Below are positions 1-35,954 of a DNA stretch of 35,954 bases, one piece after another. The position numbers and the translations under genes are program-made. Source of the DNA: an uncultured Eubacteriales bacterium (lineage in GTDB: Bacteria; Acidobacteriota; Aminicenantia; Aminicenantales; UBA8522); assembly GCA_964550915.1 (NCBI GenBank), contig CAZKBY010000002.1, positions 1 through 35,954 on the forward strand, in the 5' to 3' direction. The notes below the pieces were generated by a model. That model was not told the origin of the DNA. It worked only from the letters and a program-made list of their open reading frames with translations, and made no database searches. Every line of letters begins with the position of its first letter. Position 1 is the stretch's first letter.

Positions 1-1
1 C

Positions 2-343
2 TTTTATTCTGTCTCCCGATCGGCCCGGCTTGTCGGCCCGGGGAAGTTTCAGCTCCGCGAAGACAATCGCACCTACCGCTTTTTTTTCGTCACTCAGAAA
101 CCCGTTGAGGAACTGCAAATTTCTCTCGGCTCAAAAGCCGGCGATTATGAATACAGGCTAAAGATTTTTGATGAGGCATTTTCGAGCGGGACAACAGCCG
201 GAGAAATCATGGCCGTGAAACTTCAGGATCCTCCGTGCTACAAACTGAAGAAGAAAAGTTATTATGAACTGATCCTGGACCTGGGAAAGGGCGCCGGAGT
301 CCAGACTTCTCTTCAGCCTTTCCTTTTCAGCGTCGATTTTTAA
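2..343 (+). CDS. 3' end (about 113 codons) of a gene truncated by the left window edge; product unknown
   Basis: By hand translation the frame is open from nt 2 to TAA at 341-343 (...AVKLQDPPCYKLKKKSYYELILDLGKGAGVQTSLQPFLFSVDF*). It is absent from the ORF track because it has no in-window start. It converges on the GT2 gene and overlaps its stop by 4 nt. No motif recognised. Confidence 0.4.
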   Translation, partial: FYSVSRSARLVGPGKFQLREDNRTYRFFFVTQKPVEELQISLGSKAGDYEYRLKIFDEAFSSGTTAGEIMAVKLQDPPCYKLKKKSYYELILDLGKGAGVQTSLQPFLFSVDF

Positions 344-1080
344 CTGAACTGCTCAAATTTTTTAATGCCCCACTTGTGGAGTTTGAATTTCGCCAGAGTT
401 TTGAGGATCGAAAGCCCATAGACCACGCTGCGCAGAAAGCCGATCTGGGAGGCTTCCTCGAAATACCTGGTCGCGATTGGGATTTCCTGAATGCGCAGGC
501 CGTGGATGGCGGCCTGGGCGATGATCTCCGAATCGAAGACAAAATCGTCAGAATTCAGTTCCAGGTTGACCGTCTCAAGATACCGGCGGGAATAGGCCCG
601 CAGCCCTGAATGATACTCGGTAAGGGATATGCCGAAAGCCGCATTCTCAAGGGCAGTGAGGAAAATATTGGCCAGGTATTTCCAGCGCGGCATCCCGCCC
701 TCGAGCGCCCGGCCGCCCAACATCCGGGAGCCGAACACAGCATCGCATTCTTCGTTAAGCAGCGGCAAGATCAACTGAGGGATAATCTTGGGATCGTACT
801 GGTGGTCGGGGTGAATCATGACCATGATGTCGCCGCCTAACTTGAGGGCTTCGCGGTAGCAGGTTTTCTGATTGCCGCCGTAACCCCGGTTCTTCGAGTG
901 GACAAGGACGCGGAGGCCGAGCTTCCGGGCAACCTCGACAGTCCCGTCACGGCTGGCATCATCGGTGAGGATAATTTCATCCACCCATTCCCGTGGGATG
1001 TCACGGTAGGTCCGCTCGAGGGTTTTTTCGGCGTTGTAGGCGGGCATGACGACGATGACTTTTTTCTTGCGATCTTTCAT
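340..1080 (-). CDS. Family 2 glycosyltransferase, polyprenyl-phosphate sugar synthase type (DPM1/ArnC/GtrB-like)
   Basis: 246 aa with GT-A signatures: VVMPAYNAEKTL near the N-terminus, ILTDDASRDGT (DxD region), NRGYGGNQKTC and HPDHQYDP. Soluble single-domain architecture. Confidence 0.85.
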   Translation of the reverse strand: MKDRKKKVIVVMPAYNAEKTLERTYRDIPREWVDEIILTDDASRDGTVEVARKLGLRVLVHSKNRGYGGNQKTCYREALKLGGDIMVMIHPDHQYDPKIIPQLILPLLNEECDAVFGSRMLGGRALEGGMPRWKYLANIFLTALENAAFGISLTEYHSGLRAYSRRYLETVNLELNSDDFVFDSEIIAQAAIHGLRIQEIPIATRYFEEASQIGFLRSVVYGLSILKTLAKFKLHKWGIKKFEQFS

Positions 1081-1104
1081 ATGCTGGCGAGCTTTGGGCT
1101 CTCA

Positions 1105-1133
1105 TTTATACCACATTCAGCACTTTTCTTGAA
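1105..1133 (-). promoter_or_regulatory. Candidate sigma70 promoter for the GT2 gene with an extended -10
   Basis: The minus strand reads TTCAAG-17 nt-TATAAA, with TGG immediately 5' of the -10 (TGnTATAAA). The -10 lies 24 nt upstream of the ATG at 1080, inside the 86-bp gap after the GNAT genes. Confidence 0.4.
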
Positions 1134-1166
1134 TGAGGATCTTGCCGCCCTCGAAGCCTTCAGCTG

Positions 1167-1643
1167 TCAGACCAGGATTTCGTTCGATGAGCGGATACCT
1201 GCCAGGGAGATTTCTGCGTTGAACGTCCACGAGTACATCTGAACGGCCCGGAAATAGGGAAAAAAGTGAGCGCGGTAGAAGGCTCCCTGGGGATAGTACT
1301 TTTTGGTCCATTCCCCGGCGCCCAGGCAGTCTTTTCCCTGAACATATCGCAAAAAAGCCCGGATGAAAGAGAGTCGTTCCCTTGGAGAAAGGTTGAAATA
1401 GGCGACGTGGTTCATCCAGGCCCAGCGCTCCGTCGTCCGGCCCAAATGATCGTGGATGATGAAATTGAGAAGGCCTTCGACCCGGCCATTTTTTTCATAG
1501 ACAAGAGTCTGGGAAACTCCGGGATAGGCCAGCTCCCAGGCCAGCTCGTCCCGCTGCCAAAGCCTGGCCAGCTCAATTCTTTCCCGGTAGGAATTAAGCA
1601 ACTGAAGACAATCATCGAGATCACCGGGCCTGAATTCTCTCAC
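1167..1643 (-). CDS. GNAT-like second (pseudo-acetyltransferase) domain protein
   Basis: 158 aa starting VREFRPGDLDDCLQLLN, a typical GNAT domain opening. The GTG start overlaps the upstream TGA (GTGA, 1640-1643). It lacks a clear Q/RxxGxG/A motif, like the second lobe of tandem-GNAT enzymes. Confidence 0.6.
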   Translation of the reverse strand: MREFRPGDLDDCLQLLNSYRERIELARLWQRDELAWELAYPGVSQTLVYEKNGRVEGLLNFIIHDHLGRTTERWAWMNHVAYFNLSPRERLSFIRAFLRYVQGKDCLGAGEWTKKYYPQGAFYRAHFFPYFRAVQMYSWTFNAEISLAGIRSSNEILV

Positions 1644-2236
1644 AGAGCCTGTTTCTCGCCCTCCGATCCCACCGGTTTCCGCCGATGAGCCGGATGGCGG
1701 CCATTTCCCACTTCTTGAGCCCCCTCAGACGAGGCGGCGCGATCAAGGTCGAGAACGCGGGCGATGACATGGAGCTTCTTCATCCTTTCAAGACGATGGC
1801 CCTCGGCCTGAAGCTTGCGCAGCATCAAGGTCGAACGGTGACCCGTCTCGAATGTCGCCAGGGCAAAGTCGTACCGGTAGTGCTGGTTTAGTCGGAGCGC
1901 TTCGCGAATCACGGCCAGAGCCAGCCCCCGCCGCAGCCATTCCTTTCTCGTGACCAGCAGGCAACTCAGCGTCCTCCGAAAGGTCCGGCCGCGGAACTCG
2001 AAGGTGTGGGGAATATTGGCCAGAAAAGCGACGATTTCATCGCCGCGGTAGGCGGCAACAAGATGATCCTTATGCTCCAGCCGTCCAAACAGAAACTCAA
2101 AAAAAGCCGGCCGGTAAAAATTCGGGAAAGAGGACAGGCTGTACTCATCACGCCAGGAAGAATGGGCCATTTTTTCCAGGCCCTCAAGGTCACCGCGAAA
2201 TGGTTCGATGGAGATCCCGGAGAGCGCTTCTTTCAC
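1640..2236 (-). CDS. GNAT family N-acetyltransferase (first, catalytic-looking domain)
   Basis: 198 aa with LLVTRKEWLRRGLALAVIREAL, which matches the acetyl-CoA-binding motif A (RxxGxA). The GTG start overlaps the JAB gene stop (GTGA, 2233-2236). The C-terminal ~30 aa are Gly/Arg/His-rich and look out of frame. Confidence 0.7.
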   Translation of the reverse strand: MKEALSGISIEPFRGDLEGLEKMAHSSWRDEYSLSSFPNFYRPAFFEFLFGRLEHKDHLVAAYRGDEIVAFLANIPHTFEFRGRTFRRTLSCLLVTRKEWLRRGLALAVIREALRLNQHYRYDFALATFETGHRSTLMLRKLQAEGHRLERMKKLHVIARVLDLDRAASSEGAQEVGNGRHPAHRRKPVGSEGEKQAL

Positions 2237-2670
2237 GACCTGTTCTTACCGTTTTCTCCAGGCTTGAACGTTTTGAACCTCACCGGAAGGGCGGCGTTTC
2301 GCCGCCAGAACTTGAGCTCGCTCACTTTATAGCTGTTCCGCTTGCGGACGCTCAGGATTCCGACGACCCTGTCTCCATCCCAATGCTGGTAATCGTGATG
2401 AGAGATTGTGGGCGGCGCCTGAGGATGAGAATGGATGGAACCGATATACTGAAGCTCGCTTGAAGCGACGATCTTGCCGATCGTCCCGTAGTCGGGGATG
2501 ACATAATCGTAAGTCGCTTCGACCACGGGAGGGATGATGATCCGGCTGATTTTATAAGTCCGGTTGGCCAGCTTCTTGCCCAGCATAATCCCGTAGACCT
2601 CCCGCGGATAGGCCCGACTGGCCCGCCTTTTGAATTTCTTTAGGTCACACTCGTTGATCAGGAGCTTCAT
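2233..2670 (-). CDS. JAB/MPN (JAMM) family metallopeptidase
   Basis: 145 aa with an exact JAMM motif, IHSHPQAPPTISHHD (HxH-x7-S-x2-D), plus the upstream Glu in PREVYGIMLG. GGGAGG RBS about 8 nt upstream of the ATG. Confidence 0.85.
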   Translation of the reverse strand: MKLLINECDLKKFKRRASRAYPREVYGIMLGKKLANRTYKISRIIIPPVVEATYDYVIPDYGTIGKIVASSELQYIGSIHSHPQAPPTISHHDYQHWDGDRVVGILSVRKRNSYKVSELKFWRRNAALPVRFKTFKPGENGKNRS

Positions 2671-3073
2671 GACCGAAACCTCCCTGGCCCGCAGGGCTAA
2701 AAGGCCTCTGCCCCAGGCAATTTGGTTTGGTTTTCATCCCCCGGTATTAGTTCTGGGGAAGCTCAAACCTTATAGCACAAGATCAAGCCTCAGTCAAACG
2801 CCTCTATCAGGGGAGAATGGCCCGGTCACGAGTTCTCGGCCGGCCAAAATGCAAGCCTAACTCTTTTATTTTCAATAAGTTAATAAATGAAGCGGGGCGG
2901 CATGGTTATTATCCTGCATTTTTTTTAAAAAACTTCAAAATAATTCTATCTTGTTGATTATAAAAGAAATAATCAGCATTTCTGATGTTTCCGAAGGATA
3001 AACCTTGTTGAAAACAACCTTTCTCTGGTAAAATAAAAAGCCATTTTTGTTATCTTCGTTCCAGTCAAAGCAT

Positions 3074-5122
3074 ATGAACTCTAACCGGCGTCGGCGAACC
3101 TGGCTGATCATCCCCCTGGCCGGACTTCTCCTGGCGGGCTTCGCTTCTCGCCCGGCAGAGGAGCAGACAGATCAAGCCTCCCCATCTGATGAGCTCGCCC
3201 GGGTTTTGAGGGCCCTGAAAGAGCTCAATCAGGATTCCCTTCAGGAGTCGGCGTGTCTTCCTTCGATCTGCCAAAACGATGTCGGGCAAACATGGGCTGT
3301 CTGGGAGGAATGGCAAGGCCAGGCCAGCCGGCTGAGATTGGCCCGGCTCGAGGAGGGACAGGTCGCATCTCTCCAGGACCTCGGCTGCCAGGCAGGATTC
3401 AACTTCTCGCCCCGTCTTGCGCTAAAGGGCCACGATTCTCTGTGGCTTATTTGGGTGAACTATTTTAAGGGGGAATACAGAGTTTTCGTCCAGGAGCTCT
3501 CATCAGGATTGGTCTGGCGTCTTGGCGCTTCAAACTCGGCTTCTATTACCAGCCCTCGGCTTGTCTTTGACCGCGCTGGAAACGTCTGGGCGTTCTGGAA
3601 CGAGACCAGCCATGAAGGGGTGATTGTTTGGCGGGTATTTCGTCAGGCTGTCTGGTCGCCCCGGCAAATTTTAAGGTCAAAAGCCGGGTATCCTGCTCTT
3701 AACCCTGATGTGGCCGTTGATGTTCACGGCTCTATCTGGCTGACTTGGTCAAGTTTTGATGGTCACGACTACGAACTTCATCTTGCCCGCTGGAACGGCT
3801 TTGCCTGGGAGGAAGAGGTCAGGCTGACGGATAATCAAGAAAACGATACCTTCCCGGCTATTAGTTTCAACGGAAGAAACGGCGGTCGTTTGCTCGTCAC
3901 TTGGACCCGCTCGGCCGAGAGCGGCCATCAAGTTTACATTGCTTCGGTCAAGAACGGACGGCTGGAACATGAGTCCTCCGTCTCCCCTCCCGACAGCCAG
4001 ATGATGATTCCGTCCTTGCTGGAAAGCCGTGGAGAGATAAGCGCAGTCTGGAAATCATTCAAGGGAATTAAGGCCAGCCCGATCAAAGACCCTCTCGATG
4101 ACCGGGTTGAGCTTTCATCCACCCCTGCTTCTCCGGCCGGTTTTCTCTTTAACCCTTCTCTGGATGAAAATGTCTACCTCTGTTTCGGCGACAGCATTAC
4201 TTACGGGTATATCGACCGCGAACCCTATCCGGAGTTAGGCTACCCCCCGCGTCTTGAGACCATTCTCAAGCAGAATTATGGCCCCACCCTTTCCGTCAAC
4301 CTGGGGATCGGGGGCGAAAACACCATCCTCGCTCTGGCCCGCATCGATAGCGTCCTCGCCAGCCAGCAAGGCCGGTACATCCTGATCATGGAGGGAACGA
4401 ACGACATCATCACTCCAGGTCTTGCCATGACCACATCGGCGAACAACCTCCGGGAGATAGTCAGGAGATGCCTTCAAGCCGGGGTTTATCCCCTGCTCGC
4501 CACAATCTTGCCGCGTAAAGACACGTACGGAGTTATAGAATATTATAGCAACAGGATTATCGAACTCAACCAAGCGATTCGCCAGATTGCCGCCGATTTT
4601 CCCGTTTCTTTTGTTGATATGTATGAAATCTTCAACAACTACCCGGCCTCAGACGGCGGACTCTTGGCCGTCCTCTCTAACGACCTTAAGCATCCGAGCG
4701 CCAAGGGCTATCAGGTCATGGCCGAGTCGTGGTTCAACGAAATCAAAGTTATCCCCTTCCCTCCCGTTGAAATCGTGATAACCAGCAAATCCTTCCAAAA
4801 TGCTTTCCTCAGCCGTCGCGGCACGATTATCATCGGGCGGCCAACCAAGAAACCTTCCCTCACGACCGGCTCCTCCTGGGGAACGTATCTCGCCTGGAAA
4901 GAAAACCCCAAGATATTCGACCCAGCCTGCATCCTGGGCTACAAGGTTTACAGGAAGGATCGCTACCATCCACGAAGCCAGTTCCGCTTTGTGGCTTTGA
5001 TCAAATCACCCCTCGAGTTTTTCGACCCGGGGATCCAGTCGGTCGGCCGCTATATCTACCTCATTTCAGCCATCCGGACGGACGGCGTCGAAGGATCTTG
5101 CGCCGGACCCATCAGCGAATAA
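3074..5122 (+). CDS. Secreted multidomain SGNH/GDSL hydrolase: N-terminal W-rich repeat (propeller-like) domain, SGNH esterase domain, C-terminal Fn3-like domain
   Basis: SGNH blocks: FGDSITYGY (I), GIGGENT (II), EGTNDI (III), NDLKHPS (V). Five to six ~45-aa repeats carry a WxxW signature (TWAVWEEW, LWLIWVNY, VWAFWNET, IWLTWSSF, LLVTWTRS, ISAVWKSF). Signal peptide RRRRTWLIIPLAGLLLAGFA. Start placed at ATG 3074 rather than the track's TTG 3047; no SD at either, so the start is uncertain. Confidence 0.8.
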   Translation: MNSNRRRRTWLIIPLAGLLLAGFASRPAEEQTDQASPSDELARVLRALKELNQDSLQESACLPSICQNDVGQTWAVWEEWQGQASRLRLARLEEGQVASLQDLGCQAGFNFSPRLALKGHDSLWLIWVNYFKGEYRVFVQELSSGLVWRLGASNSASITSPRLVFDRAGNVWAFWNETSHEGVIVWRVFRQAVWSPRQILRSKAGYPALNPDVAVDVHGSIWLTWSSFDGHDYELHLARWNGFAWEEEVRLTDNQENDTFPAISFNGRNGGRLLVTWTRSAESGHQVYIASVKNGRLEHESSVSPPDSQMMIPSLLESRGEISAVWKSFKGIKASPIKDPLDDRVELSSTPASPAGFLFNPSLDENVYLCFGDSITYGYIDREPYPELGYPPRLETILKQNYGPTLSVNLGIGGENTILALARIDSVLASQQGRYILIMEGTNDIITPGLAMTTSANNLREIVRRCLQAGVYPLLATILPRKDTYGVIEYYSNRIIELNQAIRQIAADFPVSFVDMYEIFNNYPASDGGLLAVLSNDLKHPSAKGYQVMAESWFNEIKVIPFPPVEIVITSKSFQNAFLSRRGTIIIGRPTKKPSLTTGSSWGTYLAWKENPKIFDPACILGYKVYRKDRYHPRSQFRFVALIKSPLEFFDPGIQSVGRYIYLISAIRTDGVEGSCAGPISE

Positions 5123-5140
5123 CTCGACAAGACAAGGAAT

Positions 5141-5169
5141 TTGACAATTCAGCCAGATGGGACTATTCT
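5141..5169 (+). promoter_or_regulatory. Candidate sigma70 promoter for the Ser/Thr kinase gene
   Basis: TTGACA (5141-5146), 17 nt, TATTCT (5164-5169), directly after the SGNH gene stop. A GGGAG SD precedes the ATG at 5201. Confidence 0.45.
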
Positions 5170-5200
5170 TCAACTACCCTGCAGGGAGCGGAACCCCGCC

Positions 5201-7768
5201 ATGAAATGCCGCCGATGCAACTTCGACAACCCGGAAGAGAGCCGCTTTTGCGCCAACTGCGCCTCTCCCCTAACGTCCGCCGAATCGGCCGAGGAATCAC
5301 GGACCCAGACCTTAACGGGAGTCCCCTGGGATCTCAAGCGAGACCATCTCTTCGCCGGTCGTTATGAGGTCATGGAAGAGCTGGGCAGCGGCGGCATGGG
5401 AAGGGTTTACAAAGTTTTTGATACCAAAATCCGGGAAGTCGTCGCCCTCAAATTTGTCAGGCCAGAGCTCGCTTCAAGACCCCAGACTCTCGAGCGCTTC
5501 CGCGAAGAAGTTCGCTTGGCGCGAAAAATCACTCACAAGAACGTCTGCCGGATGCACGATATCAACGAGGCAGAGGGAATTTCTTACGTCACCATGGAAT
5601 ACGTCCCCGGAGAAGACCTTAAGAGCATCATCCGGATGATGGGCAAGCTCAGCCCTGGTCAGGCGATCGCCATCGGCAAACAGATCTGCTCGGGGTTGGC
5701 CGAGGCGCACAGGCTGGGCATTATCCACAGGGACTTGAAGCCGAAAAACATCATGATCGACCGCCAGGGGAACGCCCGGATCATGGACTTCGGGCTGGCC
5801 CGCTCACTTGAGGAAAAGGGAATCACCGCCGGCCGGGTCGTGTTGGGGACGGCCGAATACATGTCGCCAGAGCAAGTGGACGGGAAAAGAGTGGACAGCC
5901 GCTCGGACATCTATTCCCTGGGCATCATCCTCTTCGAAATGGTCACCGGCGAGATTCCCTTCGAAGGAGACTCGGCCCTGAGCATCGCCCTCAAACACAA
6001 AACAGAGCCGCCTCCCGATCCGAGACATATCAACCCTCAAGTTCCCGAGCCCCTGTCGCGGATCATCCTCAGATGCCTGGAAAAAGAAGAAGGGAAGAGA
6101 TATCAGAGTGCAGAAGAGCTCTGCTCTGAGCTCGAAAAACTGGAGAAAACTTTCCCGGTCGAAAGAAAGATACTTCCAAAGAAAGGATTATCCAGCCTGG
6201 AGAAATTGATCAAGCATCCTCCTTTGAAAAAAATCACTGTGCCGGCTCTGGGGGCCATGATGGTCATCTTCCTGGGCATCCTGGCCTGGCGCTTCTTCCC
6301 GAAAAAAGCAGCTGTCGTCCCTCCTTCGACCAAGCCCTCGCTCGCCGTCCTGTTCTTCAAGAATAACACGGGAGACAGGGACTTGGATGTCTGGAAGGAG
6401 GCCCTGGCCGAGAACCTCATCTGGGAGCTCCGTCGCTCGTCCGAGGACATCGTCGTTCTCAGCGCCGACACGATCCGAGGCCTGCTCAGAAAGTTAAGCC
6501 TCAGCCCGACGTGGAGTTATTCTTCGGAGGACCTCCAGGCCGTGGGGAAAGAAGCGGGAGTTAAGAGCGTTCTGACAGGGACATTCTCTAAGTCAAGAAT
6601 CTATTTCGACCTGAAGGACGTTCAGACGAATGAGCTCATGGCGAGCGGCCGCGTGGAGGGCGAGGGAGAGAAAGATTACGACCGGATGACCGATGACATG
6701 GCCGGACAGATTCTGGCGTGCTTCAGCCTGCCAGCCAAGGCTCAGCCTGCCAAAATTTCAACCCCGTCCATCTATGCCAACCGATACTACCAGTCAGGCC
6801 GTCAAGCAGAAAAAAAATACAAGGAGGCTGGAAAAGACGAGACTTTCCGGGAGAGCCTGGCCTTTTATGAAAGGGCTCTCGCTGAAGACCCAAACTTTGC
6901 TCTTATTTACTGGGGATTGGGAGATTTGTATCAAAGCCGGTATGTGGAGACCAAAGCGCCGGAAGACCTCGAGCTTACTCTCGGTTATTATGAGAAAGCC
7001 TACCAACTCGCTCCCGACCTGGCCGGGGCTAATTCAGGCCTGGGCTGGACCTATTTCCTCAAGAGCGACAACGATAAAGCTTATCTCTATTTCAAGCGGT
7101 CGCTCGAGCTGGAGCCGAGCAATCCCTCCATTCACTTCAACGCCGCCTCCTTCCTCAAAAGCATCGGTTTGCCCGAACAGGCAATCAAGCACTATACCCG
7201 GGCAATCAGTCTTGGCGAGCTGTCTTTCTTGAGCTACTGGCTGCGGGCATCCTGCCTGGAGCGCCTGGGCAGACCAGAAGAGGCCGCAGGGGATGCAAAA
7301 CGCCTTCTCGAGATAGAGCCGGATAATATCGGGGCTTCTCTCTTTCTGGCTCGCCTGCTCATAAACCAAAAAAGGCTATCCGAAGCCGAGAGGGAGATCG
7401 CCTTTGCCGCCAAGCTCGATCCCGGCTCTCTTGATCTTCGTCTCAGTCAGGCTCTTCTTTTCGCCGCAATGGGCGACCGGGAAAAAGCGCTATTTCTCGT
7501 CCAGCCGGCCAGGACAAACCCGATCTTCTACAGTTATCTTCTCTCCCGTGTCTTCGCCCTTCTCGGGATGAAAGAAGAAGCCCTGGAGAACATCGGGCTT
7601 GCCATCGAGCGAGGATTCCAGGAAACCCAGGAATATTTCTACGAATATCCATTTCTGGCCACAAGCTATTACTACGACAGTCTGCGGGACGACCTTCGCT
7701 TCATCGAGATCTTAGAGAAGCAGAAGATAAGGTATGATGATAACTCAAGAAAGTTTGGCGGATTGTAG
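5201..7768 (+). CDS. Ser/Thr protein kinase with N-terminal zinc ribbon, one TM helix, periplasmic domain and C-terminal TPR repeats
   Basis: Zinc ribbon MKCRRCNFDNPEESRFCANC. Kinase motifs GSGGMGRVY, VALK, HRDLKPKNIMI, DFGLA and AEYMSPEQ. TM helix ITVPALGAMMVIFLGILAWRFF. TPR-like repeats (ALIYWGLGDLY, LGWTYFL...). Start set at ATG 5201 (SD GGGAG) rather than the track's upstream extension. Confidence 0.9.
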   Translation: MKCRRCNFDNPEESRFCANCASPLTSAESAEESRTQTLTGVPWDLKRDHLFAGRYEVMEELGSGGMGRVYKVFDTKIREVVALKFVRPELASRPQTLERFREEVRLARKITHKNVCRMHDINEAEGISYVTMEYVPGEDLKSIIRMMGKLSPGQAIAIGKQICSGLAEAHRLGIIHRDLKPKNIMIDRQGNARIMDFGLARSLEEKGITAGRVVLGTAEYMSPEQVDGKRVDSRSDIYSLGIILFEMVTGEIPFEGDSALSIALKHKTEPPPDPRHINPQVPEPLSRIILRCLEKEEGKRYQSAEELCSELEKLEKTFPVERKILPKKGLSSLEKLIKHPPLKKITVPALGAMMVIFLGILAWRFFPKKAAVVPPSTKPSLAVLFFKNNTGDRDLDVWKEALAENLIWELRRSSEDIVVLSADTIRGLLRKLSLSPTWSYSSEDLQAVGKEAGVKSVLTGTFSKSRIYFDLKDVQTNELMASGRVEGEGEKDYDRMTDDMAGQILACFSLPAKAQPAKISTPSIYANRYYQSGRQAEKKYKEAGKDETFRESLAFYERALAEDPNFALIYWGLGDLYQSRYVETKAPEDLELTLGYYEKAYQLAPDLAGANSGLGWTYFLKSDNDKAYLYFKRSLELEPSNPSIHFNAASFLKSIGLPEQAIKHYTRAISLGELSFLSYWLRASCLERLGRPEEAAGDAKRLLEIEPDNIGASLFLARLLINQKRLSEAEREIAFAAKLDPGSLDLRLSQALLFAAMGDREKALFLVQPARTNPIFYSYLLSRVFALLGMKEEALENIGLAIERGFQETQEYFYEYPFLATSYYYDSLRDDLRFIEILEKQKIRYDDNSRKFGGL

Positions 7769-7781
7769 AGAGCTTGTAGCT

Positions 7782-7816
7782 GGCTCTTACCCTCTCTGAC
7801 CTGGAGGGGTAGAGCC
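7782..7816 (+). terminator. Imperfect hairpin just downstream of the kinase stop; possible terminator or processing site, no U-tract
   Basis: GGCTCTtaCCCTC / GAGGGgtAGAGCC gives 6+5 bp around a 2-nt mismatch with a 9-nt loop. It is not followed by a T-run. Confidence 0.25.
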
Positions 7817-7846
7817 GATCGCATAAATTAAGGAAGGAGGGAAAAA

Positions 7847-8272
7847 ATGAGGGACAAACCCAAAAGGATCGCCAGAAAGGACAAGGTCGAAACGCTCGGG
7901 CTGCTGATCGAGAGGGAATACGCAGAAATGAAAAGGCTCTACCAGGCTAAGAGGTTCGTCGATCTGGCCCGATTTCTCGAAGCACGAAGAGCCGTTGTCG
8001 TAACGCCTGATTACAAGAAAGTGCGAGGCGGGGCGAGCGCCAACCTCTGGAAAAAAGCTCATGACCAGGGAGCAACGCTCGAATTCAGGACGGCCAACAT
8101 CTTTTTCGGCCAGGCCATCGGCATCCACGGAGTTGGCCAGAACGCCTTTGACGGCGTGGCTTTTGTCACCCATGAAGTGCACTTCAACAAAAAGAGCAGC
8201 TCGGGGCCTAAAAACGACACGGCCTACCTGGAGACGACGGAGAAGCACCAGACCCGGTGCCAATGGTTCTAA
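7847..8272 (+). CDS. Hypothetical protein (141 aa), no recognisable domain
   Basis: Strong RBS GGAGG (7836-7840) 6 nt before the ATG. Composition is basic at the N-terminus and mixed otherwise. Preferred over the fully overlapping antisense ORF 7787-8278, which is P/G/R/L-rich and has no RBS. Confidence 0.55.
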   Translation: MRDKPKRIARKDKVETLGLLIEREYAEMKRLYQAKRFVDLARFLEARRAVVVTPDYKKVRGGASANLWKKAHDQGATLEFRTANIFFGQAIGIHGVGQNAFDGVAFVTHEVHFNKKSSSGPKNDTAYLETTEKHQTRCQWF

Positions 8273-8397
8273 GATCAAGGGACCTGCTTTTTAGACCCTT
8301 TTAGGTTTCCGGCTCTGCTTTCGGTCACCGGCCGGAAAAAAAGAGAATGCAACTCTGGGGGGAGAACCCTGTTTTTATATAACGGGCAAAGATATAT

Positions 8398-8403
8398 TAT
8401 AAT
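8398..8403 (+). promoter_or_regulatory. Perfect -10 box TATAAT placed 6 nt upstream of the ATG at 8410 (leaderless-type start)
   Basis: TATAAT at 8398-8403, ttagag, then ATG at 8410. No SD. AT-rich upstream region with only a weak -35. Confidence 0.4.
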
Positions 8404-8409
8404 TTAGAG

Positions 8410-9312
8410 ATGATTCCAAAGATTTTCGGACCCAAGAATGACTTGCTCAAACATGCCTTGAGTCTTTTGGCTTCGCTGGTCATCCACGCTGTTCTGCTCT
8501 ACCTCATGGCCGCCCATTTCGTCTCAGTCAAGATCATCGACTTCAAAGAACAGGTCACCAACGTCATCATCGCGCCCCGGCCAAGGCTGGAAGCCCCGAA
8601 AATAGAAGGCCGGCTTCCGGAACTTCCCGAGCGCGAGTCCGATTTGCTCGAATTCATCCCCACCCGGAGGCGGAGAGCGAGGCCGACTGAGGGGGCATTC
8701 GAAGCGCTGACGCCAGCCGAAGAAATCCCGGCGTCCTCCCCGGCTCTTCCTCTCGACCCGAAGTTCACCTCTGGTTTCAGGCTGGACAGACAGCCCGAGG
8801 AGCAAGCTCGAATATCGGGCAACGGGTTACGCCTGACTGTCCCCGAACGCAAACAGCAAACGATCGAAACCAAGGCCAAGGCTATCTTGATCCCCAAGGC
8901 TGGCGATCTTCGGAAATATGCCTACGGCAATCCTTCGGGAGGTTCGGGAGTCTCTATCGGAATCCCTGCAGGAAGGCGATCCCGGAACAGCCCCTCTCAA
9001 AGCCGCGCAGTCCCGCCGAGCGTCCTCAAGATCGACCTTTCGCCCTGGGCCAGGACGGTCGTTGAACTGATCCAGAAAAACTGGGCTGTCCCGGAAGCCC
9101 TGGAGTCCCCGGCAGAAGCCTCGGTTGAGATAGCCGTCGTCATCCTCAAAAACGGCGCTGTGACGCTCATCGAAGTCGTTTCTTCATCAGAAGACCAAGA
9201 ATTCAACCAGGCCGCGCGTGAGGCCATCGAGACGAGCTCACCGCTGCCCCAGCTTCCCAACGATTTTCCGGCTGACAGCCTGGAGATTTCCCTCGTTTTC
9301 TTCAGACAATGA
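8410..9312 (+). CDS. TonB-like energy-transducer family protein (N-terminal TM anchor, Pro/Arg-rich linker, TonB_C-like domain)
   Basis: TM helix LLASLVIHAVLLYLMAAHF, a proline-rich middle section, and a C-terminal VEIAVVILKNGAVTLIEVVSSSEDQEFNQAAREAIETSSPLPQLP typical of the TonB C-terminal fold. No exbB/exbD nearby. Confidence 0.7.
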   Translation: MIPKIFGPKNDLLKHALSLLASLVIHAVLLYLMAAHFVSVKIIDFKEQVTNVIIAPRPRLEAPKIEGRLPELPERESDLLEFIPTRRRRARPTEGAFEALTPAEEIPASSPALPLDPKFTSGFRLDRQPEEQARISGNGLRLTVPERKQQTIETKAKAILIPKAGDLRKYAYGNPSGGSGVSIGIPAGRRSRNSPSQSRAVPPSVLKIDLSPWARTVVELIQKNWAVPEALESPAEASVEIAVVILKNGAVTLIEVVSSSEDQEFNQAAREAIETSSPLPQLPNDFPADSLEISLVFFRQ

Positions 9313-10382
9313 TCAAAACAAGCGCTCGCCTGTTCCTTGGCCTGATTCTCTTCTGCTCATGTTTTGCCTCTGACTGGCGCTTGGAGGTAGCCGCGTTTTT
9401 CGGCGATAAGACCGACTACTTGGCTGCGGCGAAGTATCTGAATCGTCAGTTGTCATCCCTCAGCGACGAAGATAAGCCGGTAGCCCTTGGCCTGCTGTCT
9501 TTTATTTACAATCGACTGGGCGACAAGGAGGGTGAATACCGATTCCTGGGGGAATATTTCGAAAAATACGGACCCCTTGATGCTGTCTACCATTTTCTGC
9601 CGCTCTCGACCCAGAATGCCATCATCTCTTACCTGCGGGACTGGATTCTCCGGTATCCCTGGGTCCTCAAGATCGGCTTCGTCGAGACGAGCGCGCCCCA
9701 AGCCAAGCCGGCCGCCCCTTCTCCGCCGGCCAAACTCGTCCTCGGCCTGGAGATGGCCAACGAAGCCTACTTCAAATTTTTCGAGGGAGAAAACGTGCTG
9801 GGCGGAGGCCAGTTCAGGAGAGGACATAACTCGGTGAGCCTTGACACCAGCAAACTCTTCCGGGAATCAGGAGCCCAAATGTATACGCTTGAGCTCAAGG
9901 CTGGAGACCTCATCGTCAGAAGGAAACTCACTGTCGTGGTCAGCCTTAGTTCCTTTGGCACTGTCAGTGACAAGAACCCTTCCGCCAAGAGTCCAGAATA
10001 CGTCCTGAAACTGTTCCTCGGCGATGACCTTCTTGCGTCCAGCCGAAAACCGCCGCCCTCAACACCGCCCATAAAGATTGACCTGCCGAAGCCGACCGGT
10101 ATTTATGACCCCTGGGGACCTGGCTATCAGAACAAGCCGGAGATTCCGAACACCTTTCCCATCCTCGGCATCCCCGCCATCATCAACGAGCTCATCAAGA
10201 GCCTGAAGAAAAAGGACGATGTAGAGCCGGTCCCTCCCGTCGAACTTAAACCTGAGCTGACTGTTCTCTTTAAAGGTAAACACGAAGGCGGCCGGGCCGT
10301 CGAGATCATCGCCCGGATAAGGCTTGATCAAAAGGAAATCAACTTTTATCCCTATTCCCGTTTGACGATACTCCAGAAATAG
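9309..10382 (+). CDS. Secreted hypothetical protein, 4-nt overlap with the TonB-like gene
   Basis: Signal peptide MIKTSARLFLGLILFCSCFA. The N-terminal helical part looks TPR-like; a Pro-rich segment follows (KPPPSTPPIKIDLPKP). ATGA start/stop overlap at 9309-9312. Confidence 0.65.
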   Translation: MIKTSARLFLGLILFCSCFASDWRLEVAAFFGDKTDYLAAAKYLNRQLSSLSDEDKPVALGLLSFIYNRLGDKEGEYRFLGEYFEKYGPLDAVYHFLPLSTQNAIISYLRDWILRYPWVLKIGFVETSAPQAKPAAPSPPAKLVLGLEMANEAYFKFFEGENVLGGGQFRRGHNSVSLDTSKLFRESGAQMYTLELKAGDLIVRRKLTVVVSLSSFGTVSDKNPSAKSPEYVLKLFLGDDLLASSRKPPPSTPPIKIDLPKPTGIYDPWGPGYQNKPEIPNTFPILGIPAIINELIKSLKKKDDVEPVPPVELKPELTVLFKGKHEGGRAVEIIARIRLDQKEINFYPYSRLTILQK

Positions 10383-10408
10383 AGAGGCTATCCGGAGCAA
10401 TCCGGCCC

Positions 10409-10437
10409 TTGACAGAAAAACCGCGTTTGTTTACCAT
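10409..10437 (+). promoter_or_regulatory. Candidate sigma70 promoter for the small lipoprotein gene
   Basis: TTGACA (10409-10414), 17 nt, TACCAT (10432-10437). Confidence 0.45.
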
Positions 10438-10466
10438 CATCCTCCTTGAGATAGAGGAGGTTCGCC

Positions 10467-10796
10467 ATGATGGTTAGGAAAGGATTCATTCTCGCTGTAA
10501 TCCTGGTCTTTCTTTCACTTCTGCCAGCCTGCGACCTTTTTCAGGAGGAATGCGAAAAGAACAACACTGGGACGTTCTATGTGGAAAACGCGTCCGAATC
10601 TGGCAGGGCTTACAAGATCCTAATCGACGGCATTAATTATGGCATTGTCGGCGCTGGAGACACCAAGGAATGGACGCTGGCTGCCGGCCCTCACGTCGTC
10701 CAGATCCTTTTTGCCGATACTGACACGACTGCTTGCTCAACGTCTGTCGCGACAGTCATTAAATGCAAGAGGACCGGGCTGATATGCGACGCTTAA
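10467..10796 (+). CDS. Small lipoprotein (109 aa)
   Basis: Signal peptide with lipobox LLPAC. RBS GGAGG 6 nt upstream. Cys-containing mature part. Confidence 0.7.
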   Translation: MMVRKGFILAVILVFLSLLPACDLFQEECEKNNTGTFYVENASESGRAYKILIDGINYGIVGAGDTKEWTLAAGPHVVQILFADTDTTACSTSVATVIKCKRTGLICDA

Positions 10797-10906
10797 CAGT
10801 TTAGCGAGGCTCTTTTCGTTAATCTTTCGCGAAATTTCTCTTTTTCCGTATCGACGCTGCCATCTGACCATCACCTAAAAGTGCCATTGGCGCAGCGGCG
10901 GTCGAT

Positions 10907-10935
10907 TTGACGACGCTTATCAATTTTCCTATGAT
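10907..10935 (+). promoter_or_regulatory. Candidate sigma70 promoter for the GT-C glycosyltransferase gene
   Basis: TTGACG (10907-10912), 17 nt, TATGAT (10930-10935). The TTG start at 10954 has no SD. Confidence 0.45.
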
Positions 10936-10953
10936 AGGGCCGCGTTCCGAAAA

Positions 10954-12609
10954 TTGAAAGAGAGATTCCCTCCCGCTCGCTCGATCGCCATCCTTCTCTT
11001 CATCCTGACGCTGGCGGCCGCCCTTCGCCTCCAGCACCTCAAAGCCGATCCTCCCCCGCTCCTCGTCCATCTCAGCCGGAGCGCCGGCATCTATTTCGAT
11101 GAAGCGATGTACTGCCATAATGCCCGGAACAAGATTCTCTTTGGCACATGGATGTTGGACGATTGGAACCCCATCCTCTACAACGCCGTCCTGACGGGGA
11201 TCTATTATGTCGGGTTTAAAATCTTCGGGATAAGCATCGTCACCGTCAAAGTGACGAATATTCTCTTCGGCCTGTTAGGCATCGTCTTTGTCTATTTGGC
11301 CATTCGCCGCTACCTTTCCGAATCCTATGCCCTCGGCCTGAGCTTTCTCTTCTCTTTTGACTTTTACTGGACAATGTACAACCGGATCGGCCTGCTCGAG
11401 AATTTCTCGACGCTTTTTTTCATCATCAGCTTTTATTTTATCGCAAGATCGAAAGAAAAGGGCGGCAATCTCATCCTTGTCGGCGTTTCTGTGGCCATGG
11501 CCGTTCTTTCCAAGTATCTGTTCTTCTACTTTTTCCCGGCCGCGCTTCTTGCCGTGCTCTACCATTCCTGGAGTCAGAGACGCTGGCGCCCCGCTGTCCA
11601 ATTTTTAGCGGGTTTCATTTCAGTCCTCTTAGTGTGGTTTCTTTCCATCTACCTCCCGCTTTCTTCGGCCTTCAGGAAAATCGGGTCTGGCTGGATGGAC
11701 CTTTCCTGGCCCGAGAATATAGGCATCTTCTTTTATAACCTCTACCGCAATAACCTGTCTCGCTACATGAGCCTCATCCCCTTCTTTTTTATCGCCGGGC
11801 TCCTTTTCTCGGCCATGGTCATTGTCAGGCTGTGGAAGAAAAATCCTCCGCCGGATGTTCTCGAGGTGTTTGTTTTCCTGTGGCTCACAGGAACGTCTTT
11901 CCAGATGGCCATTCTTAATTACCAGCCCCTGCGCTATTACCTCGTCATCGTGCCAGGGCTTATTCTTGCCCTATCGCTAACCGTAAAGAGTAGAGACTGG
12001 CTGAAGGCCAATGCCAAGCCTGTTGCCTTTATTTTTATTTTCCTCGGAGTCCTCTTCTACAAGTTCTGGATCGGCCTGGTCAGGCCGCCATCAGCCTTCT
12101 TCGCTTTCAATCACATCGCTCTCCGGATGTTCCTCTATCTAACTTTGGCCATGATATTTGTTTTGTGGCTGAGGAAGACCCGCCGGCTGGAAAAAGCAGC
12201 CTGCCTTTATATCCTCGTCTCCCTTGCCCTTGCCTCCCTGTTTGTTTACTATTTTCAATTTTACAGGCAGCCCACTTACCAGGTTGAGTCGGCCGCCCGG
12301 CGGCTTCGTCTTCTGCCGCCCGGATCGGTGATTATGGGAAATGAGGCTCCCCGGCTGGCTCTGGAAACGCAGTTCAGGTTTTTTGTTTCCTTCCCCGGCT
12401 GGTTTAACGATAAAGATCCCTTCACCCAATATCGGCCCACTCACCTCCTCGTCCTCGATAAGTTCTGGGGAGGTGAGCTCGCCTGGATTCAGAGGCGATT
12501 TCCGGATATCGCGGCCAACCTCAGATTGCACCGGCGGTTCCCCGTCTGGGATACGACCGTCTCTCTTTACAAAGTCAATTATCCCGATAAATCGCCAGGC
12601 TCTCCTTAG
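10954..12609 (+). CDS. Polytopic GT-C fold glycosyltransferase (ArnT / PMT_2, GT39/GT83-like)
   Basis: 551 aa with more than 10 predicted TM segments. The acidic first-loop motif IYFDEAMYCHNARN follows TM1, as in ArnT/PMT enzymes. C-terminal soluble domain. TTG start as listed in the track. Confidence 0.8.
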   Translation: MKERFPPARSIAILLFILTLAAALRLQHLKADPPPLLVHLSRSAGIYFDEAMYCHNARNKILFGTWMLDDWNPILYNAVLTGIYYVGFKIFGISIVTVKVTNILFGLLGIVFVYLAIRRYLSESYALGLSFLFSFDFYWTMYNRIGLLENFSTLFFIISFYFIARSKEKGGNLILVGVSVAMAVLSKYLFFYFFPAALLAVLYHSWSQRRWRPAVQFLAGFISVLLVWFLSIYLPLSSAFRKIGSGWMDLSWPENIGIFFYNLYRNNLSRYMSLIPFFFIAGLLFSAMVIVRLWKKNPPPDVLEVFVFLWLTGTSFQMAILNYQPLRYYLVIVPGLILALSLTVKSRDWLKANAKPVAFIFIFLGVLFYKFWIGLVRPPSAFFAFNHIALRMFLYLTLAMIFVLWLRKTRRLEKAACLYILVSLALASLFVYYFQFYRQPTYQVESAARRLRLLPPGSVIMGNEAPRLALETQFRFFVSFPGWFNDKDPFTQYRPTHLLVLDKFWGGELAWIQRRFPDIAANLRLHRRFPVWDTTVSLYKVNYPDKSPGSP

Positions 12610-12676
12610 CCAGCAGTTTCCGATGCGCCCATCACACAATAGCATTTAGGAAATGCTCCCTGCCGGTGCTATTCTC

Positions 12677-12706
12677 TTGACAGCGCCGCTTGAGTTTTTT
12701 CATACT
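12677..12706 (+). promoter_or_regulatory. Candidate promoter giving a leaderless start at ATG 12714
   Basis: TTGACA (12677-12682), 18 nt, CATACT (12701-12706). ATG 12714 lies 7 nt downstream of the -10. No SD before any candidate start. Confidence 0.35.
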
Positions 12707-12713
12707 CATGGCA

Positions 12714-15092
12714 ATGAACAAGCTCCAGAGCCGCCTGGCTGTCATAGGCTTTCTTGTTTTTTCCTTTGGATTCGCCCTCTTCGTGAGCCTTTATCTCCAG
12801 AGCCGCCGCTTCACCATCCTTGATCATGGCTTCCAGTTTGACGTCTTCCTTTTTTTGCTCTGGGTCAGTGCTTCAGCTCTCCTTCTTTCAGTTTGGATTT
12901 TTCTGGCGCGATGGGAAGCAAGGCGGTTCTCCCTCCCTTTGGCTTCGCGGCTTTGGGCAGGATTCTTGACCTCGTTTCCCCTGGCCTTTCTCCTCCTCTC
13001 TCCCTGGCTTCTCCGTTTCTACACGACCCGGGACGACCTCAGAATCAGGCTCCGTCTCCTAGCCCTCTTCGTTCTTTCCGCTGTCATGTTCTCCAAGCTG
13101 TGGAGTTATGCCCGCCTCGAGAGAAAAAAGCCCTCCTTGCTTGATCGCGCAATGGCAAGATTCCAGGCCTTTTCCCATCGCCGGAAACTCGTCCTTCTTT
13201 TCATCACCGCCTTCCTCATTTATCAAGCCGCCGCCGGCCTTCTCGTCGTCCAGGGGACATCTTTCACGGGCGACGAACCATTTTACCTACTAACCACCCA
13301 CAGTCTCCTCAAAGATGGAGACATCAACCTGGCCAACAACTACGCCCAAAAGGACTATTTTGCTTTCTACTCGAAGAAAGACAATCCTCGCCTCAGGCTG
13401 GGAATCTATGGCCGCTTCGGCCGCAAGGGGAGAGACTATATTTATCCCATCAATCTCCCAGGAATTTCCGTGTTGATGCTTCCCTTCTACTGGCTGAGCC
13501 AGTTCTTTTCCGGCCGCTGGCTCACCTTTATCCTTAAGGCGAGCCTCTCTCCCTGGGCGGCGCTCTTAGGTGTCCAGCTCTATCTTTATGCCAAAGAGCT
13601 CTGGAAAAAAGAGAAAGTTGCCTTCGGCCTCTGGGCACTCTTTTCCTTCACTTCCCCCATCGTTTTCTATGCAGTCCATCTTTACCCCGAGGTTCCCGTA
13701 GCGCTTTTTTCCCTCTATATTTTCCGAAAAGTCACGACCTCCATGATCTTGCTAGCGCGTCAAGTTCTCTTTCTCGGATTTGTCCTCGGCCTTTTTCCGT
13801 GGTTCGGGCTCAAGTACAACTTCGTCTTCTGGCCGCTCCTGGCGGTCTCAGTGTATTTCCTTCTCAAAGAGCATAGGGCCAAGATCAAGGTGCTTGTCGC
13901 TTTTCTGGCCTTCCCTCTGGCCTCCACCCTCCTCTTTTACTTTTTCGTTTATAACTTGTATGGCACCCTCTCGCCCGTAGCCGTCTATGAAGGCATCATG
14001 ACACCGGAGCAGGTGGAGGCATTTAAGCAGACGGTCCTGGCCATTCCTCTGCAGGCGAGGATCGACGCTTTCCTGGATTACTTCCTCGACCAGCGCGACG
14101 GTCTTCTCCTCTATTCTCCCCTCTACGCGTTTGCCTTTCTCGGCTTAGTCGAAATCTTCCGCCGACGCAGGCGGGATTTCTGGTCGTTTCTTCTCATCGG
14201 CCTTCCTTTTCTTCTCAACTACGCCTTCTTTACCCACCGCCAGGGCGCCTCTCCCCAGGGCCGGGTCCTGACGCCCCTGTCCTGGATGGCGGCTGTGGCG
14301 CTCGGATATTTCTTCGTCCACAACCGCAGCAAGATTTTTTCCTTCCTCTTTGGGTTCGCCACCGCTACTGCCTACGCTGTCGCCGGCCTGCTTCTCGCTC
14401 AACCCGATTTTCTTTACCAGCCAACCACTCATGAATACACCTCCCGGCCGGCCGATCTCTTCATCCATCTCAGCAACATGCATTTTTTTCTCCCCCCTTT
14501 CCTTCCCTCATTCATCAAAGTGGACAACACCCGCTACTGGCCAAATTATGTCTGGATTCTGGCCATCGTCGTCTTTGTCCTGTTGTATCTATTCCCTTGC
14601 CGTGAAAAAGCCTGGCTGCGCTTGCTTCCACCAGCTCTTGTCTTCCTCGGCCTCACGGCCAGCTTTTTCCTCTGGGTGCTTTATCCCCGGCCGCCTCTCT
14701 ATCCGGCCAAGACAATCCGCTATTCTTCCCAAAAAGCTCTGGGATTCTACCTTTTTCCGATCGGAAAAGCGGTTGTTTCAGGAGAAAACGGCGATTTCTA
14801 CCTACATGCTGAAAGAACCTACAAATTTATCTTCGGCTCCAGGACAAGGCTGGATAGAGCGCGGTTTGTCTTCGGGTCTGACAAAGGCGATTACAGTGTC
14901 CGTCTGGCGCTATTCGACCTTCCCTTCTTCGACGGGAAAACAGCCTTTAAGACGAGAGAAGTCCTCGTCGAGCCCGTCGCAGCTTACTCTTTTAAGAACC
15001 TCTATCTCTATGAGATCAGCCTCAGCCTCAACCATCATTCCTCAGAATCCATGCTCCTCGACCCCTATCTTTTCCAAGTCATTCCCCGGTGA
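12714..15092 (+). CDS. Large polytopic membrane protein, second GT-C-like glycosyltransferase candidate
   Basis: The ORF is open from TTG 12690, with ATGs at 12708 and 12714. Many TM segments. First-loop acidic motif FTGDEPFYLLTTHSLLKDGDINLANNY. C-terminal ~200-aa soluble domain. The stop lies inside direct repeat copy 1. Confidence 0.75.
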   Translation: MNKLQSRLAVIGFLVFSFGFALFVSLYLQSRRFTILDHGFQFDVFLFLLWVSASALLLSVWIFLARWEARRFSLPLASRLWAGFLTSFPLAFLLLSPWLLRFYTTRDDLRIRLRLLALFVLSAVMFSKLWSYARLERKKPSLLDRAMARFQAFSHRRKLVLLFITAFLIYQAAAGLLVVQGTSFTGDEPFYLLTTHSLLKDGDINLANNYAQKDYFAFYSKKDNPRLRLGIYGRFGRKGRDYIYPINLPGISVLMLPFYWLSQFFSGRWLTFILKASLSPWAALLGVQLYLYAKELWKKEKVAFGLWALFSFTSPIVFYAVHLYPEVPVALFSLYIFRKVTTSMILLARQVLFLGFVLGLFPWFGLKYNFVFWPLLAVSVYFLLKEHRAKIKVLVAFLAFPLASTLLFYFFVYNLYGTLSPVAVYEGIMTPEQVEAFKQTVLAIPLQARIDAFLDYFLDQRDGLLLYSPLYAFAFLGLVEIFRRRRRDFWSFLLIGLPFLLNYAFFTHRQGASPQGRVLTPLSWMAAVALGYFFVHNRSKIFSFLFGFATATAYAVAGLLLAQPDFLYQPTTHEYTSRPADLFIHLSNMHFFLPPFLPSFIKVDNTRYWPNYVWILAIVVFVLLYLFPCREKAWLRLLPPALVFLGLTASFFLWVLYPRPPLYPAKTIRYSSQKALGFYLFPIGKAVVSGENGDFYLHAERTYKFIFGSRTRLDRARFVFGSDKGDYSVRLALFDLPFFDGKTAFKTREVLVEPVAAYSFKNLYLYEISLSLNHHSSESMLLDPYLFQVIPR
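15065..15090. repeat. Direct repeat copy 1 (CTATCTTTTCCAAGTCATTCCCCGGT)
   Basis: 25/26 identical to 16561-16586. Encodes ...YLFQVIPR of the membrane protein; its TGA follows at 15090-15092. Confidence 0.9.
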
Positions 15093-15118
15093 GGCTAAGA
15101 CGCCGGGTGTTACTTCAT

Positions 15119-15202
15119 TCCTTCGACCGATTCATCTCCGATTACCAGAGCAGCTTTGAGAAGGAGTACGACATCTTCAGTCCGATCGTCAAGGAGGTGG
15201 TC
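15119..15202 (+). pseudogene. Short remnant resembling the N-terminus of an IS91-family (Y2, zinc-binding domain) transposase
   Basis: SFDRFISDYQSSFEKEYDIFSPIVKEVV fits the pattern W/F..F...Y...FE..YG.FRP.V.EVV..yLdCG that I recall preceding the Cys cluster in these transposases. Similarity ends before the Cys cluster and AT-rich non-coding-looking sequence follows. From memory only, not searched. Confidence 0.35.
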
Positions 15203-15292
15203 ATTCGCATCATCAACCACCTCAAACTCAAAAATGAGCTTGCGTTTTCGCCTAAATATCTTGGCAAAATTATCTATGAAGACAAATTTGCC

Positions 15293-15320
15293 TTGACTTT
15301 TTTTTCTTATCAGATAAAAT
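15293..15320 (+). promoter_or_regulatory. Strong candidate promoter giving a leaderless ATPase mRNA
   Basis: TTGACT (15293-15298), 16 nt, TAAAAT (15315-15320). ATG 15327 is 6 nt after the -10. No SD. Confidence 0.5.
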
Positions 15321-15326
15321 GGTCAT

Positions 15327-16547
15327 ATGATTGATCGTCATCTCGAGAAGATTTGTTCCGATCCCAAAATCGGCCGCCAGATGATCCTGATTGCCGGACC
15401 GAGACAGGCCGGCAAGACCACACTCGCCCGTCACATCCTGTCCAAGAATGATTCCCGGCCTCTCTATTATAACTGGGATTTAAGGGAAATCCGGGACGCC
15501 TATCGCTCAGACCCATCTTTCTTCGAAAGCACCATGCGTGACGTCAAGTTGAAGGGTCATTTCCCCTGGGTCTGTTTTGATGAGATCCACAAGATGCCGA
15601 AATGGAAGAACATCCTCAAGGGCATCTATGACAAATTTGAAAAAGAATGCCGCTTCATCATCACCGGCAGCGCCCGGCTCGAGTGGCTTCGAAGGGCCGG
15701 GGATTCTCTGGCGGGTCGTTACTTTCTTTTCCACCTGAACCCCTTGTCGCTTTCCGAGGCGGCTGGAAGACCGCATTTAGAGCCGAGGCCGGATGAGTCC
15801 GCTTGGGAATTCATCGAGCGGAAACTGGACACCGGCCGCCCGGAACAGGTTCTATTGGAACAGCTACTCACGTACAGCGGATTCCCCGAGCCGTTTCTCA
15901 AGGCGAATGAGGCGTTTTATCGTCGCTGGCAAAGGGAAATGGTAGACGCTCTCACGAGGGAAGACGTCCGCGACCTGACCCGAATCCTGGCCGTCGAGCA
16001 CGTCGCGACGTTGATGCAGCTCATGCCGGAGAGAGTCGGCTCACCCCTTTCCTTGAATGCTCTCAAGGAAGACGTCGAGACGAGCTATACGGCGGTCAGG
16101 AACGCGGTTCGGGCCTTGGAACTCACCTACGCCGTCTTCCTGCTGTCACCCTTCAGTCATAAAATTGCCCGCGCCGTCAAGAAAGAGAAGAAGGGCTATT
16201 TCTACGATTGGGGCCGCTGCCGCGATTTAGCCAAGTGTTTTGAGAACTACATCGCGGTCGAGCTCAAAATCATGATTGATCTCTGGCACGACAAGGGGAT
16301 CGGCGACTTCGACCTGATGTATGTGCGGACCAAGGACGGCAAGGAAACCGACTTCCTGATCATGCGCGACCGAAAACCCTGGTGCCTGTTCGAGGCCAAG
16401 CTTCAGGACGAAGAGATTGCCCGCCATCATATCGACCAGGCAAGGGTGCTGGGGAACGTGCCTTATGTCCAGCTCGCGCGGGTGGCGAATGTTTACAAGA
16501 TAACTGCCCCCGGCTTCATCCGCGTATCGGCCAGCCGTTTCTTTTAG
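15327..16547 (+). CDS. AAA+ ATPase of the AAA_14/DUF4143 type with a C-terminal PD-(D/E)xK-like module
   Basis: Walker A IAGPRQAGKTTLA and Walker B VCFDEIHK. The C-terminal KETDFLIMRDRKPWCLFEAKL has a D...E-x-K nuclease-fold signature. Confidence 0.85.
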   Translation: MIDRHLEKICSDPKIGRQMILIAGPRQAGKTTLARHILSKNDSRPLYYNWDLREIRDAYRSDPSFFESTMRDVKLKGHFPWVCFDEIHKMPKWKNILKGIYDKFEKECRFIITGSARLEWLRRAGDSLAGRYFLFHLNPLSLSEAAGRPHLEPRPDESAWEFIERKLDTGRPEQVLLEQLLTYSGFPEPFLKANEAFYRRWQREMVDALTREDVRDLTRILAVEHVATLMQLMPERVGSPLSLNALKEDVETSYTAVRNAVRALELTYAVFLLSPFSHKIARAVKKEKKGYFYDWGRCRDLAKCFENYIAVELKIMIDLWHDKGIGDFDLMYVRTKDGKETDFLIMRDRKPWCLFEAKLQDEEIARHHIDQARVLGNVPYVQLARVANVYKITAPGFIRVSASRFF

Positions 16548-16560
16548 ATTGATAAAGATT

Positions 16561-16586
16561 CTATCTTTTCCAGGTCATTCCCCGGT
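16561..16586. repeat. Direct repeat copy 2 (CTATCTTTTCCAGGTCATTCCCCGGT)
   Basis: Contains the tsaD stop (16575-16577, - strand). On the + strand it still reads YLFQVIPR followed by TAG. Confidence 0.9.
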
Positions 16587-17594
16587 AGCGCTGAAGCGGG
16601 GGTAGGCGTCGAGCTCGAGAGAAAGCCTTACTTTTTTCTTGGCCCTCATTTTCTCGATGGCTAGAGCTGCCACCATGGCTGCGTTGTCCGTGCAGAGGGC
16701 GGGTGAAGGCACAAAGCCCACAAGCCCGGATGAGCGGGCCAGTTGCTCGAACTGCTGCCTCAACCTCTTGTTTCTCGCTACCCCGCCGCAGAGAATGAGC
16801 GAGACCGGGTTGAATTTCTCGGCGGCCCGGCTGAGGTTATCTAACAGGGCGCGGACAACCGCCTCTTCAAAGCTCGCCAGAAAATCCGCCAAGTGGGAAT
16901 GGTCAGCCGACATTTTCGTCTCGCCGATCAGCCGGAGGGCGGCTGTCTTAAGCCCGCTGAAGCTGAAGTCTAAGCTTGAATCTTTCATCCTCGGAAGGGC
17001 AAAAGAAAATTTCTCCGGGTCTCCCGACTCTGCCATTCTCTCGATCACCGGCCCGCCCGGGTAGCCGAGACCGAGAAACTTGGCAATCTTGTCCAGAGCT
17101 TCGCCAGCTGCGTCATCTCTGGTTCGACCTAAAAGACGGTACTGAAACCTCTTTTTCAGGAAAAAAAGCGACGTGTGCCCGCCCGAGACGACAAGGGCGA
17201 CAGCCGGAATGGGAAGGCCTGGGTTTTCGAGAAAGGCCGCCTCCATGTGGGCTTCGAGATGATCAACGCCGACAAGCGGCTTATTAAAATAATAAGCCAG
17301 AGCTTTGGCAAAAGAAAGACCAACAAGAAGAGAGCCAATGAGCCCGGGGCCTTGGGTAACCGCATAGGCATCGATACGGTCGAGTGTGAGGTTTGCCCGG
17401 CGAAGGCTCTCGCCGACGATAAAGTTGATCGAGGCAAGGTGCTGCCGGGAGGCGAGCTCGGGCACGACGCCGCCGTAAGGCGCGTGGATCTCATCCTGAG
17501 ACAAAACGATGCTGCTCAGGACCTTGCGGTTGCCCGTCAGGACGGCGGCCGCCGTCTCATCACAGGATGTCTCGATTCCCAGGACATGCTTCAT
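16575..17594 (-). CDS. tsaD: tRNA N6-adenosine threonylcarbamoyltransferase TsaD (Kae1/Gcp)
   Basis: 339 aa with VLGIETSCDETAAAV, GPGLIGSLLVG, VDHLEAH and VSGGHT. Confidence 0.95.
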   Translation of the reverse strand: MKHVLGIETSCDETAAAVLTGNRKVLSSIVLSQDEIHAPYGGVVPELASRQHLASINFIVGESLRRANLTLDRIDAYAVTQGPGLIGSLLVGLSFAKALAYYFNKPLVGVDHLEAHMEAAFLENPGLPIPAVALVVSGGHTSLFFLKKRFQYRLLGRTRDDAAGEALDKIAKFLGLGYPGGPVIERMAESGDPEKFSFALPRMKDSSLDFSFSGLKTAALRLIGETKMSADHSHLADFLASFEEAVVRALLDNLSRAAEKFNPVSLILCGGVARNKRLRQQFEQLARSSGLVGFVPSPALCTDNAAMVAALAIEKMRAKKKVRLSLELDAYPRFSATGE

Positions 17595-18634
17595 GGACGA
17601 TTGCCTCGGTCGCTCCAGGCGGCCAGGCTCCGCCGGTAGGGCGGACGAGCGATACCCCTTTCGCTGATGATAGCGGTGATAAGCCGGCCGGGGACGACGT
17701 CAAAGGCCGGGTTTCTCACCTTGATATGAGGCAGAGTGACGGGGCATCCGCCGGCCTGCCTGACTTCCTCAGCCGGCCGTTCCTCGATCGGAATCTCCTC
17801 CCCTTTCCGCAGGCTGAAATCGAACGTGCTGAGCGGCGCGGCCACATAAAAGGGAAGGCGATGCTGGCGAGCGAGGATGGCGATGGAATAGGTGCCTATT
17901 TTATTGGCTGCGTCGCCGTTCGAAGCGATCCTGTCGGCGCCGGTAATGGTGAGGTTAACCTCTCCTTTTTTCATCAGCCAGCCAGCCATGCTGTCAGTGA
18001 TGAGAGTCAATGGAATTCCGAGACGGTCGAGCTCCCAAGCTGTGAGCCTTGAGCCCTGGAAAAAGGGCCGCGTTTCATCGACAAAAACGTGGATTTTCTT
18101 CCCCTCCTCATGGGCTGCCCGGATGACCCCGATGGCTGTCCCGTAGCCGGATGTGGCCAGGCCACCCGCATTGCAGTGGGTCAGAATCGAATCGCCGTCC
18201 TTGATGAGGTTCTTCCCGTTCCGGCCGATCCGTCTATTCGTCTCGATATCCTCTCTCTCTATGGCCAGGGCTTCGCTGATCAGCCTTTTCTTGAGTGCGC
18301 TGAGACGACCAGATTTCGCTTCAGCAAAGACTTTTCTCATCCTCTCCAACGCCCAGAAAAGGTTGCGGGCCGTCGGACGGGTCCTGGACAGACGTTCAGC
18401 CGCTTCCTCAAACCTTCTATTGGCGTCTTCAGTGGACTTGAGATTGAGAATGCTGAGAACGAGGCCGAAAGCGGCAGCCACTCCGATGGCCGGTGCGCCG
18501 CGGATGACCATTTTTTCGATGGCCGCGGCAACCTCCTCCGAGCGCTGGCATTCCACGTAGACTTCTTCAAGCGGCAGTCGGCGCTGGTCGATCATGACCA
18601 CCCTGTCGTCCTTCCAGGCGATCGTCGGCAACAT
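17591..18634 (-). CDS. mtnA: S-methyl-5-thioribose-1-phosphate isomerase (eIF-2B-like family)
   Basis: 347 aa with RGAPAIGVAAAFG, HCNAGGLATSGYGTAIGVIRAA, VDETRPFFQGSRLTAWEL and ADRIASNGDAANKIGTY. 4-nt overlap with the tsaD start. Confidence 0.9.
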   Translation of the reverse strand: MLPTIAWKDDRVVMIDQRRLPLEEVYVECQRSEEVAAAIEKMVIRGAPAIGVAAAFGLVLSILNLKSTEDANRRFEEAAERLSRTRPTARNLFWALERMRKVFAEAKSGRLSALKKRLISEALAIEREDIETNRRIGRNGKNLIKDGDSILTHCNAGGLATSGYGTAIGVIRAAHEEGKKIHVFVDETRPFFQGSRLTAWELDRLGIPLTLITDSMAGWLMKKGEVNLTITGADRIASNGDAANKIGTYSIAILARQHRLPFYVAAPLSTFDFSLRKGEEIPIEERPAEEVRQAGGCPVTLPHIKVRNPAFDVVPGRLITAIISERGIARPPYRRSLAAWSDRGNRP

Positions 18635-18645
18635 GACGCTCCTCG

Positions 18646-20436
18646 TTAGTAAATCTGAAGCAAGGCAAGAAAAGCTTCCTGGGGAATCTCCACCCGGCCG
18701 ATGACCCTCATTCTCTTTTTTCCCGCCTTCTGCTTCTCCAATAGTTTCATTTTCCGGGTGTAATCGCCTCCGTAGAGTTTGGCGATGACATCCTTGCGGA
18801 AAGGTTTGATCGTCTCCCGGGCGATGATCCGCTTTCCGAGCGCCGCCTGAAGCGAGACTTCAAATTGCTGCCGCGGAATAATCCGGCGCAGCCTTTCCAC
18901 CAGGGACTTCCCGAGAGCGTAAGCCTTATCGCGATGGACGATTAGCGAGAGGGCGTCAACCTGCTCCCGGTTGATGAGAATGTCCAGCTTAACGAGCGGT
19001 GCTTCTCTGTAACCGATGAATTCGTAATCCATCGAGGCGTATCCCTGGGATAGCGACTTCAACTGGCTGTAAAAATCGAAGACGACCTCGCCCAGAGGCA
19101 AAAGGTAAGTCAGGAGCACTCGCTGGGAACCGATGTACTCGAGCTTTTTCTGCGAGCCCCGACGGCTCTCGAGGAGCTTCAGGACAGCCCCAAGGTAGCG
19201 ATCTGGTGTCAGGATGATGGCTTCGATGACCGGTTCTTCGATCTTTAGCACCTCGTGCGGCCCGGGAAGCTCGGAGGGATTGCGGATCTCGAGCGTCTGA
19301 GCTCCCTTGAGCACCACCCTGAACCCGACGCTGGGCGCCGTGCTGATTAGACTGAGCCCGAATTCCCGCTCCAGTCGCTCCTGGATGATCTCCCGGTGAA
19401 GGAGGCCGAGAAACCCGGCCCGGAAACCAAGGCCAAGGGCCGGCGAATTCTCCGGCTCATAATGGAAAGAGGAATCATTGAGCCGGAGCTTCTCGAGTGC
19501 TTCCCGCAGGTCTTCAATGCTGCTTTCCCCGGCTGGATAAAGCCCACAGAAAACCATGGGCTTGGCCTCCCTGAAGCCGGGAAGGGCTGCGGCCGCCCGC
19601 CGGTTTCTCTCGGTGACCGTATCGCCGATCCGGGCGTGACTGAGCTTTTTTATCCCGGCGATCATGTAGCCCACCTCCCCGGCCGAGAGGCTGGTCACCT
19701 TGACCGGCTTGGGAGTAAGGTAGCCTAATTCTTCAACTTCGTAAACAGCTTCAGTTGACATGAGCTCGACCTGGCTCCCCACCCGGACCTGTCCGTCGAT
19801 GAGGCGTAACAGAACGACGACACCGCGGTAGGAGTCAAACCAGGAATCGAAGAGGAGCGCCTTCAAGGGAGCTTGGGGATCTCCCCGCGGCGGCGGAATC
19901 CTCTCAACAATCGACTCTAACACCTGGCCGATATTCGTGCCCTTTTTGGCGCTGACCAGAATCGCCTCCTGGCGGGGCAAACCGATGATGTTTTCCATCT
20001 GCAGGAGAGTCTGCTCGGGGTCTGCTTGGGGGAGGTCAATCTTATTGATGACCGGCACGAGGACAAGGTTATTCTGAAGAGCGAGGTAGGTGTTGGCCAG
20101 GGTTTGCGCCTCCACACCCTGGGAGGCATCGATGACAAGAAGAGCCCCCTCGCAGGCGGCGAGGCTTCGGGAAACTTCATAGGAGAAATCGACATGTCCC
20201 GGTGTATCGATGAGGTTGAGGGCGAACTCACCGCCCGCCGGCCGAATGTAACGGAGCCGGGCCGTCTGGGCTTTGATCGTGATGCCGCGCTCCCGCTCGA
20301 GCTCCATCGTGTCAAGAACTTGATCCCTTAATTCACGGGCTGACAGAGCGCCTGTCGCTTCGAGAAAGCGGTCGGCCAGAGTGGATTTGCCATGGTCGAT
20401 GTGGGCGATGATCGAAAAATTCCTGATTCTTTGCAT
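18646..20436 (-). CDS. lepA: Elongation factor 4 (LepA)
   Basis: [31 protein letters not shown] and NKIDL G-motifs, and a LepA C-terminal domain. Start set at ATG 20436; the track's 42-codon upstream extension has no homology-like character. Confidence 0.95.
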
Positions 20437-20501
20437 CGGGAAAGTATGATGGCAGAAACGCTCCCCCCAGTCAAACAGCGGGAATGTCCGTTGGTGCCGC
20501 C

Positions 20502-20530
20502 TTGACTTTTCACCCCAAGTAAAGTAATTT
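20502..20530 (+). promoter_or_regulatory. Candidate sigma70 promoter for tatA
   Basis: TTGACT (20502-20507), 17 nt, TAATTT (20525-20530). Predicts a ~65-nt leader. Confidence 0.45.
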
Positions 20531-20601
20531 TTGCCTGTAGGATCGACAATATTTGGGCCCATTGAGGAGGCCCTGCGGAGAACTCCTCAAAGGAGGTTTC
20601 C

Positions 20602-20805
20602 ATGTTTTTATTCGGACCGATCGGCCCGACTGAGCTCCTGCTTATCCTTCTCATCGTTGTCATCATCTTCGGCGCCCGCCGCCTGCCCGAGCTCGGAAAA
20701 TCCCTGGGCGAAGGCATCAAGAATTTCCGCAAGTCAATGAGCGGCAAGGACAAAGACGCGGGGTCCAATTCTGAAAAGCCACAGCCCCCGGCCAAGGAAG
20801 AATGA
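20602..20805 (+). CDS. tatA: Twin-arginine translocase subunit TatA/E
   Basis: 67 aa, [54 protein letters not shown] 5 nt upstream. Confidence 0.9.
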
Positions 20806-21905
20806 GACGGACGCTCGAAAAGCTGGCCGAGGAACGTCAGGAAAAAGAAAAAGCGTTCGCCCTCAAACTTGAAGAGATAAGAAAAAAGATTCATTCCCTC
20901 GACCAAGCTGCGGGCTTCCCTCGCTTCAAGAAACGCCGCCCGGACGCGGCCTCTGCCCGCGATCTTCTGGAAGATCTCATGGACCTGATCGACTTTCAGT
21001 CTTCGCTTATGGACGCGAGAGACAGAGAATGGGACGCATTAGGGAGTAACCATGTCGGGATGATTTTCAAGAGCATGGAATGGCGCGTCGAAAAGCTCGC
21101 CGCTCTGTATGAGGACGTCAAGGCGCTGATGAAAACGTTCCTCCTCCTTAGGGAGAAGCTCAGCAGGCTCCTTACCGTCCTTGAGGAAAAGAGGCTGCCC
21201 GAGGCAACGGCGGTTAAGGAAATCATTGAGCCCCTTGAAGACTGGCGTTATGCCGGGTTTGAAAACCGCTTCCGCGGCTCTGCCGAAGAGGTTAAGCATC
21301 AGCTCGAAGTTTATGTCTCTTATTTCCCTAAGGGAGGGAAGGTCATCGATCTGGGCTGCGGCCGGGGCGAATTCCTCGAACTTCTCCGCAAAAACGGAGT
21401 TGCGGCTGAGGGAATCGACATCAACAGCCAGATGGTCGAGGCCTGCCTGGACAAGGGTCTGCTCTGCCATAAAGCTGACCTCTTAGAAGCATTATCTGAA
21501 TGGGAAGATGGATCCCTGGACGGAATTTTCTCTTCCCAGGTCATCGAGCACCTGACGCCATCTTATCTAAAAAGCCTGGTCGAGCTCTCCTATCGGAAGC
21601 TCGTTTCTTCAGGCACTCTCATCTGGGAAACCATCAACCCTGTTTCCGTCTTTGCCCTGGTCGAGATCTACTACCTCTACCTCTCCCACCAGAAGCCCGT
21701 CCATCCCCAGGCGATCAAATTCCTGTTAGAAGCCGCGGGATTCGAGGACATCGAGATCAAGTATTTTATGAGCCTGGACAGAGAAAAGCTCAAGAATCTC
21801 CCCGGAGCCGATGAGCGCACGTCCATCCTCAACGAAAATATCGACAGACTGAACGAGCTTCTCTTTGCACCCCCGAATTACGCTGTTATCGCCAGGAGAA
21901 AATAA
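20802..21905 (+). CDS. Class I SAM-dependent methyltransferase with N-terminal coiled-coil region
   Basis: Motif [16 protein letters not shown] and [12 protein letters not shown] (Methyltransf_11-like). ATGA overlap with the tatA stop. Confidence 0.85.
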
Positions 21906-21907
21906 TC

Positions 21908-22831
21908 ATGCCGCTTTATGCTGGGTTTGACCTCGGCGGAACTCAGGTTAAGTACGGCCTGCTCGATGAAGGGCACGCCCTTGTTTTCAGGGACAAGAAG
22001 CCAACGCCGCCCGGCATCAAAGACATGTTGAAGCTCTTTGCCGAAATCTGGGAGGAATTGAAAAAACAAGAGAAAACGAAAATTATAGCCGTCGGGTTTG
22101 GCATCCCCGGCATCTTCAGCCTGAGGGAGCAGAAAATCATTCAATCACCCAACGTTCCTGCGCTCGATGGGTTCGACCTCCGCCCCGCTCTCGGCCGCTT
22201 CATCGACATCCCCTTCTGGCTTGATAACGATGCCAATATGGCCGCTTATGGCGAGTTCAAAGCAGGCGCGGGCAGGGGCGTTCAGAACTTGATCCACCTC
22301 ACCCTTGGCACAGGCGTTGGCTCGGGTATCATTATCGACGGAGAGCTGCTCCACGGGATGTGCGGCTTCGCGGCCGAAATGGGCCATCTCGTGGTCAACC
22401 CAGAAGGAGAAAGATGCAATTGCGGGTCGCGTGGTTGCCTGGAGACGGAGGCTGCGGCCGGGCCGATCATCCGGAACTACCGAAAGCTGGCCGAAACGCG
22501 GCAGCCCCTCACCGCCGAGGAAATCGCCGAAAAAGCCCGCCGCGGAGATGCCAGCGCCAGGCGGGCCTATGAGATGGCCGGCACTTATTTAGGCATCGCT
22601 CTCGGCTCGGCCATCAACCTGCTCAATCCGGAAAAAATCCTCCTCGGCGGCGGGATAATGGAAAGCGGCGATCTCCTTCTTCCCCGGGCTATCGAGGAAG
22701 CCCGGTTTCGGTCCTACAAAGCATCTTTTGCCTGCTCGTCTATCGAAAAGGCCAGCCTGGGTAATGACGCCGGCCTTATCGGCGCTGCCTCCTGGGCAAT
22801 GGAACAATTAAAAAGAAGAACATCTCTATAA
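21908..22831 (+). CDS. ROK family sugar kinase (glucokinase-like)
   Basis: AGFDLGGTQVKYGL ATP-binding motif, DNDANMAAYGE, and the ROK zinc motif GHLVVNPEGERCNCGSRGCLE. Confidence 0.9.
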   Translation: MPLYAGFDLGGTQVKYGLLDEGHALVFRDKKPTPPGIKDMLKLFAEIWEELKKQEKTKIIAVGFGIPGIFSLREQKIIQSPNVPALDGFDLRPALGRFIDIPFWLDNDANMAAYGEFKAGAGRGVQNLIHLTLGTGVGSGIIIDGELLHGMCGFAAEMGHLVVNPEGERCNCGSRGCLETEAAAGPIIRNYRKLAETRQPLTAEEIAEKARRGDASARRAYEMAGTYLGIALGSAINLLNPEKILLGGGIMESGDLLLPRAIEEARFRSYKASFACSSIEKASLGNDAGLIGAASWAMEQLKRRTSL

Positions 22832-22852
22832 AAGGACTGATTGAAGAAAGGA

Positions 22853-22882
22853 GGGGACGGTTTCTTTTTGGAAAGCGTCCCC
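22853..22882 (-). terminator. Hairpin terminator downstream of tRNA-Leu
   Basis: GGGGACG / CGTCCCC 7-bp stem with a 16-nt loop. On the minus strand it is followed by TCCTTTCTT. It sits between the ROK stop and the tRNA 3' end. Confidence 0.45.
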
Positions 22883-22887
22883 AGACA

Positions 22888-22971
22888 TGCGGAAGGAGGG
22901 ACTCGAACCCTCACGGCCTTGCGGCCATAAACTCCTGAGGCTTACGCGTCTACCGATTCCGCCACTTCCGC
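22888..22971 (-). tRNA. tRNA-Leu, anticodon CAG (type II, long variable arm); CCA not encoded
   Basis: Hand-folded from the reverse complement. Acceptor GCGGAAG/CTTCCGC, D arm GCG-GAATCGGTAGA-CGC, anticodon stem TAAGC/GTTTA. Loop CUCAGGA with U33 and G37. Variable arm GGCC-GCAA-GGCC. T arm GAGGG-TTCGAGT-CCCTC. 84 nt. Confidence 0.9.
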
Positions 22972-22989
22972 ACGAGCGCAAGCAGTTCT

Positions 22990-22995
22990 ATTATA
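22990..22995 (-). promoter_or_regulatory. Perfect -10 box (TATAAT on the minus strand) 19 nt upstream of tRNA-Leu position 1
   Basis: The plus strand reads attata at 22990-22995. No convincing -35; a G8 run (minus strand) lies just upstream. Confidence 0.35.
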
Positions 22996-23035
22996 GCCAT
23001 CCCCCCCCTAAAAATAAAGAATTCCAAGAGTTAAG

Positions 23036-24682
23036 CTACCATCTCATGATGATTAGGGCCCAGAGGGAGACGGGTTTGCGAACCGCCGGCTGGGCGTTTG
23101 TGCTGGCCTTGAAAAGTTCGCCTTCCTTCTCGAGCTCAGTGCGGACAGCCTTGTCATAATAAACAGGGAGGTCGAGGAACAAGCCGACGGTGAGCTTCTT
23201 CCCGGCCATCAGTCCGAATGTCCCGCCAAGCCATGATTCTCTCAGGAAGTTCTCCCGCTCGGCACTCTTCACAAAACGATAGATATCACCGTCCGCGACA
23301 TTGTCGCCGTAGAACCTCCTGGTCCAGGAAAAAACCTGATGGCTCCAAACATCCAGGCTCAAGAGCAAATCCCATGTTTCGAGGAGTGGCATCTCCAGGT
23401 CAGCCTCCGCGAAGTTGATGAAGGTGAAGGCGTTGCCGTAGCTCGACCGCTCCCAGCTCGTCTCCCAGCCGAAATTGGCCCAGCCGGGCGCATGGACCTC
23501 CTGTTTTCCCCAAGTCTCTCTGTAGTCGTAGTCTTTCCAAAAAAAGCTTGCCGAAGTGCCGATGCGGAAAAACCCGCCCCTATCCAGGCTAAAATGGATG
23601 ATAGGCAAAAACTCAACCGCATAGGCGTTTTCCCGGTAGAAATCCAGAAGCTCTGTCCCTTCAGTTAGGTAGCGCTGTTTAAGAAAATCTCCCTCGCCCA
23701 CAACGCAGCACAGAAAGTCGGCGTTTCTGAAAGCGAGGATTTTAAAAAGGTTAGAAGAGCGGAGGATCGTTTTACCGGTTTTTTTCTCGTACGAGTTTTG
23801 GATGTAATTATTCTGACTCGCCGAATACCTGAACTCATCCCCGTATTCGTTGACCTGGCGGAAGCGAAAGCCTATCTTGTGGTCTTTGACATCAGCACCG
23901 AGGACAACATCAAGTTGAGAAGCTTCTGATCGAGTGTAGGCATCCTGCCAGAAAGCGTCGATATTCGTTTTTGTGCCGAAGATGTGGTTGCAGCCCTGCA
24001 CGGTTGACCAACCCCAGTTGTACCTGTTCAGGCGCATCTCCTGGCCCTCCTTGACATACTGGAGATAGCCGCTTGGCCTCCCTTCGCGCAAAGACTTATA
24101 ATTGACGATCACCCCGACCGGAGTCCGTTTAATATGGAAGGAGGCGAGAAAAGCCAAAGACACCTCTCTGTTTTTCTGGTCGAGCTCGGAAGAAAAAGGG
24201 ATGAGCGAAGCGGGCATCTCGTAGGGAACAGCCTGACCGGAAGAGCAAAGACTAAAAGTGTCCATTTTCGCCGAGAGAAGCGGCACAATACGGATCGACT
24301 TAAATTCGAAGACGTACGGCGCTGTCATGACCTCGGGCGACACCCAGCTACCTTCGAAACCGGCCCGGGCATTCATTCCCTCTGCCAGATTTCCCTCGAC
24401 TGACTCCTGTGTATTGACGTAAGTGGGGCTGGGCGAGATCTCCGGCATGTCGAGATGGCCCATCCAGCCCCTCGTCCTGAAGTAAAAGAAAGAGAAGCTT
24501 GAATGAAGGCTAAAAAGCTGCGAATCCTGGGGAAAAGTCAAGAATGAGTAGTAAGGGTTGGGGCCGACGAAGCGGAGCCTGGCCTGGAGGCCGGAAACAG
24601 CGATAAGGCAGAGAAGGACGGCCACAGTCACTTCTGGCCAGCCTGCCGTTCTCTTATGGCTTTTGATCCTGTCTTTTTTCAT
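23036..24682 (-). CDS. Putative outer-membrane beta-barrel protein (548 aa)
   Basis: Signal peptide VTVAVLLCLIAVSGLQA. Long runs of alternating hydrophobic/polar, aromatic-rich sequence. C-terminal ...LWALIIMRW ends in an aromatic residue as in OMPs. RBS GAGGAG upstream. No family recognised. Confidence 0.7.
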   Translation of the reverse strand: MKKDRIKSHKRTAGWPEVTVAVLLCLIAVSGLQARLRFVGPNPYYSFLTFPQDSQLFSLHSSFSFFYFRTRGWMGHLDMPEISPSPTYVNTQESVEGNLAEGMNARAGFEGSWVSPEVMTAPYVFEFKSIRIVPLLSAKMDTFSLCSSGQAVPYEMPASLIPFSSELDQKNREVSLAFLASFHIKRTPVGVIVNYKSLREGRPSGYLQYVKEGQEMRLNRYNWGWSTVQGCNHIFGTKTNIDAFWQDAYTRSEASQLDVVLGADVKDHKIGFRFRQVNEYGDEFRYSASQNNYIQNSYEKKTGKTILRSSNLFKILAFRNADFLCCVVGEGDFLKQRYLTEGTELLDFYRENAYAVEFLPIIHFSLDRGGFFRIGTSASFFWKDYDYRETWGKQEVHAPGWANFGWETSWERSSYGNAFTFINFAEADLEMPLLETWDLLLSLDVWSHQVFSWTRRFYGDNVADGDIYRFVKSAERENFLRESWLGGTFGLMAGKKLTVGLFLDLPVYYDKAVRTELEKEGELFKASTNAQPAVRKPVSLWALIIMRW

Positions 24683-24856
24683 CTTCCTTGATCTCCTCTA
24701 TCTAATGTTATCTCAATTATTTAGTCGTGGCTGTCATGAACTGTGCAGGCTGGCGCTCTGCGAGAACATACTGGCTGCGGTTTCCGTTTTTCCCAGCCTG
24801 AGGCCGACGCTTTAGCTGAAGAACTTTGCTGCCATCCTTTGGAAGCATCTTCTACT

Positions 24857-25005
24857 ATGTGATTTTTATGATGGGTGCAGGGGGCTGCCCTGAAGCCCCC
24901 GTAGCGAAGGGGGGACCCATCGGTTTTCCCGATGGGGAAACCGACGGGACCGGTTCCCCGGGGCGCGGGGCCAAAGGGCAGCTTCCTGCACCCTATTGAA
25001 TCACA
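24857..25005. other. GC-rich nested inverted-repeat element (candidate structured RNA; family and strand unknown)
   Basis: Three coaxial closing helices: ATGTGATT/AATCACAT (24857-64 / 24998-25005), GGGTGCAGG/CCTGCACCC (24872-80 / 24984-92), GCTGCCC/GGGCAGC (24883-89 / 24975-81). They enclose at least three local hairpins: CCCCC-8-GGGGG, CCCATCGG-5-CCGATGGG, CCCCG-5-CGGGG. Confidence 0.4.
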
Positions 25006-25028
25006 TAAATAAAGATGTTTAGTCGTCC

Positions 25029-25057
25029 TTGACATTTCTTGAGTCGTAATTTACGCT
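25029..25057 (+). promoter_or_regulatory. Candidate promoter giving a near-leaderless start at ATG 25066
   Basis: TTGACA (25029-25034), 17 nt, TACGCT (25052-25057). The ATG is 8 nt downstream. No SD. Confidence 0.35.
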
Positions 25058-25065
25058 TGCTCACG

Positions 25066-26256
25066 ATGGTTAGATGCGAATTCAAGGTCAAAAGCAGGCA
25101 AACCGTGAAGCGCGTTATAACACTCTTGGTTATCGGGGCTTCTTTTATCGTTATTTTAAGCGCCTTGATTTTTGCCCTGGCGCTCCACGCCCGCCAGGCC
25201 AGCGGAACACCGCTTGTCTTCCGCAGCCGCGTCGTCTTCGACCAGCAGGGGCTCGGCCTTGAGGCTTTCCGTCTCCTTGTCCCAAAGGACTGGGTCTTTA
25301 ACGGCGGTGTTACCTGGAACTTCGCCAAGTCTCCGCCCGAAGCGTTCATCATCTATACAGTCACCAGCCCCGACGGGAAATCGGCCATCCAGTCGTTTCC
25401 CCACCTGAACATGTATTGGTCGCAAGATCCCCAGCATCAACATTCCTTCGCTCAGATGGGAAGCACGATCCTGCAGCCCCTGGATGCGATCAATTTCCTC
25501 CAGGGCCTCTTCATCCCCCAGGTCAGGCAGGGTGTGAGCGACCTAAAAGTCATTGAAACGCAGCCTCTTCCAGCCGCGGCCCGGCAAGCCCTGGCCGAGA
25601 ACAACCTCATGCTCAACATCTTCGGCCAGATATCGCCGTTCACGTTTCCCTACGAGACCCGGTCCGACGCCGGCCGGGTCAAGGTCGAGTACACCCAGAA
25701 CGGCCGCCTGATGATCGAGGACTTCACGGCCGTCATCACCTACTTCATCGCCAATACGCCGACATTGTCCGGGATGTATGCCCAGGGCATAAGCTGGTCG
25801 CCCACTATCTGCAGCTTCCGCGCCCCGGCCGAGGAGATGCCGGCCAAGATCCGGCAATTCCAGATTGCCCTTTATTCTCGCTTCATCAACCCCGTCTGGA
25901 GCGTTAGCTACACGAGGCTTTGCGCCGTCGTAACGCGCGAGCATCTTCGCCAGCAGCAGGCGATCTTCGCTCGCTACCAGCAGATCCGGAAAACCCTCCA
26001 GGAGTGCAATGACATCATTTGGCAGACCTACCAGAACCGCAGCGCCGCCGAGGACCGGATGTTCGACAACTATTCGCAGGCTTTGCGCGGCGTTGACACC
26101 TATGTGGACCCGGTCAATAACTGGAACGTCGATCTCCCGACGGGGTACGACAATGCCTGGACGAACGGCACGGATTACATCTTCAGCGACAGCCCGAGCT
26201 TCAATCCGAACGTGAGCTTGACAGGAAACTGGCAGAAGATGACACGCAAGCAATAG
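25066..26256 (+). CDS. Membrane-anchored periplasmic hypothetical protein
   Basis: N-terminal anchor VITLLVIGASFIVILSALIFALAL followed by ~350 aa of mixed composition with no recognised motif. Start moved from the track's TTG 25039 to the in-frame ATG 25066. The antisense ORF 25543-26352 is judged a shadow. Confidence 0.7.
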   Translation: MVRCEFKVKSRQTVKRVITLLVIGASFIVILSALIFALALHARQASGTPLVFRSRVVFDQQGLGLEAFRLLVPKDWVFNGGVTWNFAKSPPEAFIIYTVTSPDGKSAIQSFPHLNMYWSQDPQHQHSFAQMGSTILQPLDAINFLQGLFIPQVRQGVSDLKVIETQPLPAAARQALAENNLMLNIFGQISPFTFPYETRSDAGRVKVEYTQNGRLMIEDFTAVITYFIANTPTLSGMYAQGISWSPTICSFRAPAEEMPAKIRQFQIALYSRFINPVWSVSYTRLCAVVTREHLRQQQAIFARYQQIRKTLQECNDIIWQTYQNRSAAEDRMFDNYSQALRGVDTYVDPVNNWNVDLPTGYDNAWTNGTDYIFSDSPSFNPNVSLTGNWQKMTRKQ

Positions 26257-26287
26257 AGAAGAAGACAGGATCAATTGCGAGATTGCG

Positions 26288-26701
26288 ATGACAACGAAAC
26301 AGATGCTCATAACGTATCTTATCGCCCTGGCCATCTTTTTTTTAATCGACATGATCTGGCTGGGTGTCGTGGCCAGGGGATTCTACCGGCGGCACCTCTT
26401 GCCGGTGCTCAGCCCCAAAGTGAATTGGGGGGCTGCCCTGCTTTTTTACTTTCTCTTCATCGTCGGCCTGCTCGTCTTCGTCATCAAGCCGGCCTTGATC
26501 GCCGGGGAACCGCTCAGAGCCCTTTTCTTCGGCGCCCTTTTTGGCCTGATCAGTTATGCCACTTATGATCTGAGCAACCTGGCCACGCTGAAAGACTGGC
26601 CTATCGTCGTAACGGTTGTGGACCTCATCTGGGGCAGCGTCCTCGGCGGCACGGTTTCCTTCGTCAGCGCCGTTCTCGGCTGCCACGTTCCGAAGCTCTG
26701 A
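26288..26701 (+). CDS. Small integral membrane protein, DUF2177-like
   Basis: 137 aa with four TM segments. FLIDMIWLGVVARGFY and YATYDLSNLATLKDWP resemble the DUF2177 family as I recall it. Confidence 0.7.
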   Translation: MTTKQMLITYLIALAIFFLIDMIWLGVVARGFYRRHLLPVLSPKVNWGAALLFYFLFIVGLLVFVIKPALIAGEPLRALFFGALFGLISYATYDLSNLATLKDWPIVVTVVDLIWGSVLGGTVSFVSAVLGCHVPKL

Positions 26702-26805
26702 CCCCGGGCGGGAGCAAGCTGGCGTCAATCTCCTTGGCGTTACTTCGATATTTCCTCGCCCGGCCGTTTGATTTTTTTCAATTGTTTTTGTCTGTTAGTT
26801 GAATT

Positions 26806-27306
26806 TTAAAAGTGGACTAGGTTGATGTCATCAAGACGGATTTTCTGAATCCCCAAGAAGTCTCTTTCGCACCAGAAGCGAATCTCAGCTATTCCCTTAT
26901 CTAAATGCGGCACGATGCGGAGTTGGATCGTATCCCGCACCGAGACTCCAGAGAGTTTAAACTCCAGGTTGTGGAATGAGATTTTCCGATAAGGGTTAAC
27001 GATCCTTTCGGTCATCAGGCAAAAGATATCTTTGGTGGACTTGAACGGTGGAGGAATCATGAACTCCCGAAAGAGGGACTTCTTTTCCTCTCGGGCTCTC
27101 TGGAACCGTAGGGAAGGGATCTCTCCTGTGGTGCTATGGACCTGGTGATTGTTATAGCGGTCGACTTCGAAACGGAGGACTTGCCTGGCCTCGGTGATTG
27201 TCTTGATGTTTTCTCGGGCACAGGTTCGGACGAGTCTATCCTGGAGCCAGCCATAAGGCCGTTCGATTTTGCCTTTAGCTTGACAAAAGCGGCTTCTGCT
27301 CTTATC
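26806..27306 (-). pseudogene. 5'-truncated DDE (rve integrase-core) transposase; only the C-terminal ~165 codons remain
   Basis: Hand translation of the minus strand is continuous from just after a TAA at 27307-27309. It reads ...SRFCQAKGKIERPYGWLQDRLVRTCARENIKTITEARQVLRFEVDRYNNHQVHSTTGEIPSLRFQRAREEKKSLFREFMIPPPF...RKISFHNLEFKLSG...IRLDDINLVHF*. AKGKIER is the third catalytic (E) block of rve transposases; the two Asp blocks, the N-terminus and a start codon are missing. The track shows only the internal-Met piece 26806-27060. A possible IS end (TG...) lies near 26789. Confidence 0.8.
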
Positions 27307-27443
27307 TTAAAGGGTGCGTGAAGACGTTTTTCAAACGTTCAAGCCAGGTCGAAAAAGGGAACGTATAAATTAAGGGACATCAAGAAAGAGCGTGCTTTTC
27401 TTCCCGAGTGGCCCGGTTTCAGGGCTAAAATAAAGGAGGTTTG

Positions 27444-28589
27444 ATGAAATTCTCTTCTCGGAAACAGATCCAGGATCTCCTCCGTTTCAAGAGCGATTGT
27501 TTCTTAACGACATCCTTTTTTCTTGACACCGACAAGAGCCGGCTGACCAAAAAAGAAATCTCTGTATCTTTGAAGAACCTGCTCCATCAAGGCCGGACAC
27601 GGCTGGAAACACTCGAAGCCGACAGAAGGAAAAAAGACTCGCTGGCCGAGGATTTGGAAAAAATCAGCCGCTTTGGGACCCAGGTCATGCCAGCCCATAC
27701 AGCTCCCGGGCTGGCACTTTTTTCTTGCGCCGGCGAGAATTTCTGGCAGGAGCTCTCCCTGCCCCGGGCACCGCGCAACCACATCTTCTTTGATCGTGCT
27801 CCCTATGTCCGGCCTCTTTCTTCGATCATGGATGAATACCACCACATCTGTGCTTTTCTCCTGGACCGCCAAATGGCCCGCTGGTACGGCATTTTCATGG
27901 GAGAAATCGTCCTCCTTGAATCTCTGACCAGTGATGTCCCTAGCCGGGTCAGGGAAGGAGGCTGGCAGGGGTACGAATCGAAGCGCATCGAAAGGCACAT
28001 CGACGCCCATCTTCGCGAGCATTTCAAGAGGGCAACCCAAAAAACTTTCGAGCTGTTCAAAAAAGACAGGTTCGACTGGCTTTTTATTGGCTTGAAGGAG
28101 GAGTACCGGCCAGACATCGAGCCCCTCCTCCATCCCTACCTGCGGGAACGCCTGAAAGGCTGGCTCAGAACGAACTCGAATGATTCAGAGGACAAGATTC
28201 TCAAACATTCCATGGAGATCGAAGCGATACTGAAAGCCGAGGAGGAGAAAGCCCTGGTCATGACGCTCGTCACCGAGATTGAAAAGGGAGGCCGCGCCGT
28301 TTCAGGTGTGAGAGATGTCCTCCGGAAGTTGAACGATGCCGAAGTCCAGACTCTGGTCCTGACCCGAAATTTTGCCATCGAAGGAAGGGCCTGTCCCAAA
28401 TGCGGCTTTCTCTATACCGACGAGCTCCGGTGTCCTGTCTGCACCGTTGCAACAGAGAAGGTTCAGGACATCATTCACGAAAGCGTCCATCGAGCCATGG
28501 ACAAAAAGTGCCAGGTCCGTTACATCACGCCGCCCTCGCGGCTCGACCGCTTCGGGAAAATCGGCGCCCTCCTGAGGTTCAAAAGATAA
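27444..28589 (+). CDS. Bacterial eRF1/Pelota/Vms1-superfamily (baeRF1-type) release-factor-like protein with zinc-ribbon insert
   Basis: SRVREGGWQGYESKRIERHIDAHLREHFKRATQKTFELF aligns by eye with the eRF1 M-domain GGQ block ([34 protein letters not shown]). The central and C-terminal blocks GGRAVSGVRDVLRKLNDAEVQTLVL and DRFGKIGALLRF match eRF1 domain C. A CPKCG...CPVC zinc ribbon is present. RBS AAGGAGG. Confidence 0.8.
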   Translation: MKFSSRKQIQDLLRFKSDCFLTTSFFLDTDKSRLTKKEISVSLKNLLHQGRTRLETLEADRRKKDSLAEDLEKISRFGTQVMPAHTAPGLALFSCAGENFWQELSLPRAPRNHIFFDRAPYVRPLSSIMDEYHHICAFLLDRQMARWYGIFMGEIVLLESLTSDVPSRVREGGWQGYESKRIERHIDAHLREHFKRATQKTFELFKKDRFDWLFIGLKEEYRPDIEPLLHPYLRERLKGWLRTNSNDSEDKILKHSMEIEAILKAEEEKALVMTLVTEIEKGGRAVSGVRDVLRKLNDAEVQTLVLTRNFAIEGRACPKCGFLYTDELRCPVCTVATEKVQDIIHESVHRAMDKKCQVRYITPPSRLDRFGKIGALLRFKR

Positions 28590-28593
28590 TTTT

Positions 28594-31500
28594 TTAGGCA
28601 GCCTTCTTAAAAGAGATCTTTTCAAAAAGACTATAAATAATCGGAATAACAAACAGCGTCAGGAAGGTCGTGGCGGCCAGCCCGCCGACCACGGCGATGG
28701 CCATGGGCGCTCTCATCTCAGCCCCTTCAGAAGTGCTTAACGCCATGGGCAACATCCCCAAAATGGTCGTCAGGGCTGTAAGTAGGACGGCTCGCAGACG
28801 GGTCGTCGCCCCCTGGACGACGGCTTCCGCTGCAGCCAGTCCCCGGCGCCTCAGCTGATTGACATAATCGATCATGACGATGCCGTTGTTGACGGCAATA
28901 CCGGCCAGGAGAACAACCCCGATGAGCACGGGCAGGCTGATGGCCCAGCCGCTAACGAGAAGGGCCACGACGACACCGATGATGCCGAGCGGGATCGTGA
29001 ACATGATCACAAAAGGATGACGGAAAGACTCAAACTGCGAAGCCATGACCATGTAGACGAGGAGGGTGGCCAGGGCAAAGGCTCCAGCCAGGATAAGAAA
29101 AGTCTCTTGCATCTGCTCGTAAGCGCCGCCGAATTCAAGGAAGTAGCCTGAAGGAAGCTGTTTTTCGATCGGCGCGATCCGCTTTTTGATGTCCCGCACG
29201 ACGCTTCCGAGGTCGCGGCCAGCGATGTTCGCCGTCACGGAAATGCGGCGCGACTGGCTTTCCCGGGTGATCTGGATGGGCCCTTCTCCTCTGGTGATCG
29301 TTGCGACCTGATTTAAGTAGACGACTTTATTCAGCGGCGTGATAAGGGGTATACGTGCAATCTCGCTCAGGCTGTTTCTGTATTCCTCCCCGAAGCGGAC
29401 CCGGACATCGATCTCTTCGCTTTCCTCCCGGTAGCGGGTGGCCACACGCCCTAGGGTTGCTGTCTGCACGGCGTTGGCGACCTGACTGACCATGAGGCCG
29501 AGCTTGGCCACTCTCTCCCGGTCGACCTTGATCTGATACTCGGGCTTGCCCTGGGACAAGCTGTGCGTCAGGTCCCTCAGCCCCTCGATGTCCTGGATTC
29601 TGGCCACAATGCTGTCGCCGATTTCTTTCATCGTCTCGAGCTCTTTTCCGAAAATTTTGATCTCGACGGGAGCTTGAGCGCCTGTCATCATCTGGCTCAT
29701 GTCTAAAGCTTCGAACTTAACGTTTTCCAGGCGTGGGAGCAGCCGGCGAATTTTTTCGAGGATTTCCATATCACTGAGGCTTCTTTGTTCCCTGTCCACC
29801 AGCCCAACCCAAAGAATTCCTTCGTTTGGGCCAGCGTTGCTAAAGCTCGAGGCCATGTCGGCTGGGTCTTCTTCGGCCGCGGATCCGGCCTGAGCCGTGA
29901 CGATCTTGATCTCTGGCTGCTGGATCATCAAGTTCTCGACGAGCGAGAGCACGCGGTTCGTCTCTTCAAGAGCCGTGCCGATAGGCATTTTAACCTTAAG
30001 GAGGATCATGTCCCGGTCCATGTTCGGCATGAACTCTGTACCCAAAAAGGGTACAATTGCCAGGGAGATGACAAGAATGCCCAGCGCCCCGCCCAGAACC
30101 CACCAGCGACGCTGGAGCGCCCGAGTGAGCCAGCCGCGATAAAGCTCCTTCGCTTTTTCAAACTGAAGGCGTTTTTGAAGGCGGATGCCTTTGGAGTTTG
30201 AGCCGGCCTGCTGGCTTGGGTCGTTCGCCCTCCGGGGCTTAAATAGAAAAGATGAAAGCATGGGTACGATGGTCAGGGCCACAAAGAGAGAAGACAGAAG
30301 AGAGAAAGCAATGGCCAGGGCCAGGCCGCGGGTGAGCTTCCCGGTGATGCCCTGGGCAAAAACGACGGGAAAGAAGACGACGATTGTCGTCAGGGTCGAG
30401 GCGGTGATAGCCATCCCGACTTCTGAGGCGCCCAGGATGGCAGCCTTCTTCCTGTCCTTTCCCTCCTCGATATGGCGGAACGTATTTTCGATGACAACGA
30501 TGGCGTTATCGACGAGCATCCCGACGCCGAGAGTCAAACCTCCGAGTGTCAGCAGATTCAGAGTATACCCGGCCAGGTAGAAAGCGATAAAAGTCGTGAT
30601 GACGGAGAGGGGGATGGCAATGGCGATCGTCAGCGTCGGCCGCCAATTCCTCAGGAAAAGGAAGATGAGGAGAATAGCCAGAATTCCACCCTGGAGAGCA
30701 TTGCTGGCTGTCCGGCCGGCCACCCGGGTGATCATTTTTGCCTGGTCCATGGCGACAAAAAACTCGACGTCGGGCGGCAGGATTCTCTTGATCTCCTCAA
30801 GCTCCTTTTTGACCTCATTGCCGGCGATCGCCGTGTTGGCGCCCGAACGCTTGTTGACGATCAGAAAAACCCCCTTCTGTCTCTGAATCCGGCCGAGGTA
30901 GCGGCTTTCCTTCATCGTGTCCTTGATTTCGGCAATATCGGCAAGGAAGATGGGCTCTCCCGTGGCGGTGTTGCCGATGACCACCCGGCCGATGTCCTGG
31001 AGAGACTCGAACTCGCCCAGCGTCCTGACCAGATAATCAGAGTGGCGCTCGACAAGGTAGCCGGCCGGCAGGTTTACGTTCTCCAGGGCCAGAACAGCCA
31101 GGACGCGGTCGATGGAGAGGTTTCGCGCTTCGAGCGAAGCTTTGTTGATCTCCACTAAGATCTCCCTGACTTCGGTGGAGAAAACCCGGGCCGAAGCAAC
31201 TCCGTCAATCCTTTCCAGCCGGGGAGCCACCTCGTCCTCGATCAATTTTTGGATCTCGGAGGTCGGCCTGTTGCCCGTGATGCCGTAAAAGATGATAGGC
31301 AGTTGGGCTAGGTTGAATTTGACGACCAGCGGATCGCTCGCCTCTGCGGGAAGGTAATTCTCGTACAGGCCGATCTGGTCACGGATATCCTGGGCGGCGA
31401 AATCAAGGTTCGTGCCCCACTCAAACTCGACCGAAATCACCGATGCGCCTTCTTGAGTCGTCGAAGAAACCTTTTTCACACGGTTGACCGAGCTGATGAT

Positions 31501-31707
31501 TTGCTCGACGGGCTTGGTGATGGTCTTCTCGATGTCTTCCGAGGAGGCCCCCCGGTAGGTGGTGATCACGGAAACCGTGGGGTATTCGATGTCGGGGAAG
31601 AAATCCAGGCCCAATCGGGAAAAAGCGATAAAACCAACGACGACCAAGATCATGGCGACCATGGACGTCGTCACGCGGCGATTGACTGAGTATTCTGGAA
31701 GCTTCAT
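28594..31707 (-). CDS. RND efflux transporter permease (AcrB/HAE1-like)
   Basis: 1037 aa with a 12-TM, two-large-loop architecture and a typical start, SVNRRVTTSMVAMILVVVGFIAFSRLGLDFFPDIEYP. Confidence 0.95.
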   Translation of the reverse strand: MKLPEYSVNRRVTTSMVAMILVVVGFIAFSRLGLDFFPDIEYPTVSVITTYRGASSEDIEKTITKPVEQIISSVNRVKKVSSTTQEGASVISVEFEWGTNLDFAAQDIRDQIGLYENYLPAEASDPLVVKFNLAQLPIIFYGITGNRPTSEIQKLIEDEVAPRLERIDGVASARVFSTEVREILVEINKASLEARNLSIDRVLAVLALENVNLPAGYLVERHSDYLVRTLGEFESLQDIGRVVIGNTATGEPIFLADIAEIKDTMKESRYLGRIQRQKGVFLIVNKRSGANTAIAGNEVKKELEEIKRILPPDVEFFVAMDQAKMITRVAGRTASNALQGGILAILLIFLFLRNWRPTLTIAIAIPLSVITTFIAFYLAGYTLNLLTLGGLTLGVGMLVDNAIVVIENTFRHIEEGKDRKKAAILGASEVGMAITASTLTTIVVFFPVVFAQGITGKLTRGLALAIAFSLLSSLFVALTIVPMLSSFLFKPRRANDPSQQAGSNSKGIRLQKRLQFEKAKELYRGWLTRALQRRWWVLGGALGILVISLAIVPFLGTEFMPNMDRDMILLKVKMPIGTALEETNRVLSLVENLMIQQPEIKIVTAQAGSAAEEDPADMASSFSNAGPNEGILWVGLVDREQRSLSDMEILEKIRRLLPRLENVKFEALDMSQMMTGAQAPVEIKIFGKELETMKEIGDSIVARIQDIEGLRDLTHSLSQGKPEYQIKVDRERVAKLGLMVSQVANAVQTATLGRVATRYREESEEIDVRVRFGEEYRNSLSEIARIPLITPLNKVVYLNQVATITRGEGPIQITRESQSRRISVTANIAGRDLGSVVRDIKKRIAPIEKQLPSGYFLEFGGAYEQMQETFLILAGAFALATLLVYMVMASQFESFRHPFVIMFTIPLGIIGVVVALLVSGWAISLPVLIGVVLLAGIAVNNGIVMIDYVNQLRRRGLAAAEAVVQGATTRLRAVLLTALTTILGMLPMALSTSEGAEMRAPMAIAVVGGLAATTFLTLFVIPIIYSLFEKISFKKAA

Positions 31708-32816
31708 GGCTTGACCTCTCCGATGATTTCAACGGCTGCTCCCTCTTCCAAGCCGAAGTTGCCCTCGACGATAACCTCGTCGCCTTCGACCAGGCCGATG
31801 GTGATCTCGACCATCGTTGAGTTTTGAAGGCCCAGAACAACTTCTCGCTTGGCCGCCTTGCCGTCCTCAACGATGAAAACGTATTTATTCGAAAGTATGG
31901 CTTTCTGGGGAACGACGAGGGCATCCTCGTGAGTGCTGATTTCGAGGACGATCTCGCCAAAAGTTCCTGGTCGCAGCACGAGATCCGGGTTGTCAACAGC
32001 GACTTCAATGCCGAATTTCTTGGTCAGCGGATCGGCTGCCAGGTTGACGACATGAATTGTCCCCCGGAACTCCTGTCCCGGAAGGGAAGGCACCCTGAGG
32101 ATGGCCATTTGTCCTTTCTTAATGCGGATAATATCGGACGGCGATATGTCAACACGAATCTTGATCCGCGAGAAATCGACGAGCGTGAGGACGCCGCTTG
32201 CCGCGGAGAATGAACCCATCATCGGGTTGATGACATCCCCGACGTCGGCATTCTTCGAGGCGATGATCCCGCCAAAAGGAGCCTGCATGATGGCTACCTG
32301 AAGATTGTGTCTGGTCAGGTTGACGGCGGCCTGCGCCTGGTCAAGCTGGGCTCTGGAAGCCTCAAAGGCCAGCCGGATCTGTTCAACCTGCTGGTCAGAA
32401 ACCGCTTTTTCCTTGTACAGGCGCTCCATCCGGTCCAGGTTGGTCCGTGAGTCATTGTAGCGGGCCTGGGCCACAGCCAGAGCAGCTTCAGCCTGTTTGA
32501 GCTGAAGCTCGATAGCCTGGGTATCGAGCTCGGCCAGGACCTGACCCTTGGCCACACGATCGCCCTCATTGACGTAGATGCGGGCAATTTTTCCCCCGGT
32601 ATCGGGAGTGATGTTAATTTTCTGCCAGGCTTCGAGAGTTCCCGTGTAGAAGAGTTTCTCCGATATTCTCTGCCTCTGGACTTTGAACACCTTGACCGGC
32701 GCAGCCCCGAAAGTCTCCGCAGCCGCCTCCTCTTTTTTTTGCGGCCGGCAGGACAACAAGGCAGCCATGCCCGCAGATACAACCAACATGATGCTTAAGC
32801 TTTTGAATCGTTTCAT
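31704..32816 (-). CDS. RND efflux periplasmic adaptor (membrane fusion protein), lipoprotein
   Basis: Lipobox AALLSC, coiled-coil hairpin, beta-barrel and MP domains (HlyD_D23-like). Start chosen at ATG 32816 (AAGGAG 6 nt upstream). 4-nt overlap with the RND gene start. Confidence 0.9.
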   Translation of the reverse strand: MKRFKSLSIMLVVSAGMAALLSCRPQKKEEAAAETFGAAPVKVFKVQRQRISEKLFYTGTLEAWQKINITPDTGGKIARIYVNEGDRVAKGQVLAELDTQAIELQLKQAEAALAVAQARYNDSRTNLDRMERLYKEKAVSDQQVEQIRLAFEASRAQLDQAQAAVNLTRHNLQVAIMQAPFGGIIASKNADVGDVINPMMGSFSAASGVLTLVDFSRIKIRVDISPSDIIRIKKGQMAILRVPSLPGQEFRGTIHVVNLAADPLTKKFGIEVAVDNPDLVLRPGTFGEIVLEISTHEDALVVPQKAILSNKYVFIVEDGKAAKREVVLGLQNSTMVEITIGLVEGDEVIVEGNFGLEEGAAVEIIGEVKP

Positions 32817-32839
32817 CTTCATCTCCTTGTTCTTCCGAC

Positions 32840-34180
32840 TCACTCGGACTGTTTCCAACCCTGGCCCATCGCTCTTTCCAATTGGGCCAGAGAAACTGTG
32901 TATTCATACAACGCTTGCGAATAATTGATCCGGGCTTCACTGAGGGCCACCTGGGCCGAGTCAACATCGAGAATGGTGGCCAAGCCTTCGGCGTAATTAA
33001 GCTCGGCCACCCTCACACTCTCCCGGGCCTGTTCAATATTCTTTTCCTGGGAGAGGAGGGACTCCCTGGCCTGATTGAGGGTCAGGACAGCCGATTCCAC
33101 CTCAAACCTGACCCTGTCAATAAGGCCTTTCTCTGTGTGTTCGATCTCCCGGATCATGGCCTCCGATTCGGCAACCTGGGCTGACGCAGAAAAGCCGTTA
33201 AAAACGGGGATGTTCAGGACGAGGTTGAACGAGTAGAAGCTCTGCCAGTTGTCTTTTTTAAAATTGAAGAAATCGGCCCAATAGCTGTAGCTCCCCGAGA
33301 CGGCGAGAGTGGGCAGGATGGCTGCCCGAGCGATCTTCACCATCTCCTGAGCCATCTTTTTCTGGTAATTGACCTGGCTGAGCTCGGGCCTGTTCGCCAG
33401 AGCCTTGGCCAGACTCTCCTCCAGGCTGATCTCGATTGGCTGGTAGGTCATCTCGCCAATGATCTCAACGGGCTGGCTGAGGTCCAGGCCAAGGAGAGTC
33501 TTGAGGTTGAGTTCGGCCACAGCAAGGTTATTCCTGGCCTGGAGGACAGAAGGCTTCAGGTTGGCCACGCGGACTTCAGCCCGCAATAGGTCCAGCCGGG
33601 AAGCAATCCCGACATCGTACATGTTCCTGACATTCTGGGAGAGCTTCTCGGCCAAGCTGAGGGCTTCCTCCGAGACTTCGACGAGCTCCTTGGCCAGCAG
33701 GTAGCCATAATAACCTCTCTTGACGTTGAGGACCGTGTCTTGGCTTGTCTGTCTGACCGATTCCTGGGTGGAGTAAACGTTGTACTTGGCCTGCCTGTAG
33801 CCTGAGGTCAGGCGGCCCCCGGTGAAAAGAGGAAGGGTAAACGACAGGGAGAGCTGGTAATCTTTGGTGAAGTCGATGGCCACTCTCTGCGGCTGACCGC
33901 CGGGGATGAACGAGGGGAACTCAAGGACAAAGACTTTTTCGTCGAGGTTCTGGAGGGCGGAAGCGTTCAGGCTTGGAAAAAACTGGGCAGCCGCCTGCCT
34001 GAGCCTGGATTGGGAAGCCTCAACCCTGTCCTGCGAGGCCAGATAAAAAGGATTCTGGGAAAGAGCCAGGCTGATGCTTTTCTCCAAAGTCAGTGTCAGC
34101 CTCTCTTGAGTGTGGGCGAACGGCCCGGCTGTTAAAATCAGCAGCCAGGTGATTAACGTCACAGCGATCTTTCTCATCAT
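32840..34180 (-). CDS. TolC-like outer membrane efflux protein (OEP family)
   Basis: 446 aa with a signal peptide and two OEP repeats rich in coiled-coil heptads (LTLEKSISLALSQNP..., ...AQLERAMG). The start overlaps the TetR stop (TGATG). Confidence 0.9.
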   Translation of the reverse strand: MMRKIAVTLITWLLILTAGPFAHTQERLTLTLEKSISLALSQNPFYLASQDRVEASQSRLRQAAAQFFPSLNASALQNLDEKVFVLEFPSFIPGGQPQRVAIDFTKDYQLSLSFTLPLFTGGRLTSGYRQAKYNVYSTQESVRQTSQDTVLNVKRGYYGYLLAKELVEVSEEALSLAEKLSQNVRNMYDVGIASRLDLLRAEVRVANLKPSVLQARNNLAVAELNLKTLLGLDLSQPVEIIGEMTYQPIEISLEESLAKALANRPELSQVNYQKKMAQEMVKIARAAILPTLAVSGSYSYWADFFNFKKDNWQSFYSFNLVLNIPVFNGFSASAQVAESEAMIREIEHTEKGLIDRVRFEVESAVLTLNQARESLLSQEKNIEQARESVRVAELNYAEGLATILDVDSAQVALSEARINYSQALYEYTVSLAQLERAMGQGWKQSE

Positions 34181-34866
34181 CAGTCTCCTTTCGCGTTGTC
34201 AGCTCTTTTCTCAAGTCCCTGAAGCATAAAATTATGGATGAAGTCGGCAGCCTTTTGGACACTGTATTCCTTTTCGCGCCAGAAACGAACGTGACAGTAA
34301 CCCCAGATAGCGGCTTCTAAGAAAGTAACGGCCCACCCGACATCCATGTTTCGAAATTCTCCGGAGGCGATGCCCTCTCTCAGGATGTCAGCGACGCTGT
34401 CGAGAATTTCTCTCCGCCTAGCCTTGAGGCGATCGATAAACTGCCTGTCTTTTTTCGAAACCGACTGATTCTCATCACCGACGAGAATTCTCATTTTCTC
34501 CATAAACGACCGACCCATCATTAACATACGAGAAATGTTCTCTTTTTCTTGGTTTGTCCGAAAATAAAATTGAATGCCCCGCTTGAGCTTCTGGCTGGCG
34601 CTGATCTTGAGAGCCTTGATTTTCAGCACCTCGCGGCTGAACTGCTCGAAATGGTTATCCAGGAGTTCAAGGATGAGCTCGCCTTTGCACCGGAAGTAGT
34701 GGTAGAGAGTGGCCTTGGAAAAGGCCGCCTCCCGGGCGACGTCATCCATGGTCATGGCGTCAGTGCCTTTCTCGACGATGACCTTCTCGGCCGCCTTGAG
34801 AATAAGACAGCGGTATTCTTCTCGCCGCCTTTCTTCCCGCTCCCGCCTGATGTCGATTTTTTGCAT
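34180..34866 (-). CDS. TetR/AcrR family transcriptional regulator
   Basis: N-terminal HTH ILKAAEKVIVEKGTDAMTMDDVAREAAFSKATLYHYFRCKGELI. First gene of the efflux operon. Confidence 0.9.
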   Translation of the reverse strand: MQKIDIRREREERRREEYRCLILKAAEKVIVEKGTDAMTMDDVAREAAFSKATLYHYFRCKGELILELLDNHFEQFSREVLKIKALKISASQKLKRGIQFYFRTNQEKENISRMLMMGRSFMEKMRILVGDENQSVSKKDRQFIDRLKARRREILDSVADILREGIASGEFRNMDVGWAVTFLEAAIWGYCHVRFWREKEYSVQKAADFIHNFMLQGLEKRADNAKGD

Positions 34867-34876
34867 TTCTCCTGCC

Positions 34877-34922
34877 TTATTTCAACTTATTGGTTTATTA
34901 AAAGAACTGAAAAGTTCAATAA
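34877..34922. promoter_or_regulatory. AT-rich dyad-symmetric region; candidate TetR operator
   Basis: Perfect GAACT-gaaa-AGTTC (34904-34917) nested in a looser dyad TTATT..AACTT / AAGTT..AATAA. It lies between the divergent TetR operon and the 35022 gene. Confidence 0.3.
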
Positions 34923-34968
34923 ATAAACTAAAAAGTATAATTTTAATAAAATAGCAGAGTTTTTCGAT

Positions 34969-34997
34969 CTTGTCAAGGGCCGGACAAAAAAGTAAAA
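34969..34997 (+). promoter_or_regulatory. Candidate sigma70 promoter for the 35022 gene
   Basis: TTGTCA (34969-34974), 17 nt, TAAAAT (34992-34997). Confidence 0.5.
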
Positions 34998-35021
34998 TAC
35001 TCGTGGCCTGGGAAAAACGAC

Positions 35022-35954
35022 GTGACAACAGAAAGGAAGGCCTTTTATCTTCTGCCCATCCTGCTCGCTTTCGCCTTTGTTCTCATCCGGGCAGTTACGA
35101 AGACTGGACCAAGCTATGCCCAGAATCTTCCTCTGTGGTGGGAAATCATCCTGGGCCTTAAGACGCACGGCGAGTACAGGCTCGAGACAAGAGAGAGAAA
35201 GTTTTCGGGCAGTTATACCTGCGCCTTCCTTTGGCAGGGCTCAATGGAGCGCGACGACCACGACTACCTTCTCTATCCCCTGGACTGCGACCTCAGCACC
35301 TGGGACGCGCAAGAAACGGCCTGGGCCTCGAATGCCGTCACGGTCTATACGACAGGTGACTTCAAGGACAGGCCCTCCTTCATCTTCAATTACATCTTCC
35401 GGAAGGGCCATGAACTCCATCTCGACTTTAGCGTCAACGGGATCGTCATTCCCCAGGCCGAAGGCCCGGAAAGCGTCCTCCTCTTCTTCCCCTCTTCAGC
35501 GGAGAACAGCCAGCGCCATGAGGAGATAAGTTACAACAACTTCGTGACCAAGGGATCTAACAGCATTGCCCTTGAAGAAGCTGACATCTACACTGGCCGC
35601 CTGGAAAAGACCTATTCCTGGACCTGGAAGAATCAAAGGTGGACGCTCAGGCAGCAGCAGACAATCTTCTCTTCCCACTCCCATGAGGTCGAAGTCAAAC
35701 TCACGATCATTCCGCATCTCGCCCGGCGGGAAAAATCTACTAAATATATAATTTTTATACAATCTATAGAAACTGTAATTCCCATCTCCCATCCCCCCCG
35801 TAGCCGTTCGCCAGGGCCAACAAGCTCCGGTCTTCAACCGAATCTCGTGAAAAGCCCGGACCGGGCCTCAGGCGCGAGGGTGGTACTTTTCGTAGACCTG
35901 ACGAAGTCTTGCCCGGCTGATGTGAGTGTAAATCTGGGTGGTCGTGATCTGACT
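35022..35954 (+). CDS. Secreted hypothetical protein; ORF has no stop codon before the window end
   Basis: Hand translation from GTG 35022 gives VTTERKAFYLLPILLAFAFVLIRAVTKTGPSYA (signal peptide), then beta-rich sequence ...SHSHEVEVKLTIIPHLARREKSTKY. The frame stays open through AT-rich DNA and the antisense of the recombinase gene. Not in the track because it lacks a stop. The true C-terminus is probably near 35745. Confidence 0.5.
   Translation, partial: MTTERKAFYLLPILLAFAFVLIRAVTKTGPSYAQNLPLWWEIILGLKTHGEYRLETRERKFSGSYTCAFLWQGSMERDDHDYLLYPLDCDLSTWDAQETAWASNAVTVYTTGDFKDRPSFIFNYIFRKGHELHLDFSVNGIVIPQAEGPESVLLFFPSSAENSQRHEEISYNNFVTKGSNSIALEEADIYTGRLEKTYSWTWKNQRWTLRQQQTIFSSHSHEVEVKLTIIPHLARREKSTKYIIFIQSIETVIPISHPPRSRSPGPTSSGLQPNLVKSPDRASGARVVLFVDLTKSCPADVSVNLGGRDLT
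35868..35954 (-). CDS. C-terminal 28 codons of a tyrosine recombinase (XerC/XerD/integrase family), truncated by the right window edge
   Basis: The minus strand reads SQITTTQIYTHISRARLRQVYEKYHPRA*. This matches the conserved C-terminus of the family, including the catalytic Tyr in QIYTH and the terminal HPRA. Confidence 0.75.
   Translation of the reverse strand, partial: SQITTTQIYTHISRARLRQVYEKYHPRA

Follow-up and report, generated by a model that had tools for sequence, protein, structure and literature searches.

The closest described arrangements are the complex class 1 integrons of ISCR1, which are proposed to form when terIS is read through and a circular intermediate inserts by homologous recombination, duplicating the 3'-CS while the element itself makes no target duplication (PMC7707992, PMC3575428, PMC13393415). 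IS91-family elements make no target duplication (PMC3575428). The locus described here, in a stretch of 35,954 nt analyzed as a whole (the window), holds a 1.5-kb insert between two convergent genes, mem800 and tsaD, both of which stay whole thanks to a duplicated 26-base stretch. Its features, counted from the first letter of the window, are as follows.

12690–15092, plus strand: mem800, open reading frame for an 800-aa polytopic membrane protein (GT-C/LA_3751-like); repeat copy 1 covers its final 8 codons and the T of its stop
15065–15090: repeat copy 1, CTATCTTTTCCAAGTCATTCCCCGGT, the functional mem800 3' end; the minus strand reads ..TGE*; aligns to the single empty-site junction
15091–15102, minus strand: tsaD pseudo-tail, GAGGCTAAGACG, reading RLSLTGE* together with copy 1; allele type of L001/L002
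15104–15229, plus strand: remnant of a miniature IS91-family transposase gene, 42 codons, with tnpA codons 17–54 fused to the C-terminal RII(A/N)HLKL motif; truncated at both ends
15230–15326, plus strand: upstream part of the ATPase unit, with palindrome, promoter, and ATG 6 nt after the -10 hexamer
15263–15292: operator-like palindrome, GGCAAAATTATC-N6-GACAAATTTGCC
15293–15298: -35 hexamer TTGACT (promoter scan, 10/12 for the promoter)
15315–15320: -10 hexamer TAAAAT (same scan and promoter score)
15327–16547, plus strand: leaderless gene for a 406-aa AAA_14 + DUF4143 (COG1373) ATPase with a PD-(D/E)xK-type C-terminal domain; PADLOC PDC-S01 candidate
16548–16560, plus strand: 3' flank (13 nt) of the ATPase unit, directly adjoining copy 2; shows weak conservation past the stop codon in L093, L095, L096, and L098
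16561–16586: repeat copy 2, CTATCTTTTCCAGGTCATTCCCCGGT; aligns to the single empty-site junction
16575–17594, minus strand: tsaD, tRNA t6A37 threonylcarbamoyltransferase, full length at 339 aa (TIGR03723, 404 bits; Pfam TsaD, 2e-89)

The 26-mer CTATCTTTTCCA(A/G)GTCATTCCCCGGT occurs twice, at 15065–15090 and 16561–16586, with 25/26 identity; the single difference, at repeat position 13, is A in copy 1 and G in copy 2. With up to 3 mismatches allowed, these are the only two matches in the window, and dinucleotide shuffles (n = 100) give an expectation of 0.00. Copy 1 gives the 800-aa reading frame its ...YLFQVIPR end and TGA. In copy 2, the last 12 nt provide tsaD with its TGE codons and stop, and the first 14 nt form a mem800 pseudo-tail that is non-coding and has CAG, like L001 and L002; the plus strand of copy 2 also reads YLFQVIPR and TAG. 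The preliminary description was accurate on these points: the exact coordinates and one-base difference of the direct repeat around the insert, the regeneration of both gene 3' ends, and the sharp left boundary. No inverted repeat was found at the insert ends. The 26-mer lies in coding sequence and shows neither dyad symmetry nor a dif-like shape (partly by inspection); an Xer-exploiting element (IMEX) or dif module, with its 28-bp dif-like flanking sites of two 11-bp arms in partial dyad symmetry, was accordingly rejected as a candidate.

The ancestral tail-to-tail overlap that had been predicted for this site is found as an empty site in at least 12 related Aminicenantes contigs (L013, L016–L023, L034, L035, and L077), where mem800 and tsaD are convergent and overlapping. 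One stretch of 25–28 nt at these junctions aligns to both window copies; by blastn, L016 2077–2102, L017 1632–1656, and L013 3188–3215 each map to both, and colinearity of the junctions extends over copy 1 with its left flank and over copy 2 with its right flank. Ancestral mem800 and tsaD were convergent with 14 nt in common (TCATTCCCCGGT plus two more bases), and DNA entry left a junction copy on either side, giving both genes complete 3' ends. The 26-mer is specific to this lineage, with 2–5 mismatches already in L016 and L017. Among 90 related loci, mem800 is colinear with its orthologues up to the last codon; it has no Pfam match and a weak NCBIfam match to LA_3751, glycosyltransferase-like. 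The tsaD product is 88–90% identical in amino acid sequence to those of L001 and L002. Neither a donor arrangement nor a second copy of the insert was found in 92 related loci.

Beyond the 26-mer the two copies carry different alleles. Compared with each other, they match at 6/12 of the next nucleotides and 3/15 of those following, and extending the local alignment past the 26-mer gains only 1 point. The 12 nt after copy 1 (15091–15102) share 10/12 positions with the tail of tsaD in L002, the closest relative, which is the best score among 73 tails (the runner-up has 7/12), and therefore represent a real tsaD pseudo-tail; the window's own tsaD tail matches at just 6/12, and IS sequence in register at 2/12. 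The "decaying right edge" reported earlier is to be refined accordingly: a 12-nt pseudo-tail follows copy 1. Copy 1 reads CAA and continues into GAGGCTAAGACG, stopping at TGA; copy 2 reads CAG, like the mem800 of L001 and L002, and continues into AGCGCTGAAGCG (11/12 to L017 and L063), stopping at TAG. While 6/12 nt past the core differ between the copies, 0/14 of the non-coding nucleotides of copy 2 differ from L001/L002. If a newly made duplication had simply decayed evenly, such an allele pattern would hardly be expected, although tsaD tails evolve fast and the informative bases number about 13.

The insert is pieced together from truncated parts, namely the 12-nt tsaD pseudo-tail, the IS91 remnant, and the ATPase unit. 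With copy 1 in front and copy 2 behind, the succession is 15065–15102 (copy 1 and pseudo-tail), 15104–15229 (remnant, plus strand), 15230–16560 (ATPase unit), and 16561–16586 (copy 2). The switch to IS91-derived DNA is abrupt, at 15103, exactly where the pseudo-tail ends. An exhaustive phmmer search with the remnant gave 63 matches at E ≤ 1e-3, and 8 of the 9 longer family matches scanned contain Zn_Tnp_IS91 or Y2_Tnp; the remnant is 62% identical to P0123 over 42 aa, and by blastn 15103–15201 is 77% identical to the ORF of an 87-aa mini-element (E 3e-16). A tblastn comparison likewise supports the remnant, which had gone undetected with Pfam and NCBIfam, with a word-indexed search of proteins, and with other tblastn searching. 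The homology of the transposase scrap is thus upheld, at a length of 42 codons rather than the ~28 first given. No catalytic domain is present: the remnant retains only the N-terminal leader before the zinc domain and the C-terminal HLKL motif. It begins at ORF nt 48 and ends after HLKL, so that oriIS and terIS are absent, and relative to a 947-nt mini-element (L102 981–1927) it lacks ~470 nt upstream and the 3' end. The tnpA gene has its 5' end towards the left copy and its 3' side towards the cargo. Related mini-elements of 87 aa occur in multiple copies, and the 947-nt unit recurs with 100% identity in three or more flank arrangements. The remnant may be a passenger in the insertion. As the preliminary description had it, no recombinase is left: neither the insert nor any of the 22 further large ORFs scanned across the window has such a domain.

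The cargo is a portable unit running from about -100 to 13 nt past the stop (~15230–16560), found at 78–91% identity in at least six other contexts. Its upstream region is conserved along with the gene in L093–L098, L100, and L101, the palindrome having compensatory changes, and the proposed TTGACT-16-TAAAAT promoter with its leaderless ATG, 6 nt after the -10 hexamer, is conserved in nine homologous loci. The assignment of the product as an AAA_14/DUF4143 ATPase with a PD-(D/E)xK-like tail proved correct: PF13173 (AAA_14) matches residues 17–144 (E 2.1e-27) and PF13635 (DUF4143) residues 212–359 (E 2.4e-18), the Walker motifs G24-P-R-Q-x-G-K-T-T32 and D85-E86 are invariant across 27 homologues, and the PD-(D/E)xK-type residues E306, D342, and E356-x-K358 are invariant in homologues. 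DUF4143 is listed within the PD-(D/E)xK superfamily (PMC3424549). The predicted model (pLDDT 79) gave weak matches to AAA+ folds of the Orc1/Cdc6/STAND-like type, and the fold search did not resolve the DUF4143 domain alone. PADLOC PDC-S01 model PDLC04790 matches residues 2–361 (E 3.4e-50), and six more PDC-S01 models match. PDC-S01 is an abundant phage-defence candidate family with validation pending (PMC12988326), so the function earlier called unknown is not wholly so; from its membership in this family, the gene probably targets nucleic acids, as a defence gene or a selfish one. The view of the insert as a minimal vehicle for the ATPase does not hold, given the other contexts of the unit and the absence of IS91 sequence from all nine homologous ATPase loci. 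Other DUF4143 genes had been suggested as a test for similar long flanking repeats; the two ATPase loci checked, L093 and L094, have none, and the repeat does not belong to the cargo as such.

The junction has been entered more than once. A second, independent insert, in L003, has a junction duplication of 335–370 nt around an unrelated gene, nearly identical at its centre and diverged at its edges, and has no IS91 trace. The length of this duplication would suit homologous recombination and not a transposase; the pN/pS of its copies, 0.36, does not separate the models. Among relatives, the tsaD–mem800 interval contains nothing, a HAD gene, a 518-aa gene without assigned identity, this ATPase, or a GT-C membrane gene with or without PIN/VapC.

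Because the differences past the 26-mer are reciprocal, we favor a single crossover with incoming circular DNA that brought its own junction copy, followed by trimming, a history to which we give about an even chance; a duplication made on the spot, by a transposase or as a fresh target duplication, is less likely. The circle would have acquired its junction copy beforehand, in a related Aminicenantes genome, and one reciprocal (Campbell-type) crossover within the shared sequence would integrate it, so that host-left joined to donor-right precedes the insert and donor-left joined to host-right follows it. The allele pattern, with ~13 bases behind it, is compatible with such recombination, and it fits the earlier proposal of an element that brought a target copy with it. 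The circle would most plausibly come from an IS91-family rolling-circle element reading through terIS into the neighboring junction, the alternative being a loop-out from a relative's already filled site. Since 26 identical nt lies at the bottom of the range for RecA-type recombination, the homology must, under this model, have been longer at first and later trimmed: deletions would have removed redundant pseudo-ends and gutted the IS, producing the blunt joints at 15102/15103 and 15229/15230. What persists is a self-contained unit of operator-like palindrome, sigma-70-type promoter, and leaderless AAA+ ATPase/PD-(D/E)xK nuclease-type fusion gene. The blunt and illegitimate character of all the internal joints would suit a linear piece of foreign DNA, made up of the IS scrap and the ATPase unit, that was captured through replication template switching or at a staggered double-strand break, with a 26–38-nt overhang filled in on both sides. 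Such a de novo duplication would be recent, as the 25/26 identity suggests, would need neither the terminal inverted repeats nor the recombinase that are missing here, and may have left an ATCTTT microhomology at the right joint (by comparison with the L093 downstream flank); moreover, duplicating events alone would survive because both genes need their overlapping ends, a filter that explains duplications at both filled overlap sites (the window and L003) and none at L093 and L094. We nonetheless regard it as rather unlikely, because the 12 nt past the core belong to a different tsaD allele, the A/G difference follows the same reciprocal pattern, and the ~350-nt L003 repeat, with its near-identical centre and diverged edges, is unlike a uniformly decaying fill-in.

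The preliminary description had compared the insert to a site-specific integrating element; no dedicated integrase is indicated, and integration by a tyrosine or serine recombinase acting in trans, with the 26-mer as att core and the insert as the cis-mobilizable remnant of a larger island, seems improbable. Flanking direct repeats, one empty-site copy, regenerated 3' ends, and flanks that differ past the core are classic att features, yet the scan of insert and large ORFs, the shape of the 26-mer, and its mismatches in L016 and L017 all speak against this reading, as do the presence of the cargo elsewhere, with no flanking repeat at L093 and L094, and the L003 event, which used the same junction with a ~350-nt repeat of different edges. 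Assembly artefact, whether a chimeric contig built on a common k-mer or an episome drawn into the assembly path of the chromosome, comes to mind because the source appears metagenomic and the relatives are all MAGs or metagenome contigs. We consider it very improbable: both insert flanks run colinearly into mem800 and tsaD, the copies differ by one base, an unrelated molecule would need the same lineage-specific 26-mer at both ends, and a chimera would not be expected to have a tsaD pseudo-tail next to copy 1.

Under the Toleman model of gene capture by IS91-like rolling-circle elements, complex class 1 integrons of ISCR1 share with this locus the succession of a host segment, an IS91-type gene pointing away, a captured non-cassette gene, and a second copy of the host segment. 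They differ in that their duplicated segment is the 3'-CS, of hundreds of bp, whereas here 26–38 nt hold two overlapping gene ends; the transposase here is a 42-codon, internally deleted, and doubly truncated gene without oriIS or terIS; and the host belongs to the Aminicenantes, with a defence-candidate gene in place of a resistance gene. Islands placed by tyrosine recombinases at gene 3' ends likewise have flanking direct repeats, one empty-site copy, and a rebuilt coding 3' end, and in them too a displaced pseudo-end of a different allele adjoins one repeat; in contrast, this insert is only 1.5 kb, has no integrase, carries cargo not tied to the site, and has a repeat that restores two opposite-strand genes at once. 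With transposon and IS target-site duplications it shares inserted DNA flanked by a direct duplication of the target, but repeats of 26–38 nt here and ~350 nt at L003, against the usual 2–14 bp, and the absence of terminal inverted repeats led us to reject that candidate, in keeping with the earlier remark that 26 nt exceeds what a transposase makes. The cargo resembles PDC-S01 (COG1373) in its full-length profile match (3e-50), its two-domain build of ATPase and PD-(D/E)xK, and its invariant catalytic-type residues; it has no feature that distinguishes it from that family, whose function is at candidate level (PMC12988326). Finally, the differing cargo of the tsaD–mem800 interval among relatives recalls variable hotspot loci, flanked by conserved core genes, that collect defence and toxin–antitoxin genes; unlike the usual hotspot, an intergenic spacer, this one is a coding overlap, and insertions must therefore rebuild both gene ends.

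A 26-nt direct repeat bounds an insert of ~1.5 kb between mem800, the gene for an 800-aa membrane protein, and its convergent neighbor tsaD. With up to three mismatches allowed, the repeat occurs at two sites in the window and nowhere else in it, with none expected from 100 shuffles. Its copies differ at one base and the 12 nt following them at six. The open reading frames and repeat positions bear out the proposal of the preliminary description that each copy also encodes the tail of the other gene. The mem800 protein match places the window in the Aminicenantes; exact-protein look-up of the window tsaD and ATPase proteins found no record. The features of the locus are:

12690-15092, plus strand: mem800 ORF, 800-aa membrane protein
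15065-15090: repeat copy 1, CTATCTTTTCCAAGTCATTCCCCGGT, last eight codons of the mem800 ORF
15091-15102, minus strand: tsaD pseudo-tail (displaced gene end), reading RLSLTGE* together with copy 1
15104-15229, pointing rightwards: IS91-family transposase remnant of 42 codons, from exhaustive phmmer with protein and DNA matches
about 15230-16560: portable ATPase unit (palindrome, promoter and ATPase gene)
15263-15292: palindrome with 12-nt arms, GGCAAAATTATC-N6-GACAAATTTGCC, abutting the -35 box of the ATPase promoter
ATPase promoter: TTGACT-16-TAAAAT, scoring 10/12 in a promoter scan, with the ATG 6 nt after the -10 hexamer
16561-16586: repeat copy 2, CTATCTTTTCCAGGTCATTCCCCGGT, last three codons and stop of tsaD
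16575-17594, minus strand: tsaD (TIGR03723, 404 bits)

The empty site that had been predicted exists. Among relatives, including 80 further loci from a metagenome scan with the C-terminal half of mem800 as query, mem800 and tsaD are convergent and overlapping in L013, L016-L023, L034, L035, and L077; the junction of L017, for example, reads CTATCTTTTTCAAGTCATTCCCTGGGAGCGTTGAAGCG... In blastn, the window aligns to L016 in two pieces (13002-15090 and 16561-17652) that overlap by 26 nt on L016 (2077-2102), and L017 and L013 behave likewise; such a pattern is the signature of an insertion that duplicated its target. In L001 and L002, the two closest relatives (83-86% nucleotide identity to the window and 90% to each other), the junction is filled by a gene for a 504-514-aa GT-C-like membrane protein (L001:8397-10836, together with a PIN/VapC-like ORF; L002:4405-6020), and elsewhere among the relatives a HAD-like gene or 2-400 nt of spacer occupies it. 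Because relatives hold such different genes or spacers, the junction is a variable spot. No flanking repeat above shuffles was found at the filled junctions of L001, L002, L007, and L011 or at 15 loci with smaller gaps, nor was one found in loci without tsaD downstream.

Several observations from these loci stand apart. L002 has CTATC beside the tsaD stop and TGAGGC after the mem800 stop, which may be duplication remnants; that L002 keeps a decayed duplication through shared ancestry is suggestive, lacks statistical support, and was set aside. Loci of a deeper clade have a 226-aa gene, judged HAD-like from its motifs, between tsaD and mem800 (L065:8175-8855, L081:8284-8964), and this gene overlaps the 3' end of mem800 by ~23-49 nt. 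The window opens on the C-terminal part of a mem800 paralogue (41-334, plus), which converges with a gene for a GT2 glycosyltransferase (340-1080, minus), an arrangement that adjoins tsaD in L007 and L011; together with the PMT_2 gene at 10954-12609, this looks like a glycosylation gene cluster. The 382-aa protein at 27441-28589, with matches to baeRF family 10 and eRF1 domain 3, is a putative bacterial homologue of archaeo-eukaryotic release factors.

Between copy 1 and the ATPase unit lie two short remnants. The pseudo-tail matches the L002 tsaD tail at 10/12 positions, the best among 73 tails (next best, 7/12), and the window's own tsaD tail at 6/12; the similarity ends at 15102. At that exact end begins a DNA match to an IS91 mini-element (15103-15201, 77% identity, E 3e-16). 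The transposase scrap had been described by eye, and its reality is confirmed by 63 matches at E<=1e-3 in exhaustive phmmer, with Zn_Tnp_IS91 or Y2_Tnp in eight of the nine longer family matches scanned. The best match, P0123 (62% identity over 42 aa), is an 87-aa ORF whose N-terminal 54 residues are fused to a C-terminal ...RIIAHLKL... end, and the window remnant has the same deletion joint. Related mini-elements are common in Aminicenantes MAGs; one 947-nt unit (L102:981-1927; also L106, L108, and L109) recurs at 100% identity in three or more flank arrangements and contains the 87-aa ORF (IS91 tnpA N-terminus fused to C-terminus) along with small antisense ORFs that carry annotations as fragments of acid-CoA ligase or CPSase. 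From these copies, the unit looks like a non-autonomous IS91 derivative that is present in multiple copies in the Aminicenantes. A methodological warning follows from the remnant: Pfam and NCBIfam gave nothing even at E<=10, word-indexed protein search returned only the query, and tblastn against plasmids gave matches of E about 1 to the wrong strand of an integrase gene, so that absence of the scrap had been provisionally accepted until exhaustive HMMER, alone in finding these 42 codons, overturned it. There is also a likeness between codons 8-11 of the IS ORF (CGTCATCCCGAG; window 15076-15090 versus L102:1469-1483) and the junction core AGTCATTCCCCGG; its register is that of the IS alignment further downstream, and the 12 nt between are not IS-like. 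This likeness may be coincidence or recombination microhomology.

Most of the first interpretation of the locus holds; the 1.5 kb, however, is a patchwork and no dedicated vehicle, and its ATPase unit also occurs elsewhere. ATPase homologues of 78-91% identity occur in at least six unrelated contexts, with similarity between loci running from 35-100 nt before the ATG to a few bases past the stop; no flanking repeat was found at the two sites checked, L093 and L094, and no IS91 sequence at any of nine homologous loci. The promoter recognized by eye was recovered by the scan, and the palindrome beside it, which seven other loci also preserve, with compensatory changes, is a probable operator that may serve autoregulation. 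As had been proposed, the protein is covered by AAA_14 (2e-27) and DUF4143 (2e-18); it also matches PADLOC PDC-S01 (3e-50), and Walker A and B, E306, D342, and E356-x-K358 are invariant among 27 homologues. Its predicted structure (pLDDT 79) weakly resembles Orc1/Cdc6, STAND, and clamp-loader AAA+ proteins; PDB fold search gave weak matches to generic AAA+ folds (TM 0.2-0.28), and PDB sequence search nothing significant. PDC-S01, a fusion of an ATPase and a PD-(D/E)xK domain, is among the most abundant defence candidates and an unvalidated one (PMC12988326, PMC13356809, PMC3424549); by its matches, the ATPase is an ordinary member of this known candidate family. A putative small defence or toxin-antitoxin islet occupies L094:6001-9959, where a 1.5-kb interval containing ParE-like and PemK-like toxin genes separates two AAA_14/DUF4143 genes.

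In L003, another Aminicenantales MAG, the same junction is split by ~1.85 kb carrying an unrelated gene (L003:3487-6085; cargo gene at 4042-5598, minus, for a 518-aa protein of unassigned function), and this is an independent event. A direct repeat of 335-370 nt, comprising ~95 nt of the mem800 end and ~310 nt of the tsaD end, lies on either side of the insert; its copies are nearly identical at the center (6 differences in ~180 nt) and diverged at the right edge (27 in 157 nt), a length and pattern that fit gene conversion or homology-based integration rather than a transposase. The tsaD pseudo-fragment remains open (intact 102-aa ORF), its pN/pS of 0.36 lying between the expectations of the rival models. 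The nearest relative of L003 is only about 71-75% identical, and no IS91 trace was found in L003 or the other loci.

How the window duplication arose can be judged from its alleles. Copy 1 has CAA at repeat position 13, the mem800-frame stop TGA, and GAGGCTAAGACG, an L001/L002-type tail, as its next 12 nt; copy 2 has CAG, as in L001/L002 mem800, the stop TAG, and AGCGCTGAAGCG, 11/12 to L017 and L063. The last 60 nt of window tsaD are 79% identical to L016/L017 versus 67-75% to L001/L002, and the remainder shows the reverse. The differences between copies sort reciprocally, as one crossover would leave; its partners would be the resident junction and a related one brought in on a circle, and either half may be the host's. 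We put crossover with a junction-carrying circle, probably IS91-derived, at about an even chance. De novo duplication at an illegitimate insertion is a good deal less probable: a duplication made by insertion should be identical over its full length at the start, yet the mismatches concentrate just past the 26-mer, and the 14 non-coding nt of copy 2 show zero differences from L001/L002. An integrase supplied in trans we consider improbable, and an assembly artefact very improbable indeed. At both 15102/15103 and 15229/15230, two truncated pieces meet in a blunt joint, which indicates later deletions; the original duplication was therefore probably longer than the present repeat.

The window offers a cleanly resolved entry of foreign DNA into the coding overlap of two genes, one of them tsaD, with the empty site known and both reading frames rebuilt through junction duplication. 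Together, the window and L003 events at one junction suggest that single genes may be gained repeatedly through homology-carried insertion where gene ends overlap, an idea testable in metagenome populations. A bolder and doubtful extension is that overlapping convergent gene ends, such as those of tsaD and mem800, serve as recombinase-free landing pads for single-gene cassettes. Once a junction was duplicated around a cargo, the cargo and one junction copy would loop out as a circle, whose junction in the case of the window would read ...GATAAAGATT-26mer-GAGGCTAAGACG...; after transfer, homologous recombination would return the circle to an intact junction in a related genome, both genes being rebuilt each time, the first circles having been seeded by IS91-type rolling-circle elements. 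If so, single-gene cassettes, including PDC-S01 defence candidates, would shuttle between relatives without a dedicated enzyme, and the process would have been caught twice, in the window and in L003.

Antibiotic-resistance integrons of Proteobacteria are the main known examples of the IS91-type capture layout, to which the window, in an uncultured phylum, ties the abundant and uncharacterised PDC-S01. In the insert, an IS91 gene pointing rightwards and then a captured gene stand between two junction copies. ISCR1 complex class 1 integrons have the same layout, and the route proposed for them runs from terIS read-through by way of a circular intermediate to homologous recombination within the shared segment (PMC7707992, PMC3575428, PMC13393415).

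Follow-up and report, generated by a model that had tools for sequence, protein, structure and literature searches.

The gene at positions 27444 to 28589 encodes a new member of the Balon/PF18854 family, belonging to the subgroup that keeps the ancestral zinc ribbon together with a GG-aromatic loop, and its product is probably a non-catalytic ribosome hibernation factor of the A site. The gene lies in a window of 35,954 nucleotides, which is the whole stretch of DNA that was analysed. Balon proteins represent the bacterial arm of the aeRF1 superfamily. Work from 2024 showed that under stress Balon parks itself in idle ribosomes; its function is backed by cryo-EM, by inhibition of translation in vitro and by a knockout phenotype, and its homologue Msmeg1130 has ribosome-bound cryo-EM structures and inhibits translation in vitro (PMC10901736). 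With the present assignment, the Balon/baeRF-1 family gains an orthologue that is syntenic and lineage-wide in Aminicenantes, an uncultured phylum. A probable Balon-family ribosome hibernation factor is accordingly the annotation that we propose in place of 'hypothetical protein' or 'peptide chain release factor subunit 1'.

The gene and its three-domain architecture

The gene, its upstream region and its domains are as follows.

27277 to 27443, plus strand: native upstream region of the baeRF gene, conserved with the closest relative (locus L003); blastn collinearity resumes at 27277
27433 to 27439, plus strand: Shine-Dalgarno sequence AAGGAGG, 4 nt 5' of the ATG, read from the sequence
27444 to 28589, plus strand: coding sequence of the 381-aa baeRF_family10/Balon-family aeRF1-fold protein (open reading frame, PF18854, AlphaFold2, Foldseek)
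27444 to 27833, plus strand: N domain, about residues 1-130, Balon-like and without NIKS (N-domain profile, aRF1 alignment)
27522 to 27557, plus strand: conserved loop LDTDKSRLTKKE, residues 27-38, aligned with Balon's 'HP motif' loop at the decoding centre
27834 to 28223, plus strand: M domain, about residues 131-260, RNase-H-like (PF18854 match, AlphaFold2 model)
28224 to 28586, plus strand: C domain, about residues 261-381, eRF1_3/Pelota-type, the translational-GTPase docking side (full-length alignments to Msmeg1130 and aRF1)
28554 to 28580, plus strand: C-terminal signature G-K-I-G-A-L-L-R-F, common to aRF1, eRF1 and Balon (GGxAGILRY / GVAAVLRW)

The open reading frame listing gives TTG 27441 as the start, but the homologues begin with MKF or MKL, and we therefore take ATG 27444 as the start codon. 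A sigma70-like TTGACA-17-TATCTT at 27280-27308 scores 10/12 and, as a consensus match only, is a predicted promoter. An Rfam search near the gene found no regulatory RNA, and a terminator scan between the convergent baeRF and AcrB genes gave nothing convincing.

PF18854 (baeRF_family10) matched the protein with 65.7 bits as compared with a cutoff of 27.1, residues 120-260 covering positions 1-142 of the 143 in the model. The sequence supports placement in the baeRF-1 clade, which was defined computationally (Burroughs & Aravind 2019). The AlphaFold2 model, built on a 135-sequence alignment, has a pLDDT of 95.3 and a pTM of 0.87. It replaced an earlier run with 33 close homologues because the C domain had come out poor in that run (pLDDT 74.7). 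AlphaFold2, Foldseek and HMM matches together reveal the three-domain aeRF1 architecture, with an N domain, an RNase-H-like M domain and a Pelota-type C domain that carries an insertion at the ZnR site. The first-pass annotation had proposed an aeRF1 fold, and structure prediction and profile search both recovered it: PF18854 is above its cutoff, the aRF1/eRF1 model TIGR03676 matches with E=1.7e-13, and Foldseek matches aRF1, eRF1 and Pelota. The eRF1_3 model scored 23.1 bits on the C domain, slightly below its cutoff of 25.8. Inspection of the sequence also bears out the other elements pointed out at that stage: the open reading frame with its ribosome-binding site (AAGGAGG), the loop GGWQG, the helix RIERH and the CxxC...CxxC ribbon.

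No conserved NIKS-like motif was found in alignment A1 or in the diverse alignment A2, and the NIKS of aRF1 (4af1) falls on the non-conserved EADRRKKDS of the 381-aa protein, in agreement with the earlier description of an N domain without NIKS. A profile of the N domain alone matched only two entries in the PDB, Msmeg1130 (1.5e-5) and Psychrobacter urativorans Balon (0.035). The LDTDKSRLTKKE loop is aligned to THREHPANDQ of 8rd8_B with an E-value of only 0.035 and does not contain the HP dipeptide; its residues T29, D30, K31 and K37 are invariant or nearly so in alignment A1. The alignment suggests a role of this loop at the decoding centre.

Relationship to Balon and to release factors

A phmmer search of PDB sequences with the single protein found nothing meaningful (best RecR, E=0.25), so that a family profile was needed. 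With this profile, the best PDB match was Balon MSMEG_1130, over the full length and with E=2.2e-36, followed by Rv2629 (1e-20) and P. urativorans Balon (6.7e-15). Ribosome-bound Msmeg1130 was also the top Foldseek match of the AlphaFold2 model (E=6.8e-25, TM 0.77/0.78). The TM ranges were 0.70-0.78 for 8v9l_z and 8v9j_z and 0.63-0.66 for 8rdw/8rd8/8rdv and 8v9k, with about 0.5 for eRF1 and 0.25-0.42 for Pelota/Dom34. Since BLASTP against Msmeg1130 was barely significant (E=0.002 over 44 aa), the relationship rests on profile and structure. Msmeg1130 itself scores 124.6 bits on PF18854. The earlier statement that such families are not biochemically characterised therefore does not hold, as a characterised protein is a member of the same family and the top profile and structural match (PMC10901736). 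The NCBIfam RHF models gave weak full-length matches, NF052288 with E=1.2e-11, NF052287 with E=7.6e-10 and NF052289 with E=4.4e-5. The scores of 44.3, 38.8 and 22.8 bits are far under the respective equivalog cutoffs of 480, 330 and 320, which places the protein in a subfamily different from the three curated Balon ones.

The comparison with the solved Balons shows what is shared and what is not. Msmeg1130 (Mycobacterium smegmatis; PDB 8v9j/8v9l; NF052288) has PF18854, the three aeRF1-type domains and the lack of NIKS in common with the 381-aa protein, as well as an insertion at the same site of the C domain and the C-terminal G.xA.LR[FW] signature. However, the identity is only about 16%, the EGGWQGYESKR segment is replaced by ERAGQMREQR, and the insertion is devoid of cysteines (GTVG-ADGSLYADGEIAPHSHAATKDS), whereas the CxxC...CxxC ribbon is intact here. 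P. urativorans Balon (AOC03_06830; PDB 8rd8/8rdv/8rdw) and Rv2629 (M. tuberculosis; PDB 8v9k) share the fold at TM 0.63-0.66. In P. urativorans Balon, the HP-motif loop aligns with the LDTDKSR loop, which lacks the HP dipeptide, and a beta-hairpin takes the place of the zinc ribbon. Rv2629 has been verified to bind the A site; its loop, AGWNGYG as compared with GGWQGYE, is of the same type, although the protein belongs to Pfam family 2 rather than family 10.

The family profile also aligns over the full length with archaeal aRF1 (PDB 4af1; E=8.9e-30), zinc-ribbon site and C-terminal motif included. aRF1/eRF1 have the same three domains, but NIKS, YxCxxxF and an invariant GGQ are all missing from the 381-aa protein and the TM is only about 0.5. 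HMMER pairs the Gln of the aRF1 GGQ with W174, and the adjacent Gln175 is variable. The host bacteria are expected to terminate with RF1/RF2. We rejected stop-codon-dependent termination for the 381-aa protein on the basis of TIGR03676, an aRF1/eRF1 equivalog on which it reaches 50.1 of the required 234.7 bits, the absence of NIKS and an absent or variable GGQ. Membership in the Vms1/VLRF1 group was rejected as well. The acVLRF1 model PF18859 gave 12.5 bits against a cutoff of 27.1, and the loop, GG[W/F][E/Q/K]G, has no tiny-residue-Gln pair, so that the GGxSQ / GxuQ catalytic motif is missing. This score, together with a PADLOC scan described below, speaks against the Vms1-like or conflict function that had been considered initially.

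The GGQ-equivalent loop, the zinc ribbon and the predicted mode of action

Three elements of the M and C domains bear on the function.

27957 to 27971, plus strand: loop G172-G173-W174-Q175-G176, equivalent in position to the GGQ loop (alignments)
27984 to 28001, plus strand: start of the basic helix R181-I-E-R-H-I186, counterpart of the helix that follows GGQ and contacts rRNA, invariant in A1 and aligned with QRFARL of aRF1
28392 to 28442, plus strand: zinc ribbon C317-P-K-C320 ... C330-P-V-C333 in the C domain (conserved Cys columns)

The loop is preceded by E171 and followed by KRIERHI. Residue 175 was scored in 78 species-level orthologues that are at least 49% identical and keep the same synteny. 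The loop reads GGWEG in 40 of them, GGFEG in 17, GGWQG in 11, GGWKG in 9 and GGYEG in 1; position 175 is thus Glu in 58, Gln in 11 (only 14%) and Lys in 9. A catalytic Gln, as suggested by the first-pass annotation, is not conserved, an outcome which that annotation had itself named as refuting its proposal. By contrast with position 175, G172, G173 and G176 are invariant in the Aminicenantes orthologues, and position 174 is Trp, Phe or Tyr. In the wider type-A group of PF18854, position 175 is occupied by Y, Q, G, A, E, S, K and others (15 different residues among the representatives), and the loop starts with GG in 36/80 and AG in 18/80, with SG also occurring. A functional GGQ is therefore absent from the M domain: no contiguous GGQ is present, the nearby Gln is variable, and GG gives way to AG or SG in the wider type.

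The type-B subgroup of PF18854 (GGW[S/A]Q) behaves differently. GG is found in 21/22, the [S/A]-Q pair is invariant, the loop is three residues shorter than in type A, and the proteins pass the acVLRF1 cutoff with 40-42 bits. Type B and the acVLRF1/Vms1-like release factors share the Pfam family and overall length with the 381-aa protein, and most have a zinc ribbon as well. Family 10 has been described with a 'well-conserved glutamine' in the catalytic loop (PMC6514570); this residue is a type-B feature and is not conserved here. Pfam 'family 10' thus mixes a relaxed-loop Balon-like group, with this protein and the Msmeg1130 type, and a constrained GGW[S/A]Q group. Bacterial peptidyl hydrolases of the aeRF1 type are better sought in the latter, and the split helps in choosing targets for testing active eRF1-like hydrolases in bacteria.

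The zinc ribbon noted in the C domain is confirmed at C317...C333. In the profile alignment, its insertion site coincides with the site of the beta-hairpin by which Balon binds EF-Tu and of the ZnR of archaeal aRF1. Across 135 diverse family members, conservation in the Cys columns is 90% or more, two CxxC motifs are found in 113/132 family representatives, and the ribbon occurs in 71/78 orthologues. Because the ribbon is intact and is not the beta-hairpin of Balon, EF-Tu docking may differ.

Then, how would such a protein act? By homology with Balon, Msmeg1130 and Rv2629, we infer that its expression is linked to stress and that it would enter the ribosomal A site under stress or in stationary phase. 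The N domain would contact the decoding centre through the LDTDKSR loop without reading mRNA, the M domain would extend towards the peptidyl-transferase centre (PTC) with its GG-[W/F]-x-G loop and with RIERH, the basic helix that does not vary, and the C domain would contact EF-Tu through the zinc-ribbon insertion. The outcome would be a blocked and protected ribosome, not peptide release. Nevertheless, some PTC-directed activity may exist, as the Aminicenantes proteins never vary at GG and G176 and their loop resembles GGQ more than the loops of the solved Balons do.

It is conceivable, but in our view unlikely, that the zinc-ribbon-retaining GG-[W/F]-x-G subgroup of PF18854 constitutes a class with a mechanism of its own rather than a further set of Balons. 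In that case the Gly-Gly-aromatic loop might insert into the PTC deeper than the lasso loop of Balon, and the Trp/Phe could plug the A-site cleft, or the backbone could mediate peptidyl-tRNA hydrolysis without a Gln. With an intact Cys4 ribbon where EF-Tu is contacted, ribosome parking might also respond to zinc or to the redox state. If so, the subgroup would be intermediate in evolution between archaeal aRF1 and the Balons of known structure.

Genomic setting and alternative explanations

The neighbouring features are as follows.

25023 to 27276, no strand: window-specific insertion of 2,254 bp, not part of the gene and absent from L003
25039 to 26256, plus strand: 405-aa open reading frame in the insertion, absent from all 82 related loci
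26288 to 26701, plus strand: DUF2177 gene in the insertion, absent from all 82 related loci
26806 to about 27290, minus strand: 5'-truncated rve-type transposase remnant in the insertion, absent from all 82 related loci, with a weak rve_3 match
28594 to 34866, minus strand: convergent RND efflux operon, with TetR at 34180-34866, OEP at 32840-34180, MFP at 31704-32858 and AcrB at 28594-31707 (Pfam)

The protein had been called an orphan, yet we found 892 homologues at E<=1e-3 in 90%-identity clusters, its relatives fill 3,508 representative clusters at 50% identity, and a syntenic orthologue is present across at least 80 Aminicenantes-type genomes. The genome survey of related loci used alignment A1, which limited it to the Aminicenantes-type clade, and covered 82 loci. 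In 62 of the 82 (49-85% identity), AcrB is convergent and directly 3' of the baeRF gene, and the chromosomal position of the gene is the same in at least 60 species. In the window, the AcrB gene (ACR_tran, 873 bits) ends the MFP-OEP-TetR operon, and its stop lies 4 bp from that of the baeRF gene. Upstream, the minus-strand frame at 26806-~27290 contains QAKGKIERPYGWLQDRL and then YNNHQVHSTTGEIP and represents the C-terminal tail of a transposase of the rve type. The continuous frame matches rve_3 with E=0.003 and 17.6 bits, under the cutoff of 26.5; the two small minus-strand ORFs taken singly had no Pfam match. Horizontal arrival of the gene, which this remnant had seemed to indicate, is rejected because the synteny is conserved and the insertion is missing from L003. 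The 2,254-bp cassette is the new part, inserted upstream of a native baeRF gene that has been inherited vertically.

The GG-W-Q-G loop invites the thought of an active peptidyl-tRNA hydrolase or ribosome-rescue factor, in which the loop enters the PTC and releases chains from stalled 70S/50S, like eRF1, Vms1 and ArfB. The invariant glycines and the Gln of this particular protein are in line with such an activity, and so is the sister type B, with its tightly conserved GGW[S/A]Q and its acVLRF1 scores. Shaw and Green reportedly found in 2007 that in bacterial release factors the backbone geometry of the GGQ loop matters more than the Gln side chain, so that loss of the Gln alone is no absolute proof of inactivity. 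Family 10 was moreover singled out as potentially catalytic (Burroughs & Aravind 2019; PMC6514570). However, orthologues with the same synteny mostly carry Glu and also Lys in place of Gln175, the residue is variable throughout type A, and the loop is longer than the one that conserves the Gln. The frequent AG of type A is to be seen with the Gly-to-Ala change in a true GGQ motif, which inactivates it (Frolova 1999, cited in PMC6514570). The acVLRF1 score is below the cutoff, and the closest solved relatives are non-catalytic Balons, with Rv2629 having the same loop type. We thus consider hydrolysis unlikely. A non-catalytic rescue or recycling factor like Pelota/Dom34, which binds an empty A site and splits the subunits with a GTPase or ATPase partner, would share the superfamily fold, with Pelota matches down to E=3e-10 in Foldseek and 2.4e-12 in the profile search, and would need no conserved catalytic Gln, as in Dom34. 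Yet Pelota/Dom34 rank under all Balon and eRF1 matches in TM, and the N-domain profile does not detect Pelota. To our knowledge, bacteria do not have the ABCE1 and Hbs1 partners, and neither is encoded nearby. Although this was one of the options proposed for baeRF-1 by Burroughs & Aravind (PMC6514570), the characterised members of PF18854 are hibernation factors (PMC10901736), and we regard a Pelota-like role as quite improbable.

The neighbourhood suggests two further explanations. A ribosome protector coupled to drugs or stress might be tied to the TetR-regulated RND pump, shielding the A site and PTC for as long as a compound directed at the ribosome is being pumped out. The convergent AcrB-MFP-OEP-TetR operon directly 3' of the gene would fit, as would the overlap of Balon with several drug-binding sites and the position of Balon genes next to multidrug-resistance genes such as EmrB, MarC and Smr (PMC10901736). 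But the baeRF gene and the pump are tail-to-tail and therefore not co-transcribed, all of the evidence comes from one lineage in which adjacency can be inherited synteny, distant family members have no pump, and in locus L002 an esterase gene separates the two. This makes the coupling very unlikely. The idea of a conflict or defence effector aimed at translation and brought in by a mobile element deserves hardly any credence. The transposase remnant lies 150-200 bp upstream, and some of the evolution of baeRF-1 has been linked to biological conflicts by Burroughs & Aravind (PMC6514570). A PADLOC scan of the 381-aa protein and two upstream ORFs gave no matches, however, and the defence-system reading was rejected on this account. 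No toxin, immunity or sensor partner is present, the mobile DNA is a separate insertion absent from all relatives, and the fixed position of the gene has already largely refuted the idea. A Balon-family hibernation factor remains the probable function. No hpf/raiA neighbour occurs in the window or in the Aminicenantes loci. S30AE/HPF is the classical partner of Balon/baeRF-1 (PMC6514570, PMC10901736), and in one of four distant type-A loci the family member is operonic with an S30AE/HPF-domain gene.

Gene model, family and relatives

The 381-aa ORF at 27444-28589 (+), hereafter the baeRF gene, was confirmed as real. The mechanical ORF list places the start one codon earlier, at TTG 27441. We assign the start to ATG 27444, because every homologue in the alignment begins with MKF/MKL and an AAGGAGG at 27433-27439 lies 4 nt 5' of this ATG; the coordinates proposed in the first-pass annotation are correct. 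The GGWQG loop, the subsequent KRIERHI and the CxxC...CxxC ribbon that it described were all found in the protein, and the NIKS motif is absent, as it had observed.

Motifs of the baeRF protein, from the sequence
27957-27971, +, GGQ-equivalent loop E171-G-G-W-Q-G176, followed by KRIERHI
28392-28442, +, zinc ribbon C317-x2-C320...C330-x2-C333

In Pfam, residues 120-260 matched PF18854 (baeRF_family10) at 65.7 bits against a cutoff of 27.1; matches to eRF1_3, eRF1_2 and acVLRF1 were below threshold. The NCBIfam aRF1/eRF1 model matched under its cutoff (E=1.7e-13), as did, at near full length, the ribosome-hibernation-factor models centred on MSMEG_1130 and AOC03_06830 (Balon) and, over residues 168-307, the model of Rv2629. 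The protein is not the orphan that had been supposed. We found 892 relatives at E<=1e-3 (90%-identity clusters), the best 120 of which are 379-381 aa long and 59-85% identical, 3,508 representative clusters at 50% identity, and 149 relatives in a scan with one genome per species, the best 80 of which all come from Aminicenantes-type MAGs (49-85% identity). Many MAG titles among the related loci L003-L082 read 'uncultured Eubacteriales', 'Clostridiales bacterium' or 'Dehalococcoidales'. These MAGs share the orthologue and its baeRF-RND synteny with records named as Candidatus Aminicenantes, and their placeholder taxonomy is probably wrong.

Structural relation to the Balon proteins

AlphaFold2, supplied with an alignment of 135 diverse family members (a shallow alignment had given a poor C domain), returned a model with a mean pLDDT of 95.3 and a pTM of 0.87. 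Ranking by the family sequence profile was about the same as that by Foldseek, and a profile of the N domain alone picked out no PDB proteins besides Msmeg1130 and Balon. The eRF1-type fold suggested from sequence is thus upheld by the above-cutoff Pfam match and by the structural matches to Balon, aRF1 and eRF1.

Matches in the PDB (Foldseek; family profile)
Msmeg1130, ribosome-bound Balon (8v9l_z): E 6.8e-25, TM 0.77/0.78, full length; profile 2.2e-36
Archaeal aRF1: E 1e-20, TM 0.54; profile 8.9e-30 (4af1)
Rv2629: TM 0.66; profile 1e-20
P. urativorans Balon: TM 0.63-0.65; profile 6.7e-15
eRF1: TM about 0.5; profile 5e-20
Pelota/Dom34: TM 0.25-0.42; profile (Pelota) 2.4e-12

Burroughs & Aravind described the baeRF-1 clade in 2019 (PMC6514570), and the function of Balon-type members was established in 2024 (Helena-Bueno et al., PMC10901736). 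The latter study placed Balon, Msmeg1130 and Rv2629 in the A site of the ribosome, the first two also in a complex with EF-Tu; in vitro translation is inhibited by Msmeg1130 and by Rv2629, and Balon helps cells to recover from stationary phase (PMC10901736). Rv2629 falls in baeRF_family2. Msmeg1130, with its sequence reconstructed from the family-profile alignment, scores 124.6 bits on PF18854; the protein's own Pfam family therefore has an experimentally characterised member, contrary to the earlier statement that such families lack biochemical characterisation.

Three features are common to Balons: the lack of NIKS with an extended decoding-centre loop (HP motif), the absence of GGQ, and an insertion within the EF-Tu-binding C domain (Supplementary Fig. 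5 of PMC10901736). The present protein likewise lacks NIKS, and residues 27-38 (LDTDKSRLTKKE), among its most conserved stretches, align weakly with the EHPAND loop of Balon, without an HP dipeptide. It has no GGQ in a functional sense, its Gln being variable, and its C-domain insertion lies at the homologous site. Whereas the insertion of Balon is a degenerate beta-hairpin, here it is an intact Cys4 ribbon, which, judging from the alignment and from Burroughs & Aravind (PMC6514570), is the ancestral aRF1 state. The C-terminal GxIGALLRF signature, common to aRF1, eRF1 and Balon, is conserved. We consider it likely that the protein acts without catalysis in the ribosomal A site, as a hibernation factor like Balon. 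By homology, it would bind the A site, its loops would act as those of its characterised relatives do, and its zinc ribbon may contact EF-Tu.

The GGQ-equivalent loop and two subgroups of PF18854

Family 10 was singled out for a conserved Gln and hence as possibly catalytic (Burroughs & Aravind 2019, PMC6514570). Our alignments show PF18854 to be heterogeneous, with two loop types. In type B the loop is short, QGGW[S/A]Q.R[F/L]QRH, with GG in 21/22 and an invariant [S/A]-Q, and the proteins score 40-42 bits on acVLRF1, above its gathering cutoff. Representatives are P0175, P0197, P0205 and P0219, and one named member, P0275, comes from an Anaerolineae MAG. The loop of type A, to which the present protein belongs, is three residues longer, GG[W/F]xG[Y/L][E/D].[K/R]RIERH; the residue following the aromatic may be Y, Q, G, A, E, S, K or others, and among 80 representatives GG occurs in only 36 and AG in 18. 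A loop of this type (AGWNGYG) also occurs in Rv2629, which is a verified A-site binder and non-catalytic. The Gly-Gly-aromatic turn is conserved within the Aminicenantes lineage; G176 and the basic RIERH helix are conserved too. The zinc-ribbon Cys are at least 90% conserved among the 135 diverse members, and two CxxC are present in 113/132 representatives.

The first-pass annotation had raised a catalytic role and had itself named non-conservation of the Gln as refuting it. Among 78 species-level Aminicenantes orthologues sharing synteny, the loop reads GGWEG in 40, GGFEG in 17, GGWQG in 11, GGWKG in 9 and GGYEG in one, so that Gln175 is in the minority and occurs only in the closest relatives. 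This variability speaks against an active peptidyl-tRNA hydrolase, although GG is invariant within the lineage and, in bacterial release factors, the Gln side chain is less important than loop geometry; we regard a hydrolase as unlikely. As candidates for active peptidyl hydrolases of the aeRF1 type in bacteria, the type B proteins are to be preferred to this one. A rescue factor resembling Pelota, the lowest-ranking match in the table, is quite improbable. The residual interest is at the subgroup level, where the ancestral zinc ribbon and the GG-aromatic loop are both kept and family 10 divides into a relaxed Balon-like group versus a constrained GGW[S/A]Q group.

Chromosomal setting

The baeRF gene is a conserved, vertically inherited chromosomal orthologue in Aminicenantes. 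Directly 3' of it lies the last gene of a TetR-OEP-MFP-AcrB operon, and in 62 of the 82 related loci AcrB is convergent and immediately downstream (MFP in 54, OEP in 59, TetR in 35). Relative to L003, the locus of the closest relative (85% protein identity), the window keeps collinearity over 19190-25022 and 27277-34587 and between them carries a 2,254-bp insertion (25023-27276); the gene is therefore native together with the 167 bp upstream of it, and the mobile DNA is the arrival. The proposed horizontal acquisition of the gene is thus rejected, the insertion being separate and upstream. The dead transposase reported nearby does read as the C-terminal tail of an rve-type enzyme, with weak profile support.

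Features around the baeRF gene
25039-26256, +, 405-aa ORF without Pfam match, inside the insertion
26288-26701, +, DUF2177 membrane protein, inside the insertion
26806-~27290, -, truncated rve-type transposase remnant, carried by the insertion, C-terminal tail QAKGKIERPYGW...YNNHQVHSTTGEIP (rve_3 E=0.003)
28594-31707, convergent, AcrB

The 405-aa ORF, the DUF2177 gene and the transposase remnant are absent from all 82 related loci. A function coupled to the neighbouring efflux pump is very unlikely; outside the lineage the neighbourhoods are variable. A role as conflict or defence effector is scarcely credible, and PADLOC gave no match for the protein and two upstream ORFs. The Balon-type reading stays the preferred one. 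No hpf was found within the window, and an S30AE/HPF-domain gene, the classical baeRF-1/Balon partner, occurs in 1/4 sampled type-A loci (Candidatus Binatia), 22 bp upstream of the baeRF_family10 gene on the same strand. The 330-aa S30AE-type product (L083 4987-5979; L084 2150-3142) has weak Ribosomal_S30AE (HPF), Sigma70_r4_2 and PhyR-sigma-like matches, and may belong among the HPF chimeras described as neighbours of Balon genes (bioRxiv 10.1101/2025.11.04.686544).

The remaining window is ordinary chromosome, with genes for LepA, an IF-2B/MtnA-family protein, TsaD, ROK, a methyltransferase, a Ser/Thr kinase with TPR repeats, TonB and a GDSL lipase. Its sole Rfam/ARAGORN RNA gene, tRNA-Leu(CAG) at 22887-22972 (-), lies between the ROK gene and a 548-aa ORF (23036-24682, -), which, like an 800-aa ORF (12690-15092, +), has no Pfam match. 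Of the relatives, only the nearest two (L003 and L004, at 73-84% identity) have the 548-aa gene conserved beside baeRF; its start in L003 is ~290 bp upstream, with the two genes divergent. Just before the insertion point, a palindromic element of ~180 bp (24843-25020) has nested inverted repeats (24873-24899/24967-24993 and 24843-24864/24999-25020), and a copy of 24866-24993, 82% identical, lies elsewhere in L003 (1324-1451), suggesting a small repeat that is mobile (MITE-like) or structured. The stop codons of baeRF (28587-28589) and AcrB (28594-28596) are 4 bp apart, leaving no space for separate terminators, so that overlap of the two convergent transcripts is expected; in the related locus L001 the gap is 30 bp, and in L002 an esterase gene lies between the two.
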